A DNA stretch of 64,000 nt from an uncultured virus (IMG/VR IMGVR_UViG_3300044701_004307) (Duplodnaviria; Heunggongvirae; Uroviricota; Caudoviricetes): the IMG/VR virus record IMGVR_UViG_3300044701_004307. One strand, given 5' to 3'. Below the pieces are notes generated by a model, which saw only the letters and a program-made list of their open reading frames with translations, made no database searches and was not told the DNA's origin. Shown piece by piece: positions 1 to 64,000 of the stretch. The position numbers and the translations under genes are program-made. Positions within the stretch are counted from its first letter, which is position 1; each line of letters begins with the position of its first letter.

Positions 1-4
1 AGTG

Positions 5-190
5 TTAATTAAGTAAGCCATCATCGATAATAAACCGTTGCAAGATTTCGGCCATGATCGTTTCTTCGATTCGATCTTGAATGGCCTCTTCGGTTGGATG
101 CTCAACATGCTTGTGCGCTGAGCGCCAGCCACGCTTGACACCAGCCTCTATAGCCTCTTCAAGCAGGGGATAAATGCGTGGGCGTATCAT
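5..190 (-). CDS. small hypothetical phage protein
   Basis: 61-aa ORF in a chain of 4-nt-overlapping minus-strand ORFs. Confidence 0.55.
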   Translation of the reverse strand: MIRPRIYPLLEEAIEAGVKRGWRSAHKHVEHPTEEAIQDRIEETIMAEILQRFIIDDGLLN

Positions 191-372
191 GAGGCCTCCA
201 GCTCGGCGGCGAACTGCTCTAGAATCCCGGCTGGCACAGCATACCAGCTCTCAGGGTCGCCATAGGCGCCGGCCAAGTGTATCAGCACCCTGGCAATGCC
301 ATCGCGGACGCTTTCGCCTTCCTCGAACTCGTCGATTAGGCGTTGGGCGCGACTGGTGAGGTGGTTGGTCAT
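187..372 (-). CDS. small hypothetical phage protein
   Basis: ATG at 372 (MTNHL...) overlaps the stop of the upstream ORF (ATGA coupling). Confidence 0.5.
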   Translation of the reverse strand: MTNHLTSRAQRLIDEFEEGESVRDGIARVLIHLAGAYGDPESWYAVPAGILEQFAAELEAS

Positions 373-584
373 CCATCTAGCTCCTTGACGAGTTTTTTCA
401 GGGCCTTGAATTGACCCCATGTTAACTGAAAATGCTGTTCACCATGGCTGCTTAAGTGAGCATCAAAGCCTTCGCCATTGTGCCATAGCGAAACTTCAAT
501 GAAATCATCGAGCTTGCCGCCTATGTCGAAATCTTCAAGGCTAACAAATGCAGCGTCAAGCTTGTAACGGGTAATTTCAGTCAT
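369..584 (-). CDS. hypothetical phage protein
   Basis: 71-aa ORF coupled to its neighbours. Confidence 0.55.
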   Translation of the reverse strand: MTEITRYKLDAAFVSLEDFDIGGKLDDFIEVSLWHNGEGFDAHLSSHGEQHFQLTWGQFKALKKLVKELDG

Positions 585-900
585 CGGGGAGGGCCTCCAG
601 CGCGCGGCGGATTAGGTAGACATCAATGTCGTCGTCTTCCAGTGCTTTCAACGCCTGTTCCTTCAAGCTCGGCGGCTTGGGTCGGCGAACGGCGCGGAGA
701 TTGCGGCCGTATTCCATGGTGTGCCTAGTGACCCACTCACAGCACTCCTCCAACTCTTGGTCGGCGCCGTATTGGGCGGCGCGAGCAGTAATAAAAAGCT
801 CTGAGCCACCTGGTTGCAGCGGTGGATCGCACTCAAAAAACTCGCAAAGCCATTGCTGGACCAGCTCCGGTGATGGAGCGATGTTCGATGAATCCGTCAT
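577..900 (-). CDS. hypothetical phage protein
   Basis: Start MTDSS at 900 after a purine-rich RBS-like stretch (GGGGAAAG). Confidence 0.55.
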   Translation of the reverse strand: MTDSSNIAPSPELVQQWLCEFFECDPPLQPGGSELFITARAAQYGADQELEECCEWVTRHTMEYGRNLRAVRRPKPPSLKEQALKALEDDDIDVYLIRRALEALPDD

Positions 901-910
901 TGCTTTCCCC

Positions 911-1099
911 TTAGGCGTAGGCCAGCTCTTGAGGGGCATCATGCCACTCCTCAAGCAGGCTGACGTCACGAATTTTCAGCTCTGGCCAGAATTCCTTGGC
1001 GGTATGGTGCGCCGTTGTTGAGCTGGCGCACACAAGGTAGTAGACAACGACCCCGTCGAGGACTTGGCCGGTCACGCGATAGGTCTGGGGAGTACGCAT
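911..1099 (-). CDS. hypothetical phage protein
   Basis: 62 aa; preceded by extended -10-like TGGTAGGAT (1127-1135, minus strand). Confidence 0.5.
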   Translation of the reverse strand: MRTPQTYRVTGQVLDGVVVYYLVCASSTTAHHTAKEFWPELKIRDVSLLEEWHDAPQELAYA

Positions 1100-1215
1100 T
1101 TCGCCAATTGGTTGGTTGACTCCAGAATCCTACCACACGTGATTCGTTGTGATATGCTGACGAAGCAGCGGTCCCAAACGCTGTTATTCACGCCAGAAGA
1201 CCGGGTATGGTATCG

Positions 1216-1247
1216 GCTCCGCCTTTGAGACAGGTCGGAGCTTTTTT
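1216..1247 (+). terminator. rho-independent terminator
   Basis: gctccgcct...aggtcggagc hairpin followed by tttttt. Confidence 0.6.
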
Positions 1248-1280
1248 CATGGAAGGCTAAGGACTGATGCCCGCAAGACA

Positions 1281-1424
1281 ATGGCCAAAAAGCTCCCAGA
1301 AACCAGGAAGATGACGGTTGCCGAGAAGTACGCCGAGCTGAAGCGCCAGACCGAGGCTGCTGGCATGACGGTCCGCGAGGTTGACGGCAAGCTTGTAGTG
1401 TCCCGCAAGAAGCCCGCGAAATAA
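1281..1424 (+). CDS. small basic hypothetical protein (47 aa, below the ORF-track cutoff)
   Basis: MAKKLPETRKMTVAEKYAELKRQTEAAGMTVREVDGKLVVSRKKPAK; GGAAGGCTAA motif at 1251-1260. Confidence 0.55.
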   Translation: MAKKLPETRKMTVAEKYAELKRQTEAAGMTVREVDGKLVVSRKKPAK

Positions 1425-1532
1425 CGATGGTCGACTCCCACTCGACAATGCTGGTACTAATGGTCACAGGAACCCTTGGGGTACTGGCGGCGGTGGCATT
1501 CGTGGTAAAATGCGCCAGGTAGCTTAAGCACC

Positions 1533-2075
1533 GTGGCCAAGGAAGTCTTTCTGACGAGTGACCTGCACTTCGGCCACTCAAAAATGTACGAATTGCCCTT
1601 CCGCAACCAGGATGGCAGCCCAGTACGCCCCTGGAGTTCTGCTGAAGAAGCAGACGAAGCCATGGTGGAACGCTGGAACGCGACTGTCGGGCCGCACGAC
1701 AAGGTCTATGTTTTGGGCGACGTAGCGATCCCGGTGAATGGCATTGCGCACGTCAGCAGGCTTAATGGCGACAAGGTCCTGATAGCTGGTAATCACGACT
1801 GGCCATTCGAGAAGCGACTGGGGCAATACTTCCGCTCAGTGCGGGCCTACTGGAAACTGGGTAACTTTGTGCTGAGCCACGTCCCCATCCATCCCGACAG
1901 CATCCGGAACTTTGACGGGAACATCCATGGCCACCTCCATTCCGGTAGGGTCCAGCTACCTGATGGCTCGATCGATCCCAGGTATCTCTGTGTCTGCGTG
2001 GAGCACACCGACTATGCTCCGATATCCTGGGATGAGACACAGCAGCGCTTTAGGGCCCAGCAGGGCACAGATTGA
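1533..2075 (+). CDS. calcineurin-like metallophosphoesterase
   Basis: Motifs SDLHFGH, LGD, GNHD, SHVP and HGHLH. Confidence 0.9.
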   Translation: MAKEVFLTSDLHFGHSKMYELPFRNQDGSPVRPWSSAEEADEAMVERWNATVGPHDKVYVLGDVAIPVNGIAHVSRLNGDKVLIAGNHDWPFEKRLGQYFRSVRAYWKLGNFVLSHVPIHPDSIRNFDGNIHGHLHSGRVQLPDGSIDPRYLCVCVEHTDYAPISWDETQQRFRAQQGTD

Positions 2076-2125
2076 CGCACGAGCGCCAATGCCTTAATCT
2101 TCAAGGGTCACCCCACAGGACCCCA

Positions 2126-2515
2126 ATGACAACTCCGAAACTCCAAGAGAAGATAACCGTCCTTAGACGAATCGCCGTCTACGAAGAAGCGGTTTTTGAT
2201 AGCATGGAAGAATTTGAGCACTGGAAAGCGCTCATGAACTGGACGGACGACAAAGATTGTTACGAAGAAGAATACGAAGAGTTTCGTCAAATAAATGAAA
2301 ATAAGTTTGCCAACATTGAGTATCCCACAGAGGAATACGAGCCTACTCTTTACATTGCAGTCAAAGGCGACATTCGAGACTGCTCTGATGATTGGATTCA
2401 CCAAAACATTTTTGATGAGGCGGTAGATGATAATGAATTTGAATCCATGCCACTAATTGAAGGCACTTGGCATGAGCTACTATTTGAGTCAACTGGCCTA
2501 ATTTCACAGGTATAA
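2126..2515 (+). CDS. acidic hypothetical protein
   Basis: Very Glu/Asp-rich ORF; ATG at 2126 after AGGA. Confidence 0.55.
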   Translation: MTTPKLQEKITVLRRIAVYEEAVFDSMEEFEHWKALMNWTDDKDCYEEEYEEFRQINENKFANIEYPTEEYEPTLYIAVKGDIRDCSDDWIHQNIFDEAVDDNEFESMPLIEGTWHELLFESTGLISQV

Positions 2516-2521
2516 TACATT

Positions 2522-2676
2522 ACGGTCGGCTGCGCCCTGGGTCTTCGGACTCTGCGGAGACGGCCACAACACCCCCTACGCCTCTCGATGATGCGCAAAC
2601 CTGGGGGTCACTGGGAAGCTGAGAAGCGTCAGGCACATGGCCTGAAAGAATCGGGGGCAGCTCCCGGTCTTCCCTA
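2522..2676 (+). ncRNA. candidate structured ncRNA ending in a tRNA-like domain
   Basis: TATAAT at 2511-2516; nested hairpin with a cUUCGg loop; second hairpin; acceptor-, anticodon- and T-arm-like stems at 2613-2674. Confidence 0.5.
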
Positions 2677-2691
2677 TTGCTGCTGCTAGCC

Positions 2692-2901
2692 ATGCGCAAG
2701 ATCTGGCATCTCTGGGCAAAGGCCTTGGGGCCTAAGCAGGGGGCTACGGATAGAGAAGCCGACATGGTGGCCATTGTTCGTACGGCAATTCTGTCGTTCT
2801 ACATGATTACCAATGGCTTCATTGTTGCCAGCGCCTGGGTCAATCTGACAAGGTCCATGTCGCCTTGTGATGTTTACAATACTCAGCAAAGGCAACCTTG
2901 A
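2692..2901 (+). CDS. small membrane protein
   Basis: WAKALGxK...D motif followed by a hydrophobic segment. Confidence 0.6.
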   Translation: MRKIWHLWAKALGPKQGATDREADMVAIVRTAILSFYMITNGFIVASAWVNLTRSMSPCDVYNTQQRQP

Positions 2902-3048
2902 CCTGCTCCCAGCTCTCTTCGGTGGCAAGCATCCCAAGCTCTTCTGCTGCTTGAGGAACATTCCACTTTGCGGCAAATAGCATATGCATTGCTAGTTCAG
3001 TATCTGGTTCGGACAACTCGGGAATCCTAGTTGAAACTAAGGTTCCGT

Positions 3049-3345
3049 ATGGCCAAGATCCCGCCGCGAGTAAAGGCTCAAATGGAGAAGAATGGCCTAA
3101 CTGGCGTTAATAAGCCCAAAAGAACCCCCAGCCATCCAGACAAAAGCCATATTGTGATGGCAAAAGAGGGGGATAAGTACAAGTTGATTCGTTTTGGTGA
3201 GCAAGGCGCCGATACCAAGCCACCGAGCAAAGGCGAAAGTGCTGCCGACAAAGCGAAGCGGGCCTCTTTTAAGGCACGGCACGCCTCGAACATCGCCAAG
3301 GGCAAGATGTCGGCGGCATTTTGGAGCGATCGCGTCAAGTGGTGA
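3049..3345 (+). CDS. basic hypothetical phage protein
   Basis: Lys-rich; KLIRFG...SFKARH...SAAFW..W pattern common in aquatic phages; GGAATCCTAG motif at 3021. Confidence 0.7.
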   Translation: MAKIPPRVKAQMEKNGLTGVNKPKRTPSHPDKSHIVMAKEGDKYKLIRFGEQGADTKPPSKGESAADKAKRASFKARHASNIAKGKMSAAFWSDRVKW

Positions 3346-3396
3346 GTTGTATCAAATAAAAGGAAATCTAATCGTAACCTTTGTGAAGAAATTACA

Positions 3397-3570
3397 ATGA
3401 AGAAAGCAGGAAGTCCCGGATTGTACGATGCGATCCGCAAGAAAAAGGCCCGCATTGAAGCTGGTTCTGATGAGCGTATGCGCAAGCCTGGATCCAAAGG
3501 CGCGCCAAGTGCTGCCGACTTCAAGGCTGCCGCCAAGACTGCCAAGAAGCCCAAGTCGAAGGGTAAGTAA
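3397..3570 (+). CDS. small Lys-rich protein (57 aa)
   Basis: MKKAGSPGLYDAIRKKKARIEAGSDERMRKPGSKGAPSAADFKAAAKTAKK...; not in the ORF track. Confidence 0.65.
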   Translation: MKKAGSPGLYDAIRKKKARIEAGSDERMRKPGSKGAPSAADFKAAAKTAKKPKSKGK

Positions 3571-3720
3571 ATGCCACTCAAGCGAGGCTACAGCCAGAAA
3601 ACTGTCTCTCGGAACATCAAGACCCTACTGAAAGAAGGGCGCCCGCTCGCTCAAGCCCAGGCAATCAGCTTGTCCGAAGCTTCTAAAGCAAAAAAGAAGC
3701 GTTCAAAGAAGAAGAAATGA
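3571..3720 (+). CDS. small Lys-rich protein (49 aa)
   Basis: MPLKRGYSQKTVSRNIKTLLKEGRPLAQAQAISLS...; abuts the previous stop; not in the ORF track. Confidence 0.65.
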   Translation: MPLKRGYSQKTVSRNIKTLLKEGRPLAQAQAISLSEASKAKKKRSKKKK

Positions 3721-3974
3721 CTCTAAGCCAAACCATGGCCGAGGTCTGGGACAATCGCCCCAGACTGATTATTCATGGCCGACTCCAGAATTGCACGACC
3801 GTCCGTCAGTTGGCCAAGTTGGCTGAATCCAAAGGATTTCAAGTCGAAGTGCAACCTTCCGGCTTCATGCATGACGTCAAGCTGCACGAGGGATTCGATT
3901 CCGGGGCTCCATTGCGTAATCACACCATCCGCAGCGCTCAACGATTCCTTGAGCAGCATCCAGGCGCAGATTAA
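3717..3974 (+). CDS. hypothetical protein
   Basis: ATGA overlap with the upstream gene. Confidence 0.5.
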   Translation: MTLSQTMAEVWDNRPRLIIHGRLQNCTTVRQLAKLAESKGFQVEVQPSGFMHDVKLHEGFDSGAPLRNHTIRSAQRFLEQHPGAD

Positions 3975-4222
3975 CGTCCTTCCATGTGGTGAATATAGCC
4001 CTTTAGGCATAGCACGTATCGCCTAAGGGTTTCCGCCATTTCCAGGTGGATCCGATCCCCTGTTTGCAGATACAGGCTGACGTGCAAGTCAACGGCCTGC
4101 AGGCAATTATGAATTTTGGCGTTCCAAGGATCCCGAATCTCGGTGCTCCAGGTCCTGCGTGGGTTGCTCAACGCGATTGGAGAAGCGCTCTCCATAGAGT
4201 CCCATTTCTTCCGAAATTTCAA
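3971..4222 (-). CDS. hypothetical phage protein
   Basis: RxW.T..R.PWN..I...L.A.D.H pattern; start uncertain. Confidence 0.5.
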   Translation of the reverse strand: MKFRKKWDSMESASPIALSNPRRTWSTEIRDPWNAKIHNCLQAVDLHVSLYLQTGDRIHLEMAETLRRYVLCLKGYIHHMEGR

Positions 4223-4520
4223 CCAGTTGCTGGAATGCTTCTTCGGAGACTGGTCCCCCCCAGCACATGGTTCCCCAGAAGGTGCCGAAGCACCGCATTC
4301 GTTTCAACGAGACGGATTCAGGAATGGTGTTGCGCCAACGGACCCACCCCAAAGATCCACCCATTACGCCAATCCGAAACTCGTACATCACGGACTGGAG
4401 TTGCCTTTTCCGGCCAGCGTTCGAACAAATAGGTCGCTAAATCGTTCCATTTCATCGACAGTGGAAGTCGTCAGACTGCAATTGATCTGCCTGTAAAGAC
4501 GCATCATGTCGATCCATTCT

Positions 4521-5228
4521 TCATCGGTGACTTCCAGTGCTTGCCTTAACGCGCTCATCGGCCTTCCTTAGTACACATTTTGAGGATTCCGGAACATAAT
4601 CCCACTCAAGGGTGTCCCCGGGCCTCCATCCTAGCTTGTCGCTCAGCTCTTGACTGAAATTTAAGATTAAATCCTCGCCATCCCTTGTCAGCCAGGCTTC
4701 ATGAGACTCCAGGACTCGAACAGGTAGCGATTCAGCAGGTAAATCCTTAATACTTTCTATTGGATTCAAGGCTTTCTGCGGCACCGCGTAACAAGGTCGA
4801 CCACGGACAAACTCCCGGATCCACTCTTTGCGTGCTGCATCCCGTCCGTGAATCCAACCCCAGACTTGAGCCGTTTCACCCCCTTCGTGAGTTACCAGCA
4901 CGAAAACCTTGCTGGGATCATCGTCGAGTTGCACCAGTAGATCGTAATTGTGCTTACTCCGTGTTTTTACTTCAATATTCCCCGGCAGGTCCGCTGCTCC
5001 TCGTACCGCATTTTCAGCCTGGAAAAGATGCTCTTGCATCCCCAGGAGCTCAGCGACGGCAACCTCCCCGAGGCAGCCAAGCAGATGCATCTTTAGGGCT
5101 TTTTCGCCCTTGTCGGGCGCCTTGTTTCTGCCACGCAACCCTTTCGCCTCATTCTGCGATTGCCGGCGAAGGGCCTCGGCTCTTGCTAGCGCCAAGTTTT
5201 CGGGGCTCAGGGTGATTGCGACGGGCAT
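4521..5228 (-). CDS. PD-(D/E)XK-like domain fused to a C-terminal AbrB/SpoVT-like domain
   Basis: GE...AD...IEVK in the N-terminal part; LILNFSQELSDKLGWRPGDTLEW at the C-terminus. Confidence 0.55.
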   Translation of the reverse strand: MPVAITLSPENLALARAEALRRQSQNEAKGLRGRNKAPDKGEKALKMHLLGCLGEVAVAELLGMQEHLFQAENAVRGAADLPGNIEVKTRSKHNYDLLVQLDDDPSKVFVLVTHEGGETAQVWGWIHGRDAARKEWIREFVRGRPCYAVPQKALNPIESIKDLPAESLPVRVLESHEAWLTRDGEDLILNFSQELSDKLGWRPGDTLEWDYVPESSKCVLRKADERVKASTGSHR

Positions 5229-5285
5229 GAAAAAGCCGCTACATGCATGCGCAATATAGCGGCCAGCTCCTCACACTGAGATAGC

Positions 5286-5744
5286 TTAGCGCAGAATCTG
5301 CAACTTCACGGGCGCGACGCCACTTGAAATCATCCCAATGCGCTCTGCTGCTCCTCTGCTGAGGTCGATGACGCGACCAGAAACATGAGGGCCGTCGTCA
5401 TTTACGACGACTGTCACACTCTTGCCATTATTAAGATTGGTCACTTTGACGCGTGTCCCAAACGGCAAGCTCTTGTGGGCAGCGGTTAGAGCGTTTTGAT
5501 TGTAAATTTGACCACTGGCGGTACGTCTACCATGGAAGCCAGGGCCATACCAGGATGCAAGTGAAGCGACCTTTGCCTGCAGCGTCTCGACGCGATTCAG
5601 ACTGGCTGGGTCCCAGTTCATCGAGTCATGAGCCCCATCGAAAACGACTTTGGGCATTTGTGTGGCAGCGGGGGAGGCGGCGAAGGCTGGAGAGGAGAGT
5701 GCTGCGATGGCAGCAGTGGCAAGCAGTTGTTTGATAAAAAGCAT
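5286..5744 (-). CDS. rlpA: RlpA-family lytic transglycosylase (double-psi beta-barrel) with signal peptide
   Basis: [16 protein letters not shown]...[15 protein letters not shown]...VNDDGP...RVIDLS; N-terminal Ala-rich signal sequence. Confidence 0.92.
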
Positions 5745-5845
5745 CAAGAAATACGGAACTCGACGACACTAAGCGAGTAGCGCCCACTCCTGGAAATGAT
5801 CAGAAGCCCGGTGTCGAAACCGGGCCCGTGCTAGCTATTGTAGCA
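5745..5845 (-). promoter_or_regulatory. extended -10 promoter and structured 5' leader of rlpA
   Basis: TGCTACAAT at 5837-5845; leader hairpins gcccggt/accgggc and gagtgg/ctactc. Confidence 0.5.
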
Positions 5846-6128
5846 CCTTAGATTTCCGGACTCAAGTCTCATCCGTCTTATTGTGAGAATTTACCAACTC
5901 AAGTCCTTTGATTATCTTGGTTGGAAATAGCTGCTGAGCTATGGCCCAGCAATGCGCAGCGTAGAAGCCATACACCTTTTCGATAGTGCCGTCATCAAAA
6001 GTGACCTTGTAGATGTTGAGATTTGCTGGATTCATTCGAGTCCTCTGAAATGAGCTTCTTTGCTTTCTGGTACGAACTGCAATTCAAAGCCATTGTCCTC
6101 CGACGAGCGGAGGAATTGCCTGAATTCG

Positions 6129-6383
6129 TTATTTAATCACCTTTTCAAGGTCAAAGACCGTGCCAACACGCTCGACTGCAACCCCTGCGTTGTAAGGGTT
6201 TTGGTGACCTGTTGAGACGCGATAAATAACGCCCTCACTTTGAACAAGTTCAGAGACGAAAGGAGCAGCCCCCGCCAGCTCTCTGAGCCTTTGAGACTCG
6301 GTTTTTGCAATATACTGAGCCCTCTGAACTCTCAGGTGCTGCTTTAAAAGCTGCTGAGCACTGGCCTTCTTTGTCCTAGCCAT
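6129..6383 (-). CDS. hypothetical protein
   Basis: 84 aa; TAATG coupling with the upstream gene. Confidence 0.55.
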   Translation of the reverse strand: MARTKKASAQQLLKQHLRVQRAQYIAKTESQRLRELAGAAPFVSELVQSEGVIYRVSTGHQNPYNAGVAVERVGTVFDLEKVIK

Positions 6384-6913
6384 TACTCGACCTCGTACGA
6401 AAGCTCAGTGCCGACGATATCAAGGTCGGTCGAGTGCGGACGGATATATATCGATTCGGCATATTCTTTGCCGACAGCGACTTTGTCGTCTCCTCGTCCC
6501 AGGTACGTCAGCCCCTCTCCAGGGTCTCGGAAAACACGTGTCCCCTTGGGAAGGATGCCATAGGCACCCAGTCGATCCAACAGACCATTCAGCCGTTCAG
6601 ACGTGGTTGTTGTTGGCTGCCCGTCTCCATCGTAAAAGTTTGTAAACGAAACCCGCACGGAAGCTGCTTTCCACTCTGCAAGCAGGATGCTCAGGATTTC
6701 TTCGTCAAAAAGATAAACCTTGAGCAACTGCATCCGCTTCTCGATTTCATACGTAACAAGGGTATTGCCTTTTACTCGCTGACCAGTGCCCCGGTAGTGT
6801 CCCGTCAGGAACAAACCAAGATGCGTGCAGGCGAACTCAGTTAGCGGGCGATTGGAACGCAGGTACTCGCCTTCGCCACGTCGAATTGGGCGCTTTTCGA
6901 ATGATGTAGCCAT
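6383..6913 (-). CDS. hypothetical protein
   Basis: Start MATSF after GGAGA; TGCTATGAT at 6939-6947. Confidence 0.6.
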   Translation of the reverse strand: MATSFEKRPIRRGEGEYLRSNRPLTEFACTHLGLFLTGHYRGTGQRVKGNTLVTYEIEKRMQLLKVYLFDEEILSILLAEWKAASVRVSFTNFYDGDGQPTTTTSERLNGLLDRLGAYGILPKGTRVFRDPGEGLTYLGRGDDKVAVGKEYAESIYIRPHSTDLDIVGTELSYEVE

Positions 6914-6939
6914 GTGGGTCTCCCCGGTGTGCCCAATAA

Positions 6940-7335
6940 TCATAGCAGGTCTTGGCCTGGAACCATCTCGCAAGAAAAAATTGGTCCCTTGCAGAGCACC
7001 GCGTTGAGCTTGCCCACCTTGAAATAGGTCACTGCCTCAAGGGTCTGCCCCTGATGCAGGGCGGTAAATCGGATTGTGCCCGATTTTCTGTAGGGTTTCA
7101 GGCGTCCATGCCGACCGGTGGGGACCGGCTTGAAGTGCGGGAACGGGAAGTCTCCTGCCTCATGCTCGACCAACTCCAGGTCATAGGCATCACCGTCTTC
7201 CACCCGATACAGGCAGCCATCAGTGGCGAGCCAATAGGTGTCCATGAGCGATTCCAGCTCTTTTGTCTGGAGTTCGCCGAGGAATTCGGGTCCAAGATCT
7301 GGGCAGGTGTTCAGTACGGTCGAATATAGTCCCAA
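6940..7335 (-). CDS. hypothetical phage protein
   Basis: MGLY...LQTKEL...YW...G.LY pattern. Confidence 0.6.
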   Translation of the reverse strand: MGLYSTVLNTCPDLGPEFLGELQTKELESLMDTYWLATDGCLYRVEDGDAYDLELVEHEAGDFPFPHFKPVPTGRHGRLKPYRKSGTIRFTALHQGQTLEAVTYFKVGKLNAVLCKGPIFSCEMVPGQDLL

Positions 7336-7473
7336 GTCAGTCCTCGTTCGCTGTCTTCAGTTTAGCAACACGCATCGCTTCGGATGCCTGCTCGTAGCCC
7401 GGTGGATTCAATTCTGGGTGTTTCATGAAGATTGCGGCCCAATCAATGCCACGCACTGGCTTACCTAGGTTGG

Positions 7474-7830
7474 TCAGCGTTTTGCTGGAAGTGCTGGGTA
7501 GTCCTTGTTGACTGGCTTTTTGGTGGTCCACCATTGTTTCTCCTCCCTGTTTAGATGCTGATAATACATGGTTATCACCTGGGTCCAGCAATTTCCCCAC
7601 AGGTCAAAAGCGCTCACAGCATAGCTCGGGTGGTTACTCGCTGTCATGTCTGGGACAAAGCGAGGCCCCACGCGATTCCAGGAAGGCTGCTTGCCGTGCC
7701 ACGCCAGCGAGCAGGATGGCCAGGGCAGCTCCTCTCTGTCAAACAAGCGGCAACAGGAGCCGAGTACCTCATAGGCGAAACTGTTGCCAGGGGAGCTCAG
7801 CCGGTCGCCGTGCCTAAGTGGGTGTATCAA
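7474..7830 (-). CDS. hypothetical cyanobacteria/cyanophage-type protein
   Basis: CRLFDREELPWPSCSL.W.GKQPSWNR.G.RFV.D pattern. Confidence 0.6.
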   Translation of the reverse strand: MIHPLRHGDRLSSPGNSFAYEVLGSCCRLFDREELPWPSCSLAWHGKQPSWNRVGPRFVPDMTASNHPSYAVSAFDLWGNCWTQVITMYYQHLNREEKQWWTTKKPVNKDYPALPAKR

Positions 7831-8026
7831 TTCCAGAGATGTTTCTGAGATCTAGAATCTTACCATTGATCTGGGCCGTGCAGTTCACGAGGTCGTCCTC
7901 GAGTTCTCGCAGCGTCTCAATCAGGGCCTCGGGAGAGTCAAAGACCATTTCGATAATATCCTGCGATGCACCCGGGCAGAAATATTCCCCACGACCTTTC
8001 TTGAATTCAACGCGGGCTAGTAACAT
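7814..8026 (-). CDS. hypothetical protein
   Basis: 70-aa ORF downstream of portal. Confidence 0.5.
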   Translation of the reverse strand: MLLARVEFKKGRGEYFCPGASQDIIEMVFDSPEALIETLRELEDDLVNCTAQINGKILDLRNISGIDTPT

Positions 8027-8054
8027 GGGGTGCTTGCATCTTGAACAGCTTACG

Positions 8055-9521
8055 TCACTCAGTGGCGAGTGGATTTGTTGTTACGGGCTCGAAGGGAATT
8101 TCAGGATTTTCTGGCTGAACAGGATCCGGCTCCTCCTCGATAATTCGCTCAATCTCAAGATCAACGTCAAGATCAGGATCAATAGCACCTCCTCTCTGAA
8201 GCTCATCAAGGACGGTTTTCTTGCTGAGGATTTTTGCGTTGTACAGACCAACGAGTTGTGCGATTTCAGAAGCCTCCAACGGCTTGGTAATTAGGCTATT
8301 ATTCATCGCGATGCCTGACTCCTTGGTTAGGCTTGCAAGTTCGCCACTCCAGGCGGCCCACAACCTCATAATGGTCGACAGGGTCGATGTCTTGTTGCGG
8401 ATCATCCCAGCAACCTGACTAGAGACCTGCGACGACCGCAGCGCAGCTTCGGTAGCTGTTTTGACGCTGCTGCCGTAAAGGAATTGAAGACTCGACTGAT
8501 GCATGAGCTCCTGCAGGCTCCGCAGTTCAGCCTGATGCCTTTCCAGACTTTTGCCAGAAGTTTCAACCACTTCCAGGCTCCCGTCTGTCGGCAGATCAAC
8601 GCCCGTATTGGGTCCCAGCAGCAGGGGAGCGGGCCGGCCGTTTACGCCCATCGGAGCACCCTTGCGCACGATAATCGGCAGGCTGCAACGATGAAGAAGC
8701 TCTACCAGCGATGATTTCATGCGGTAATAGTCCAAGGACATTTCCGCCAGGGCATTCATGGGCAGATCGCTAGCGCCAAATCGTGAGTCAGAGCTGCCGT
8801 ACCACGTAATCGGCACTACCGGCAAGGAGGTCTCAACGATTCCCTGCGAAACAGCCTGCCACTTGCCATCAGCCTTCACCACCCGGAATGTCTCCATGGT
8901 CCCAGGCTTCATGACCTGATAAACCGGCTCGATGATGCATCCGTAGCCCTTGGGGTCCGGTACGGCCCTCAGTTGCCGAACCGTGGCGTGACGAATTACT
9001 TCACGACCGTTGATGTATTCACTACTCCAGTTGACCAGGTCCTTACGCTCGATAAGCATCAAGTAAGGATCTCGGCCGTCATTCTGCTCGTCCAGGAAGT
9101 TGGTACCGGAACCCGGAGGCATGTCTGTGATGATATAGCATCCCCCGTCCCTGAGCACCAGCTCATCGGCCTTGCTCATGAAGGCGTAGATACTGGACCC
9201 TCGATGATCAACGTCCTGCTCGGCCTTCTGCATTGAAGGCGGGGCATCGATTAGCTTGAAGCGACTCAGGAGACCACTGTAGGCCCGCAAGGCGTCCCTA
9301 TAGAGGGGAGGATAGGAGGTTCGATTGAGCCTAGCTTTATAGGCCTCTGAAGGCTCCCCGGGTTCTTTTGGCAGGTACTTAGATTTCTCACTCCCTCGCC
9401 CATTGGTATTAAGCAGCGAATAGCAATCCAGTGCTACCTCTAGGCTTGACAAAAGCGCCTGCAGCTCAGCTCGGTGGAACGAAGGCAGGGCCGGGTCATT
9501 GATCGGATGTGAGACGTCCAT
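8055..9521 (-). CDS. portal protein (DUF4055-like)
   Basis: YLPKEPGE..EAY.ARL.R N-terminal motif; KTATEA motif; 488 aa with acidic tail. Confidence 0.85.
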   Translation of the reverse strand: MDVSHPINDPALPSFHRAELQALLSSLEVALDCYSLLNTNGRGSEKSKYLPKEPGEPSEAYKARLNRTSYPPLYRDALRAYSGLLSRFKLIDAPPSMQKAEQDVDHRGSSIYAFMSKADELVLRDGGCYIITDMPPGSGTNFLDEQNDGRDPYLMLIERKDLVNWSSEYINGREVIRHATVRQLRAVPDPKGYGCIIEPVYQVMKPGTMETFRVVKADGKWQAVSQGIVETSLPVVPITWYGSSDSRFGASDLPMNALAEMSLDYYRMKSSLVELLHRCSLPIIVRKGAPMGVNGRPAPLLLGPNTGVDLPTDGSLEVVETSGKSLERHQAELRSLQELMHQSSLQFLYGSSVKTATEAALRSSQVSSQVAGMIRNKTSTLSTIMRLWAAWSGELASLTKESGIAMNNSLITKPLEASEIAQLVGLYNAKILSKKTVLDELQRGGAIDPDLDVDLEIERIIEEEPDPVQPENPEIPFEPVTTNPLATE

Positions 9522-9639
9522 TCTTACTGGTGGCCGGTGCGCACGCGGCCTAGGTTAGTTTGCCGGCCAGGGCTGGATGTTGAGCCAACCATGGTTTAAT
9601 CAATGCTAGAAGTCGTTACTATAATATTTCCCAGCGTCA

Positions 9640-10140
9640 TCACCCCTTTGACGCCTCAACTGTTTCGGCGCCTTGATAGCGTCCCGTGCAACTATAGTTC
9701 CGGCGTGGTTCGTCTTGCATTGTCGTAAATCTTATCTGCCCAATCCGCATGCCAGCTATTAATGGTAAGTTGCGGTAGCGGCTGTAATTTTTAAGTTCCA
9801 GCGTCACTCGGCCAACAAAACCCGGGTCAATATATGCAGCCAACGCATGATTGTACCCTTCTCTACCCCGGCTGCTTTTCAGGCAAAAAACGGCCTCCAG
9901 CTTTGGCGGGATCACCAATGATTCTTCAGTGTGAGCCAAAACAAATTCACCCGGAGCAAGATTATATTTGTCTTGCGAGATGTCTATCTCGGCCCAATTA
10001 CCCTCTTCAGTTTCGATTAGCAGGGTTCGCCCTAGGACGACGTCATAGGAGGCGGGATTTAACTGATCAAGAGAAAAAGGACTAATAAGCCTGTCTCGTT
10101 GGGCCGCAAGTGCGATCTCATAGTCTGGAAGTGTGCTCAT
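9640..10140 (-). CDS. dcd: dCTP deaminase
   Basis: LNPASYD, LAHT.E, LKSSRGREG, YIDPGF.G..TLEL, IGQ, Y...GRYQ. Confidence 0.92.
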   Translation of the reverse strand: MSTLPDYEIALAAQRDRLISPFSLDQLNPASYDVVLGRTLLIETEEGNWAEIDISQDKYNLAPGEFVLAHTEESLVIPPKLEAVFCLKSSRGREGYNHALAAYIDPGFVGRVTLELKNYSRYRNLPLIAGMRIGQIRFTTMQDEPRRNYSCTGRYQGAETVEASKG

Positions 10141-10415
10141 CTTTTTGCTTCCTGCTTAATTGCCTTCTTGTATTCTTTTGCGTCTAAAAAGAAGCCAGTA
10201 CCCGTTTCTTCTTTTCTTGCCTTGAGCAATAGGCTAAAAGCGTCCTGCACTTTCAGTAGTCGATGGACATTTTCCTGCAGATTAATTTTTTTGTACGCAT
10301 TGTATTCGGCCCAATGAGTACAGAAATTACGCAAGGCCTCTTTAACCCTGTCGGAATAGTGGCCATGCCTGCCCAGGTCCCAGCCCCAGCGCTCGTGCCT
10401 GCCCTCTTCTATCAT
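10137..10415 (-). CDS. hypothetical protein
   Basis: 92 aa; TGATAGAAT at 10443-10451 upstream; ATGA coupling to dcd. Confidence 0.55.
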   Translation of the reverse strand: MIEEGRHERWGWDLGRHGHYSDRVKEALRNFCTHWAEYNAYKKINLQENVHRLLKVQDAFSLLLKARKEETGTGFFLDAKEYKKAIKQEAKR

Positions 10416-10442
10416 AAAAAAAGTGGGGTCGTTAACCCCACT
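10416..10442 (-). terminator. rho-independent terminator after dUTPase
   Basis: agtgggg/ccccact stem plus a U-tract on the minus strand. Confidence 0.7.
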
Positions 10443-10461
10443 ATTCTATCAGATTCAGGCC

Positions 10462-11103
10462 TTACAGTGCCGTTGACCCGAATCCACCAATCGCACGTTT
10501 TGTCGCTGTGAAGATTGAGTCATTCGTAGTGGTTTGACTGCTGGATTGATCGATCACAAGCGCAAAAACCCCCTGCGCAATGCGTGCTCCATGCCTGAAG
10601 GCATGATAATTATTGCTATTATTTGTCAAGGAAACTTTAATCCAGTCTTGATAGCCGGAGTCAACGAGCCCAGGCGAATTTGTCACTGTAACATTGTGCT
10701 TGCAGGCGAGGCCACTTCGTGGCAAGATGTTATAGCAAGGCACGAAAGATGACCAAGGCGATCCCAAGTTTTTTAAATCAGGAAACAAAATCTTGAAGCC
10801 AGAATTGACCAGCACTGTTGCACCTGGGTAAAGCAAAATAGCGCCATCCTGGCTAATCAGATCAAGGAAATTCCCTTCGGAAGAAGGCTGGTCTTTTCCA
10901 TCCACAAAAAGATTACTTTTTGCGCTTGGCGCTTGTTTGGACACGCTCTGGGCGTAATTTGAGTAAAAAGCCTTGGCCTTGTCCAGTGAGTATTCATCCG
11001 TTACGCGAGCACTGATGTCACCACCAGCATCCTCTCCGGGATGGGCAACCTTGGGAGCGAAGGCTTCTTCGCCAGGAAGAGTGTAGAAGGTTGGCGAGAG
11101 CAT
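10462..11103 (-). CDS. dut: trimeric dUTPase with an insertion
   Basis: Motifs DAGGD, PRSGLA, PGLVDSGY, RIAQ and R..GGFGST. Confidence 0.9.
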   Translation of the reverse strand: MLSPTFYTLPGEEAFAPKVAHPGEDAGGDISARVTDEYSLDKAKAFYSNYAQSVSKQAPSAKSNLFVDGKDQPSSEGNFLDLISQDGAILLYPGATVLVNSGFKILFPDLKNLGSPWSSFVPCYNILPRSGLACKHNVTVTNSPGLVDSGYQDWIKVSLTNNSNNYHAFRHGARIAQGVFALVIDQSSSQTTTNDSIFTATKRAIGGFGSTAL

Positions 11104-11137
11104 GGGATAACGCATCAACCAGTACACATTAGCAGAC

Positions 11138-13084
11138 CTACCCCTGGCAGGCAAGACATTCAGAGTACTCGGGGCCCGAGGAGCCGTTCAGCAGCGCGTC
11201 AAGCCCTTGGTATCCACCCTCCACATGCTGGCCGTTTAGCCAGATCTGGGGAACAGTATCCCATTGCCATTCGTTATCTGCAAACAGCGAACGGTCTTTC
11301 TCTTCAATTGCGTAGCCACGCTCCTGGAGGAGACTTTTAGCCTTGACGCACCACGGACAGCCATCTTTTGTTACGACCAGCGCGACTGGCTTGGCCACGT
11401 TCGTCGGCTTTGTTTTTTTAACCTGCAGGGATGACGATTTCAGGTAATACAGGCTCTTCAGGCCATTCTTCCAGGCAGTCAGATGCAGGCGGATCAATTC
11501 GTCGGCCGGAATCTCGGGGTCTACAAATAGATTAAGTGACTGACCCTGACACACAAATGGCTGACGGTCTGCGGCCTGCTTGATCAATTCAAACTGATCA
11601 AGCTCGCGAGCCGTCTTGAATACCTCTTTGGTCTGATCGCTCAGAAAAGAAAGATGCTGTACGCTTCCACGTTCTTCACGGATTGAATCCCAAACCTCTG
11701 GGGTATTCTGTCCAATGGTCTCGAAGTGAGCCTCTAGGTATGGATTTTTGCGGACGAAGGTCCCTTTGGCATTAGCTGCGACAAACAGGTTGGCCACCAA
11801 TGGTTCAATACCTTCAGAGACGGCGCCGCAAATTACGCTATTGGTTTTGGTGGGTGCAATAGCCGTACGGGTAGCATGACGCACGCCGTTGCCTTCGCAC
11901 CACTCAGGTTCGCCATATTCCCTGGCCATGTCTTGAGAGGCCTTGAGCGTCAGGCGATTGATGAGTTGATGGACCTCAATGTTCAGGTCACGCGCGGCTT
12001 TGCTGGAGAACGGAAGACCGCGAGACTGGTACAGGGCATGCAAGCCCATAGTGCCGAGACCCAGTGAGCGAGACTTTTTGGCAAAACGCACTGCACGACC
12101 CATCGAGGGCAGGCGTTCGGCCTTGTGAATGAACTCGGTAACAACTGCTTCCAGGAAATAAAGAGCAAGTTCTGGGGCAGTCTTTTGAGTCTGAGAACCC
12201 TTCCAATCTTTCCATTCGTCGTACTTGGCAAGGTTCAGCGAACTGAGCACACAAACGAAAGTATGGCTTTCGTCGGTGGGCAGGAAGATTTCAGAACACA
12301 GATTAGAAGTCGATATGGTTAAGTTGCGCTGCTTAAAGCAGTCTGGAGCCTGATCATTCGCATTGTCCGTGAAGATAATATATGGCGAGCCTGTCATCAT
12401 ACGACTTTTCAGGACCTCGGCAAAGATTTCAAGCTTTGACTTGTCGCCAGCGATCAAGGCTTCGATCCATTCGTTCCGTACCGTAACTGCCAAGTTGCTG
12501 TCGATGAAGTTTCGCGGATCTCCCTGTGAATGATCCTTACAGCGCAACACCTCTGCCAAGTCAGGATGATCAATGTCTAGGTACAGAGCAAATGATCCCC
12601 GACGTGTATTTCCCTGCGAAACAACGCTGGCGGCAAGATCATACTGCCTCATCCATGGCACGACTCCGGTTGACTTGCCACCACTGGCAATCGGAGCTCC
12701 ACTCGGGCGAATGTCTCCGAAGTAAATGCCAACGCCACCGCCATTCTTGCTTAGGGCCGCGACCTCTTTGAGGTGACTGTAAATACTGTAAACCGAATCG
12801 TCGGGATGAACGCTATAGCAGGAGATAGGGAGGCCTCGGCTTGTGCCAAAATTGCTCAAGACAGGAGTTGCACCACCTAGATACCCACGCCAAAACATCT
12901 CCAGAATATCGGTTCCGATTCCCGGCAGTTTCAGGGCCTTTTCTGCTGCGGTAGCGCACCGCTTCCACATATCACGAGCGGTTTCCCCAGGCAGCAGGTA
13001 TCCCTTGCCAAGGACTTGCTGAGCTTCTTCGCTCAGCCATTCAGGATGAGTATGAAGGCTGCCGGGATCGAAGATGGTCATCAA
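11138..13084 (-). CDS. nrdA: class I ribonucleotide reductase alpha subunit with a glutaredoxin domain before the C-terminal CxxC tail
   Basis: LPISC, GGGVG, SNLCSEI, FVCVLSSLN, AIAPT, KSLYY; then CPWC...TVPQI...GGY; ends ECLACQG. Confidence 0.95.
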   Translation of the reverse strand: MMTIFDPGSLHTHPEWLSEEAQQVLGKGYLLPGETARDMWKRCATAAEKALKLPGIGTDILEMFWRGYLGGATPVLSNFGTSRGLPISCYSVHPDDSVYSIYSHLKEVAALSKNGGGVGIYFGDIRPSGAPIASGGKSTGVVPWMRQYDLAASVVSQGNTRRGSFALYLDIDHPDLAEVLRCKDHSQGDPRNFIDSNLAVTVRNEWIEALIAGDKSKLEIFAEVLKSRMMTGSPYIIFTDNANDQAPDCFKQRNLTISTSNLCSEIFLPTDESHTFVCVLSSLNLAKYDEWKDWKGSQTQKTAPELALYFLEAVVTEFIHKAERLPSMGRAVRFAKKSRSLGLGTMGLHALYQSRGLPFSSKAARDLNIEVHQLINRLTLKASQDMAREYGEPEWCEGNGVRHATRTAIAPTKTNSVICGAVSEGIEPLVANLFVAANAKGTFVRKNPYLEAHFETIGQNTPEVWDSIREERGSVQHLSFLSDQTKEVFKTARELDQFELIKQAADRQPFVCQGQSLNLFVDPEIPADELIRLHLTAWKNGLKSLYYLKSSSLQVKKTKPTNVAKPVALVVTKDGCPWCVKAKSLLQERGYAIEEKDRSLFADNEWQWDTVPQIWLNGQHVEGGYQGLDALLNGSSGPEYSECLACQG

Positions 13085-14088
13085 ACAAGCTCCAAGTTGA
13101 GACTGGACAGATTGACAGAACTAAAATCTTGCGCGGGTTTTGAGATGTAGGAGTCGCCAGCCTTTTGACGGGCAAAAAAGTCTGTAGACATTTGGCCGGA
13201 TGCCATTGGATCGAACCATGAAGAGATTCTTGATTCAAGCCTGGTTTCTTCGGGTGTCATTTCAATGTTTGCCGACAAGCCAAGCCGACGCAGCCTGTTG
13301 TTGGCACGAGCCTTAATATAAGCCTTTAGCTCGTTGAGTGCGACCGGGATTGCGGCATTGTCAATTTTGTTAAAGATATTGTCCAGGAAGGCATACTCGT
13401 TTTCAATTACCGCGTCGAAACCTTGGTAAATCTCAGCCACTTCTTGATCAGTGATGCCAGTCTCTTTTACTAGTTCCCTGAAAAGCTCGCATCCCCCTTC
13501 GCTATGGCATGATTCATCATTAATGCTCCATGAGATGATTTGAGCCAATCCCTTGAAGCGACCATCCTTGCTGAATGCCAGCAAAATGGCGAAGGAACTG
13601 TACAGGCTGACTCCTTCCCCGGCGCCCGAGAACACAGCAAGGCTGACCTTGTCGCTGGAGCAGTTCTGAAAGAATTTTTCGACCTTTTGCTGGGCAATCG
13701 GGTCACTAAGGAACTCCTCGAATTCGTTGATACCCAGAGTGTCTGACAAGTAGTTATAAGCGGCCGCATGAATCTGTTCAAAGGCTGAAAACATGCGTGC
13801 CATGGCATGAACCTCTGGCTTGGGTGTCATCTGGCAAACCTTGTCGCCCCAGTAACATCCAATGCCAAGCTCTGTCGACGTAAAGCCGCGAAGGATGCCG
13901 ATCACCAGGTCGCGTTCGGCCTGGGTGGTATTGTGCTGCCAGTCCCTTACATCAGCGCTAAGGGAAACCTCCTGGGGCCTCCATACGCTAGCCAATGCTT
14001 TTTCGTAATACTCAAAGAATTGCGGATAGTCAAAGCCGTGATCCAGCTTGTAGACCATTGGCGGATGGGAGAGCAAGGATCGAGGCAT
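13081..14088 (-). CDS. nrdB: class I ribonucleotide reductase beta subunit
   Basis: W.P.EV, E..H...Y, EG..LYSSF, DE..H; start reassigned to MPRSLL. Confidence 0.93.
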   Translation of the reverse strand: MPRSLLSHPPMVYKLDHGFDYPQFFEYYEKALASVWRPQEVSLSADVRDWQHNTTQAERDLVIGILRGFTSTELGIGCYWGDKVCQMTPKPEVHAMARMFSAFEQIHAAAYNYLSDTLGINEFEEFLSDPIAQQKVEKFFQNCSSDKVSLAVFSGAGEGVSLYSSFAILLAFSKDGRFKGLAQIISWSINDESCHSEGGCELFRELVKETGITDQEVAEIYQGFDAVIENEYAFLDNIFNKIDNAAIPVALNELKAYIKARANNRLRRLGLSANIEMTPEETRLESRISSWFDPMASGQMSTDFFARQKAGDSYISKPAQDFSSVNLSSLNLELV

Positions 14089-14185
14089 GATACAGAGATA
14101 AAAAATGGGCCATGCAGCCCTATGGATAGCGAAGTTAGTCTGCCTGCCAAAAGATAGCGCAGGTAATAATTCAACAATCAATTAA

Positions 14186-14464
14186 TTAATCTTGAGTGTA
14201 CCTTGAAAGTCCAGGAATCAATGGATTACAGACTGACAGGTCTTTCTTAGTGGAACACTCAAGAATGGTGGCAAATGTCGGGAGTTCAGAGGAATCAACT
14301 CTTTTCAGGAGTTCATCTTTAACGTAACTCCATTCTTCAACGTAGTCTCGATTGAGACGATGCAGAAGAATACATGCCTTGTCGTAGTTGCATTGGCGCA
14401 GCATCTCCAGGACGGCGTCAATTGACTCTTGAACTCTAGGTCCGAATCCAGAGATGCTGGCCAC
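14186..14464 (-). CDS. hypothetical protein
   Basis: 92-aa ORF in an operon-like context. Confidence 0.45.
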   Translation of the reverse strand: MASISGFGPRVQESIDAVLEMLRQCNYDKACILLHRLNRDYVEEWSYVKDELLKRVDSSELPTFATILECSTKKDLSVCNPLIPGLSRYTQD

Positions 14465-14598
14465 TTACCGTCCTTGCCCCCTGTAGCGCTTCCGCCCATG
14501 GCTCGGCTTCGAGCGCAATCCATTGCCCTGGCGTGTTTTCTTGCCCGGACGATCAATTTGGATTACGTTGCCGTTCAAGGTTTTTTTGCTGCTGGATT

Positions 14599-14832
14599 TC
14601 ATTGCTCAATTGCGGGGATGGTGAAGCCGAAAGCCTCAGTGGATACTGTAGCAGATTTTCCCAGTGCCTCCTTGAGAATCCATTGCGTTGCGGCTTTTTG
14701 GGTCAGCCACCCGCCGAGGAGGACCTTGGCGATATCTCTTAGTTCCTTGACGTCAGTCGACTCGTCAATCGCCCTGCTAAACCGTTCTTTGTTGAACGAG
14801 TCAGACAAAGACAGCTCAAAGGGATTGGACAT
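14599..14832 (-). CDS. nblA: NblA-like phycobilisome degradation adaptor
   Basis: ELSLSDSF..ERF.RAID......LR..AK.LL..W..QKAA..W helix-loop-helix pattern resembling viral NblA-like proteins. Confidence 0.7.
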   Translation of the reverse strand: MSNPFELSLSDSFNKERFSRAIDESTDVKELRDIAKVLLGGWLTQKAATQWILKEALGKSATVSTEAFGFTIPAIEQ

Positions 14833-14952
14833 AATGAAATGCGGTGCCCATTGATAATAACATAGCTTTCCCGAGACCATTACGTATGCGACTCATGAAA
14901 CTCTTCGCTATACGACCAGGCCCCATCTATCCCTTCCATGTGAGCCCTGGGC

Positions 14953-15174
14953 TCAGTCTTCGGCCAACAGTCCACAGAGCTGGTCGTAGCCGCCTATCAG
15001 CTCTTTCTCGCCATGGCTTATTCGGTAGATCGCCGGCCACGTCGGCCATTCATCGCACTCTTCCGTAAGCGTCTCGTAGTTGAGCCCGTAATGCTCAAAT
15101 AGTGCCTTGGCGCGCAAACACCACGGACAATTGTCTTTTACGTAGATCAGATAAAGGCAGGAGTCATTGCTCAC
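14953..15174 (-). CDS. glutaredoxin
   Basis: CPWC active site, TWPAI, IGGYDQL. Confidence 0.88.
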   Translation of the reverse strand: MSNDSCLYLIYVKDNCPWCLRAKALFEHYGLNYETLTEECDEWPTWPAIYRISHGEKELIGGYDQLCGLLAED

Positions 15175-16741
15175 TTGTCTGAATGCTGCTCAACAATACG
15201 CGCTCGGCATGATCAAGGATACCATCCTCTCTGACCATTTTAATGGTAGGCATGACTATGGGCCTAAGTGTGCGAGTGTACTGAGGCTCGCAAACCGCAA
15301 GTACAGTCATTACCATTTCGGGCGTCACTGCTGCTCCAAACTTTTCAAGCTCATCAATTCGATTCCACAACCAAAGATGAGAAGGCCCCTGTAGCAAGGG
15401 CATTAACGATACCAGTCTTGCGCGAGTTTCCGGGAAATGAATGTAGGATCTCAATGTCCGCTTTTCAGCTTGGCTACGAACCCAGGATGGAACGGGCTTG
15501 GACCATGTTCCAGAATGTCGAAGCTTGGGCAGTGATTTATTCCAGTTCTGTGCTAGTTTTGCCGCGCTTTTACTGTCGGAAGCAAGAACTTTTGCCGCTT
15601 TATCGACGTAATACTGCCGCAGTGCTGGCGATTTTATCGACTCAACAAGCTCACGGATTGCAGTCTCAACCTTAGAGAAATAATGCGTATCAGACCTGTC
15701 CAACCCGGCCAGCCACTTGTCAATTTGCCAGTCGAGCCATTGCGGAGCCTCCTCAATAATGTCATGAAGGTCAATGCCAGAGCGGATACACTCATCAGGG
15801 TCTTTGTTGTCAGGCAACTGAGCGATGGTAATAGTCACATCACCACGACAGGCGGCTGGCCCAACAACTTTTATAAAATGCTCAATGGCTTTCTGTCCAC
15901 CGGCATCGCCGTCGTAACACAATACGAATCTGCGGCACTGTCTAATGAAGCGATTGATTGCCTCTTTGGGAGGGCCCGCAGTTCCCTGCGTCGCCACTAC
16001 GTTCGCTAAGCCATATTGATACATGGAAATCACGTCAAAGTGCCCTTCCACGAAAATTAGATAGCCGGCAGTCCGAGCAGCCTTCAAGGCGCGGTGCTCG
16101 TTGAACAACAAATTACCCTTGTCAAAGAGTTCGCTTGATGCAGAATTCTTGTACTTTTGAGTGGATTGAGTGCTGTCGATTTGTCGGCCAGTGAATCCAA
16201 TTAAGGTGCCTCGGTGGTCATGGATTGGAACTGTCACACGCCCGGAAAAGTATCCACTCCCTGCCCAGCCAAGCTCGAATGCCTTGGACGAATCTGGGCT
16301 CACTCCTCTTTCAAGTAACCACTGACGAGCTTGAAACCCCGAATCCGACCTAATGGCATCCCTAAAGCCACGTTGTTGCTGCTCGACAACCGCGAGGGCA
16401 TTCTTGCGTTGGCGAGCCAGCTCGAGGGCTTCTTCAGTGTTTAAATTGTCGTACTCAACAAGGATTTTATGCTTCTCTGCGATGCGCTCAATCGCATCGG
16501 CGAAGCCAAGACCGAATTTCTGTTCTATGTATGCAATTCCGTCACTTCCGCCGCCACAGGCAAAGCAGAAGCACATGTTCTTGTCATCATTAATTGTTAA
16601 TGATGGCGAAGAATCTGAATGCCAAGGACATAGGGTGACAGCCTCTCGACCGATACGCTTGAATTCAATCCCCTCGGCCTCCAGGATCTCTGTCAGCGGG
16701 ACCTGGCGAACTCTTGTTATAGTCGAGTCCTTGATTGACAT
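15164..16741 (-). CDS. dnaG: DnaG-type DNA primase
   Basis: CHC2 zinc finger (CPWH...CFAC), FTGR, KYKNS, TOPRIM VEG.FD and YDGD.GG, KDPD. Confidence 0.95.
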   Translation of the reverse strand: MSIKDSTITRVRQVPLTEILEAEGIEFKRIGREAVTLCPWHSDSSPSLTINDDKNMCFCFACGGGSDGIAYIEQKFGLGFADAIERIAEKHKILVEYDNLNTEEALELARQRKNALAVVEQQQRGFRDAIRSDSGFQARQWLLERGVSPDSSKAFELGWAGSGYFSGRVTVPIHDHRGTLIGFTGRQIDSTQSTQKYKNSASSELFDKGNLLFNEHRALKAARTAGYLIFVEGHFDVISMYQYGLANVVATQGTAGPPKEAINRFIRQCRRFVLCYDGDAGGQKAIEHFIKVVGPAACRGDVTITIAQLPDNKDPDECIRSGIDLHDIIEEAPQWLDWQIDKWLAGLDRSDTHYFSKVETAIRELVESIKSPALRQYYVDKAAKVLASDSKSAAKLAQNWNKSLPKLRHSGTWSKPVPSWVRSQAEKRTLRSYIHFPETRARLVSLMPLLQGPSHLWLWNRIDELEKFGAAVTPEMVMTVLAVCEPQYTRTLRPIVMPTIKMVREDGILDHAERVLLSSIQTSEQ

Positions 16742-16767
16742 GAGGATGCTGGGGGGATTGAAGCAGC

Positions 16768-17409
16768 TTACTCCAGCCTGAGCAATCTGGCAAGCTCATC
16801 CCTCACCGTCTTTGGCGGCTCGATTGCGCGACTTTTGCAGTACTTGACAAGCCGCTCCTTGAAGGCATCTGGCATTGTGCTCAGCACTTCAGAGGCCTCC
16901 TCGCGAAAAGGGCTCAAGCGATCAACCTCGTCTGGTTCCAGCGCCGCCGTTGGGGTCGCCTGATCCTTTAGCTCGAGTGGAGGACCGGAGCACGCTGACT
17001 TGGTGTCCTGCCACTCTTTGAGGTCGATCTCCAGCGCTTCACAGATCTCGATATCGGTCATGCCACGATTCAGCATGCGACGACCCTTGACCCACAGTTC
17101 GCGCATTCGATGCGTCAGGCGCATGGAATACGTTCGATCTCGAATGTAATGCAAGATACTGCCACGAATGTAAGGCACGGCCAACGAAGAAAACTTCATC
17201 GACTTGCCCGTCTGTTCATTTAACAGTTCAGGATCATACCTTGCCGCTGCCTGGCATAGTCCTTCAAAAGCCGCTGACTCGAGAATCAAGTACTCAATAT
17301 TTGTTGAGCGCTGATACTTCCATGCAATATCCCTGGCTAGATTTAGATTGGATGCGGCCAGGACCTGCTGCTCTTTAGTGAGACGTAAGTCTCTGCCGCG
17401 CTTAGCCAT
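16768..17409 (-). CDS. group 3 (SigF/SigB-like) RNA polymerase sigma factor
   Basis: NLNLAR..A, EGLCQAA.RYDP, KFSSLAVPYIRGSILHYIRD, EI.EALEI; region 4 degenerate or short. Confidence 0.85.
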   Translation of the reverse strand: MAKRGRDLRLTKEQQVLAASNLNLARDIAWKYQRSTNIEYLILESAAFEGLCQAAARYDPELLNEQTGKSMKFSSLAVPYIRGSILHYIRDRTYSMRLTHRMRELWVKGRRMLNRGMTDIEICEALEIDLKEWQDTKSACSGPPLELKDQATPTAALEPDEVDRLSPFREEASEVLSTMPDAFKERLVKYCKSRAIEPPKTVRDELARLLRLE

Positions 17410-17411
17410 GT

Positions 17412-18938
17412 TCACCAAGCATCAATACGCTGTAAATCATCTGGCAGGAATGCAGCACGTCCCCAGTGTACGGAGGTCATCTGTGGAGCGCTACGTTGAT
17501 TCATGTAATTAATCGCCTGGGCCACACTGTCGCAAATGTCATCATTCTTCGCGGCCGGAAACAGGCTGAATTCATTCAAGAAAGCATCGAGCCATGTGCT
17601 GTAAGTTGGCAGGTAGACATTGCCGGCTTCCACTACTGGCACAATGCCGGACAGTCTTGCTACTTTTGATCGATCATTTGGCTTATAACCAATGACCCCA
17701 GGGATACGAGTATGAAGTAATTGGTAGGCTGCGAATCCACTCGCGGCTAATTCGATGATAGTACCATTGATTTGATACTTATTTTGCATCGCTAAAATCA
17801 TCTGAATCGTACCGTTGATGTCGGTTTTGGCGCGATACAAATCCATGACATAAAAGTTGACTCCAAGCTGCCCCATGACAGTCCCGACAACGTAATCAGA
17901 ATCGTTATTGCTGGTGAATGTGCAGTCAACACTAAGCATTATTCGATCCATGACTGGTAGATCCTTGGCCGACTCGTAGTACTGCCACCAGTTAGGATCA
18001 AACATGTTACCGCTCAGGGGTGCTGGGCGTTGCTGATACAATGCAGACCACTCCCTCGGACCTACGGCCTGCTTGATGCGCTCCAGATCCACCACGTCAT
18101 AGCGCTGTGGGCACAATGCCTCACCCGCTCCTGTGCGCCAGTCGGGCAGAATTGTGCAGTGGCTGGGCAGCGGAGGCCTGGAGCCGGCATCTTCGCTAAT
18201 GGCGGGCCAATCAATGATGGTCCAGTCTTCGCGAGCTTCTTCCGGGGCATTTTCTTCCATCTCGAGAAGCTTGCCAGTCAGGTCATTTTCACCCCACCTG
18301 GTAGCTACCACAACAATGGCGCCGTGCTTGGGCTCGAGACGAGTGTATAACGAGCCCTGGTAGAAGCTCCACAGCTTTTCCATCGTCCTCGGGCTGTCGG
18401 CCTCTTCTCTGCCTTTTACCGTATCATCCGCAATAATCAAGCTGGCAGAACGACCCGTGACAGAGCCTCCAATACCGGTTGCCCAGCAGCCACCGCCACC
18501 CTCCGTGCCCCAACGATTGACTGATTGGTTGGAGGGATCAATTAGTCCTCCAGCAGACTTGTAGTACTCACGGGCCTCCCTGGAAAAGCCTTCTGCAAGC
18601 TCGGCGCTGTAGGAACAAATTGCTACGTATCGCTCCGGATGCGCCAAGAGATAGGCAGCCGGCAAAAGTCTAGACGACAAAAGACTCTTGCCCATTCGGG
18701 GAGGACAACTAACAATCAAACGCTTACATTCGCCATCGATCACCTTTTGTAGCTGTTTAACTAATTCAGCGTGAGCCCTGTAGAAACGATAATTAGGGGA
18801 GACTTCTTTGATCATCTTGTGGAAGATGACCTGCTGACCTTCTTCCTTGGTCTTTGATTTGGCACTTTTTAATTCGCCAACAATCCCAACGCTGCCGGCA
18901 ATATGCCCAAGAAACTTATCGCCAATAGACTTTGGCAT
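17412..18938 (-). CDS. terL: terminase large subunit
   Basis: Walker A PPRMGKS, Walker B IIADD, TRW..DL, ALYQQRP, nuclease SVD...DY...DD.CD. Confidence 0.95.
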   Translation of the reverse strand: MPKSIGDKFLGHIAGSVGIVGELKSAKSKTKEEGQQVIFHKMIKEVSPNYRFYRAHAELVKQLQKVIDGECKRLIVSCPPRMGKSLLSSRLLPAAYLLAHPERYVAICSYSAELAEGFSREAREYYKSAGGLIDPSNQSVNRWGTEGGGGCWATGIGGSVTGRSASLIIADDTVKGREEADSPRTMEKLWSFYQGSLYTRLEPKHGAIVVVATRWGENDLTGKLLEMEENAPEEAREDWTIIDWPAISEDAGSRPPLPSHCTILPDWRTGAGEALCPQRYDVVDLERIKQAVGPREWSALYQQRPAPLSGNMFDPNWWQYYESAKDLPVMDRIMLSVDCTFTSNNDSDYVVGTVMGQLGVNFYVMDLYRAKTDINGTIQMILAMQNKYQINGTIIELAASGFAAYQLLHTRIPGVIGYKPNDRSKVARLSGIVPVVEAGNVYLPTYSTWLDAFLNEFSLFPAAKNDDICDSVAQAINYMNQRSAPQMTSVHWGRAAFLPDDLQRIDAW

Positions 18939-19147
18939 TACTTGATCGCCTCGTGTTCGGCGATTGTTCTTTGTGCCGCATTAGTCAACATATCAATGAA
19001 GTCCTGCTCCGTCCAGTCATTGAAAACAGAAGTAATGGGATGATCTCTGTCCCACTCCAAGGCAAGAGATCCATCATCCTCTTCGATCACAGACAAAGGG
19101 AAGTCGTGATCAGTTTCTACGGGATTACTCATCAACTTCAAACTCAT
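18938..19147 (-). CDS. hypothetical phage protein
   Basis: EEDDGS...EWD..HP......WTE.DF pattern; TAATG coupling with terL. Confidence 0.6.
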   Translation of the reverse strand: MSLKLMSNPVETDHDFPLSVIEEDDGSLALEWDRDHPITSVFNDWTEQDFIDMLTNAAQRTIAEHEAIK

Positions 19148-19748
19148 AAGGATCTCCCAATTCTACCTCCTCAACACGAACTTTCTCGACTTCTGTCTCG
19201 ACAACGTCCAGCAATTCGTTGACGCCCAAGGCGTTGCCCCATGCTTGGCGGGATTGTTCGTTAATTGTGGCTGCCGCCCGAAGAAGGCCACCAACCATAT
19301 GCATTGGAATCTCCTCGCCTTGCTCTTCTGCCTGAGCAATGCGTTTGCCCAGAACTCTTACCAGGTCCTCGGAGACTCGTGACATAATTCTCGCTTGACG
19401 CTCTGATGCGTTGCGGAATTCCGAGATGGCCTCCATGTGGGCATCACGCTTAAGTCTGTCAGCTTGCCTCAGAGTCATCATGAGCTCATCTTTATGCCAT
19501 GCCGCAGCACGATTTTCCCAATTGAATTTGTCAGCCCATTTCGTCAGCGTCTCGACCTTGTGCCCGGTAATCCGAGACAGCTCAGAGAATGAGCGCAGAC
19601 CTTTCAGCCTGAGATATTGCTGCAAACATGCATGCTGCTCGGCCGTCTCATGACGACCAGTTTTTCGCAAGATATAGCCCCGCCGGAACTCGTAGATCCC
19701 TCCCGGGGTACGAGGTGGTGGCTTTGCTTCTGACCATTCCTTACTCAA
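19125..19748 (-). CDS. putative terminase small subunit
   Basis: N-terminal HTH-like segment with W..K..W..RA.AW motif, then coiled coil; upstream of terL. Confidence 0.65.
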   Translation of the reverse strand: MSKEWSEAKPPPRTPGGIYEFRRGYILRKTGRHETAEQHACLQQYLRLKGLRSFSELSRITGHKVETLTKWADKFNWENRAAAWHKDELMMTLRQADRLKRDAHMEAISEFRNASERQARIMSRVSEDLVRVLGKRIAQAEEQGEEIPMHMVGGLLRAAATINEQSRQAWGNALGVNELLDVVETEVEKVRVEEVELGDPYEFEVDE

Positions 19749-19895
19749 GCTCGATCTCCGAACCGAAGTGCCCTATTGTTCCATGGAATAAGAGTTTTCA
19801 ATTTCATGGCAGTATCTGCTTTGCAATCCAGATAAAGATCGCGCAAAGAACCCAGTAACCCAGCCCCAGCCAAATAATTGTACTTAGTTCCATCT

Positions 19896-20096
19896 TTAGT
19901 GTTGTGGCTCAGTGCCTATAGCACGCTTGATATCTTTCCTGAATTGCCTCAAGCCCCTCCAGGCATCTGACGGCGTAGCTGGACAAGAAACAATAGGTCC
20001 GGCAGGATGCTTAAAGACCATGTGCTTGTTTACTCTGATAAGTACAAAGCCATACTCTGTCGCCAAGGCCCTGTACTCCTTAGACGCTTTATTCAT
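19896..20096 (-). CDS. HicA-like small protein
   Basis: LA..YGF.L.R..KH..FKHP.G..V....TPSD pattern; 66 aa, basic. Confidence 0.6.
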   Translation of the reverse strand: MNKASKEYRALATEYGFVLIRVNKHMVFKHPAGPIVSCPATPSDAWRGLRQFRKDIKRAIGTEPQH

Positions 20097-20664
20097 TGAC
20101 CCACCCAGCGAGCAAGTCCTCGATGGCTTCGTGGTACTCCTCAACCGTGCCATTGTTGAAAAGCTTTACGGTCTGCACTCCTTCAATATCAATGTAGGAA
20201 CGGCTGTCACCAGCAAAAGTTTTTCCTTCGCGATAAATTTTAACAAGTAACGTATTCTTTTTGCCAAAAATATCGACTACGGGCTGAGCTTCTGTGGCAA
20301 AACCTGAATCGCTGCAAACATACAACTTTTGCTCCGGATCATCACGCATGTGGTCCCGAATATGCCTGGCGGCTAGATTGCCAAAAATCCATGGATCAAA
20401 CAATTGTTTGGCCCAAGATTCACTAAAAGAAATTTGAGTTTCGACATAGCTTTTCCCGAACAACAAAAAAGTAGGTTCGGTTTTAATTTGCTCCAAGTAG
20501 GCAACTTCCTCTTGATAAAGATTGAACATTGCTCGGATGGCCGCCTTGACAGGACCACTCATTTTGAAATGATGAGCGTCGAGTTTGGATTCGCAATGAA
20601 GTGACGCGACATCCTTACCACTATGCCTCGGACCGTTAAACAAAACCAGCTTGGGTTGACTCAC
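20089..20664 (-). CDS. deoxynucleoside monophosphate kinase
   Basis: P-loop GPRHSGKD, SD.GF..E, NNGT.E; adjacent to thyX. Confidence 0.8.
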   Translation of the reverse strand: MSQPKLVLFNGPRHSGKDVASLHCESKLDAHHFKMSGPVKAAIRAMFNLYQEEVAYLEQIKTEPTFLLFGKSYVETQISFSESWAKQLFDPWIFGNLAARHIRDHMRDDPEQKLYVCSDSGFATEAQPVVDIFGKKNTLLVKIYREGKTFAGDSRSYIDIEGVQTVKLFNNGTVEEYHEAIEDLLAGWVNE

Positions 20665-21305
20665 TTTTGCACCTCCTTTGAATCTGGCCAACAAGCTTGA
20701 CCAATGACTGGGAATGATTCACAAAAAATATTTTTGCACTGATTCGCTATTTGACGATGCTCAAGCTGAGTGCTGACATCTGTTCTCACATCGATGTAGT
20801 GAATCCAAGAGCGCAGCGTGCCATGCATGTACATGGTTGTAGGAGTACAAAGCGGCAAAATGCGGCGAGCAGTTTCCTTGGCCACTTCCACATCAAGCAT
20901 ATCCTTATAGAGGCGGTAGGCCTCGGCAAAGTGCGCATCGATAGCTGTTTCCCAGCATTCGATAACAGCAGGATCAATGTCGTCAATACTGTTTTGACGA
21001 TTTTGAGTGTCCTGACGACGTAGCGCCGGAGAAATAGCTTTCTCCGTTACAGCATAACGAGTGCTGAACTCCTGAAAGCTAAAGCTTCGATGCCTCAACA
21101 CCTGAGCCGCAATGTCGCGCTCTGTATCAATCTGGACGCACATTGAGGCCATCTCAAAGGGCGACCAATGACGATGCTTGATTAGGTAACGAAGCAGGCG
21201 TGGTCCAGTCTCGAAGTTGTCAGCATTTTCCGGTGCCGACACCCTGGCCATTTTAACAATAAGCTTTTCAGCTTCTGGCGTGCAGTGAATGAGTGAAACT
21301 GTCAT
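20661..21305 (-). CDS. thyX: flavin-dependent thymidylate synthase
   Basis: H.SPFE, RHRSFSFQEFSTRY, E.AR.ILP, LRSWIHY...R, TQ.EH. Confidence 0.96.
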   Translation of the reverse strand: MTVSLIHCTPEAEKLIVKMARVSAPENADNFETGPRLLRYLIKHRHWSPFEMASMCVQIDTERDIAAQVLRHRSFSFQEFSTRYAVTEKAISPALRRQDTQNRQNSIDDIDPAVIECWETAIDAHFAEAYRLYKDMLDVEVAKETARRILPLCTPTTMYMHGTLRSWIHYIDVRTDVSTQLEHRQIANQCKNIFCESFPVIGQACWPDSKEVQK

Positions 21306-21306
21306 T

Positions 21307-21519
21307 TTAGTATTTTTTTTGGTTTTTGGCAATGATGTAAAGTACGCTGGCCAATAGCAGAATAATAAGCGAAAAAGCGATCGGAATCCAGAATGGAGCG
21401 ACGACCCATACCCAGGGCCAATTGATCTGCCCTGTCAGCTTCAGGCCGACAAACAGCACGCCCAATAATGATGTTTCGGGTCGCACAGTGATCTTTCCAG
21501 TGTTCGAATCGCTCATCAC
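21307..21519 (-). CDS. small membrane protein
   Basis: LKLTG.I.W.W.WV.AP.W pattern with two hydrophobic helices. Confidence 0.7.
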   Translation of the reverse strand: MMSDSNTGKITVRPETSLLGVLFVGLKLTGQINWPWVWVVAPFWIPIAFSLIILLLASVLYIIAKNQKKY

Positions 21520-22392
21520 TTAGATCGCAAAAGCGTCGTCGAGGGAGGTGGGGCTCATCGACATTGTAGCGGCTTCGACCGGCGAAGAGAACCAGGCAGG
21601 CAGGCTCAGCACTTCGTGCTCAATTTCGGGTGGCCCCCAGTTCTTTGTGCGGATACAATCTGCCAGCAACTGCCTGGCAATCGTCGTTTGCTCGCGGCCC
21701 TCGAGCAACATTTCGCTAGAGACCTCAAAAGTCTTAACTGCATAAGGTGGGGTTCGCTCTATCCCAATAAAGATAAAGGTTGCGGGCACGCCGAAAGCCG
21801 CCTCGGTCCCCTCCGCGTACCAGGCCGCCTGAAACAAGTAGTTCATGCCACCAATAACCTTTTTCAGGAAGTCCTTGGAATCGACGCTATCAGTGGTCTT
21901 CAGGTCCAATACCAAGGCCCGGTCCTTCTCTAGTACTAACCGATCGAGACGACACTTGCATTCCAGGCCATCAGCCTCCCAGTACAGACTGAGTTCATTG
22001 TGTTTCCGATAGTCAGGCTGATCGGGGTTAAACCATTCCAGGCGCCTAAGAGAGTTGGTCATGCCATGAACGGCTTCCCAGGAGGCATATTGATCGGTCT
22101 TGGATAGCACGGTCTTCTTCCCTGCGGCCGCCTTCCATTCCTTGCCTTCCTTAGTCGTCAGGTTGACGCCTTCAGGCTTCAACACGAAGTCCCGGTCGAA
22201 TTGCTCCTGTCCCTCCAGGGCCAAGCAGTGCAACGCAGATCCAATCTGCATTGTCAGGGTGGGACCAAATTTCCTTTGCTTGGCAGCCAAGTAATGAGCC
22301 GGTGACTTCAGGATGTGCTTAACGTAGGACTGCGCATGCCCTGGATCGGCCCTGTAGGGTGCGTCCGCCTGTTCGTAACTGATTGCTGCCAC
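21520..22392 (-). CDS. RecE/exonuclease VIII-like PD-(D/E)XK nuclease
   Basis: S..K....SPAHY, GSALH, KCRLD, DLKTT, Y..QAAWY. Confidence 0.88.
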   Translation of the reverse strand: MAAISYEQADAPYRADPGHAQSYVKHILKSPAHYLAAKQRKFGPTLTMQIGSALHCLALEGQEQFDRDFVLKPEGVNLTTKEGKEWKAAAGKKTVLSKTDQYASWEAVHGMTNSLRRLEWFNPDQPDYRKHNELSLYWEADGLECKCRLDRLVLEKDRALVLDLKTTDSVDSKDFLKKVIGGMNYLFQAAWYAEGTEAAFGVPATFIFIGIERTPPYAVKTFEVSSEMLLEGREQTTIARQLLADCIRTKNWGPPEIEHEVLSLPAWFSSPVEAATMSMSPTSLDDAFAI

Positions 22393-22425
22393 TGGGAAGT
22401 TTACCTGCTGACGACATTATAGACA

Positions 22426-22839
22426 TCATAGCACGGCGATCTGAATCACCCAGCGCGACTCAGGTTTTGACGCTTTTTCCCACTCAAAAATTAGGCACGG
22501 AATAACGGAAACTCGATCGTCCTCCCACAATATGCCTGGCTTGCCCTTGGAGGGGCCTGCGGCATCGAGGATGGCTCCCGAAATATTGTCGGAATCACCA
22601 CGGCCCTCGCCATAGACCCTGATATATAGAGCGATTGGCCCCTCCAGCGGCTCATGGGGCCACTGCTCTCGGATCTGTCGCTGCATCTCCGCCTGGGCGT
22701 CCCTGTAAGCCTGTGGCATATAGGCATGTCCAGTCTTCGTAAGCCTGGGGCGCGCCTTGCTGAACAAGGGCATCCTGACTTCCAGGACGTAGTCAGGTGA
22801 ACCGATCGCCTTCGCTATAGCCTCGGAAGTATGCATCAT
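22426..22839 (-). CDS. rusA: RusA-like Holliday junction resolvase
   Basis: SKARPR...G.AY.P, D.DN....ILDA, W.DD. Confidence 0.85.
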   Translation of the reverse strand: MMHTSEAIAKAIGSPDYVLEVRMPLFSKARPRLTKTGHAYMPQAYRDAQAEMQRQIREQWPHEPLEGPIALYIRVYGEGRGDSDNISGAILDAAGPSKGKPGILWEDDRVSVIPCLIFEWEKASKPESRWVIQIAVL

Positions 22840-22913
22840 CGCCTTCCGACGCTAACTCGGGTTCAGTGTTCCGAGGGTGCCCTGGCTCGATGTCAGTTCC
22901 GTCCCATTGATCA

Positions 22914-23198
22914 TCAGCTACTGGCTGATTTTCCTTTTTTGCTTGAGTCATTTTTAACGACTGTCAAGTTTCGGTTGTCAACACAGCATACCATGCGCTG
23001 CTCTTTGGACAGAAAAACTGTACAACGTGTTTCATCGCTGTAAACCACTGAGCCAGTGAGCCACCCGTGCCCGCTATAGAGCTGAACCTTTTCACCCTTG
23101 AGATACTTGGTCATTGGCAACGGATCGGCATTCAGGCGTGTTTCTTCCTTGTACGCGGATGGCTTGTAACGAATTTCACCAGATTTGAGAATTCTCAC
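22914..23198 (-). CDS. hypothetical protein
   Basis: 94 aa; coupled to the upstream gene. Confidence 0.5.
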   Translation of the reverse strand: MRILKSGEIRYKPSAYKEETRLNADPLPMTKYLKGEKVQLYSGHGWLTGSVVYSDETRCTVFLSKEQRMVCCVDNRNLTVVKNDSSKKGKSASS

Positions 23199-23377
23199 GG
23201 CCTGCTGCTTTTGTAGTTACGCGTAGTCACTCGATTCCAATTACACACAAAGGCGTTGTAAATCGCTGAATATGCATCTTGGTCACCCCTTGCCCAGGCA
23301 GCCTTTAGCGCGCCGTCATATTGCCCCAGTATATATTCTGGCTTCCATTCCCATTCGGACTCTTCAGGCCTAAGCAT
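23195..23377 (-). CDS. hypothetical protein
   Basis: 60 aa; overlaps its neighbours. Confidence 0.45.
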   Translation of the reverse strand: MLRPEESEWEWKPEYILGQYDGALKAAWARGDQDAYSAIYNAFVCNWNRVTTRNYKSSRP

Positions 23378-23810
23378 ATTCGGGCAACCTGGCGATTTGT
23401 TGACGGCTCATTTCACTGAGTAGATGCTGGGGAATTGGGGCGCCCAAGGCTGCAACCCAAGAAATTACTGTTGACAAATTATCTGGTATTAAAACCCAGA
23501 GGTCCTGCTTTTCATTATAACGAACTAATTTTTGTGTCACAAACTCATCCAGCACCTTATCTACCAACTTTTCCAGCCTGGTCCCCTCACAATAGTCATT
23601 ATCGAGAGGGTCCCAGCCGCCAACCTTCAGGTCATCCATGCAGCAGTGTGGCGTGATAGCTGCCAGTACTTCATGGCTTTTGACGGCGCCGCGATGCAAC
23701 AATGAAGCAATAATGTATGGCTTCACGTGTCCGGTCGTCAGCATAGGTACTTCGTCAACAAGTGCCCCCACTGCACCTGGTATAAATTCAGAAGTCCCTG
23801 ATGCATTCAT
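23370..23810 (-). CDS. hypothetical protein
   Basis: 146-aa ORF in an operon. Confidence 0.6.
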   Translation of the reverse strand: MNASGTSEFIPGAVGALVDEVPMLTTGHVKPYIIASLLHRGAVKSHEVLAAITPHCCMDDLKVGGWDPLDNDYCEGTRLEKLVDKVLDEFVTQKLVRYNEKQDLWVLIPDNLSTVISWVAALGAPIPQHLLSEMSRQQIARLPEYA

Positions 23811-23904
23811 AGGAGCAGTACCAGTAGTGGAGTGATAATTGAAACGGCACCAATGAAGGCGCCGCTGATTTCATCCAATAGCGACCTAAGCGGGTCTTGA
23901 TCAA

Positions 23905-24204
23905 TCAATCTGTGGGCTGACAATTAAGCTCAATTTCTGCGGTGGAAATTTGCGAACAACGTGCCACTGCCTTTACTCCGGTTGGATCTTCACTGCGATC
24001 AAAGGTTACCTTGAAAGCAAGAGAAAATACTCCATCCTTTTCAGTGGCTTCTGCAGCGTTAAAGTTCTTGCCTAGTACATATGCCAGAGCTTGCAGTGCT
24101 GTTGCTCTCTCGCTTTCTCGATCAATGCCATCATCGTCACGTTCTGCAAAAGCTTTCAAAAGCTGGACAGCCCCAGGGTCAAGAGACTCGTCGTAGTTTG
24201 CCAT
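23905..24204 (-). CDS. hypothetical protein
   Basis: Start MANYD; TGGTAGAAT at 24228-24236. Confidence 0.6.
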   Translation of the reverse strand: MANYDESLDPGAVQLLKAFAERDDDGIDRESERATALQALAYVLGKNFNAAEATEKDGVFSLAFKVTFDRSEDPTGVKAVARCSQISTAEIELNCQPTD

Positions 24205-24238
24205 GTTTAGAATTCGGCTTACCGACCATTCTACCAAT

Positions 24239-24262
24239 AAAAAACCCCGGCCGTAACCGGGG
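24239..24262 (-). terminator. rho-independent terminator after ssb
   Basis: ccccgg/ccgggg stem with a U-tract on the minus strand. Confidence 0.75.
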
Positions 24263-24282
24263 CGTATTTCTGTCCTTTTAGG

Positions 24283-24633
24283 TCAGAACGGAACTTCGGT
24301 GCTGCCGCCATCGCGACGAGCTTCCTGGGTGACTACACGGGCATTTTTGACCGTAAGATAAACCTTGTCCTGGTATTGACGCTGGACAAGTTGGCCGTGA
24401 ACTCCGACCCGATCGCCACGTTCAAGGCGATCAGAGACAATTTCGGCTGCCTTGCCGTTTACTTCGATGTTATAAAACTGACCGAAGCGCTCTTCACCTT
24501 CGCGAACGTAGAAATACTCATTATCAACAACGGAGAAAGTTGCGAGTTTTCCGCCATTGTCGAATTCTTTTACGGAGACTGCAGGAGTGCCTTCCTTGCA
24601 GACCACTTTGCCGACGACTGAGATTGAGGCCAT
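24283..24633 (-). CDS. ssb: single-stranded DNA-binding protein
   Basis: OB-fold pattern (GK.AE....L.RGD.V.V.GQL); C-terminal EVPF tail. Confidence 0.9.
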   Translation of the reverse strand: MASISVVGKVVCKEGTPAVSVKEFDNGGKLATFSVVDNEYFYVREGEERFGQFYNIEVNGKAAEIVSDRLERGDRVGVHGQLVQRQYQDKVYLTVKNARVVTQEARRDGGSTEVPF

Positions 24634-24645
24634 TGCGTTTCCCGT

Positions 24646-25485
24646 TTAAGGGCTGTGTTGCTCACACAGTTTACCACGCCCAAATGCTTCTGGGCAAGCC
24701 CGCGCCAATCTGAGAGCACGATCTTTTTCGGACCTCACTCGGCTGATGGAGATGCCAAGCTGCTCGGAGATCCGTTTGAGAGTCTTGTTATGGACGGCGT
24801 AGGACAGTAAAACCTTTTGGCCTATGGGACTGATTCCGGCCTGGTCCATGGCATCATTGATTTCATTGGCAAACGCTTCCAGGTCTGGACTTTGGTTCTG
24901 ATCTGGTATTGAATCTATCAACTCGTGTCCATACTCATTCAGAGAGTTGAGTGACGTACACGAATAAGCGGCCTGAGTCAGGCGAGTCAGTTCTTTTACC
25001 CTTTCCTTAGACATTTCAGGGCGATCTTTCCGATCGCTGACGAAACCATTTCGTTTGTAAAAGGCAAGCTGCCGCGACGCCGACTCACTGACGTAAACAG
25101 GGGTCAAGGTTTTCATGTTGTAACGACCAATGAAACTCCGGATCCAGAAATTTGCATAAGTCGCAAACGTATACCCACGAGTTGGATCAAACATTTCAGC
25201 AGCTCGAACCAGGCCAAGCGTGCCAGTCTGTAAATAATCAACCGTTTCGGGGCTTCCCCATTTATTGTGCGAACAATTGTTCATGAAACCATGAGCAAAT
25301 CTCGCAACAAGCCTTAGATTATGCTGAACCAAAGTATTCACAAGCTTTCGTCGCTTGTGGCTGTCCTCCGGCAAAGATTGAATCTGCTTTGCAATCATAT
25401 TGACACGTTCGGCTGATAACAACGGATAGCGTCCCGCGTTGTCTAGCCAGGAAGTGACGTCAGACTGGTTGTCGTTGCGGCTCAT
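24646..25485 (-). CDS. RpoD-like (group 1/2) sigma-70 factor
   Basis: GRYPLL, HNLRLV, LQ.G.LGL.RAAE.FDPTRGY.FATYA..WIR, region 4 TL..I...LGIS..RVR. Confidence 0.9.
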   Translation of the reverse strand: MSRNDNQSDVTSWLDNAGRYPLLSAERVNMIAKQIQSLPEDSHKRRKLVNTLVQHNLRLVARFAHGFMNNCSHNKWGSPETVDYLQTGTLGLVRAAEMFDPTRGYTFATYANFWIRSFIGRYNMKTLTPVYVSESASRQLAFYKRNGFVSDRKDRPEMSKERVKELTRLTQAAYSCTSLNSLNEYGHELIDSIPDQNQSPDLEAFANEINDAMDQAGISPIGQKVLLSYAVHNKTLKRISEQLGISISRVRSEKDRALRLARACPEAFGRGKLCEQHSP

Positions 25486-25612
25486 TACGGTTCGTTGTAA
25501 TCTTCGATGATTGTACCATTGAATTCTTTTGAAAGAGCTGCTGCAGCAGTGTCCAGCAGATTCATGCTCCCCAGAGCTGGGTTGTAAACTCCCAACTCTG
25601 GGTACTCTCCGC

Positions 25613-26383
25613 CTACCACTGCTCGGCGCTGTTCTTTGGGGCGCAGGCCTCGTTAAAAGACTTTACCCATTCACCATCCTTTTCCCCCAGGCGGCTGATT
25701 CCTCCTGCATAGTCATTCTTGAGCTTGGCTGCCAAGGCCTCAGCGGAATGAGTCGTCAATCCTTTCGCTAGCGCAGCTTCCAGGAACTGCTCCTTGGTTG
25801 CTCCAGCCTTGGCCGGCGCATCGTTCTTGGCTGTGGCTTTGACTGGGGTAGTGGCTTTTCCTGCAGTCTTGGGGACGCTCACAGCAGGCTCTTTTGTTTC
25901 GTCTTCTACGTTACGGCTGTAGCCGTCTTCCAGCTTTTCGCGGGTCCAAAGCTCGATCCCAAGATTGAACACCGCAGCAGCGGCCAAGGCAAAGCCGCGA
26001 CGTGAGCAGTCGGAGACGTCACGGGAATCGATTTGGTCATAAGGAACTGATTTATGCCGATTGTCCTGAACGGCTTGAATGAACTCAGGCGTTGTCAGGC
26101 CAGTTTCAATGTTGCGGAAACGAATTAGCAAGTAGCCACCCTTGGGCGCCCGATGAAGCACAGTGCTATCGGTGGCCGGGACGAGCTCGGGATACCAACC
26201 CGAAGCATGTTCGTTCAGGAGCTCAGCGATTTTGGACCAGGGGACGTAAGAGGCGGCATACGTTCCAGATCCAATGGTCCGGACCATTTCCTTGGTGACC
26301 AGGCCCTTGAGGTTTGGAATTTTTTGCGTCATCGGAATTGATGGGATTTCGTGGATTGTAGCAATTGAGTCAGGAGCTGTCAA
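25613..26383 (-). CDS. Sak/Rad52-like single-strand annealing protein (DUF1071-like)
   Basis: SY.PW, V.DNR, D.....RR....AA..F.LG..LW; co-located with ssb and exonuclease. Confidence 0.7.
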   Translation of the reverse strand: MTAPDSIATIHEIPSIPMTQKIPNLKGLVTKEMVRTIGSGTYAASYVPWSKIAELLNEHASGWYPELVPATDSTVLHRAPKGGYLLIRFRNIETGLTTPEFIQAVQDNRHKSVPYDQIDSRDVSDCSRRGFALAAAAVFNLGIELWTREKLEDGYSRNVEDETKEPAVSVPKTAGKATTPVKATAKNDAPAKAGATKEQFLEAALAKGLTTHSAEALAAKLKNDYAGGISRLGEKDGEWVKSFNEACAPKNSAEQW

Positions 26384-26658
26384 CTGGCTAAGTCTTGATT
26401 CAGGACAATCTCGTCTGACTTGGTCAGCTTCTCCTCGATTTTAGCACGCTTGCGCTTGGCCACGCGCTGCTGCCGGTCGATCTCGTCGGCATGGATTTTT
26501 TCGTAGTGCCGCACCCATGCCTGGACATGCTTGGCATGGTAACCCAGGACCGAAACGACTTCACTGACCCAGGTTCGGGTCTTCAGGCCCTCGATGACGA
26601 GCCTTGCCATGCTTTCCCCGATCTCGTCGTAGCCCGTCGGGGCTTCGCTTTTCATCAA
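26380..26658 (-). CDS. hypothetical protein, possibly HTH
   Basis: First gene left of the divergence point. Confidence 0.5.
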   Translation of the reverse strand: MMKSEAPTGYDEIGESMARLVIEGLKTRTWVSEVVSVLGYHAKHVQAWVRHYEKIHADEIDRQQRVAKRKRAKIEEKLTKSDEIVLNQDLAS

Positions 26659-26823
26659 TCACCTGGCTGCTGGGTCGCACTCTACCACCATTCGCCTGAT
26701 CCCGCCGAATAGCGCGGAGCGCATCCTCACGCGTTTGAGTCGTGAGGTTTAGTAGTTGAGTCTTGGTAGAAGAAAGAAAACAGCCTAAGAAGTAATCTAG
26801 CTATATGCATTCTTAGTATGGTG

Positions 26824-26981
26824 CGCATTTTGCAACATGAGTCCTGTCGCATTTTGCAACACTGCGCTGCGCATTTTATGAATCAAAAAACGCGCTCCAA
26901 GACGCGCATTTTGTGGCAATTGCCGGTTTTTGAGCGGGGCTGAGTCGGTTTTTGCGACACCCGACCGCGCATTCTGCAACA
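26824..26981. repeat. iteron-like direct repeats; putative replication origin
   Basis: CGCATTTTGCAACA-like units at 26824, 26848, 26870, 26905, 26924, 26946 and 26968. Confidence 0.7.
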
Positions 26982-27041
26982 GGAGGTTGCGCTCATGGCT
27001 CGGAGGCGCTAGGCTTTGACAGTCCCTCCCCTGACAGCCCA

Positions 27042-28052
27042 GTGCCATTTACTGTGTCGAAACAGAGCAATTGGGAGCCCAATCGCTACATCAAGGTCCC
27101 AGTTCAGCTTGTTATGTGTGACGAATTACACGCAAATACCAAGCTTCTTCTTATCCTGCTAATGAATCAAGTAGGGTTCAGACCTGTACATATTAGTGCG
27201 ATTGATCGATGTCTGAACATACACCGTTCCACCAGGATTCGCTGCTTAACCGAACTAAGAGACTACGGCTTTATTAAGGGCTGTGAGAATCATATTATCC
27301 TGATGGATCCGGTGCCAATCCTTGATAAGCTCAGGCAGGATCGAATCAAGCTCGATACACAGATTGACGAGGCGATGGGGTTCAATGAATATTATCAAAA
27401 GATGGAAGAACGTGCCGAAGCCAAGGCCGAAGCGATCGTAATCCGCGACTTCCTCCAAGAGGCGACTGATGCCTGGAATCGCTATCGCCCCAAGGACTAT
27501 CAAAAGATTCGCCGCATGAGCGCGCAAATAATTAAATCTGTTGACATACACATGCGCGACCTAAGTGTGCCCGCACATAGCTATGAAGAATTCTTCTCGA
27601 TCCTCAAGGCTGGTGTAGAGAAGTCTGACTTTTGGTCTGCTCAAAACTCAAGCAAGACACTGCAATCAATTACTGGAGTCGGCACGCCAACAGACAAGAA
27701 GAAGTCCAATGTGTATGCCTTGTTCAATGATGGCGTCCAGGAACCGGCGCAGCCAACCGAAGAGGGAGAGCGATCTGATACAATCGTGTTCCCCGCCAAG
27801 TACCGCAAGTTGATCGACGAGTACGAGTCGGCTCAGACCCTGTACAATGAGGCTTACCGCAACCGTGCCCTGACCGACGACCATCGTAAGTACGTTGTAC
27901 GTACAGAGCAGGACCTCAAGGACGCGAAGCTCGATCCCTCCCGCTTCCGGTTCAAGTTCGGCATCCGCGACTGGCCGACGGACACTCCTGAGCCCGCTGA
28001 GTCTCGTGTTGTCAATTGGAGTTTCGATGACGAGTACGGCAATGCATACTGA
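27042..28052 (+). CDS. putative replication initiator (N-terminal winged-HTH-like region)
   Basis: KLL.I.L.......I...LNI.RST.IR.L.EL...GFI pattern; upstream of the helicase and downstream of the repeats; start uncertain. Confidence 0.6.
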   Translation: MPFTVSKQSNWEPNRYIKVPVQLVMCDELHANTKLLLILLMNQVGFRPVHISAIDRCLNIHRSTRIRCLTELRDYGFIKGCENHIILMDPVPILDKLRQDRIKLDTQIDEAMGFNEYYQKMEERAEAKAEAIVIRDFLQEATDAWNRYRPKDYQKIRRMSAQIIKSVDIHMRDLSVPAHSYEEFFSILKAGVEKSDFWSAQNSSKTLQSITGVGTPTDKKKSNVYALFNDGVQEPAQPTEEGERSDTIVFPAKYRKLIDEYESAQTLYNEAYRNRALTDDHRKYVVRTEQDLKDAKLDPSRFRFKFGIRDWPTDTPEPAESRVVNWSFDDEYGNAY

Positions 28053-29826
28053 ATTTCCCTTTTACATCCAAAAAGCCGTTGACTTGGGCCTGTTGCGTGC
28101 CGACGGCAACAAGATTATTGGCTGTGATGAGAGCGCGGCATCGAAGGCAATGGAAGTTGCCAGGATTGTTGACAAGCTACAACCGACCAGCGTCCAGGAA
28201 CGGGAGGATACTACTCCTCAAGAGGCCATCGTCCTGAACAAGGTGCTAACCTCTCCCTCTGGCGTGGCTCGCGAGCGCTGGGCCGAATTGCGCGGTGCCT
28301 TTGGTGTTGGTCATGGCCAGGGCGTCCCGATGACTTTATGGTCAGACATGCGCTTCCGCGCCATTGCACACGAGATCGACTTGACCTTTATCGGGCAGAC
28401 AAACAATCAATTGATCTCTCGGGACTCGCTGGTCGCCAGTTACAGCATGAGATGTGACAGCTCTCGCATCGTCACAGTCCTTGACTTCAATCAAGCGATC
28501 TTTGAGCTGTCCGGCCCCGAGTTGATGGATGAGTACGGCGATGGGAACGCCGAATGGGGCACCTCCCTGGACGTGCTCAAACAATTCCGCGTGCGCTCGC
28601 TGTACCTGGAAACACTGCACGTTGCCAAGCAGAATATCAAGGCTGACGCCAAACTGGAAGAAGCCTTGGAGTTCCTGCAGAAAAGGGCAATGGAAGGTGT
28701 CGCCATGATTCGCGGCACTATCGGCTCACAGGGCCAAGCGGTCGATGCTGTTGATTCTATTATCGGGGCTCCGCAGGGTCATCGTCAGAACTGGATCGAC
28801 CGCCTAAGCTCCACCGAGCAGATCGAGCGCCCGGTATCTACTGGGTTTCCATCGGTTGACCTCGACATTTGTGGAGGTGTTTCCAGGCCCAAAATCAATT
28901 CACCCGTCGGTGGGCGTCTATTTACTTTTGCTGCTCGCACCTCGACCGGCAAGACTGCTTGTGCTGCGCATATCGCGACGTCACTTGTAGCTGGGGGCTT
29001 GACAGTTGGCTTTATCTCAGCGGAACTTGATTCCATAGCGATCGAAGCAAGACTGTTTTCATCCCTTAGTCGCAAGGTCTTTGGCCTTCAGGGCTACCAC
29101 TGGACTGCGACAGAGGACAGGCTGGGCTACATCACCGTAATGGAACTCCAGAATCCAATTAGGGAACGGCGCCAAGGCATTGCAAATCTGCTGGGTCATC
29201 TTGCGGGCGCCATTCAGGACATCGGCGGTCGGCTCCTGGTTGAGGCGCCCTGGGGGGCATGCGTTGATGCGGCTATTAACTCCATGCGCTCCATGAAAGC
29301 TCGTCACCCAGAACTGCGAGCCGTAGTGCTGGATCACTTTCATAGCTTGACTCGCCACAAGGGAGCACCACATGGTGACGCATCCATGCTTGAAGAGCGT
29401 GCTTACAAGCTGATGGGCGCCGCCAAGGAGTTAGGTATTGACCTATTCGTCATGGCACAAATGAACCAGGTGGGCATCAAGGCCGAAGCCCTGAACAAAA
29501 GTGATGCGCCTCCCCCTCCCCCCACGCAGGATCAAATTCGTGGTACTGACGCCCTGAGTCATGTCTCGCATGCCGTCTGGCTCGTGCGCCGACAAAAACA
29601 ATTGTCGGGAGAACCGTCATCCCAAAAAATTGAGGTTTGGCACTCTAAAACACGGGAGGGTCAAGCATTTTGGGAATCCTCCGGGTTTGATGATCACCTA
29701 AGCATAATCCAGGGAGGGCAAATAGAGAAATCAATTATCCAGATTGATTACTCAACTTGTACCCTAAAAGCTGACGATACCTTGCAACATCCACTGATTC
29801 TAAAGAGCCGCAAGTACGAGCCATGA
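28042..29826 (+). CDS. dnaB: DnaB-like replicative helicase
   Basis: STGF..VD....GG, Walker A ARTSTGKT, FISAE, Walker B VVLDH, AQMN, K.R.G. Confidence 0.85.
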   Translation: MHTEFPFYIQKAVDLGLLRADGNKIIGCDESAASKAMEVARIVDKLQPTSVQEREDTTPQEAIVLNKVLTSPSGVARERWAELRGAFGVGHGQGVPMTLWSDMRFRAIAHEIDLTFIGQTNNQLISRDSLVASYSMRCDSSRIVTVLDFNQAIFELSGPELMDEYGDGNAEWGTSLDVLKQFRVRSLYLETLHVAKQNIKADAKLEEALEFLQKRAMEGVAMIRGTIGSQGQAVDAVDSIIGAPQGHRQNWIDRLSSTEQIERPVSTGFPSVDLDICGGVSRPKINSPVGGRLFTFAARTSTGKTACAAHIATSLVAGGLTVGFISAELDSIAIEARLFSSLSRKVFGLQGYHWTATEDRLGYITVMELQNPIRERRQGIANLLGHLAGAIQDIGGRLLVEAPWGACVDAAINSMRSMKARHPELRAVVLDHFHSLTRHKGAPHGDASMLEERAYKLMGAAKELGIDLFVMAQMNQVGIKAEALNKSDAPPPPPTQDQIRGTDALSHVSHAVWLVRRQKQLSGEPSSQKIEVWHSKTREGQAFWESSGFDDHLSIIQGGQIEKSIIQIDYSTCTLKADDTLQHPLILKSRKYEP

Positions 29827-30257
29827 AGGAACTTCTGTTCAGGACTACTGGCGTTGTTATTGGTTCTCTGATTTCCGCCAATACTTTTGTTGGGAATACA
29901 GCCATCGCTCTGATTGCTTTTGTTTCCAATGCAATCAATGAAGTGTTTCGGGCTGTCGGCAAATGGTTGATGCATGGCATTGATTCCGAGCGCCTTGAGC
30001 ATATTGAGCTCGCCCAGGATCAGTATGATGACTTGACTGAATTGAACCTGCTCATGCAGGCCAACCGCGTCAAGGAAGACGCGATGCGCAGCCGAGTGTG
30101 GACCATGGTACACACCATGGCAATTAACAGGATTGGCTCGGCGCTGCACAATAATTGTGGATGGGAGCCGGTTCGGATCCATGGCTACCTACGCCAAGTT
30201 GTCGAAAGCATTCCGGGCATGATTTACAGCGCCGGTGACGAATACGAAGACGAATAA
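29823..30257 (+). CDS. hypothetical protein
   Basis: ATGA coupling to the helicase. Confidence 0.6.
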   Translation: MKELLFRTTGVVIGSLISANTFVGNTAIALIAFVSNAINEVFRAVGKWLMHGIDSERLEHIELAQDQYDDLTELNLLMQANRVKEDAMRSRVWTMVHTMAINRIGSALHNNCGWEPVRIHGYLRQVVESIPGMIYSAGDEYEDE

Positions 30258-30306
30258 TCTGCTATACTGAGATCGGCCCTGGGGAGGACCGACGTTAGAC
30301 GAGAGG

Positions 30307-30531
30307 CTACGGCTTTTCGTCTTTCGTTGTGTTTAGGGATCTTACCACTCCACCGTGCTTGATGAACATGCCAATGCTTGGCCCTGACTCGAATAGTGGG
30401 CGTACGTAATACATCAATTCGCCGGTCGCTGGATCGATGTGCTGAGTAGGGGGCAGGGCGATGCCGGTCGAAATGATTCTGTGACCATCGAATGCATACC
30501 CTGGCAAGTATCCGAGGATTGCTTGGGTCAT
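30307..30531 (-). CDS. hypothetical protein
   Basis: ATGA coupling to the endolysin. Confidence 0.5.
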   Translation of the reverse strand: MTQAILGYLPGYAFDGHRIISTGIALPPTQHIDPATGELMYYVRPLFESGPSIGMFIKHGGVVRSLNTTKDEKP

Positions 30532-31631
30532 TTTTCAATAATCCACAGCCAGCCATCGGCCTTAGAAGCGATCAGCCAGCGCTTCATCAAGTTGGCACGA
30601 GTGTAGCGAACATTTTTGCCGTCCTCAGGCCCTGCATTGGGGTAGCCACCATTGATAAGATCGAGTTCGCCGAATGGATCATGAACATGAAAAAATTTCT
30701 CGTCATATCCAATCAAGGTGATCCAATGGCCACCACCAGTTGGTTTTGCAATATTGCCTTTATGCAAAATGCCAATCGGAACAGCAATGCCCCGATCTAG
30801 CAGGCTACAGAGCAATTTCTCTGTACCATCCTGCCTGAATTGAGCAGTTAACCCCAGCGACTCAAGAGCTTTTTGATGCGCCGACTGAGAAACAGTATCG
30901 CCATAGCGATTTACGACTGACAGGTAGCTATCGTCATCTCCTACAATTTTGGGGTCAATTTGCTCAATGCGCATTGCGATTGCGCTGCTTTGACACATGC
31001 GCCCACCCTGACTGCCCTTGCTATTGCGCTGCCAGAAATAGGGGACGCTAAGAGGGGATTTTGACCCGGGTTGGGCCGGCTGTGAACTGGGCTTGGCTGC
31101 TTTCAGGCGCCAAGCATCTGTAAAGAGCTTGCGCTGCTCTGGGGTTAGGCTATTCTGCAAGTCCTGGAAAGCCTTGACTTCTTGCGGCTTTCCGCTGAAG
31201 TACTTAACGGCATCGATCAGGCTGGCGTCCCGGCTCTGTTGAGACATTAGTCGTATTAGCTTTTCAGCATAGTTGGGGTCAGTAGCATAACCTTCCGAGA
31301 CCAGCATTTTTGCGGCTAGCTCTGCGCTGGCGGCATTGTTCACTCCTTTGTAGCCATCAAAATCCTTGTACCACCTGTCAACCAGGTATTTAATGCAGTT
31401 TTCGACGGAGTCAAAATCAAGAAAGCTATCTTGAATAAGTACTGGTTTATTATTAATATATTCTGTTGTGGTCTTTTTCTTTCCTGGCCCCTTAAGACCT
31501 GCAATATTATTCTTGCCGGAAACTTTTGTTCCTCTCGCGCTTTCCAGTGTCCACTGCGCAACTACAAGTTCTGGGAATTTTGCGCCAGCAAAAAGTGCCG
31601 TGTTATAAATATACTCTTCTGATTCAATCAC
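30528..31631 (-). CDS. endolysin: GH73 glucosaminidase-like domain plus C39-like peptidase
   Basis: AQW.LES..G...NN..GLK and GYATDP.Y; VPYF.Q, C..SS, GGHW, HDP. Confidence 0.85.
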   Translation of the reverse strand: MIESEEYIYNTALFAGAKFPELVVAQWTLESARGTKVSGKNNIAGLKGPGKKKTTTEYINNKPVLIQDSFLDFDSVENCIKYLVDRWYKDFDGYKGVNNAASAELAAKMLVSEGYATDPNYAEKLIRLMSQQSRDASLIDAVKYFSGKPQEVKAFQDLQNSLTPEQRKLFTDAWRLKAAKPSSQPAQPGSKSPLSVPYFWQRNSKGSQGGRMCQSSAIAMRIEQIDPKIVGDDDSYLSVVNRYGDTVSQSAHQKALESLGLTAQFRQDGTEKLLCSLLDRGIAVPIGILHKGNIAKPTGGGHWITLIGYDEKFFHVHDPFGELDLINGGYPNAGPEDGKNVRYTRANLMKRWLIASKADGWLWIIEK

Positions 31632-31635
31632 CTAA

Positions 31636-32007
31636 TCACGGAGACTTGACGGGCTCTATTGTTCCGGAATAGGGGACGTGGATCGGGGCGGGGGTAGAGA
31701 TCGTCTTCGGCCTAGCCTTTTCGACAACCTGCTCTTTTGCTATGATCCAGGTCACTGCTACCGCCAAAAAAGGAAGAGCAAAATCTTTCACTAACGCTGT
31801 TAGTGCTGATGCTGCTCCAGTCGCTGAAGACGTAGAATTTTCCAAGGCATTTTGACGCGTTTCAAGTGCGTCAATTCTGGTATGAATATCCTTGATGGCA
31901 ACCTGGAAATTGCCAAGGCTGGACATCATTGTCTCCAGGAGCGCTTCCATGCGCCCCAGCTTGTGATACAAGTCGACGTGTGATACCGGCGTCTCGTTGT
32001 CTATCAT
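31636..32007 (-). CDS. coiled-coil protein with a C-terminal hydrophobic segment (holin-like?)
   Basis: Adjacent to the endolysin; one TM-like stretch. Confidence 0.5.
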   Translation of the reverse strand: MIDNETPVSHVDLYHKLGRMEALLETMMSSLGNFQVAIKDIHTRIDALETRQNALENSTSSATGAASALTALVKDFALPFLAVAVTWIIAKEQVVEKARPKTISTPAPIHVPYSGTIEPVKSP

Positions 32008-32008
32008 T

Positions 32009-32284
32009 TCAATCCTTGAACGCCTTGTAGGCCGCCACTATGGGGGAGTAAAGGCTAACAACAGTCGCGATCTGTTCAACGGTAGGCTTATCTCCCGTGG
32101 CTTTTTGCACAGCCCGACCAATTAACTCTTCAACTTCGTGCCCAGTTACAACACCAATAAGGGCAGGAATTTGAGAATCGATATCGTCAAAAATAATTGG
32201 CAAAACAGTTTCAAGCTTGGCCTTAGGCTGTTCAGCCTTTTTCTTGCCAAATAGAATTGCCAGAATTTGAATTAGTTTTTTCAT
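32009..32284 (-). CDS. hypothetical protein
   Basis: 91 aa in the lysis cluster. Confidence 0.55.
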   Translation of the reverse strand: MKKLIQILAILFGKKKAEQPKAKLETVLPIIFDDIDSQIPALIGVVTGHEVEELIGRAVQKATGDKPTVEQIATVVSLYSPIVAAYKAFKD

Positions 32285-32562
32285 TGGTTTTCATCCGTGG
32301 TAGGGCGAGCGTTGCGTGTAGTGCGGCGAGCCTGAGATGAGCCGCCACCAATTGGGGACTCAGCCAGCCAGGCAAGCAAGGTTCCAGGGATCGCAGTTGC
32401 TGCTCCCCTGATCTCACTCCGCTGTGGATCGCATGTCCCGGGGCGCTTTGATTCGCAGGCCACCAGGTCTACAATCACAACCGAGCCCCAGGCCGCATAG
32501 CAGACCAGGACAGATCGAATGATCAGACCAGCGAAGGGATGATCCACGACTCGGGGAAGCAC
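32281..32562 (-). CDS. small membrane protein (lysis cluster)
   Basis: Hydrophobic N-terminal segment; GTG start 3 nt after GGAAGACTAA. Confidence 0.55.
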   Translation of the reverse strand: MLPRVVDHPFAGLIIRSVLVCYAAWGSVVIVDLVACESKRPGTCDPQRSEIRGAATAIPGTLLAWLAESPIGGGSSQARRTTRNARPTTDENQ

Positions 32563-32579
32563 CCCTTAGTCTTCCGCAA

Positions 32580-32888
32580 TCAGCGCTTCTTGGGAGACTT
32601 GCGCGTGCCTTTGCCGGGCGCCAGTCGTGGCTGCTTGCCGTGGCCGTTCCTGGCACGATTTTTGGTCGAATCTTCGAGCTTGAATCCGCCGCCAGCAACA
32701 TGGCTTACGTCAGGACCGCCCTTGCCCATCACGCCGCGAGCCCTTCTTTCACGGGCTAGCTCGGCGCGATACTCCTTGCGATCTGGCTTGGCATTCCGCT
32801 GCTTATCATAAGCCAGCTTCTTTTTGTATGCCTCTGGGTTGGAAGCGTAATAATCAGCGCTTGAACGCTTTTTCTTCTTGTCTGCCAT
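32580..32888 (-). CDS. basic protein with an HNH-like remnant
   Basis: DVSH..GG....E....NRARN pattern. Confidence 0.6.
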   Translation of the reverse strand: MADKKKKRSSADYYASNPEAYKKKLAYDKQRNAKPDRKEYRAELARERRARGVMGKGGPDVSHVAGGGFKLEDSTKNRARNGHGKQPRLAPGKGTRKSPKKR

Positions 32889-32990
32889 CTCAGCGCTTCC
32901 CAGTACCTTTCTTCGGCGCCTTTGACTTGGGTGGCTTTGCTTGGGTGGGCTTCTTTGTCATGGCAGCCTGAATGCGAGAAAGAGGCATGA

Positions 32991-33176
32991 CTACAGCGGA
33001 CTACCGTCTCGATTGAGTTGGCCGGGCTCGTACCCGGGCTCACCTAGACTTCCATCTGAAACAGGGTCTGTAATAGCGCGGCGCTGAATTTTGGGATGGC
33101 GCCCGGAAAAGTCCGCGTCCAGATTGGTCCCGTCTTCCAGGATTCTGGGACCAACAGTGTACTCGAATTCAACCAT
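32991..33176 (-). CDS. hypothetical protein
   Basis: 61 aa; coupled to the upstream gene. Confidence 0.5.
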   Translation of the reverse strand: MVEFEYTVGPRILEDGTNLDADFSGRHPKIQRRAITDPVSDGSLGEPGYEPGQLNRDGSPL

Positions 33177-33570
33177 TAGCCAGTTCGCGACAGGCCTTCA
33201 CCAGTTCGGCCTTGAGTGCATTATTGGGAAGGTCAACGCCACGGCGCATGGCATATTCAAGCAGTTCAGGCTTCGTCATGAATTCGAAATCGGGCAGGTC
33301 TTCGGTGCCCTTCGGCTCGGCTTCATTCGTGGGGCCTTCGACCACTTCTACTTCAATCTTCTCGACCGGTTCAGGCGCTGAAGTCGGCGCCTCTACGCGA
33401 GGGGGAGCGGGGGCAGGCTTGGTGGTTTTGGCTGGCTTCGTTGCCGCTGCTTGTTTCTCTTCCTCAGGCCGCCAACCACTTGCGGTCAGGTCCCGAGCAT
33501 CAGCCGTATAGTATACAGCCCGGCGCTTGCCGTCTTTTACGTAATACTTGGGATAGCCGTGAAGATGCAT
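33169..33570 (-). CDS. protein with a C-terminal HeH/SAP-like motif
   Basis: MTKPELLEYA...GVDL....LKAELV; Pro/Ala/Glu linker. Confidence 0.65.
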   Translation of the reverse strand: MHLHGYPKYYVKDGKRRAVYYTADARDLTASGWRPEEEKQAAATKPAKTTKPAPAPPRVEAPTSAPEPVEKIEVEVVEGPTNEAEPKGTEDLPDFEFMTKPELLEYAMRRGVDLPNNALKAELVKACRELANG

Positions 33571-33701
33571 GGTCCTGACTGGTCAGCCCTATAGTTTGCC
33601 GAGCAAAAGATTTAGGCGATACCAAATCCACTGAAGGGGATCAACTGCTTGAGCCAATATCCTTGATGGCTACTCAATTCGACACATTAAAAATGCCCAA
33701 A

Positions 33702-34367
33702 TCAACAGTCCCATCTCCTAAGTAAATTGCTATAGCTGCGGCTGATCAGATCAAACACTTCGTCTTTGCCACTGCGCTCGAACAGGGCCCTCTGCGCTGT
33801 ATCAAGATCGAACAAGAGTTCCCGCTGCTCGGCATGGCGAATCCGACTTTCGATCCAGCCTACTGCCACCAAGCGCTGTCCTTCTGTCACCGGTTCCACC
33901 CTGTGAAGCATAGTGCTCGGGTACACAATGGCGTGACCGATCGGTAGTCGGAATGATTCCTCATCATTTGGCGATTCGAGCACTAATGCGCCACCTTTGT
34001 ATGTGCTGGGATCGCTCAAGGCAAGCGTAAAAGACAGGTCAGTGCGACCATTGGCCATCCAGGGATTATCAACATGTTTTCCGTATCCCTCTCCTGCCTC
34101 GCAGCGACTGAAAAGCATGCTATGAATTCGACGCGGAAAAGCTGCTCCCTGGACAAAGGGATGCCGCCCAAGTCGACTTTGTAGATTGACGGCTAACTCT
34201 TGGTAGAGTGCGCTTCCTGAATTGAGCTGCTGATTATTTTTAACCTTGCGGGCATGCCATCCAGCGGTTTCAACCCCGGGGCGCCAATCAGCTTCCGGCC
34301 CCTGAAGGCGCTCGCGAATCTCTTCACACTCCGTCTCGCTCAACAATGGTCCAATTACAAAGCGCAT
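33702..34367 (-). CDS. PKHD-type (PiuC/YbiX-like) Fe(II)/2-oxoglutarate hydroxylase
   Basis: TAG..A..VKNN.Q, YG.HVDN, RTDLSFT, YPS..LH.V.PVT.G.R..AVGWIES, NLLR.W. Confidence 0.9.
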   Translation of the reverse strand: MRFVIGPLLSETECEEIRERLQGPEADWRPGVETAGWHARKVKNNQQLNSGSALYQELAVNLQSRLGRHPFVQGAAFPRRIHSMLFSRCEAGEGYGKHVDNPWMANGRTDLSFTLALSDPSTYKGGALVLESPNDEESFRLPIGHAIVYPSTMLHRVEPVTEGQRLVAVGWIESRIRHAEQRELLFDLDTAQRALFERSGKDEVFDLISRSYSNLLRRWDC

Positions 34368-34425
34368 AAAATAAATATCAGTACGGTGTCGTACTCTAGC
34401 ATTTACTGCGCGATAGTTTACCACT

Positions 34426-34452
34426 AAAAAAGCCCCGCTGAAGCAGGGCTTT
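34426..34452 (-). terminator. rho-independent terminator
   Basis: agccctgct/agcggggct-type stem plus a U-tract on the minus strand. Confidence 0.7.
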
Positions 34453-34470
34453 CAAAGCTAGCCGATGGAC

Positions 34471-34869
34471 TCAGCCGACGTTTTCGACGGCATCCAGATA
34501 GACAGAGAAGCCAGTGATGGAGGCATCGGGCGTGCCGCCTTCGCCACCAACGTAGTTGTAGAACACGTTACGGCGACCTTCCCACAGTGCGCCACGCACG
34601 TGGTCGATATACACGCCGTTCTCGTCCGAGTTGGCAAGCTCGGAAGAGGTAACCGTGAAGAACACTGCGTTGCCGTCATCGGCGTCCTTGAATTGAATTT
34701 CGGCATCGCTGCCGCCAACGGTCTGGACCACGGTGGCGTCAAGAACAACGACACGAATGGTTTTGATGCGGCCGAGATCAGTGCCAAGATCCTTGGCAGT
34801 GGTTTCCAGCTTGGTATTGGCGTCAAGGAAAAAGCCTTCCCGACGGCCGTAATCAGCGCGAGCGCCCAT
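34471..34869 (-). CDS. putative virion protein (capsid decoration/cement-like)
   Basis: Strong GGAG RBS, capsid-like codon usage, own promoter motif and terminator; R.GF.LDA N-terminus. Confidence 0.55.
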   Translation of the reverse strand: MGARADYGRREGFFLDANTKLETTAKDLGTDLGRIKTIRVVVLDATVVQTVGGSDAEIQFKDADDGNAVFFTVTSSELANSDENGVYIDHVRGALWEGRRNVFYNYVGGEGGTPDASITGFSVYLDAVENVG

Positions 34870-35262
34870 GATAAAACTCCTAGTAACAGGTGTGAACGAC
34901 GTGCCTCGTAGAGTTCAGGCCCCGTCAGATTAGTTTGCCAACGATAGACCATTCCTTGTATTTTTTTATTCGACAGTTGCCGATTCCTCATCAATAAGTC
35001 GCTTGGCTTCGCGACGGGCGGCCTTGTGGTATTGACGCCGCTCCCAGGCCTTAGTGCCCGGGTGCAAATGAATATATGAGCCGTTAACACCATCACTGGG
35101 CATGCTCCAGGGATCTAGGCCGCCGATAGTTTTACGAAAGGCTGTCATGGCAATAACTGGGTCACTAATTGGTATGGTTCCACGATGGCTAGAGACCATC
35201 ATGGCTGTAGAGCATCGGATCGGTACTTGGCGATACTCGTAACCGTAACAGTTTTTATTCGT

Positions 35263-36339
35263 TCAACAATTCAGTTCGTACCAACCCTTGCGGTGCAGCC
35301 CATTGATTTGACGAAAGATCTTGTCGTAACGACGTCCGCAGGCCTCCAGGGACCATTTGGCGCGAGCGATATCTGCAATCACACGGCGGTCCAGCTCGCC
35401 CACCGCATGGATGCTGTCGATCCAGTCCTGCAGGGTGTGGCAGCGGTAGCCGCTGACACCCTCGACGACGGTTTCGGTCATGGCGCCGTAATCCACGGCC
35501 ACCACCGGTGTGCCGCACAGCATGGCTTCCACCGCCATGCCGCAGAAGGGCTCGGTGAAGACGGTGGGCGCCAGCAGGGCCCGAGCGTTGCGCAGGAACT
35601 CGGAACGCGCCTTGCCTGCGATGGGGCCTCGGTACTCAATGTTGGGATGCGCCCAGGGTGATGGATCGCCTTGACCATGCAGTACAATCGGCCACGGGCT
35701 GTGGTCGGCAATCGCCTTGATGGTGTCGATGCCCTTGAGCGGGGTGATGCGGCCTAGAAACGCCAAGTACTGCCCCGGCTCGTAGCTGGGCTCCCAGTCG
35801 TCGAGGTCGTAGTAGTTGGGGACGACCCATTCGTAGTTTTTGCCATTGCGGCCTTCCTTGCCCTGGTGGTAGTGCATCCAGGCGTAGGACTCAAAGATGC
35901 GGAAGCTATCCGGCATCAACGTGGGGTAACCGATGCCGGTTTCAACATGCTGATGGCGAGGAAACTCAGCCATGAGCTGCTGGTGCGCGTGGCCGAACGG
36001 GTGGCAGACGATGTCCTGCGGCTGGAGTCGTTCCCGCAACGCAGGGATTAGGCGTGACTCAAAGAGTTGATGGCCGGTGCTGCCAAGAGTAGCGTCATTG
36101 CCATGAAAGTCGGTTTCGCTGCGGCTATAGAGCGCTCCAAATTCAGCGGCGCCGAGCATCATCACATGCTCGTCAGCACTCGACTCAGAGCCCTCGTTGC
36201 TATATTCGATGACGGTGTAGCCCTGCGTCCGCATCATGTGCGGAAAACGGAGGGCCTTACCAGTGAACGCGCAATGGCTGTAAGCCTGAGTGTGCTGCGT
36301 GTGGAAGATGCCGACGAGATGCAGGTGAGGTTTGGTCAT
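35263..36339 (-). CDS. GT-B (GT4-like) glycosyltransferase
   Basis: FLGRI...KG and EPFCGMAVEAMLCGTPVVA (E-x7-E motif). Confidence 0.9.
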   Translation of the reverse strand: MTKPHLHLVGIFHTQHTQAYSHCAFTGKALRFPHMMRTQGYTVIEYSNEGSESSADEHVMMLGAAEFGALYSRSETDFHGNDATLGSTGHQLFESRLIPALRERLQPQDIVCHPFGHAHQQLMAEFPRHQHVETGIGYPTLMPDSFRIFESYAWMHYHQGKEGRNGKNYEWVVPNYYDLDDWEPSYEPGQYLAFLGRITPLKGIDTIKAIADHSPWPIVLHGQGDPSPWAHPNIEYRGPIAGKARSEFLRNARALLAPTVFTEPFCGMAVEAMLCGTPVVAVDYGAMTETVVEGVSGYRCHTLQDWIDSIHAVGELDRRVIADIARAKWSLEACGRRYDKIFRQINGLHRKGWYELNC

Positions 36340-36399
36340 ACTTGGTAAGCGTCATGACAGTATAAGTGCCATCAACCCCAAAAGTATTTGAGACATTAA

Positions 36400-38451
36400 T
36401 CATGCCGATGCAAACATGGCAAACATGTCGCCCTTATTTAAGAGCGGAGCCGAAAAATAGACATTGTCATTGTTGCCGCCGTCAATCGAGTTTGCGCCAA
36501 CATAGAACTTGCCACCACTAGATTCGCCAGTGTCTTTAACGCTTAAATAGTCGATTCCAGTCGCAACGTTGGTAAGAGAAAAATAGCGGCGAGTACCGGC
36601 TATATTGCTGTCAACTGTTACAACATTGCCGGCTGTACCCGTAACAGACCAGGTACCAATCGCAGGCTGTGAAACACTGGAAAATCTGATAGTATGAGCC
36701 ACTGTTTTAGTGGAGGCAATTTCTGTAAAAGAGGCAACATTGACAATGCTTAAAACAGATGTACCAGTGGCTCCGCCAATCGTTAGCTTATTGTAAGAAA
36801 GACCAATACCCGTAAATGTACGGGCATTAGTTGAAGTATTTGAAAGCAATATGTTCGCCGTGTCCTTATTCAGAGTAGGGGGAATTGAAGTTCCGGGATT
36901 CCACACGGTTCCCGTTCCGCTTAGTGTCCACAACCCAGACCCCATAGTAATGGTACGGTTATTAGTGGTAGACGAAGTAAAACTTGTACATGTAAGGTTA
37001 AAATTATTTGCATCAAATGTTCCCCTGTTCAAGCTAATAGAGCTGCTTGAAAGAAGAGAGTCAGCAAGCCTAAAGGTGCCACCCACTGGTTCCACTGTAA
37101 TAGGAAAAGGAATTGTTTTCCCAGCAGTAGAGAAATCCATTATTACGTCTCTACCTAGAAAGGTTTGAGTAAGGGAACTGCCAGGAGTGACGCCGGCACC
37201 TAGCTTATGGTAGCCATGCCAGAAAGCACTGGAACTGTAGCTCAATGTAATCCCTGTGGTTCGATCTGAGCAATCCAGGGAACCTATGTTGTAAATTGCC
37301 AGAGAAAGCGTAGTCGTCAAAGCCGTGTCATTATTGATGACAGCAGTATCCTGGGCAAGGGGAAAGTTAAGGTCCGAGCCATTCCCGCCAGAGCCCAATG
37401 CCCAACTAGCAACACCAGCCCACGAGCCATTAATGCCAACACGGTAAACAGTTTTCGCCGCAGGGAAGGTGATTCCACTGTTGCCGCCGCAGTCCCCGGC
37501 GCGAGCAGGAGTGGCACCCGCCGCCGCACCGGCCAATGTGATATCACGGAAATCGGAATTGTCAGCAGAAATAGCGGCAGCAGTTATGGTGCGTGCAGTT
37601 GCAGGGGTGTTAGATCGAACAAAAGTACGCCTCAAGGGATTTGCGCCGGCACAGGTAAATGTACCGGTGACAATTGGGCTACCGCTGATGGCAAGCTGAG
37701 CCATTCCATTGGTTGTTGGCGCACCGAGTGTAAGATTGTTAAAGGTGCTAGAACCAGTAAGAGTTCGAGTTCCTGCTACACCCGAAGTAAATGCAACATT
37801 ATTAAAAGTTAAGTTACCAGCATCAAAGCCACCAACATTGCTTGCTATGTTAATCTGTGATGTCCCAGCATTAAAAGTAAGGTTAGTTGTAGTACCAAAA
37901 GAGATGTCAAAAGAAGTACCTCCGCCGACTGTTATTGTTGACGAACCAAGGGAAACAGTTCGTACATTGGAATTACTTGAATCAAAAATGCCAGCAGCAA
38001 CACTGAAATTAGCTGTATTAAAATTACCCTGAGTAATTAATAAACTCCTGGAAGATAAGTTAATCGCGTCCCCAAGAGTAACCGCAATTCCATTACCATT
38101 TATATTTAAATTGCTGAATGTTTTTCCTGCTGTTGTGACTGTTCCCGTGGCAGTTATCGTCATAGTCCCGGTATGGCTATAGGTCATACCAGCGGATAGC
38201 GTTACGCTGCCAGCCACCGAGATCGCTGCTGCACCAGTAACTGTTCCCGCGAAACCAGTACAGTTAATACTTTTGGCTCCCGTATTGCCTGTCGCAATCG
38301 TTACCGTACCAGTTGAGCTGGCGTCAAAAAATACATCGTCGGCAGTGGTGGGTACGGTTTCACCGCCAGTACCGTTTGACGTAGCAGCCCACTTCGTGCC
38401 TGCCGTGCCATCCCAAGAGGCAGTACCACCAACCCAATACCTATTAGCCAC
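36400..38451 (-). CDS. large beta-rich tail/adhesin protein
   Basis: MANRYWVGG..WD...W N-terminus; internally duplicated Thr/Ser/Gly-rich beta repeats. Confidence 0.75.
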   Translation of the reverse strand: MANRYWVGGTASWDGTAGTKWAATSNGTGGETVPTTADDVFFDASSTGTVTIATGNTGAKSINCTGFAGTVTGAAAISVAGSVTLSAGMTYSHTGTMTITATGTVTTAGKTFSNLNINGNGIAVTLGDAINLSSRSLLITQGNFNTANFSVAAGIFDSSNSNVRTVSLGSSTITVGGGTSFDISFGTTTNLTFNAGTSQINIASNVGGFDAGNLTFNNVAFTSGVAGTRTLTGSSTFNNLTLGAPTTNGMAQLAISGSPIVTGTFTCAGANPLRRTFVRSNTPATARTITAAAISADNSDFRDITLAGAAAGATPARAGDCGGNSGITFPAAKTVYRVGINGSWAGVASWALGSGGNGSDLNFPLAQDTAVINNDTALTTTLSLAIYNIGSLDCSDRTTGITLSYSSSAFWHGYHKLGAGVTPGSSLTQTFLGRDVIMDFSTAGKTIPFPITVEPVGGTFRLADSLLSSSSISLNRGTFDANNFNLTCTSFTSSTTNNRTITMGSGLWTLSGTGTVWNPGTSIPPTLNKDTANILLSNTSTNARTFTGIGLSYNKLTIGGATGTSVLSIVNVASFTEIASTKTVAHTIRFSSVSQPAIGTWSVTGTAGNVVTVDSNIAGTRRYFSLTNVATGIDYLSVKDTGESSGGKFYVGANSIDGGNNDNVYFSAPLLNKGDMFAMFASA

Positions 38452-38454
38452 GAA

Positions 38455-38697
38455 TCAAGCCTCTACTGGTTTCAGGACGGTCTGTCCATCTAGCTCAACT
38501 TTTTCATAGATTACGCCGTCAATCTCAAAGGTACTGGACTCTGGTACTGGCGGGTTTTCTACTGCATCAAGCCAGTTATCGAGACGCTCCTGCTTCAACG
38601 CATTGATTTCATCCTCGTCCAATGTATGGTCATCATCGAGATAAAGGGCGTCTCGAAATACGCCATATTTAGTTGTAAACTCAAAGATGATCTGCAT
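38455..38697 (-). CDS. small fibre-associated protein
   Basis: MQIIFEF...G.FRDAL.L; lies between fibre genes. Confidence 0.6.
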   Translation of the reverse strand: MQIIFEFTTKYGVFRDALYLDDDHTLDEDEINALKQERLDNWLDAVENPPVPESSTFEIDGVIYEKVELDGQTVLKPVEA

Positions 38698-38705
38698 GGC
38701 TGATG

Positions 38706-39191
38706 CTAGGCCTGAGTAACTGTAGCAATAGCATCCCAAAAAAGGTCGGCGCCATTATAAATACAGCCTACATATGTGGTCTTACTGAGCACAGTAGTGG
38801 TCGGGAGGATAATACCAATGGCACGAAAACCTGTCGACGAGGTAGTCCAGGTGATACCGCGAGCGCTGCCATTATCTTTGATACGAATCAACAGCTTCTG
38901 TCCGTTGGTTGGCGTGCCGCTGGGGGCTGCGAATGTGATTGCGTTTGTCAATCCTTCCGCTATATAGATGTCGGTGGTATCAGCATTGGGTGTCAGCGTT
39001 CCACTGGTACCACTGGCCGCCACTACTCTCGACAGTGCCACTGGACCAGTAGCGCCAATAGGGCCAGTGGCGCCAACCGGAGCGACCAAAGCCTTAATTT
39101 GCCAGCCCGACCCATTCCAGATCCAAATGCGCCCTTCGAAGCTATACTCTTCGTTGAGCGTTGGAGAAGTGGGAAAATCAATTATTGGCAT
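38706..39191 (-). CDS. short fibre with the shared N-terminal FP..P/FEGR.W.WNG module
   Basis: Module, short G-X-Y run, then a C-terminal beta domain ending WDAIA. Confidence 0.75.
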   Translation of the reverse strand: MPIIDFPTSPTLNEEYSFEGRIWIWNGSGWQIKALVAPVGATGPIGATGPVALSRVVAASGTSGTLTPNADTTDIYIAEGLTNAITFAAPSGTPTNGQKLLIRIKDNGSARGITWTTSSTGFRAIGIILPTTTVLSKTTYVGCIYNGADLFWDAIATVTQA

Positions 39192-39303
39192 AGATCAAGC
39201 CAGGGAAGTCCAGAAGCGATGCCTGCTTAGGCATTGGGATCCGATTGGCCCCATAGTCTTCCTGCCGGTTTTTCTTAAGTTTACCGTGAGGACTCAAAAG
39301 CAT

Positions 39304-39627
39304 TTACTGGTATGAACCCCAGGGCAGACCTTGTGCCGTGCTGGGAGCATGTTGCTCATCTAATTGAGCCTGAAGTGCTGCTTCGATTTCGGCTACTTTT
39401 TCAGCGCCACCGAGTTTTTCTTGTACCCAACCAACAATCTGCGCCTCGGTCAAGTCGGAGAAGGGCACCATGTCTTCGGGATCAGCGGGCTCGAGACCAA
39501 TGGAGCCATACGCTCCAGCGGAGTACGCTTCGTCTTTGGCATCAACGGTGTAGTGGCAAGTCCGCACCATGCCGTCAGCAGTAGTGCGCTCCAGTTGGGC
39601 GATATGCCAGGTAAAGGTAGTAGCCAC
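39304..39627 (-). CDS. fibre-associated small protein
   Basis: MATTFTW.IA.LER...G.PW family typical downstream of fibre genes. Confidence 0.7.
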   Translation of the reverse strand: MATTFTWHIAQLERTTADGMVRTCHYTVDAKDEAYSAGAYGSIGLEPADPEDMVPFSDLTEAQIVGWVQEKLGGAEKVAEIEAALQAQLDEQHAPSTAQGLPWGSYQ

Positions 39628-39707
39628 CAGTCGTTACAATAGAATAGCAATAATCATCACAGTATGCCGACCAGATGCAGGCGGGGTTTCCTCATGTTTA
39701 GCAAGAG

Positions 39708-39986
39708 CTAAGGCAGTGCAGGCGTGGCCTCTGCTGGTGGCGCAGATGCAGCGACAAGTGCTTGGTACTCAGCGACCAGCTCAGGCGTCCATAATGCACC
39801 CGCTACTGCTTGCATCTCGGCGCACTCCTCGCTCATGTCGTCGCCGGGAACGCAAACATGGCGGTGATAAGTGCGACCCACTTCAATGCCGTCTTTTTCG
39901 ATAATGTCAGCACGGCGGCACTGCAGGATGGAGTAGGGCGGGATGATCTCGATCTTGTGTTCGTGGCGTTCGGTGAAGGTAGCCAT
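39708..39986 (-). CDS. fibre-associated small protein
   Basis: KIEI...LQ.R....I..DG.E..R.YHRH pattern. Confidence 0.7.
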   Translation of the reverse strand: MATFTERHEHKIEIIPPYSILQCRRADIIEKDGIEVGRTYHRHVCVPGDDMSEECAEMQAVAGALWTPELVAEYQALVAASAPPAEATPALP

Positions 39987-40044
39987 TAGGAATGCCCTCC
40001 AGGCATAACAGGTTTAGTGGCCATAGTTTTGAGCCGTTGCGGGC

Positions 40045-41556
40045 TTAGACCCTGTATGTAAAAGAAAATATTATAGTAGCAGTACCAGTAACGCCACTTG
40101 TTGTGAGCAAAGTGGTCGTACCATTTGCGCTATAAGTTGCGGCCGTATTACTAACACTAGTGTTAGTAGCATTGCCACTTGCGCTATTACCATTTACGGT
40201 AAATGGAAGATTGCTCGTAAGTGCGAAACTTGCAGCTACACTTATACTAGTGCTCCCAGAAAGAGTGCCTCTTACGTAAACAAGATTCCCTATTTTTGTA
40301 TATGTGCCCGCAGAACTGAAGCTGCCACTCACTGACAATCCTGCGCCTTGGCTTGGAGTCCATGTTCCTTCCTCGTAGTCATCCAGCGCATTGGCTGCGG
40401 CGGTGTCGCCGTTGAACTGGATGCCGCCCGTACTGGCGGCCATGCGTAGGTATTTGTCCGAAGTAATACGCAATGCTTCGGTCGGGGTGCCAGAGTTATC
40501 CGCACTAGTGCTAAATACCAAGCGACTGGGCATATCTCCAGCAGTGTTAATCGCGGTACCAGTCCCTGTGCCAGCACCTGTTGCCGTAAACGTTGTTCCT
40601 GGAGTACTGTTTGCCGCGCCAATTAGTGTAAAGTCCGTGGTCCCAGTTGTTAGGATACGGTAAGTCTGGCCAACTGTAAACGTGCCTGCTGTTTGACCCA
40701 AGGTGCCGTCTACTTCGCCCTCAATTTGCGCCCCAGCAATATAATTAGTTCCGTCAGAACCAGTGAAATAAATTATCCCCAAACCATCCCCTGCGAGCAC
40801 TGCCGACTGAGTCCCGATAGTCGCTGACCGAGATTTTGTAAAAAATACTCCCGGCGATGTTGCATTGGCGCTGAACCTGCTAGCACTTATGGAACTACTG
40901 CTGCCAGTATCTCCCATCACCTCAATACGCGGGAACGCCCCATTGTGCATTGTTTGTTCGGTGGTGAATCCAAACAAAAAACGTCCCTGTCCGTTAATTC
41001 TCAGACGTTCGCTTGTGACTGAGCTTGTTCCTTGTTCTAGCGTAAACTCGCCACCAGTTACTGAAAACTTGTAATCTGTTAGAGTATCCGCACCCCAGGT
41101 CGTATTAGTACCGCGAACAAATTCAATAGATGTAACCGGTGACGAGTCACTTCGCGCATGAATTCTAAATGATGCAGTAGAGCTGGCGGGCGCGATGTCT
41201 ACATTTGCTGTGGGCGAACTGGTTCCAATGCCAACTTTGCCGTCGCTCGTGGCACGGAGGCGCTCGCTGCCGCCCGTGGTGATCGCCACCTGGTTGGCGC
41301 CGGGGCTGTAGAGGCCTGTGTCGTCGTCACCTGTGAAGTACAGACTTGGGCCGGTTGCCGATCCTGCTGCCAGCGCATTCGGCCCAGCCGGGCCAGTGGC
41401 TCCAGTAGGACCGATGGGACCAGTGGGGCCAGTGGCACCAACTGGGGACAAGGGGGATTTGATCTCCCAGCCGGCACCGTTCCACAGCCAAGTTCGGCCC
41501 TCGAAGCTGTATTCGTCGTTTATTGCGGGAGTGGCTGGGAAGTCAATAAGAGGCAT
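40045..41556 (-). CDS. tail fibre protein
   Basis: Shared N-terminal module, collagen-like run, ERLRI fibre repeats, LDDYEEGTWTP C-terminal domain. Confidence 0.85.
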   Translation of the reverse strand: MPLIDFPATPAINDEYSFEGRTWLWNGAGWEIKSPLSPVGATGPTGPIGPTGATGPAGPNALAAGSATGPSLYFTGDDDTGLYSPGANQVAITTGGSERLRATSDGKVGIGTSSPTANVDIAPASSTASFRIHARSDSSPVTSIEFVRGTNTTWGADTLTDYKFSVTGGEFTLEQGTSSVTSERLRINGQGRFLFGFTTEQTMHNGAFPRIEVMGDTGSSSSISASRFSANATSPGVFFTKSRSATIGTQSAVLAGDGLGIIYFTGSDGTNYIAGAQIEGEVDGTLGQTAGTFTVGQTYRILTTGTTDFTLIGAANSTPGTTFTATGAGTGTGTAINTAGDMPSRLVFSTSADNSGTPTEALRITSDKYLRMAASTGGIQFNGDTAAANALDDYEEGTWTPSQGAGLSVSGSFSSAGTYTKIGNLVYVRGTLSGSTSISVAASFALTSNLPFTVNGNSASGNATNTSVSNTAATYSANGTTTLLTTSGVTGTATIIFSFTYRV

Positions 41557-41558
41557 GA

Positions 41559-41741
41559 TCAGTCTTCAGGTGGGGCGACGAATGTGCCGTCGGGTTGCTT
41601 GAGCCAGCCTCCTTGGACCTCGGCCGGGCAGGGCTCGAATTGGGCGACGATTTCGGCGGTAAAGGATTCGTCGATGGTGAAGCCTTCGAGAGGAGTGAAG
41701 ACTTCAAGGACGATCGAGTCAGAAACGCGTGCGTATTTCAT
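41559..41741 (-). CDS. small adhesin-associated protein
   Basis: MKYARV...GW...DG.F..P; follows a Gly-rich gene. Confidence 0.65.
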   Translation of the reverse strand: MKYARVSDSIVLEVFTPLEGFTIDESFTAEIVAQFEPCPAEVQGGWLKQPDGTFVAPPED

Positions 41742-41744
41742 GGG

Positions 41745-42542
41745 TTAGTACTCCACAATGACGAGGCCGGAGCCGGTGGTATTGCTAGCTGCTCCTGCTC
41801 CCACAGTCACAGAAACTGTCGAACCCGGTGTGAGGCCGGTTACGGTTTTCATGGAAAAACCACCGCCGCCGCCACCATTGGAGCCACCGCCACCGGGAAA
41901 TCCACCGGCCGCACCAGCAGTACCCCCGCCGCCTCCGCCTCCGTTCACGCCGGCACTGCCTGGCCATACGTTGGTATTACCAGCGCCGGCACCTCCGCTT
42001 CCTGTGCCGATCAGGTCGATTGAGTCCACACCAAAGACGAATCCCGATGCAGGTGTCGTGGCTACGGATGCACTTAGTGCTGGCTGCCCCGGTGTTCCGG
42101 TAATCCCGGATCCACCTCTGCCCCCAGGAGTAGAGGCTGCACCGCTACTGCCGCCACCTCCGCTTGCTGCGCTCCCGCCACTAGTAGACCCCCCGTTGCC
42201 GAGAAGACTTGCGGCGCCCCCGCTGCCTGCGCTGGTATTTGATCCTTGGCCGCCAGTAAAATTAACATCGCCACCGGATCCCGAGCCACCAGAAATGGGT
42301 GCTACAAACGTTGTACCGAGTCCTCCCGTGGCGGAACAGTGCGCTCCAAATGACGATGTCCCGCCAGTGTTGGATGCTCCGCCGCCGCCCCAGACGCGGG
42401 CGCGGACTGTTGTGACGCCTGCGGGGACCGTAAACGTTCCAGAGTTATAGAAAAACTCGATGACGCCCCTGCCGAATGGGCCCGACAGTGGATACAGAGA
42501 CTGGGGAGTCCTTACGGTTGCTTCAGTGATGTTGCGTCCCAT
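41745..42542 (-). CDS. glycine-rich adhesin-like protein
   Basis: SGTFTVPAGV, polyglycine runs, G.G.VIVEY end. Confidence 0.8.
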   Translation of the reverse strand: MGRNITEATVRTPQSLYPLSGPFGRGVIEFFYNSGTFTVPAGVTTVRARVWGGGGASNTGGTSSFGAHCSATGGLGTTFVAPISGGSGSGGDVNFTGGQGSNTSAGSGGAASLLGNGGSTSGGSAASGGGGSSGAASTPGGRGGSGITGTPGQPALSASVATTPASGFVFGVDSIDLIGTGSGGAGAGNTNVWPGSAGVNGGGGGGGTAGAAGGFPGGGGSNGGGGGGFSMKTVTGLTPGSTVSVTVGAGAASNTTGSGLVIVEY

Positions 42543-42544
42543 GG

Positions 42545-42856
42545 TCAGACCTCGTACCCGTAAACGTTGACGGAAGCGGTTGCGGCGCTGACATAGGCCA
42601 CAACCTGTTTGGTGGCTTGGGCCACGATGCCTGTGCGCTCCAGCACTCCGTTGGGTGGGATGGACGCATCATATTCAATCCACTCGGAATCACCAGGGGT
42701 CCCAGTGGCAGCCACCGCCAGTCGAGCAGTGATGGCGCTTGTGCCGCGATTGCAGACGTTGACACTGAAGGTGGCCGTCGTTGCCGATGGCACCGTGTAA
42801 ACGCTGGTGTTGGTCGTTGCTGTTGGGCTGGATTGCCCCAAGATGCCGGTTGCCAT
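42545..42856 (-). CDS. small beta-sandwich virion protein
   Basis: VYTVP.....T..V..CN; similar to 57739..58089. Confidence 0.7.
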   Translation of the reverse strand: MATGILGQSSPTATTNTSVYTVPSATTATFSVNVCNRGTSAITARLAVAATGTPGDSEWIEYDASIPPNGVLERTGIVAQATKQVVAYVSAATASVNVYGYEV

Positions 42857-42871
42857 GACAAGCTTTAAAGG

Positions 42872-43123
42872 TTAAAAGGAACTACAGAAATAAACAAACG
42901 CTGGAGTAGCGTAAGTCCTATCTAGTTTCGCTGGAGTGACTGCAGCGTTGTCGATGGTCCATACTGCACCAGAGCTAGACACCGTGATATCCCCTTTGTC
43001 GCCATCGGGAAAAACCAGTACAATTTTACCCTCCCAGCCAGTTCCATTCCAAATCCAAGTACGACCTTCGAAGGTGTACTCATCATTGAGGGCTGGTGAA
43101 GCTGGGAAATTGATAATGGCCAC
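42872..43123 (-). CDS. minimal fibre/adaptor with the shared N-terminal module
   Basis: FPASP...YTFEGRTWIWNGTGW followed by DGDKGDITVS. Confidence 0.75.
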   Translation of the reverse strand: MAIINFPASPALNDEYTFEGRTWIWNGTGWEGKIVLVFPDGDKGDITVSSSGAVWTIDNAAVTPAKLDRTYATPAFVYFCSSF

Positions 43124-43179
43124 GGCTTAGGTTACCCGAAAGAGTCAATAAATACTCAGTGTTGTCGCAAGTGTCCCGA

Positions 43180-43452
43180 CTATGCTTCCGACTCTGGGAC
43201 CGGGTCAAGTTCGGGCGCTACGAATGCGTCAGTTTGGTTATCATAAGTGTCGCCAATGCCGGCGTACTTGCCCCGGAAGTTGGCGTTGTAGCTGGTCTGG
43301 ATCCAGCGGCTTGCTGGGCCAAACAGCGACTGGCAGAACGCGATGCCTACGGCTTCGGATTCTTGGCCGCTGGCATCTAGGCAGTCAGGGTTGCCAACAA
43401 CAATGACGCGGGTGACGACGTTGCTTTGATCGAGTTCAGCGAAGTGTGCCAT
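43180..43452 (-). CDS. small adhesin-associated protein
   Basis: MAHFAELD..NVV.RVIVV...W.QTSYN..FR..YAGIG family. Confidence 0.75.
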   Translation of the reverse strand: MAHFAELDQSNVVTRVIVVGNPDCLDASGQESEAVGIAFCQSLFGPASRWIQTSYNANFRGKYAGIGDTYDNQTDAFVAPELDPVPESEA

Positions 43453-43460
43453 GGTTGACC

Positions 43461-44297
43461 TCAGAGTGTAATGGTGCCGGAGCCGGTGAAGCGGTACACG
43501 CGGTAACCGGAGCGCGTGGGTTCTGTATAGGTGCCTGTAATCGTGGCGGGAACAGGGTATGTATCGGGATATGCAATAATTACGACGCCAGAGCCTCCCG
43601 AGCCGCCGCTGGCTGCGCCCTGGAGGTTTGTCCCAGCCCCCCCGCCCCCTCTGCCGGTATTTGCTGTCCCCGACACTCCGCCGTTTGTTCCTGTCATTGC
43701 GCCGGCACCACCGGCTGCATAACTAACAGAAGATCCGGTGATTGTTGTCGTGTATCCCGCTCCGCCCACACCTGCAGTGTTGGCGCTGCCGTCGGCGCCA
43801 GCCGAAAGCGCACCACCGCCACCGCCAGAAGCGTTTGTATTATTGCCAGCCGTAAAAGCGGAACCACCTGAAAATGTCCCAGAGTAAGACATTTCGTTTA
43901 GTCCAGCAAACACAGTAGGCCCCCCCGCCCCGCCGGCAAAGCTTGGAGTGTTAGCGCTTTGGTGCCCCGCGCCACCGCCAGATCCACCAGCCGGCGGAGC
44001 AGGAGACCCTCCATTGGTGTTGGAAAATCCACCGTTGCCTCCCCCGCCTGCCGCAGTGATTCCAAATGAGCTCGAGCTTCCGCTTGAACTACTACCTCCG
44101 CCTCCCCCTACTGCAATTGTGTACGAAGTTCCTTTGTTTATCTTTCCAGGGGTGAACGCGATTACTTGGCCCCCGCCGCCTCCGCCTCCGCAAGTATTAG
44201 TTCCGGCGGTTTGACCGCCGCCGCCGCCGCCGCCAACAATCAGCAGTTCAACGGGAACGGTAGGCGGAGTGCCAAGAAACTGGGATAATGTAGACAT
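43461..44297 (-). CDS. glycine-rich adhesin-like protein
   Basis: VE.L.VGGGGGGG, GGSGVVII.YP, F..SGT end. Confidence 0.8.
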   Translation of the reverse strand: MSTLSQFLGTPPTVPVELLIVGGGGGGGQTAGTNTCGGGGGGGQVIAFTPGKINKGTSYTIAVGGGGGSSSSGSSSSFGITAAGGGGNGGFSNTNGGSPAPPAGGSGGGAGHQSANTPSFAGGAGGPTVFAGLNEMSYSGTFSGGSAFTAGNNTNASGGGGGALSAGADGSANTAGVGGAGYTTTITGSSVSYAAGGAGAMTGTNGGVSGTANTGRGGGGAGTNLQGAASGGSGGSGVVIIAYPDTYPVPATITGTYTEPTRSGYRVYRFTGSGTITL

Positions 44298-45328
44298 TAG
44301 ATAATCCTCCAGCCACGGGTGGCATCAACGTAGTATAGGGTGACGGTAATTTCCGCCGTGTCGATTGTCATATTTTCCGCAAGCGACATGATGTTCGAGC
44401 CGTTACGGGCAATAACAGTATCAGTAAAAGCTCCGGCAATTGTAATCGATACTTCCGCCCCTGCTGATGGGCTGGCCGGAAGGGTGATGGTCAATCCAGC
44501 AGCGGTGACAGAACATCGCTCCTTATCGACCAGTGTCTTATCAATTGCCGTCGTGGTGATTGTATAGGAAGGAAATGGACCGGTCGCTCCGGTAATGCCG
44601 ATAGGCCCAGTTGGCCCAGTCGGACCGGTCATCGCTGCTGCTGCATAGGCGCGAGGGCCAAGTTCAACCCACTGGCTAGTATCAGCGTCAATGACATAGG
44701 TATAAAGGATTCCAGCTTCTTCGTCAAACCATTCATCCCCTTCTAATGGAGAAGCCGGAGGACTTAGGCTTGACAAGAAAGCCGCAGCGCCAGTCGCGCC
44801 GACGGGGCCTATTGGTCCAGTAGCTCCGGTGGGGCCTAGATAACTGTAGTTTTTAGGACCTAATTCAACCCATTGACTTGTGCTAGCGTCCGAAATATAA
44901 GTATACAAAACTCCGGCATCATCGTCAAACCATTCGTCGCCCTCGGCGGGACTGGATGGTGGTGTGCTGGTAGATGCAAAAGCAGAGACTCCGGTTGCGC
45001 CCACCGGACCAGTGGCGCCAATAAAATTATAATTTTGTGGCCCAATTTCGACCCATTGGCTGCTATTCGCGTCAGTATAATAAGTATATAAAATTCCGGC
45101 TTCTTCGTCAAACCATTCGTCCCCTTCAACAGCGCTGATTGGCGGGGTCGTCGTAGAGCTAAATGCTCCAGCCCCTGCCGGTCCAGAGGGACCCGTGGGG
45201 CCAGTAGCGCCAGCGGGAGCGACAAATGCTTTAACCTCCCAGCCAGTGCCATTCCACAACCAGGTACGGCCCTCGAAGGTGTACTCCTGATTTAGAGTTG
45301 GAGAAGCGGGAAGATCAATACTTGGCAT
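44297..45328 (-). CDS. putative fibre hub: shared N-terminal module plus three EGDEWFD repeats
   Basis: Three P..P.EGDEWFD..AG.LYTY...SQWVE.GP repeats separated by G-X-Y linkers; ends YVDATRGW. Confidence 0.8.
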   Translation of the reverse strand: MPSIDLPASPTLNQEYTFEGRTWLWNGTGWEVKAFVAPAGATGPTGPSGPAGAGAFSSTTTPPISAVEGDEWFDEEAGILYTYYTDANSSQWVEIGPQNYNFIGATGPVGATGVSAFASTSTPPSSPAEGDEWFDDDAGVLYTYISDASTSQWVELGPKNYSYLGPTGATGPIGPVGATGAAAFLSSLSPPASPLEGDEWFDEEAGILYTYVIDADTSQWVELGPRAYAAAAMTGPTGPTGPIGITGATGPFPSYTITTTAIDKTLVDKERCSVTAAGLTITLPASPSAGAEVSITIAGAFTDTVIARNGSNIMSLAENMTIDTAEITVTLYYVDATRGWRII

Positions 45329-45333
45329 GATGG

Positions 45334-46221
45334 TTACAGGTCGTTAGTGTTGACGTTGGGGAAAGCCCTGTTGGGTCCCCAAATGATGCGGACTGCCCCA
45401 CCGCCGCCGTTGGCCTGTTCGGCAGTAGTGTTATCAGCCCCGCATCCGCCGCCACCATAAAGCCCAGGTCTAGATAGGTTACCTGTGCTATAAACGTTGC
45501 CTGGAGCAGTTGCGCTTGCTTGAGAGGCATCGCCGCCCCCAGATCCACCAAAGCCGCCAGCGCCATCATTGGCCGATCCCGCTCCACCATTGCCGCTGGT
45601 TCCCTCGCCAAGTAAGCCGACGCCTCCGCCGGAACCAGCGGAGTCTCCGGTTCCGCCGGTTCCACCCCCGCCTCCACCTCCGCCGGTACCAGCAAGACCG
45701 GGCCGCGCAGTGCCGCCAGTAGAAGCACCCCCGGCGCCACCAGCGCCGCTATAGCCACCGGCACCGCCGCCGCCGCCAGCATCAGAAATAGACCCTCCCC
45801 TGGTGCCGCCGCTGCCCCCGTTTCCGCCGCCATCACCAACAAAAGTTCCACCCGTTCCCGCCGTGTCGCTTGAGCAGGCACCACCTCCGCCGCCATTACC
45901 TGCAACAGTGGAACTGTTAATGAAAAGACTTTGACCGCCCGATCCAGCGGTTCCCGTAGTAGCCCTGGTCCCGCCTGCTCCAACGGTAACGGTATAAGAC
46001 TGGCCAGGAACTACTGCGATATTGTTTTTCCAACCAAGACCGCCACCACCGCCTCCCGAGGAGCCGTTTCCGTTTGCTGCAGGTCCGCCACCGCCTCCAA
46101 CGCAAACCACGCAAACGCTGTATACACCAGCGGGAGCAACCCAGCTAGTCGTACCCGCCGTAGTAAATTGGGCCTGCCCAACTGGCTGCTCTTGAAAGAA
46201 TGGGACCTGTTGAATCGTCAT
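45334..46221 (-). CDS. glycine-rich adhesin-like protein
   Basis: W.APAGV.SV.VVCVGGGGG, GAVRIIWG..R.FP end. Confidence 0.8.
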   Translation of the reverse strand: MTIQQVPFFQEQPVGQAQFTTAGTTSWVAPAGVYSVCVVCVGGGGGPAANGNGSSGGGGGGLGWKNNIAVVPGQSYTVTVGAGGTRATTGTAGSGGQSLFINSSTVAGNGGGGGACSSDTAGTGGTFVGDGGGNGGSGGTRGGSISDAGGGGGAGGYSGAGGAGGASTGGTARPGLAGTGGGGGGGGTGGTGDSAGSGGGVGLLGEGTSGNGGAGSANDGAGGFGGSGGGDASQASATAPGNVYSTGNLSRPGLYGGGGCGADNTTAEQANGGGGAVRIIWGPNRAFPNVNTNDL

Positions 46222-47576
46222 GTTAACCCCGCTCCAGATACAACGTATTCATTGGAAGCAACGCAGAGTATATTTGCTAGACCTCTTTGGGCCAAAGTAC
46301 GATTACCGGTACTAGCAGTGCCAGCGAATCGTAGCGTAACATTACTAGTAGTAATTGTTATATTTGCCGCTGAGTCATTATAAATAACGCACATATCTCC
46401 AACCGAAAAACCTGTGCTGGAGTTTATTGTGACGCCTGTTGTTGTGTCAATGTATTTACCAGCATCGGCAGCAACTATTGTGGTATTAAGGCTTTGAGGA
46501 ATACCAAGAAGAGCGGGGCCTGTAGCGCCGGTCGCCCCGGCACCAGTGGCTCCGGTTGCGCCGATAATGCCGGTCGCCCCGATGGGGCCTTCAACCCCAG
46601 TGGCCCCGCTGACACCAATAACGCCAGTGGCACCCGAGGCTCCCACGGCGCCAGTCGCCCCAGAAACACCAATAACGCCGGTGGCGCCCTGGTCGCCAGT
46701 CCGCACGAAATCGACGACAAGCGCATCGCTATTTGCGGGCAATGTCCCCGAAACGTAAGTAACTGTAATCTTGTAATAACCTGTGGCAGGCGTGACTGCC
46801 GTGACTTGAAAAATATTAGTAACTGTTGATGTGCTAAGAGCGCTTTGAATCGTTATGTATCCCTTGGAGACATTAGTGGAATCATCCCAAGTCGCAAACC
46901 AAGAAGTTTGATTTGTACTGCCTACGTCAACATCATCGATGAATATCTGTGTTACAGATCCAATCGTTCCACTGTTATACTGAAGAATACCGGTACCTGG
47001 ATCTGAATCCGCAACCGCAGTGCTGAAATTATAAGGAACTCCACCGCGAACCCCGGTGGCACCAGAAACGCCGATTACCCCCGTCGCACCACTAACGCCG
47101 ATAACTCCGGTGGCGCCCGACACGCCAACAGGGCCGGTGGCGCCTGATACGCCAATAACGCCTGTGGCGCCGACAGGGCCTTCAACTCCGGTGGCGCCAG
47201 AAATGCCAATGACGCCCGTGGCCCCAACGGGCCCGGCGGGTCCCGTGGCGCCCTGCGGACCATAGATTTTAGGGCCTAACTCAATCCACTGACTAGTGTT
47301 ACCATCGGCAACGTAAGTGTACAGAATGCCCGCGTCTTCGTCGAACCATTCGTCACCCTCGACAGGGCTTACCGGTGGGTCTATGCTGGAAGTGAATCCA
47401 GTCCCACTGCCACTGCCTCCGGCACCAATCTCAACGATAGATTCCGTCCCGTTATTCTTTTTAAGAAATAACTTTCCGTCAAAAGTATTTACAGCTAATT
47501 CGCCAAGCGCAATCTGTCCCGTTGTTGGAACCGCTGACGGAACAGCACTACGCCTAATTTTAATCGTATTTGCCAT
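46218..47576 (-). CDS. collagen-like tail fibre protein
   Basis: MANTIKIRR...GELA N-terminal domain, one EGDEWFD repeat, long G-X-Y runs, SGAGLT end. Confidence 0.85.
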   Translation of the reverse strand: MANTIKIRRSAVPSAVPTTGQIALGELAVNTFDGKLFLKKNNGTESIVEIGAGGSGSGTGFTSSIDPPVSPVEGDEWFDEDAGILYTYVADGNTSQWIELGPKIYGPQGATGPAGPVGATGVIGISGATGVEGPVGATGVIGVSGATGPVGVSGATGVIGVSGATGVIGVSGATGVRGGVPYNFSTAVADSDPGTGILQYNSGTIGSVTQIFIDDVDVGSTNQTSWFATWDDSTNVSKGYITIQSALSTSTVTNIFQVTAVTPATGYYKITVTYVSGTLPANSDALVVDFVRTGDQGATGVIGVSGATGAVGASGATGVIGVSGATGVEGPIGATGIIGATGATGAGATGATGPALLGIPQSLNTTIVAADAGKYIDTTTGVTINSSTGFSVGDMCVIYNDSAANITITTSNVTLRFAGTASTGNRTLAQRGLANILCVASNEYVVSGAGLT

Positions 47577-47638
47577 TTGGGCTCCCGTTGATTGCTATAA
47601 AGCAGGGTTAAACTCTGTATATACAGAGCGTATTGACG

Positions 47639-50377
47639 TCAGAAGCTTCCGCCGTCAATGTCGAAACCTGACGTGGTTCCGTCCTCTAAGAAGGTTACCA
47701 AATCACTTAGCGCAACTTGCACCATTGTGCCGGCATCATTGATGACCATCCGATCAGCTAGGGCCAAAGTGGTGGCAGTCGCGGTGGTCGAGCCATCAAT
47801 AACTGCAGCTTCAGTTGACGTCAGAGCCGCGAGTGAGGTTGCCGTGCCGCTTGCCATCCCGGCAAGGGTTGCCAGTTCCGCATCGTAGCCCTGGACGTCC
47901 GTGCCGATCACCAGGCCGAGGCTGGTACGCGCACCGGCGGCGGAGGTGGCGTTAGTACCCCCGTTGGCCAGGCCCAGAGTGCCAGCCAGGGTAACTGCCC
48001 CAGTCGTACCGGTACTAGGGGTCAGGCCTGTCGTACCAGCCGAGAATGACGTGACGCCAGCATTGGCGTTGGTGAGGTTGTAGCTGCTATACCACTGTGT
48101 CGTGCTGGAAGCATTGAATTCCATCACGCCGCTGACGGCTAGCTGGATGCTTGCGTTCGTAGAAAGAGCATCAATGGCTGCCCCAGTGGCGGGGAAGATA
48201 TTGATAGGATTAGCGCCTTTGTTGACAACAACGATGCGACGACCTTGTGTCGCCGTCGGCAATGTAACACCAGAAGGGTTAGCCGCTGCCGTCGTAATGA
48301 TGTTATAGTCGCTCGTCAGAGCACCCTGGCCCTGAACATTGGTGCCAGCAGTAACGTTATTGCTCGTGCTGAACGTTTCTCCACTAAGTGCTGGACGAGT
48401 CAGCGATGGATCAGTGCTGAATACCACCACTCCAGTACCGGTCTCGTCGCTGATGACGCCGGCAAGCTGGGAGGAGGATGTAGCGGCAAACTGCGCAAGA
48501 GTGCCGTCGGTATAAGCGACCGTACCACCGGCACCAAAAGCAACGGAAGACGAATCCGTGCCAGTGAAGGTCAGCGTATTCGACGCCGTAAGCGTCTTTC
48601 CATCAGCGATAGTCAGCGTAGAACCAGTCGCTGGAGCTGTAATGGTGACCTTGTTGACAGAGGTTGCGCTAGCCGCCCCCAAGGTCGGAGTGACAAGTGT
48701 CGGCGAGGTCGCGAACACCAAAGAGCCGGAGCCCGTTTCGTCAGTAATCGCTGCCGCCAGGTTTGCGCTTGTGTCACTGATGTCATAACCCGCGAAAGTC
48801 GTGGGCGTGGTACCGGCCGTGATTCGCCCGTATGTGTCAACGGTGACACTGCGGTAGGTACCTGGCGTGCCGATAATGCCGCTCGTCAGGTTGATCGAAT
48901 CAGCGCTAATCGTCAGCGAGCCGCCGCCAGTTGAGGCGACATCCAGCGTATTGCCACTCTTCGTGAGGCCCGCGCCGGCCGTAATCTGCCCAGCACCAGA
49001 GAACTGAGTAAACGAAAGAGCATCGCCAGTAAACGCCGTATAGCCAGCGCCCGACTTACCCATCCTGATAGGAGGAGGAGCAGTTTGAATGAATCCGTTG
49101 CTACCGTTAGTGGTACCACCAGAAACAAATACATAGTCACCGGAGGTGATCTCACCAGTTGGGCCATTGTCGAAGTCAGTTGTCCTTGTCCAGACGCCGT
49201 TTGCGCCAGAGCCGACAGTGGTGACGTTGTATACGCCGTTGTAAGCAGCGGTCGTGTGATCCTTGACGAGGATGCGCTGGCCAACGGTTAGAGTAGCGCC
49301 AGAATCAACACTATTGGGGCATCCGCTTAGTGTTGCGCCAACTCCAGGGTCGCCAGTAACGCCAATACTCAGGCCAGTACCATTGGTTAGGGTGGCGTTG
49401 GCGCCGCCGAAGGCAGCGGATAGTTTGACTTGATTAAGCGCTGGAACAGTAGTTACATAGTAGGTAGTATTGGCAGTCAGTCCAGTTCCAGTTACGGTAT
49501 CACCAGTGCGGACCTGAGAGTTGATATTTAGCCCGTGATTAGCACCAAACGTAATTGTGTCAGTGCCCGTAATTGTGGTAATCGTTAAAAGAGTACCGCC
49601 GGACGCATATGCATATGAAACGGCAGCATTGGTCGCGAAATCTGCGGCGCCGTGAACATTCAGACTCTGGGCAATCGAGTCGGCGTACTGCTTGTTGACG
49701 CCGTCGGTCGGGAGTTGCGGTGCGGCAACGTCAAGAAGTCGTTGACTATTGAGGCTGACAGGAGCCGTAGGCGCCGCCATCTGATCCAGACGGCTGGTGC
49801 GAACCTGCGTGTCGAAGTCAGAGATTTTTGCCGCAGTCAGCGAAGGAATGTCATTTGCAACTAACGTACGAAATGTTGGACTGCCAGTCGTCCCGTCAGG
49901 AGCACCAAAAATAGTGTTAGCAGTCTGCGACGCCAGAGTGCCAGTAAGAGTACCGCTGCCAGTGACAGGCGAGTTGCTTACGGTAAAAATACTGGGCAGG
50001 CTGAGGCCAACGCTGGTGACGCTACCAACGCCATAGCCAAGAGATTTTACAAATGCAGTAGTCGCCAGACGCGTCGAGTTGTCACCGGTTGCCTGCGTGA
50101 CACCGACGGCACTATTGGCGCCTGTCCCGGTAAGGCTTACGACTCCACTTAATGTTTTATCACCGGTGATCGTCTGGGTTGTATTAAGCGTCGTAAAAGA
50201 GCCAGGCCCTGCGATCGAAAGAATGGAGCTAGCTGATCCGCCTGCTCCGCCGGTGCCAACACCATAATATAGAGTAGAGTCTTGCTCGTTAAACGCTAAT
50301 TCCGCATTCGCAAGCGAAGAAGGCGCACCGGCAGCACCACCAGCAAGACGCCTTTTGATGCGTACGGTATTGGCCAT
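47639..50377 (-). CDS. long tail fibre protein
   Basis: 912 aa, Thr/Gly/Ser-rich; MANTVRIKRR...AELA N-terminus; ends IDGGSF. Confidence 0.85.
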   Translation of the reverse strand: MANTVRIKRRLAGGAAGAPSSLANAELAFNEQDSTLYYGVGTGGAGGSASSILSIAGPGSFTTLNTTQTITGDKTLSGVVSLTGTGANSAVGVTQATGDNSTRLATTAFVKSLGYGVGSVTSVGLSLPSIFTVSNSPVTGSGTLTGTLASQTANTIFGAPDGTTGSPTFRTLVANDIPSLTAAKISDFDTQVRTSRLDQMAAPTAPVSLNSQRLLDVAAPQLPTDGVNKQYADSIAQSLNVHGAADFATNAAVSYAYASGGTLLTITTITGTDTITFGANHGLNINSQVRTGDTVTGTGLTANTTYYVTTVPALNQVKLSAAFGGANATLTNGTGLSIGVTGDPGVGATLSGCPNSVDSGATLTVGQRILVKDHTTAAYNGVYNVTTVGSGANGVWTRTTDFDNGPTGEITSGDYVFVSGGTTNGSNGFIQTAPPPIRMGKSGAGYTAFTGDALSFTQFSGAGQITAGAGLTKSGNTLDVASTGGGSLTISADSINLTSGIIGTPGTYRSVTVDTYGRITAGTTPTTFAGYDISDTSANLAAAITDETGSGSLVFATSPTLVTPTLGAASATSVNKVTITAPATGSTLTIADGKTLTASNTLTFTGTDSSSVAFGAGGTVAYTDGTLAQFAATSSSQLAGVISDETGTGVVVFSTDPSLTRPALSGETFSTSNNVTAGTNVQGQGALTSDYNIITTAAANPSGVTLPTATQGRRIVVVNKGANPINIFPATGAAIDALSTNASIQLAVSGVMEFNASSTTQWYSSYNLTNANAGVTSFSAGTTGLTPSTGTTGAVTLAGTLGLANGGTNATSAAGARTSLGLVIGTDVQGYDAELATLAGMASGTATSLAALTSTEAAVIDGSTTATATTLALADRMVINDAGTMVQVALSDLVTFLEDGTTSGFDIDGGSF

Positions 50378-50419
50378 TTAGGGGGAGATCGCTTATCTAT
50401 TTTTCCTAATTAATAAAAC

Positions 50420-50905
50420 CTAAAAATTACCGCCATCCGTAAGTGTTATAATCGTATTCTGATCATTCGCAGTAAACTTTCCAGTAGACTCGTTCCATAC
50501 CAGAACACTTTTGTCAACTTTTAAGCCAACATTTACATCAGTGAGGTCAGATAGAGCCGTTGCGCCGGTCGGTCCCATCGGTCCGACGGCCCCGGTGGCG
50601 CCAGTAATCCCCACTCCAGTGGCCCCCTGCTCCCCGGTGGCCCCGGTTGGCCCCATGGGCCCGATGACGCCAGTTGCGCCAGTGATTCCTACCCCCGTGG
50701 CGCCCTGCCCCCCGGTAACCCCAGTTGCCCCCTGGACGCCAGTCGGCCCCTGGATCCCGATGGGCCCCTGCGGGCCAACTACCGCCGCATCTACTATTTC
50801 AACGACTGGTTCGAGCTCGACATTAACAACTACAACGTCTCCCTCTTCGACGCTTACGGTTGCTATGCTATCCGTTATTTGAATAACAGGTTCAGGCATC
50901 GGCAT
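50420..50905 (-). CDS. collagen-like fibre connector
   Basis: GPQGP/GATG triplet run, LSDLTDV repeat, ends LTDGGNF. Confidence 0.8.
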
Positions 50906-51224
50906 CCTCTGGAGCAGTCAGTCCAGGATCAATTGTAACAAGTCCCTCCAGCCAGTAGTCCCTCGTTTGGTCCGCATACACAACCATTAAGTCCCAAGAC
51001 GCAGGCTTTTTCAACGGAGTTGTTTCTTCCCAATCTAAAATCATTTCAAGCTCGCCATCTACTTCGTTGATTACATTGATTTCAAAATCAATAATTTTAT
51101 TTCGACGCTTAGAGTCCCAGATCTGCGCAAATACTTGATGACCGCTTAGGTCGATTGGTAGCGTAATTTGACGCTTGAATGTCGCCCGTTGATATATCGT
51201 AATATCGTACCGTCCGGGCGTCAT
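50892..51224 (-). CDS. putative fibre-attachment/adaptor protein
   Basis: YDITI.Q.ATF...DLSG....AQI...WDL......LEG pattern, seen at the head of fibre clusters. Confidence 0.65.
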
Positions 51225-51284
51225 CGGGAAAGCCCCGCAGTATTTCTATTGTCAGGATTCCGAAAATGACCTCATCCTTGCAGG

Positions 51285-52907
51285 CTACGCAAACAGAGAG
51301 AAGGGAAGAGACGAATATTGCCTCAAGTCTTGAATTTGAACCACGGTAGCGTTCACTGCGTTCGTGTAGTTGGCAGTACGGTACGTTATCTTATAAAGAA
51401 AGCGAAATTCCTTTGAGGGGAAATCCGTTAGGTGAAGTGCCGAGAATGTTTCGTTTCTTGCATCGGTTTGATTCGAGTACTGCACCTGACCCATAAGGGA
51501 AAGGATTGAAGACTTCAAGTTGTTAGTCGCAATGATATAATAGTTTATATATTTATTCGTGTCGACTTCAGCCAAGGACCAAACCCCTAAAGTATCCAGG
51601 TTATAATATGGGTGAACAGTGCCTGGCTTCAAGGGAAAATTAGTCGCTTGATCTATCTTCCATGTATTGCCCAGCTTGTACAGTACCGGAATCCTGGCCG
51701 GTCCCTGAAGATCTTGTTGGAAGTTTTCAAATTCTGGCGTAGAAGAATGAGTGACTGTAATCTTTAAGTCTTCGTCGAAAAAGGTGCCATTTCCAAGATC
51801 GAATTGTGCATGGGCGTCCAAGGTGCCGTTGCCATTGATGATATAGTTGGCAATATCAAATCCATTTGCGATAGCAGCACCGCGAGTGCGATGCAGGTAT
51901 TCGTGCGTCTGCCAGTCGAGCACTATACCATGTCGTTCTTCTGCAAAGTAAGGGCAGATCTGGCTTTCTGCATCCCAGTAGACATAGGCGGTCGGGGCTT
52001 CCGTGTTCCAATAAAAATAATCTTCTTGAACACCCAGGACTCCTTTGTCACCAAAATAAATGAAATAAAGCCCGGTCTCGTCTGGGATCTGAACACTTAA
52101 TGGCTTTCGTATCATGTAACGCTTTCCCTGGACCCAAACGCGAAAGCTGGTGCCAACGGGCGTGATCGTGAAAGTTCTAGTAGCGTTATCGAAATTGATT
52201 GTACTTTCATTACGATCCGTGTGCCCCATTGGCTCCCCACGTTCTGTTAGTCCAACGAGCGTATCAACTTCGCCGCGAGTTACGCCACGAGGACGTGGAT
52301 AATGTTCGCTCGCAAAAGTGGGAATCCAGTTGGTGCCATCAAAGGTCAGGACTTGATCCTTTTTGACGTCATCAACGGCGACGTCACGAAGATCACCAAG
52401 ATGAACGTCTGTTGCGACTAGGTCCTTGCCATCGCGTCCGTCCTTACCATTGACTCCATCCTTGCCGGCCTTCCCGGACTGAACCAGCAACATGCGATCC
52501 TGTATGGACTCTTCGAGCTCCAGGAACCGCGCCTGCAATTCATCGATATATACTTGAACTGATTCCCGCCGTTGAAGTGATAGTTCTGGCCGAGTTTCGG
52601 TCCTGGCAGTCCTGATCTCAGTGATTGCACCATGCACAATCGTGCCTGAATCAAGGATATTGAAAGACGGAAACAAGCGCCTTAGCTGGGCGAGAACAAT
52701 ATCAAGCGGTTCGTCGTCGAAATCAACAATCCACAGATGCCACAGTGCCTCGAAGTCCTCTACTTCTGCAAACTGTGAAACGTAAATGACAATACCATCT
52801 TGCAACTCCAGCGAAGGACGACCCTCTGCAATGCGAACCCTTGCGGACGCGCCAATGATTGCGTCGCTGACAAGCGTGCGATATATATCAGCGGACGAAA
52901 AAATCAT
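51285..52907 (-). CDS. putative virion structural protein
   Basis: 540 aa downstream of the capsid gene; short G-X-Y run and L.DL.DV repeat. Confidence 0.65.
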   Translation of the reverse strand: MIFSSADIYRTLVSDAIIGASARVRIAEGRPSLELQDGIVIYVSQFAEVEDFEALWHLWIVDFDDEPLDIVLAQLRRLFPSFNILDSGTIVHGAITEIRTARTETRPELSLQRRESVQVYIDELQARFLELEESIQDRMLLVQSGKAGKDGVNGKDGRDGKDLVATDVHLGDLRDVAVDDVKKDQVLTFDGTNWIPTFASEHYPRPRGVTRGEVDTLVGLTERGEPMGHTDRNESTINFDNATRTFTITPVGTSFRVWVQGKRYMIRKPLSVQIPDETGLYFIYFGDKGVLGVQEDYFYWNTEAPTAYVYWDAESQICPYFAEERHGIVLDWQTHEYLHRTRGAAIANGFDIANYIINGNGTLDAHAQFDLGNGTFFDEDLKITVTHSSTPEFENFQQDLQGPARIPVLYKLGNTWKIDQATNFPLKPGTVHPYYNLDTLGVWSLAEVDTNKYINYYIIATNNLKSSILSLMGQVQYSNQTDARNETFSALHLTDFPSKEFRFLYKITYRTANYTNAVNATVVQIQDLRQYSSLPFSLFA

Positions 52908-52954
52908 TAGCTCAGTTCGATCCGCTAGTTTTCCTGCTTATTATAGCAAGGCAT

Positions 52955-52978
52955 AAAAAACCCCGCACTAGGCGGGGT
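52955..52978 (-). terminator. rho-independent terminator after major capsid gene
   Basis: accccgc/gcggggt stem plus U6. Confidence 0.8.
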
Positions 52979-53001
52979 CGGATAATTTCGTACTAACGAA
53001 A

Positions 53002-53913
53002 TCAGGCAGGGGTGTCGGTAGCGTCGACGTTGGTGAGGCGAGCAGCGGCGCGGCCGTTGATCAGGGCCAGGCCACAGAACCACTCAACGCGAGTCACCAG
53101 GACGGGGGAATCGGTTGCTTCGCCGAGGTCACGCACCTGCGGGCCACCATTCTGGATGCCGGTCAGGTGATCATTGCCGAAGGACACCACGTAGATCGAC
53201 TGATCGGTGGGGTCGCTATCGAGAACAGCAACGTTTTTGTGGTCGCGGTCCACCTCGAGCACGGGGAGGCCACTGTACACAAGCTGCTGACCGCCGAACT
53301 CAGAGCGAGAGATGTCGATCTGGCCGGAAGCGCGAGCAACGGCGCTCAGGTGACGACGAGCCGACTTCGACATCAGCAGGTACTTCTGACCACCTTGGGC
53401 ATCAACAGCATCGATGGCTTCGTCAAGCTTGTTCAGGTCCAGGCCTGCAGCAGCGCCAGCGTTTTCGATGATCTGAGAATGGGATCCAGCCTCGGCGGCG
53501 GGCAGACGAACGCTCAGGCCATCGAACTCAGCAGCGTTGCTGTTCGAGTCACCGTTGAAGAAGAGCGCTTCGAAGGCCAGACGCATTGCACGAGTCTTGG
53601 CCTGGATTTGATAGGCGCGAGCCTGGGGGCCCTCGAGCTCCACAATAGCCCGGTCAACTTTCACGTCACCACCGAAAAGCTTCAGAGCTTCGCTGTACTG
53701 ACGGACTTCAGCATAGCTCTCGGAGTAACTATCGTTGAAGGAGCGGAAACCAATGTCGCCAAGCTCCTCTTCACGCTTGTAGAACAGGCCAGAGCCCTGA
53801 ACTTCGCGGAAGGGAATGGTGCTAGTAAGGGGGCCAGCAGCAAGCTCAGTGATAATCGCCAGTTCCTGGGGATTACGACTATGCTTTTTGGCCTCAGCCA
53901 GAGTAAGTGCCAT
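53002..53913 (-). CDS. major capsid protein
   Basis: MALTLAEAKK start, GGD..VD, F.GD......FDGL..RL, L..LDE.ID.V, TRVEW..GLA.....AARL; strongly biased codons; follows scaffold; strong terminator. Confidence 0.88.
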   Translation of the reverse strand: MALTLAEAKKHSRNPQELAIITELAAGPLTSTIPFREVQGSGLFYKREEELGDIGFRSFNDSYSESYAEVRQYSEALKLFGGDVKVDRAIVELEGPQARAYQIQAKTRAMRLAFEALFFNGDSNSNAAEFDGLSVRLPAAEAGSHSQIIENAGAAAGLDLNKLDEAIDAVDAQGGQKYLLMSKSARRHLSAVARASGQIDISRSEFGGQQLVYSGLPVLEVDRDHKNVAVLDSDPTDQSIYVVSFGNDHLTGIQNGGPQVRDLGEATDSPVLVTRVEWFCGLALINGRAAARLTNVDATDTPA

Positions 53914-54036
53914 GAAAATTACCTTTGATAAAACAGGCAAAGATGGGTGATTTGCAGATCCCGCGTCTCGCGGCTAACCGGCTCGACACCCTCTTACCCT
54001 GTCGTCTCGACTGAGGTATTCAGGTATCTTCAACCT

Positions 54037-54046
54037 TTAGGTTACC
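54037..54046 (-). promoter_or_regulatory. putative phage late-promoter element GGTAACCTAA (representative of about 20 copies)
   Basis: The same GG-N-A-N-N-C-T motif lies upstream of portal, scaffold, fibre, lysin and other genes. Confidence 0.7.
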
Positions 54047-54084
54047 GAGTAGTAGCCGCTTCTAGACTGAACGAGTAAATTTAT

Positions 54085-54110
54085 AAAAAAAAGAGGGGAT
54101 AAACCCCTCC
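54085..54110 (-). terminator. rho-independent terminator after scaffold gene
   Basis: gagggg/cccctc stem with an 8-U tract. Confidence 0.7.
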
Positions 54111-54130
54111 CTTCTTTTTGTCACAAAAGT

Positions 54131-54865
54131 TTATCCGAATGCGACTTCGAACAGGTCATTCGGGGAGAGCTCTGACAGGTCTTGCGACGTCAGGCCGCTA
54201 GCGTCAGTTCCGCCAAGTCCAAGCCCGGATCCAGAGCCTTTTGCGCTCCTAAAGAATGTTCCATAGATGGCATGGCTTTTAAAGCCACTCAGGTATTCTT
54301 CAGGCGCAATGCGCTTGCCGGTATCCGCATCCAGGATCGGATCACCGTTGCTATCGACGACGGTCACCGTGCCATTGGGCTCCAGGCGGAAATTCGACCC
54401 CAAACGATCAGCTAGCATGTCAAAGAACGACACGCCATCTGCCGCATCAGTACGCCCACCCGCAGCAAAGAAGACCTTCTCCAGGGCATAACGCTTGCGG
54501 AACTCTTGCAGTTGGACCTGATAGACTTCGGCTTTCTTGTTGGCTTCAGCGGCCTGAGCACCATACTTCTCCTCGAGCAGGGAGGTGCGCTCCTCGGCGG
54601 CCAGGCGTTCGCGTTCAGCGATGGCAGCTTCTTCTTGAAGGCGACGATATTCTTGCGGGTTGATCTCAGCAAACTTCTCAAGCTGAGCAGCCTTGTCGCG
54701 AAGCTCCTTTTCGTACTGCTTGCGGGACTCGCGCTCGGCCTTGAGGGCCTTGAGCAGGTTATCGACCTCTGACTTGGGGATCAGATCGGAATTCAACGCC
54801 TCCTGTTCAAGCTGTTGAGCGTCAGCGGCGACTGTCTCAGTCACCTGATTTTGTTCTTCTGGCAT
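54131..54865 (-). CDS. capsid scaffolding protein
   Basis: Acidic coiled coil (ALKAERE.RK), F....GSG.G near the C-terminus; upstream of the capsid gene. Confidence 0.8.
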   Translation of the reverse strand: MPEEQNQVTETVAADAQQLEQEALNSDLIPKSEVDNLLKALKAERESRKQYEKELRDKAAQLEKFAEINPQEYRRLQEEAAIAERERLAAEERTSLLEEKYGAQAAEANKKAEVYQVQLQEFRKRYALEKVFFAAGGRTDAADGVSFFDMLADRLGSNFRLEPNGTVTVVDSNGDPILDADTGKRIAPEEYLSGFKSHAIYGTFFRSAKGSGSGLGLGGTDASGLTSQDLSELSPNDLFEVAFG

Positions 54866-54928
54866 GGTAAGCCTGGGGCGTCACGCCCCTGAATGTGCGT
54901 GGTAGTATGCCAATCAAAAGAGGTGTGG

Positions 54929-55051
54929 CTAGCGCAACCCTAGCAAACGCTTGATTGCGTCATTCGACGCCTTCCTTTGAGTTTCGCGCTCCAGTTGCGC
55001 CGCTCGATTCGCCGCCTGGACTGTTTTCGCTGTTTCAATTAGTGGGTCCAT
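54929..55051 (-). CDS. small protein (40 aa), paralogous N-terminus with 55764..56015
   Basis: MDPLIETAKTVQAANRAAQLERE...; not in the ORF track. Confidence 0.5.
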   Translation of the reverse strand: MDPLIETAKTVQAANRAAQLERETQRKASNDAIKRLLGLR

Positions 55052-55074
55052 TTTAATTAGAATGAAGGTCAGGC

Positions 55075-55761
55075 CTACTGAATCTGGGGCCAGGTAACCG
55101 AAGTCGTATAGTCCTCGCCATCATCCGGGGAATAGGGAACTTGATCGACGTAGGCTCGATCACCTTTTGTAAATCCACAATAAATATATCCAAAGTTTCC
55201 GCTCTGGTTATTTTTAGTGTTATCCAGGAATACCGTCGATGTCTGCCCCGGGTACGCCCCGGCCGGCCTAGGGACTACCGTGTTCAAGACGTAAGAATCT
55301 TCCGGTATTAAATATGACAATGCAGCTTTTGCTACGTCCTCATCAACCCTGCCAAAAGATGCAAAATGAGAATTTATTGCGTCTGTCGAAAAGTCAATAC
55401 TGTAAATGAATTGGCCACCAATATAAAGGTCGAAGTTGTCGTCAACAACAATATTTGTGTTGGCCACTATAATAAATCCGCCAATAGAGGAGAGCACTAC
55501 CCCTTTCTCATCCTCGGGAGCGACGGTACCCTGATACCTCAAATCATCTCTGAGAATTTTTTGCCGTTGTTCCGTCGGTAAAGCATTCCATTCTTCCCTT
55601 GTTAATACTCTGACCTGACCAGTCCTGGGATCGGTCAGGATTACTTTATCATCAACAAAAGTTACACTATAACCACCCGATCCGTTGCTTGATCCATATC
55701 CCAAAATTTGATTTGTTTGCCAAAAAAGAGTGGCTTCTTTCGAGTATGGACGCTTGATCAT
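55075..55761 (-). CDS. hypothetical virion protein
   Basis: 228-aa ORF in the structural operon. Confidence 0.6.
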   Translation of the reverse strand: MIKRPYSKEATLFWQTNQILGYGSSNGSGGYSVTFVDDKVILTDPRTGQVRVLTREEWNALPTEQRQKILRDDLRYQGTVAPEDEKGVVLSSIGGFIIVANTNIVVDDNFDLYIGGQFIYSIDFSTDAINSHFASFGRVDEDVAKAALSYLIPEDSYVLNTVVPRPAGAYPGQTSTVFLDNTKNNQSGNFGYIYCGFTKGDRAYVDQVPYSPDDGEDYTTSVTWPQIQ

Positions 55762-55763
55762 TG

Positions 55764-56015
55764 TCAGAAAACCACCGTTAAAGGGGTTTTTTGACTCCTT
55801 GACCCTGGAACGTTCAATATATCCGACAATACGCGGGGGGCTCCCGCCATCCAGCTCTGGTAAGAGCTCTTGACCGTTGACACATTGTACCGGTAGTACG
55901 CCGTGGCCCCCATCGACGCGGCCTTATCACCAAGCGGAATAGTCAAATTGGCAGCGCGAGAGACCTGTAAGTTAGTCTTTGCTGTTGCTATTAGTGCTTG
56001 CAGATCCGGATCCAT
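55764..56015 (-). CDS. hypothetical virion protein
   Basis: 83 aa, tightly packed in the operon. Confidence 0.6.
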   Translation of the reverse strand: MDPDLQALIATAKTNLQVSRAANLTIPLGDKAASMGATAYYRYNVSTVKSSYQSWMAGAPRVLSDILNVPGSRSQKTPLTVVF

Positions 56016-56017
56016 TT

Positions 56018-56470
56018 TCAGTCATCAACTGCAAATTGAATTCGATAGGTAATCGTTGAGCCCGGGGCCAGTGTGAGGCTAGGAGATTCTGTCAGCAGGG
56101 AATGAAGATAGAGCTCGTCAATGTAGCCGCCGACCCCATCTGGTTTGCCAAGGACGACATAAACACTATTAAACGAATACCCCAGTCCAGTCGCCTCGAA
56201 GACGGCATCGATGTATTGATTGGCACCAGCAACGCCGCCCATCTCGTAGCGCTGATCGGTCGAATCATAGGCGCCAGTTTCAATGATATCCGTAAAATCA
56301 GCGTAGCCGTTACCAGAAATCTTAATTGAATCCCAATTCGCTACGGTCGAAGAAGACGTGTAACCCTGAGTGGTAAGATTTGCCAGGGAAACACGAGCCC
56401 GGTACCCTTCGTAGCAGAGGTCGGCAATGCGAGCTAGCTCAGGAGTGGCGATAACAGAGGTGAGAGCCAT
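56018..56470 (-). CDS. virion structural protein
   Basis: GNGY pattern; GGCAAACTAA motif upstream. Confidence 0.65.
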   Translation of the reverse strand: MALTSVIATPELARIADLCYEGYRARVSLANLTTQGYTSSSTVANWDSIKISGNGYADFTDIIETGAYDSTDQRYEMGGVAGANQYIDAVFEATGLGYSFNSVYVVLGKPDGVGGYIDELYLHSLLTESPSLTLAPGSTITYRIQFAVDD

Positions 56471-56509
56471 GGAGATTAATCGGATGCGTTAGTTTGCCAG
56501 GGAGTCACG

Positions 56510-56941
56510 TCAAGCCACAGTCCAAGTCAAGATACCATCGTTACTCCAGGCAATCTTAAAGTTTGTACTGTCGCCAGCCGATTGCGCTCCATCAAAATCA
56601 ATGAAGGCTACGGGGGGAGCGTCTGTATCGGTGTCGTTGTAAATAATCGCATACGAAGCCGTAATACTTCCGCCGCTTGCGGTCCAGACCGCGTCGTTAG
56701 CATCGAACTTGGCGTCGTTGGTCGTAGTAGTGGTTACCGCTACACCAGTAAGAGCCTGTCCTCCGGTCGTGTATCCAGTTCCGGAAGTCACTTCGGTTCC
56801 GCCGGTGGCAGCTAATGTAGAATGACTTGCGTCAAACGTGGCAGCAGTCAAAAGCTTGACCTTGTAAGTGTCTCCAGCAGCATTCGATCCATCCGCAAAA
56901 CGCCTGGATGTGTGGTTATAAAGAGAAACTGTTATGGCCAC
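56510..56941 (-). CDS. tail-associated structural protein
   Basis: DT.KV.L...EV.SG.GYT.GG..L...W......A..A.IY......IDF pattern. Confidence 0.75.
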   Translation of the reverse strand: MAITVSLYNHTSRRFADGSNAAGDTYKVKLLTAATFDASHSTLAATGGTEVTSGTGYTTGGQALTGVAVTTTTTNDAKFDANDAVWTASGGSITASYAIIYNDTDTDAPPVAFIDFDGAQSAGDSTNFKIAWSNDGILTWTVA

Positions 56942-56977
56942 CGAGTTTACTTTATTCAGCCACTTAGGGTGCCGACG

Positions 56978-57742
56978 TCAAGCCTGCAGAGCAACGCTTG
57001 GCTCTAAAGCTAAAACCATCATCGCATTCGTAACAATGGCGGATAGATTGGCAGTGGCCGTACCAGTGGCGCCAGGCTCGGCTTTTACGCCCCGAAATAC
57101 TCCGTATCCACCACCGTTACCACTTGTCGTTCCAGCTTCTCCGCAAGCGGCCACTCCAGTGAGGCTTGGATTTGCAAAAAATTGAAAGAAGGTTGTGTAG
57201 GTCAGGTCATCTGGACGGCTTGCGATGTAGAGCACCATACTGTTATGTGCGAGTACATCGATGCTGGGCCAAGAAATATTTGGGCTTGCCGTGGTCTTGG
57301 TCGCGGTCGTAATCGCCCTGCCCGGATCTTCTGAGACCCTGGCATTACGAAAAATATAAATTCCTGCCACTATGTGATCACTCGCCGCAGGTACTGTTAC
57401 GTTTGCGGGAGAAGCAGTCGAAATTCTTTGCCAGAAAACTTGCATCTTAGACCCAGCCGTGGTTGCAACATCGACAACTGGTGAGCCAGGAAAAGAAGTC
57501 CATCCTGAAATAGCAATGTTCGCATTATTCCCTGAAGTCTCAAGAACAAGTATGGCAAGGTCTCCAACATGCATGCCAAAGATCCACGGCAAAGACACGC
57601 TCCCAGTCGTGCTGGTCTGCGGAACTGTCGCTCCCACAAAAATTGGAGCGGCATAACTGCCCGCCGCTGCACCACTCGATCTCAGGCGAAGTTGATTTAC
57701 CTTAATATTGGCAGATCGATCTCCAGTTTTTAGGAAGCTCAT
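56978..57742 (-). CDS. tail-associated beta-rich protein
   Basis: 254 aa; GDL.IL, GW pattern. Confidence 0.65.
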   Translation of the reverse strand: MSFLKTGDRSANIKVNQLRLRSSGAAAGSYAAPIFVGATVPQTSTTGSVSLPWIFGMHVGDLAILVLETSGNNANIAISGWTSFPGSPVVDVATTAGSKMQVFWQRISTASPANVTVPAASDHIVAGIYIFRNARVSEDPGRAITTATKTTASPNISWPSIDVLAHNSMVLYIASRPDDLTYTTFFQFFANPSLTGVAACGEAGTTSGNGGGYGVFRGVKAEPGATGTATANLSAIVTNAMMVLALEPSVALQA

Positions 57743-58089
57743 GTATCCTTGTCTCCAAGAATTTGAATTGTCACCATGCTACCTGTTGTCGTCTGCGCCT
57801 GAATAGTATCATTCAGATCGATCAAGGTGATCGGATAGGGCAGGTCCAGCATAAACGTCTCTTTGCTGACAATCAAAATCTCTGCAAACTGATGTACCGC
57901 ACTGGCAGTCCCGACAGATCCGCCGCTGTCAGGCACATTGTAGAGCTTGATAAGTTCGGAAGACGTGTTGTTATTGAACAGCAAGAAACTTTTGATGTAA
58001 GTCTTCGTTGAAGACGGATTCGTGTAAACAGATCCAGTAGAGTTTGCGACATACTGGATATCGACAAGTCTCGTGAATTGCCTTGCCAT
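57739..58089 (-). CDS. small beta-sandwich virion protein
   Basis: VYTNP...KT.IK...L.N; similar to 42545..42856. Confidence 0.7.
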   Translation of the reverse strand: MARQFTRLVDIQYVANSTGSVYTNPSSTKTYIKSFLLFNNNTSSELIKLYNVPDSGGSVGTASAVHQFAEILIVSKETFMLDLPYPITLIDLNDTIQAQTTTGSMVTIQILGDKDT

Positions 58090-58090
58090 G

Positions 58091-60778
58091 TTAAGTGTAC
58101 AACTTAAGGAGGTCGTCTTCGATCATCTCGGTGACATCAAAGATCTCGCCTAGTGTTCCTGCATAGGTCGGCTTGATGCTAGCAACGGAGATATAGATAG
58201 GCTCAACGGCCACGCTAACGCCAGTAAAGACAGAAGGTGCGTAAGAGGACAGCGTAATGTTAGCACTCGGAACCTCGACGCTTGTCGTCGTAACGCCAAT
58301 CTGCTGAGGCACAGCGGTCTCTAGCGCGATATCAACAGAGGGAATTTCAACCGAAATTCCATTATAAGCGATGTCGACGATTGGAGGCTTGGGCAGAAGG
58401 ACGACATTGACACTTGGTGCTCCAATGATTGCACTGGTACCAGTGAGCGGCGAGACCAGCGTCCCTGAGAATGCAATATAAGCCCACAACGTGCCATCGG
58501 AGGACAACATCGAATTCTTTTTAACAGTAAAACCTGAAGAATCAACTGTTAGCGCATCTGTCGTGAGTGGACTCGAATAAGACGCCCACGGAATTGCCGA
58601 ATTCCACCCCTTAATAGCATCAAAAGTGTAGGCAGGAGTAGCAGACCCCGAAGTGTATAGCACTTTTGCAATAATCATCACTGGCGCAAATCCAGTCTCA
58701 ATCCGAGTGTCTACCGACGAGCTGCCGCCATGAGTCGCAGCATAAACTTTTCCGGGCTTTGACTTAAAGGCATGGTAGACGTATCTGAGGTCCGTGCCGG
58801 AATCTAGAACACCCGAAAGTCTGGCATATTTAGGAAGGGAGGGATTGTAGTAATAGACTGGGCCATAAATGCTTCCTACGGAGATAGAGTCGTTAAATGC
58901 CATTCTTATTGAAGAATTATAGCCAGTTAACGCCCCAACCATGTAGCCCGAAGAATAGTTAGAAGTGCTTACCCTGGTAGACAGGATTACATCAGGCTCA
59001 GAGGTAAAGCCATGATAGATATAGGTACCTTGTCCATTAAGAATGCCTCCGGTATTGTTAGAATTATAGTATCCATAGCTTATTGCATCTGGCTCAACCA
59101 TCGCAAAAGTTGATTCGGCAATGTATCCATCGGTAATAGTTTGTTTCGTAAATGAACGAGTGGATTGATTCCCTCCGAATACCCAAGCGCAGTAACCTAC
59201 GCTGCTTTGATTCACGGATTGATTATTTCCGACTGTGAAACCATAAGATAGAAAGCTTGTTAACGTGTTCGAATAACTGGTCTCTCCATGCCCGCCGGAG
59301 AAGCTTCCGCCCTTAAGTGGGCCTCTCAAGCTGTCAAAAATTGAGATACCGTAAGTGTCATAATTATACGACTTTATCCAGACAAATGACGGTCTAAAGC
59401 CTAAATCAGAAATAGTTCTCGAAGAGCCATTACCCGTATATCCTACTGGCTTAAAATTATAGCCAGTAGTGTAAAAGGCATCTGTCTTAATCTTTAAGGT
59501 TACATTTGCAGCTCGATTTATGTACTGAAAAAGGGCAACGATTTTAGGCTTTACCGCCAATCGCGCTCCCTTTATGACAGGAGGCGGGTCATAGGGCTGA
59601 GATGGGACAGGAAAGAAATTATCATAAAATAGAGCAGTTCCAATGATAAGCCTGAATTCGTCGATGTAACCAGAAAGATAATTATTAGTCGATGAATTGC
59701 CGATTTTTAGTGAGCTCGTCCCAAATCTTGGTTCAGTTCCTACGTTTGTAAAAAGCACAAGGGATCCATTGATATACGCCTTGAAAGTGGCGGTATCGCG
59801 CACGAAAGCAAGATGGAACCATGAGTCAGTAATATTGGAAAGAGTGCCAATAATGCGTTCGACGTACGTGCCTGTAGAGGGGAACCGGTACCTATAATAT
59901 ATGGTCGAATTACTAATTGAAACGCCGTAATCCTCTGTCATCGGGCCTTCTTTCCCGGCGCTAAATAACCACCTATCTTGACTAGTGATCGAAGGCAGAT
60001 AGAACCAAAAATCTAAAGTAAACTTAGAATTGCCAATCTCTAGCGATGGGTCTGTGCAGGAAATTGATGAAGTTGGTACCGTAAAATCACCGACACCGAT
60101 GCCGATATTAGTTTTTACGTATGTTACTTTTGCGAATTGAGAGGTCCATGAATTACCGACCTCATCAACAAAGTTGGTGCTTCCCTCGTACCCGTCCATG
60201 TGCAAAAGAACACTTGGCGAAGCACTGACTATTCCGTTTAAGGCATTGATTTTAGCCTTTGTCGACAACGTAACCGTTCTTCCGGATTCGGGAATTACTT
60301 CAGTAATTATTTTAAGAACAATTTTTAACGTGGCCTCTACTGGAATCCTTCTTGCTTGGGATAACCTTGTGTAAATACCCAGGGTGACCGGATCTGACTC
60401 CCGTGCCAAAACATAGGGATACGATTCGGTTACGACCTTTAGTCGAACGATGGCCTCAACCGGGAAGGCCTCTGAATATGGCTTAATTGTCCGCGTCGAG
60501 AAAAGCTCAACCTTGTAAACAGGACTGATGTATCGAGGCAGGATGTCTTGGAACAGCCTGCACATGTCAGAGTCATCCCAGTCGGCAGGGACCTCGGCCG
60601 GATTAGCTGGAAGTGGATTTGGGTTGAAAATTTTATCTGGTGCAGGAGGCAGAGATGTCACTCCCTGTTGAATCGGAAACCAAGCAAAATTTTCTGTATT
60701 ATTACAAAATGGAGTGGATGGAGTGCGGAAGCTTGCACCAACTCGAACTGTAATTGTTGGGACAGTTTTAACAGTCAC
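58091..60778 (-). CDS. tail protein with a LamG/concanavalin-like domain
   Basis: LLHMDG, FTLDFWFY, W.H.AFVR, GYIDEFR; then YTGNG...GFRP..VWIK...DSLRG domain. Confidence 0.8.
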   Translation of the reverse strand: MTVKTVPTITVRVGASFRTPSTPFCNNTENFAWFPIQQGVTSLPPAPDKIFNPNPLPANPAEVPADWDDSDMCRLFQDILPRYISPVYKVELFSTRTIKPYSEAFPVEAIVRLKVVTESYPYVLARESDPVTLGIYTRLSQARRIPVEATLKIVLKIITEVIPESGRTVTLSTKAKINALNGIVSASPSVLLHMDGYEGSTNFVDEVGNSWTSQFAKVTYVKTNIGIGVGDFTVPTSSISCTDPSLEIGNSKFTLDFWFYLPSITSQDRWLFSAGKEGPMTEDYGVSISNSTIYYRYRFPSTGTYVERIIGTLSNITDSWFHLAFVRDTATFKAYINGSLVLFTNVGTEPRFGTSSLKIGNSSTNNYLSGYIDEFRLIIGTALFYDNFFPVPSQPYDPPPVIKGARLAVKPKIVALFQYINRAANVTLKIKTDAFYTTGYNFKPVGYTGNGSSRTISDLGFRPSFVWIKSYNYDTYGISIFDSLRGPLKGGSFSGGHGETSYSNTLTSFLSYGFTVGNNQSVNQSSVGYCAWVFGGNQSTRSFTKQTITDGYIAESTFAMVEPDAISYGYYNSNNTGGILNGQGTYIYHGFTSEPDVILSTRVSTSNYSSGYMVGALTGYNSSIRMAFNDSISVGSIYGPVYYYNPSLPKYARLSGVLDSGTDLRYVYHAFKSKPGKVYAATHGGSSSVDTRIETGFAPVMIIAKVLYTSGSATPAYTFDAIKGWNSAIPWASYSSPLTTDALTVDSSGFTVKKNSMLSSDGTLWAYIAFSGTLVSPLTGTSAIIGAPSVNVVLLPKPPIVDIAYNGISVEIPSVDIALETAVPQQIGVTTTSVEVPSANITLSSYAPSVFTGVSVAVEPIYISVASIKPTYAGTLGEIFDVTEMIEDDLLKLYT

Positions 60779-62670
60779 GATTCACCAACCCCGCCCCAGA
60801 AAAGTGCATCAGTTGAAGCCACCATACCATTTGCATCGAACGTATATGAAGTCCCGTTAGTTCTGAATTCTGCGATCAAACCGTTAGCCTCGATGTACAT
60901 GGGGGAGAAAGGTTCGATTGGCATCGAATTTGCAGAAACTTGAATGCTCAAACCATTTCGATTCCCAAGCAACAATCTATTCTGTAGGTTCCCATAATTT
61001 CTTGCTTTTGTTGGTGCATCGGATGGGACTATGGTGAACTCTAGAGTGGGACCACTGCCGCTCACGTCTGTCAAATAATCGTCACCAGAATAAGGAACAG
61101 AAAACTGAATCACTAACTGGCTTTCAGCCGAACCATTAATCCATTCAATCCCGGCCGTATCCGCTTGAACTAGTGGGCCATCCGGCACCGTGGAGGAGGC
61201 GGCGCTTCCTGTATCTATTTCGCCCCGGCCGACATTCGTTGCAATGGACGAACTATCGAAGGTCATTATTAATGACTGAGCAAGCATGACACCAATCTCT
61301 CCGACGCCCCAGTTCCCGAGCTCAGTGTATCGCTCTATTCTTCTGGCGAATTCATTCTGTCCTTCCGACGTGAACCCCTTCGGCTTTGAATTCATTGTTG
61401 TTACTACAGTCACGTCTTTCGCGTCATCATATTTGGTGGTGGTGATACTGCTTGCCAGGGTCCAGTCAAAGTACCCAAGGGCACCGCTGGCAGGCTTGGT
61501 GAAGTATTCACCCCAAGGCACTGGAACAGCCGCGTAGACCAATAATTGCGGGCCGGTTTCAACCACCGATTCCTGGATGGCTCTGCCCGTGCTATCGTAG
61601 GTGAATGTTTTTACACTTGACTTAGTAAAGGTGCCGCTCGCAAGTACGTCACCTCTCGCCTGAATGTATCCAGAGTTTATAGAAGAAGCCCCTTCAAGGT
61701 AATGGCCATTGCTGGACTGCGTCTCAGTTATCATTAGCCACTGCTTAGATGACTGACCGGTCTCTGGATCCTCAACGCTCATCAGTTCATATGTTTGCGT
61801 CGTAGAAGCTACGGGGGTATAAGAGCCGGTAACTGTTATTTCTTCGCCTGGACTATTCGGGTCAGGCTTATAGGTTCCCGTGACCTCTAACTGTACTTCC
61901 GATCCAACCGTTGAAGAGGACGTATAATCTCGTACAAATGCTCCAAATTCATTTTGCGTTACATCGGTAGTTGGTGGCTGAAGCTTCAAGTAGCTATAAT
62001 TAGCTATGACAGTATCTCCAGGTAGCTCCCCTACATCGATAGGTGAGATATCGATAATTTCGTCGATTCCAACAACAGGCCCAAAGCCTCCTTCTATGTT
62101 GATCGATTTAACCGTCAAAACTTCTTCTTCGTTTATGTATCCAAAGTATCCTTCTGACTTCAGCAAGTCGGACATCACTTGAATGTAGCCAGAATCTAGA
62201 GCGAATTCTTCAACGCTGAATTTATTTGTTAATGGGTTTTGATCTGCTATGAGCCCGAGCTCAGCCAGGCATTGTTCAAACACATATGCAGCGCTGATTG
62301 GCAAGGATGCGGTTGCTATCACGTCAGGAGGCGTCTCTCCGTTCTCGTCAACCGAAGTAGGGTTTTTAATTGGCGGCTTTCTGCCCTCCAGGTAGCTGAG
62401 GCGACATCCAAGCGCAATATTGGTGGTACCACGATATGGATCAGAAAAAACGCTCAAGACCCTTAGTTTCCGTGGCAGTCTCGAGGCGATGCCACTGCGA
62501 ATATAGGCAAATTCAACAACCGTTCCGATCTCAGGTCTGTAAATTCCTTTCAGTAAAACCTCGCCTCTTGTCTTTATCAGGCCAGAATCTTGAATATAAT
62601 CATCCGAAAAGGATCCGCTGATAACAGGACCGAGACTGCAGTAAACATCCGCCCTGATATCGATGGTCAT
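60775..62670 (-). CDS. tail tip/hub-like protein
   Basis: 631 aa, two genes downstream of the tape measure. Confidence 0.65.
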   Translation of the reverse strand: MTIDIRADVYCSLGPVISGSFSDDYIQDSGLIKTRGEVLLKGIYRPEIGTVVEFAYIRSGIASRLPRKLRVLSVFSDPYRGTTNIALGCRLSYLEGRKPPIKNPTSVDENGETPPDVIATASLPISAAYVFEQCLAELGLIADQNPLTNKFSVEEFALDSGYIQVMSDLLKSEGYFGYINEEEVLTVKSINIEGGFGPVVGIDEIIDISPIDVGELPGDTVIANYSYLKLQPPTTDVTQNEFGAFVRDYTSSSTVGSEVQLEVTGTYKPDPNSPGEEITVTGSYTPVASTTQTYELMSVEDPETGQSSKQWLMITETQSSNGHYLEGASSINSGYIQARGDVLASGTFTKSSVKTFTYDSTGRAIQESVVETGPQLLVYAAVPVPWGEYFTKPASGALGYFDWTLASSITTTKYDDAKDVTVVTTMNSKPKGFTSEGQNEFARRIERYTELGNWGVGEIGVMLAQSLIMTFDSSSIATNVGRGEIDTGSAASSTVPDGPLVQADTAGIEWINGSAESQLVIQFSVPYSGDDYLTDVSGSGPTLEFTIVPSDAPTKARNYGNLQNRLLLGNRNGLSIQVSANSMPIEPFSPMYIEANGLIAEFRTNGTSYTFDANGMVASTDALFWGGVGES

Positions 62671-63446
62671 TAAACGATTTCAGCAAGTGTTAGCGTGACC
62701 GTATATTGAACGATCTTTTCGCCATTGACTACTCTGTATTCTGCCGATGCAGAAGGTACAGAAACAGGGAAATACTGGCCGACGACTGGCGTCAAAATAA
62801 CCGTGTCTTCATACCATTCACGCACTAACTCCCACCCCGCCTGAGTGGTCGTTCCTTCAATTTGCTTGATGCGGACCACTGAAGTGCTGCCAGTGACATA
62901 ATGCTTGCCCGTCGCTGTCATTTGAAGCTCGGGCAGGCTGTCATAGGTGTCCGGTACCGACAACAGCGTCAGCACAGCTCCATTCAACACGAAAGTTCCG
63001 AGATCTGGAAGGTCTTCATTTGTCGCTTCCTCCTCCTGCGTCTCCAGGTCGACCTCCCGGACCTGGGCGGCATCAGCGACAACAAAAGAGGTGCTAATAA
63101 AATGACCAGCCTGCTCACCTGCCGGGGCTTCCAGGAACCAGCAGTCAACGTCCGTCCAAGAGGTCCCTCCCGGCCCCTGGAACGAAAAGGCTACGGTCGT
63201 GCCAAGCTGCCCCGAGATGGGAATTGGATCGCCAAATTCATCGACCGTTTCTGGGTCTGGATCCGTAATCCTGAGATCACGCCAAGTGTCGTAGATCCCA
63301 ATCAGTGTGGCCCACTCTGCCGGAGTCAACAGACCAGCAATGGCCCACTGCTTATAGGTACGCCCTTTCTGCGGCCCTTCGCCGCCATATCCAAACGGCT
63401 GCGAGACTAAATTATTGAATTCCAGTGAATCAATCTGTACTGACAT
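62670..63446 (-). CDS. distal-tail-like protein
   Basis: Immediately after the tape measure; internally duplicated halves. Confidence 0.6.
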   Translation of the reverse strand: MSVQIDSLEFNNLVSQPFGYGGEGPQKGRTYKQWAIAGLLTPAEWATLIGIYDTWRDLRITDPDPETVDEFGDPIPISGQLGTTVAFSFQGPGGTSWTDVDCWFLEAPAGEQAGHFISTSFVVADAAQVREVDLETQEEEATNEDLPDLGTFVLNGAVLTLLSVPDTYDSLPELQMTATGKHYVTGSTSVVRIKQIEGTTTQAGWELVREWYEDTVILTPVVGQYFPVSVPSASAEYRVVNGEKIVQYTVTLTLAEIV

Positions 63447-63450
63447 TTAA

Positions 63451-64000
63451 TTAACGCAGAGTGTTCAGGGTATGCAGGTAATTATTGGTAGAGCCACCAT
63501 TCTTAACGCTTACATTAACGTTCCAATCCTTGCGCGACAATTCTCTTACTGAGCGCGAAAGTTTGCCGATGGCTACTGCCTGTTGCGCTTGCGTAGCAGT
63601 GATATTACTGGCCTGATCCGAGGTCATGCCATTTGTCGGATACTTCAGGGCCGACAGGACTGCGCCAAGCGGAGATGATGCGCGAGAAATGCGTCCAACA
63701 TTTGCCGAAGGACCGCTATTCAGGTTGATACCACCACTCGGAATATTGAGCAATCTAGTGAGATGAGCCGGAATCACAGTACCGGAAGTCGGAGCGCGCC
63801 ATGACCCCCATGACGGTGCGTTGATCATGCTGAGACGACCAGCGGCGCTCAGGAAGGCCTCTTTGCCAAATTCGTTCACCGTATACGAAGAGCCGGCAGA
63901 AACCGGGCCGCCAGTCGCCAAGCCTACCGGCTTCAATTTCGCGTATTCAGCAACCATCTTTCGAACAATTGAAAGCTGGTTATTCAAGGATGTCTCCGCT
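63451..64000 (-). CDS. tape measure protein, C-terminal part (runs off the window)
   Basis: ATGGPV.AG..Y.VNE.G.E.F...G.VIP motif typical of tape-measure C-termini. Confidence 0.8.
   Translation of the reverse strand, partial: AETSLNNQLSIVRKMVAEYAKLKPVGLATGGPVSAGSSYTVNEFGKEAFLSAAGRLSMINAPSWGSWRAPTSGTVIPAHLTRLLNIPSGGINLNSGPSANVGRISRASSPLGAVLSALKYPTNGMTSDQASNITATQAQQAVAIGKLSRSVRELSRKDWNVNVSVKNGGSTNNYLHTLNTLR

Follow-up and report, generated by a model that had tools for sequence, protein, structure and literature searches.

The fibre gene cluster described here lies in a window of 64 kb, by which we mean the whole stretch of DNA that was analysed (64,000 nucleotides). The major capsid protein of the window is 67% identical to that of S-CBS2, and portal, TerL, scaffold, and TMP-like genes are also present. 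The scaffold and major capsid genes directly precede the fibre cluster, and all genes of the cassette are on the minus strand. A preliminary description had listed a series of open reading frames (161, 912, 452, 295, 343, 278, 83, 265, 503, 161, and 683 aa), and all of them are found at the positions and sizes given in Table 1. Comparison of the whole cluster with a phage collection by megablast gave no match. We put at about 0.55 the joint probability that the source is an S-CBS2-like Synechococcus siphovirus with a ~15-kb host-recognition cassette of separately encoded fibre pieces and that these pieces assemble as proposed below. The 295-aa gene starts within the end of the 452-aa gene, and the start of the 278-aa gene overlaps the stop of the 343-aa gene. 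Collagen repeats (PF01391, cut-off 27.2 bits) were recognised in the first 161-aa protein (34.1 bits) and in the 452-aa protein (59.3 bits); owing to its short Gly-X-Y runs, the 343-aa protein scored 21.9 bits and stayed under the cut-off. A sequence search of solved structures returned only collagens for the 452-aa protein and no match for the 343-, 912-, and 295-aa proteins.

Table 1. Genes and modules of the fibre cassette, in order of transcription (positions in the 64-kb window)
Feature	Position	Strand	Evidence or remark
110-aa LtfC/p132-like collar protein	50892..51224	-	PF23926 E 8.8e-4 and family profile
161-aa collagen-like protein, putative first chain member	50420..50905	-	PF01391 E 2.3e-8; ends LTDGGNF
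DGGNF tail of first 161-aa protein	50423-50437	-	motif scan
912-aa protein, putative second chain member	47639..50377	-	starts MANTVRIKRR, ends IDGGSF
DGGSF tail of 912-aa protein	47642-47656	-	motif scan
452-aa protein, putative third chain member	46218..47576	-	starts MANTIKIRRS; collagen runs
gp37-like MANT domain of 452-aa protein	47427-47576	-	pLDDT 92-93
Socket of 452-aa protein	47256-47396	-	pLDDT 94-96
XD1/gp9-like C-terminal sandwich of 452-aa protein	46221-46511	-	predicted fold
295-aa Gly_rich_2 protein	45334..46221	-	PF21722 E 1.1e-7; phrog_4474, phrog_863 'tail fiber assembly'
343-aa protein with plug, three sockets, and XD1-like C-terminal domain	44297..45328	-	
Plug of 343-aa protein	45230-45328	-	
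Sockets of 343-aa protein	45023-45163, 44840-44980, 44639-44779	-	short collagen runs between
XD1-like C-terminal domain of 343-aa protein	44300-44575	-	predicted fold
278-aa Gly_rich_2 protein	43461..44297	-	PF21722 E 9.2e-13
90-aa gene upstream of 83-aa gene	43180-43452	-	
83-aa plug-bearing, adaptor-sized protein	42872..43123	-	GTG start at 43123
Plug of 83-aa protein	43025-43123	-	
103-aa gene after 83-aa gene	42545-42856	-	
Gly-rich 265-aa gene after 103-aa gene	41745-42542	-	
503-aa plug-bearing fibre	40045..41556	-	phrog_18345, phrog_9942, tail fiber
Plug of 503-aa fibre	41458-41556	-	
92-aa gene after 503-aa fibre	39708-39986	-	
107-aa DUF7936 gene after 503-aa fibre	39304-39627	-	
Second 161-aa protein, plug-bearing fibre	38706..39191	-	phrog_3030, phrog_3449
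Plug of second 161-aa protein	39093-39191	-	
94-aa gene after plug-bearing 161-aa gene	38455-38739	-	
683-aa gene after 94-aa gene	36400-38451	-	

Two proteins of the cluster end in DGGxF and two begin with MANT. These ends had been noticed before, and indeed a six-frame regular-expression scan of the 64 kb found exactly these and none elsewhere. The N-terminus of the 452-aa protein is related to that of T4 gp37 (BLASTP, 34% identity over 47 aa, E 5e-8), and its MANT domain matches the N-termini of PHROGs 19966, 35830, and 1699, labelled 'long tail fiber protein distal subunit'. MANT-type N-termini are preceded by a gene ending in xGGx[F/Y] in 12 of the 13 non-redundant cases (nine of the 452-aa type and four of the 912-aa type, with S-CBS2 gp051/gp052 and T4 included), against 22 of 5,891 ORFs in the background. 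All four non-redundant proteins with a 912-aa-type N-terminus are preceded by a small gene ending in [DN]GGNF, and all four themselves end in DGGx[F/Y]. BLASTP did not show homology of the upstream tails themselves (E 0.63), a sequence search of solved structures with the T4 gp37 N-terminus gave no match, and the long single-chain fibres of loci L002, L003, L005, and L007 held no 'Rosetta stone' fusion that would join a DGGxF tail to a MANT domain. Neither MANT N-terminus of the window matched Pfam Mtd_N (PF18454) by hmmscan up to E 10; this family was matched by the N-termini of a 798-aa protein in L007 (E 2e-16) and a 187-aa protein in L011 (E 2.9e-14). Residues 1 to 58 of the 452-aa protein showed a fold likeness of just Z 2.9 to the N-terminus of HylP.

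The 110-aa protein encoded ahead of these genes matches the LtfC family at 20.2 bits, under the 27-bit cut-off of PF23926. The same Pfam profile was matched by 40 of the 44 members of its collar family (best E, 4.3e-7), and the family's own profile matches DT57C LtfC (8hqz_Q, E 5.3e-4) and T5 p132 (7qg9_R, E 0.029). To judge from these profiles, the protein is a remote member of the LtfC family and the likely base of the fibre chain. Since an LtfC-like collar gene stands ahead of it, and given the gp37 homology and the upstream tails, the linear 161-912-452 chain that had been proposed is well supported. The first pair of modules corresponds to an end-to-end joint of the gp36/gp37 type, in which, by analogy with T4, the two ends would be in physical contact. 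The T4 long tail fibre is built of trimeric pieces joined end to end (PMC3004832), and it shares with the window both the gp37-type N-terminus and an upstream-encoded partner with a short aromatic-terminated tail, DFGYY at the C-terminus of gp36 and DGGxF here. Unlike T4, the window uses the joint twice in series, its pieces are collagen-like, and no gp35-type knee protein was recognised in it.

A second pair of modules comprises a plug, an N-terminal stretch of 33 aa, and a socket, which lies inside the chain. The claimed four copies of each were recovered. Sockets (GDxW[FWY]) occur once in the 452-aa protein and three times in the 343-aa protein and nowhere else in a six-frame scan of the 64 kb, and plugs (G[RK]xWxW[NDT]G) open the genes starting at 45328, 43123, 41556, and 39191 and are found nowhere else in the window. 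HMMs built from the window copies score those copies at E 1e-25 to 1e-31, and the four plugs are 67 to 73% identical in pairs. Conservation is at the protein level, as had been suggested, with pS well above pN in both plugs (0.51 to 1.0 versus 0.13 to 0.15) and sockets (0.71 to 1.05 versus 0.18 to 0.29). Since the synonymous sites are saturated, the copies are old and do not stem from recent gene conversion. Net charge per chain is −2 to −3 for plugs and −8 to −9 for sockets, so both are acidic. Pfam and NCBIfam do not recognise the module in these proteins, NCBIfam giving just collagen-adhesin matches far under the cut-off, and a limited literature search found no published description of plug or socket.

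Plug and socket resemble each other. In hhalign they aligned with E 5.5e-4 for the modules alone and 4.7e-5 with the flanks of the first rows, which are moderate profile scores (probability 30 to 68%), and AF2 gave an identical three-strand pattern in the plug and every socket (pLDDT 80 to 96), although the models are of monomers and the proteins must be trimeric. Both the plugs and the socket of the 452-aa protein are matched by the N-terminus of phrog_3449, and intermediate forms occur in tandem arrays (e.g., P0243). The plug profile is matched by 9,333 representative proteins; the best 150 of these include 31 multi-repeat proteins and 118 with just one or two matches, of which the best-scoring stretch is N-terminal. 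A socket follows the MANT domain directly in 30 of 120 MANT proteins, 26 of 33 plug-bearing homologues have a socket in the same chain, and locus L067 has 10 internal modules and a single plug. Profiles and predicted models thus concur that plug and socket represent a single module in two versions, a widespread three-stranded beta unit of ~35 aa that is interspersed along collagen-like fibres, and the second pair did not originate as a lock and key.

Searches for relatives of known fold gave weak likenesses. In two independent models, the small domain closest in fold to the socket was the trimerisation domain of collagen XV/XVIII (Z 4.0 to 4.2, rmsd 2.8 to 3.5 Å, 48 to 50 residues). This domain, which nucleates trimer formation, is like the socket a small beta-rich unit of ~50 residues beside a collagen triple helix; the score, however, is too weak to class the socket with this domain, the sequences show no likeness, and the unit in the window is repeated inside the chain as well as placed at its start. 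The plug weakly resembles a segment of a PhiKZ capsid protein (Z 3.6), and its profile gave only chance-level matches to solved structures. The socket profile weakly matches tectonin-2 propeller blades (E 0.0029). A six-bladed ring of three socket and three plug blades was considered and dropped, because it would require two triple helices to depart along a single axis, which is impossible.

We also counted plugs and sockets in other loci; the locus search by socket used a narrow alignment (A7), the broad alignment A3 being too diverse. Since no locus extends more than 10 kb from the match in either direction, and an HMM threshold decided what was called a module, some of the counts that follow may be off. 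Of the 50 socket-ascertained loci that extend 3 kb or more downstream, 45 have a plug gene. Among the 37 uncut loci, that is, those not ended by the contig, 33 have both modules, one has only a plug, and three have only a socket. Eight loci encode a protein whose very C-terminus is a socket, with a plug at the start of the gene that follows. The primary fibres upstream of plug genes carry four different virion anchors (LtfA-like, Mtd_N, MANT, and T7-tail); their C-terminal domains, and the gene between fibre and plug gene, also differ among loci, and the socket is the only recognisable module common to them. Co-occurrence and gene order therefore support a functional link between plug and socket. 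Their numbers are another matter. The preliminary description had assigned one plug to each socket, and counts across related loci do not follow a one-to-one relation: equal numbers occur in just one of the 13 uncut multi-copy loci, this window, and the other 12 show plug-to-module ratios of 3:7, 3:6, 1:4 (twice), 3:4 (twice), 3:2, 2:1 (four times), and 1:2. In a record of 97% completeness, three plugs stand against seven internal modules and the plug profile matches nothing beyond the locus, and plugs exceed modules in some loci (4:1 in L133, 3:1 in L085 and L111). Counting one plug per socket is a tempting rule that fails in related viruses. The relative L005 has a single copy of each module, and P0005, a 211-aa homologue, has one socket. 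Relative to these, two extra sockets in the 343-aa protein co-appear with three extra plug proteins; the explanation we favour leaves this, like the exact 4:4 match, to chance. Plug proteins about as small as the 83-aa one (69 to 74 aa) occur in L035 and L046. In the isolates S-CBS2 and S-CRES1, the stretches scanned held no plug or socket at E < 1e-3.

According to the models, the 343- and 452-aa proteins end in a sandwich of the XD1/T4 gp9/gp10-D1 type. Residues 252 to 343 of the former superpose on residues 77 to 175 of CBA120 TSP4 (Z 14.8, rmsd 1.3 Å, 90 residues), and residues 356 to 451 of the latter score Z 9.4 against the Pa223 spike and 7.7 against TSP4 XD1 and T4 gp9. The cassette had been set apart from systems with T4 gp10-like domains. 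This distinction needs correcting, since the sandwich is predicted to be present. The sandwich differs from the XD2/XD3 jellyroll by which partners dock in CBA120, and no such jellyroll was recognised in the models of the 343- and 452-aa proteins. The XD1-like domain of the 343-aa type is found in combination with at least six N-terminal anchors, shuffled as a receptor-binding tip would be.

In the assembly that we favour, the LtfC-like collar protein would be followed by the 161-, 912-, and 452-aa proteins, joined end to end into one long primary fibre. At each joint, the xGGx[F/Y] tail of the upstream protein would meet the gp37-like N-terminal beta domain of the next, and the fibre would end in the XD1/gp9-like sandwich. 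The internal modules between collagen-like runs are most likely trimerisation or registration knots, a function suggested by their fold, their position, and the weak likeness to the collagen XV/XVIII domain. The N-terminal module would be the conserved anchor of four secondary fibres (343, 83, 503, and 161 aa), and since gene order in many phages suggests so, it most likely attaches them to the module-bearing fibre. The attachment probably follows no one-plug-per-socket code, and coincidence probably explains the 4:4 count here. Each fibre protein would bring its own distal domain or its own partner genes, which encode Gly-rich or small conserved proteins. The virion thus probably displays several different receptor-binding ends; the 'five adhesin tips' of the preliminary description we infer rather than observe. 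This whole, a gp37-type chain with a shared beta module as knot and anchor and several tips, is the explanation covered by the probability given above. Marine cyanophage host range is set by mostly unannotated fibres, and the cluster would show such fibres made of separately encoded pieces with a few reusable end modules, the gp37-type joint and the common beta module. Recognising these modules lets metagenomes yield fibre genes, their assembly order, and exchangeable tip domains.

How the secondary fibres attach can be read in other ways. A tentative extension, for which the odds are well below even, makes the module a general stackable connector: a knot within the chain whose N-terminal copy docks at terminal and internal copies, where the acidic sockets might call for bridging cations. 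If true, podo-, sipho-, and myo-type cyanophages would share one kit from which to build branched, combinatorial fibres with several adhesins. The stricter hub-and-branch scheme, in which every internal socket docks exactly one plug protein, the 452-aa socket taking the 343-aa hub and the hub taking the 83-, 503-, and 161-aa branches, accounts for the four sockets and four plugs here, the one of each in the close relative L005, the strong co-occurrence of the modules, the eight loci with a terminal socket directly before a plug gene, and the status of the socket as the only recognisable shared module upstream of plug genes. However, the counts agree in just 1 of 13 uncut multi-copy loci, plugs and sockets are both acidic, and the two are related modules; with 26 of 33 plug proteins having a socket of their own, a simple docking code would let them self-polymerise. 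A trimeric plug also cannot stack coaxially on an internal socket, because the collagen enters and leaves along the three-fold axis. This rule is therefore unsupported, and we consider it quite improbable. At a terminal socket, coaxial stacking of a trimeric plug is possible.

Plug proteins might instead never touch sockets and dock on the free distal face of the XD1-like domains of the 452- and 343-aa proteins, on the Gly-rich or small proteins whose genes lie in between, or at a tail or collar site that the four share or compete for, with mixed occupancy. We hold this to be unlikely, even though XD1/gp9-like sandwiches end both the 452- and 343-aa proteins, plugs outnumber modules in some loci, and 1 of the 37 uncut loci has a plug without a module. 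In the parts of the CBA120 study that we drew on, XD1-fold domains occur in the branched complexes and in the T4 baseplate, but XD1 of CBA120 is a spacer unable to bind a trimeric partner, and docking falls to XD2 and XD3 (PMC8825819). The tip-like shuffling of the 343-aa domain likewise speaks against such docking, and since plug proteins occur with T7-tail, MANT, Mtd_N, and LtfA-like primary anchors, a common site on the virion core is unlikely. Part or all of the cassette could also be a system of head or neck fibres. It directly follows the scaffold and major capsid genes. The PHROGs hit by the 912-aa protein bear the labels 'head decoration' and 'virion structural protein', and the corresponding S-CBS2 gene, gp051, carries the annotation 'head decoration protein'. 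The C-terminal domains are similar in fold to the capsid spike of Pa223 (Z 9.3 to 9.4), and the plug has its slight likeness to PhiKZ capsid protein. Since the capsid gene adjoins the cluster and some matches are of these kinds, we only infer attachment to the tail. But the gene leading the chain is like LtfC/p132, the collar at the tail tip in T5 and DT57C, the MANT domain shares homology with gp37 of the T4 long tail fibre, and the PHROG matches are mostly to tail fibre families; the database labels are annotations and not tests. A head or neck location is thus very improbable.

The cassette is a variant of known multi-fibre systems. As in G7C (gp66/gp63.1), CBA120 (TSP1-4), and the Klebsiella phages KP32, K11, and KP34, its receptor-binding proteins are encoded in a row. 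In the consulted portions of two accounts of such anchor-branch systems, which combine a T4gp10-like branching domain with a conserved peptide, the secondary proteins share a short conserved N-terminus and the primary fibre bears the virion anchor (PMC6872550; PMC13352976). The window has a comparable conserved 33-aa N-terminus on four secondary proteins and an XD1-type domain. Here, by contrast, that N-terminus is predicted to be a folded 33-aa beta module of the same family as the internal shaft modules, the shafts are collagen-like, and no XD2/XD3 jellyroll was recognised. The fibres of DT57C are branched, with LtfB attached via LtfA, in the part of that report used here (PMC10713586). The window resembles T5 and DT57C in having an LtfC/p132-like gene directly upstream of the first fibre gene, but the LtfC match is remote (profile E 5e-4) and the fibre proteins are unrelated.

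The gp38 proteins of T2 and S16 are Gly-rich adhesins of the fibre tip, and the Gly-rich proteins of the window are likewise encoded directly after fibre genes. They may be tips or chaperones; the label of phrog_863, 'tail fiber assembly', bears on the latter. An XD1-ending fibre followed by a Gly-rich gene and then a plug gene, an order that also fits docking away from the sockets, is seen at two places in the window and at one in L025, where the gene order around the 295-aa-type Gly-rich gene is identical. In other phages, fibres of the MANT-plus-socket or plug kind carry a Gly_rich_2 domain as a fusion (e.g., P0140 and P0149), and a 425-aa protein of L005, judged by eye, is a fusion of the Gly_rich_2 type.

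The window is from a phage. Its portal, large terminase, scaffold and major capsid genes and a tape-measure-like gene all lie on the minus strand; the capsid protein shares 67% identity with that of the Synechococcus siphovirus S-CBS2 and 49% with that of P-SS2. A search of the phage collection gave no near-identical DNA; in IMG/VR, one contig piece (L001) shares these genes. The capsid gene is followed downstream by 19 consecutive minus-strand ORFs. Scanning the full 64 kb in six frames gave exactly four EGDEWFD-type modules (here sockets; one in the 452-aa protein, three in the 343-aa protein), four FEGRxWxWNG N-termini (here plugs), two DGGxF-stop ends and two MANT starts, with no further copy of any of them elsewhere. 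The genes, sizes, end motifs and counts of the preliminary description were all borne out. Synonymous sites between module copies are saturated (pS 0.5 to 1.0) and pN is low (0.13 to 0.15 for plugs, 0.18 to 0.29 for sockets); the copies are therefore old, and selection on the protein has kept them. These modules are genuine, ancient and widely distributed. In the stretches of S-CBS2 and S-CRES1 that were scanned, neither plug nor socket was seen.

The DGGxF tails of the 161- and 912-aa proteins and the MANT-type N-termini of the 912- and 452-aa proteins appear, from their sequences, to form a joint of the T4 gp36/gp37 kind. In the 452-aa protein, residues 1 to 60 match N-termini of PHROG families named "long tail fiber protein distal subunit," and its N-terminus aligns with that of T4 gp37 (34% identity, 47 residues, E 5e-8). 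In T4, the N-terminal region of gp37 is bound by trimeric gp36 (PMC3004832, in part). The C-terminal end of T4 gp36 is DFGYY, and its gene lies just upstream of gp37. We gathered MANT-type N-termini from all fetched loci, which gave nonredundant sets of nine 452-type members, T4 and S-CBS2 gp052 included, and four 912-type members. In 12 of these 13 cases, the ORF that ends immediately upstream has xGGx[F/Y] at its C-terminus (gp051, which precedes gp052, ends in EIDGGTF); the background is 22 ORFs ending in [DN]GG.[FY] among 5,891 of at least 60 aa in the same loci. Pfam Mtd_N does not match the MANT domains of the window at E values up to 10, and these are not members of that family; in two relatives, an Mtd_N protein is preceded by a gene ending in VDGGGA or DLGGVV. 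Encoded before the 161-aa protein is a member of the LtfC/p132 family, in which PF23926 matches 40 of 44 proteins. The profile of this LtfC/p132-like family matches DT57C LtfC (E 5.3e-4), which in that phage forms the tail-tip collar carrying the lateral fibers (PMC10713586, in part). Thus, the gp37 homology, the upstream tails and the LtfC/p132-family gene make the linear chain collar -> 161 -> 912 -> 452 well supported, as had been proposed for its last three members, with the physical contacts predicted from sequence.

The plug and socket forms are NEVERTHELESS linked. Querying with the socket gave 68 nonredundant loci, 50 of which have at least 3 kb downstream; a gene starting with a plug is present in 45 of the 50. 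A unified census covered 93 nonredundant loci, each spanning at most 10 kb on either side of the match, and 37 of them are uncut, with no module within 3 kb of a locus end. Both forms occur in 33 uncut loci, the plug alone in 1 and internal (socket-type) modules alone in 3. At eight loci, the C-terminus of one protein is exactly a socket, and the gene immediately after it starts with a plug; four of the eight have a 33-aa plug-only ORF in between. Locus L046 shows such a terminal pair, a 160-aa protein with a socket at its end and, after it, a 74-aa plug protein. The fibers encoded upstream of plug genes use four virion anchors (LtfA-like, Mtd_N, MANT and the T7 tail-fiber domain) and differ in their C-terminal domains and in the gene that separates them from the plug gene; the socket is the only recognizable module common to all of them. 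Co-occurrence, gene order and the shared socket argue that plug proteins are probably secondary fibers mounted on a module-bearing primary fiber, and the comparison supports the view that plug and socket are functionally linked. Plug proteins can be likened to the secondary RBPs of Klebsiella phages, which carry a conserved peptide (PMC6872550, in part). The system would combine a chain joint of the T4 kind with the anchor and conserved-peptide logic of known multi-RBP fiber systems.

Plug-only ORFs of 32 to 33 aa recur in several independent contigs (loci L035 and likewise L036-L038; proteins P0283, P0305, P0326 and P0358), between a socket-ending gene and a second plug gene. They may serve as a cap, a spacer or a stacking disc.

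Plug and socket are best read as one module family, not as lock and key. PHROG 3449 matches, in its N-terminal part, the plugs as well as the socket of the 452-aa protein. When 38 plugs were compared with 33 sockets, profile against profile, the E value was 5.5e-4 over 29 columns, and 4.7e-5 when the flanks of the first rows were included. In AF2 models, the plug and each socket form the same three-strand meander (pLDDT 80 to 96); the Gly-X-Y linkers have pLDDT below 50. Intermediate sequences exist: internal modules in loci L044 and L055 have the WNGxGW ending of the plug, and the 1249-aa protein P0243 holds 13 tandem plug/socket intermediates with short Gly-X-Y runs between them. P0243 carries a lipoprotein-type signal peptide; if the protein is bacterial, which this signal suggests, then the module also occurs outside phage fibers. 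The plug profile matches 9,333 representative proteins (E <= 0.001). Among the best 150 of these, 118 have one or two matches, the best-matching stretch being N-terminal, in proteins of 32 to 936 aa, and 31 are multi-repeat proteins. Pfam and NCBIfam contain no model matching plug or socket.

A branched code, in which each plug docks one socket and the 343-aa protein is the hub, had been proposed from the matching counts; it is not supported, though with low probability it may hold in this phage. Among 13 uncut multicopy loci, plug and module numbers are equal in this window only. The ratio of plugs to modules in the other 12 is 2:1 (four loci), 3:4 (two), 3:2, 1:2, 3:6, 3:7 and 1:4 (two), and the rank correlation is 0.40 (p 0.17). 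One 97%-complete record contains a locus with three plugs and seven internal modules, and a search of the whole record found no plug-profile match outside it. Both modules are acidic, with a net charge per chain of -2 to -3 for plugs and -8 to -9 for sockets, so charge does not favor contact. Since collagen enters and leaves on the axis of an internal socket, a trimeric plug cannot stack there as on a terminal one.

Sockets behave as ordinary shaft modules. In plug-bearing homologues of the 343-aa protein, a socket is present in the same chain in 26 of 33, usually about 20 residues past the plug, and a socket directly follows the MANT domain in 30 of 120 MANT proteins. Among small domains, the fold closest to the socket in two independent models is the collagen XV/XVIII trimerization domain, a weak match at Z 4.0 to 4.2. 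This modeled likeness fits a socket that would act as a knot registering the flanking triple helices. The dense acidic patch on each socket, about -25 per trimer, might bind sea-water cations.

The preliminary description lacked the XD1-like C-terminal domains of two fibers. Residues 252 to 343 of the 343-aa protein superpose on XD1 of CBA120 TSP4 (Z 14.8, rmsd 1.3 A, 90 residues, 21% identity) and also on T4 gp9 (Z 10.7) and gp10 (Z 10.4); the 452-aa protein ends in a domain of the same fold (Z 7.7 to 9.4). XD1 of CBA120 is termed a spacer, partners are bound by XD2 and XD3, and the XD1 fold is glycan-binding in StcE and CpaA (PMC8825819). Other marine phages carry the domain of the 343-aa protein (ending ...GWRII) behind six or more different N-terminal anchors. 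Its homologues P0005-P0081, at 70 to 80% identity, have N-termini of the PF03906 T7 tail-fiber, MANT, Mtd_N and plug types and at least two others. This amounts to clear tip-domain shuffling among marine phages, and the domain behaves as an exchangeable receptor-binding tip would. Its occurrence behind many anchors thus suggests that the 343-aa "hub" is itself a fiber with its own tip. Gly_rich_2 proteins are encoded after the 452- and 343-aa genes with start/stop overlap, and other phages have this domain as a fusion at the end of MANT-plus-socket fibers or plug fibers; such a protein may be a tip or a chaperone.

Coordinates of the fiber cluster, its modules and neighboring genes
Feature	Coordinates	Strand	Context
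19 consecutive ORFs	52907 down to 36400	-	downstream of capsid gene
Tape-measure-like, tail-tip, scaffold and capsid region	51285-64000	-	gene order unusual for a siphovirus
Socket acidic patch, 452-aa protein	47256-47396	-	
Socket acidic patches, 343-aa protein	44639-45163	-	
XD1-like domain, 343-aa protein	44300-44575	-	C-terminal
90-aa conserved protein, phrog_7759	43180-43452	-	between fiber genes
92-aa conserved protein, phrog_6228	39708-39986	-	between fiber genes
107-aa DUF7936 protein	39304-39627	-	between fiber genes
Group-1 glycosyltransferase	35263-36339	-	directly after fiber cluster
PKHD-type 2OG-Fe(II) oxygenase	33702-34424	-	about 1.9 kb downstream of collagen-like fiber cluster
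Plug-only ORF	L035:7073-7171		related contig locus

The genes run from tape-measure-like and tail-tip genes to scaffold and capsid genes and then to the fiber cluster, with portal and terminase more than 30 kb further on; S-CBS2 also has the capsid-then-fiber order. A glycosyltransferase homologue likewise directly follows the fiber genes in loci L005 and L002, and with the oxygenase and glycosyltransferase near the cluster, the fibers could be hydroxylated or glycosylated. A chaperone or connector role is possible for the small 90-, 92- and 107-aa proteins; proteins resembling the 90-aa one adjoin fiber genes in loci L011 and L059.
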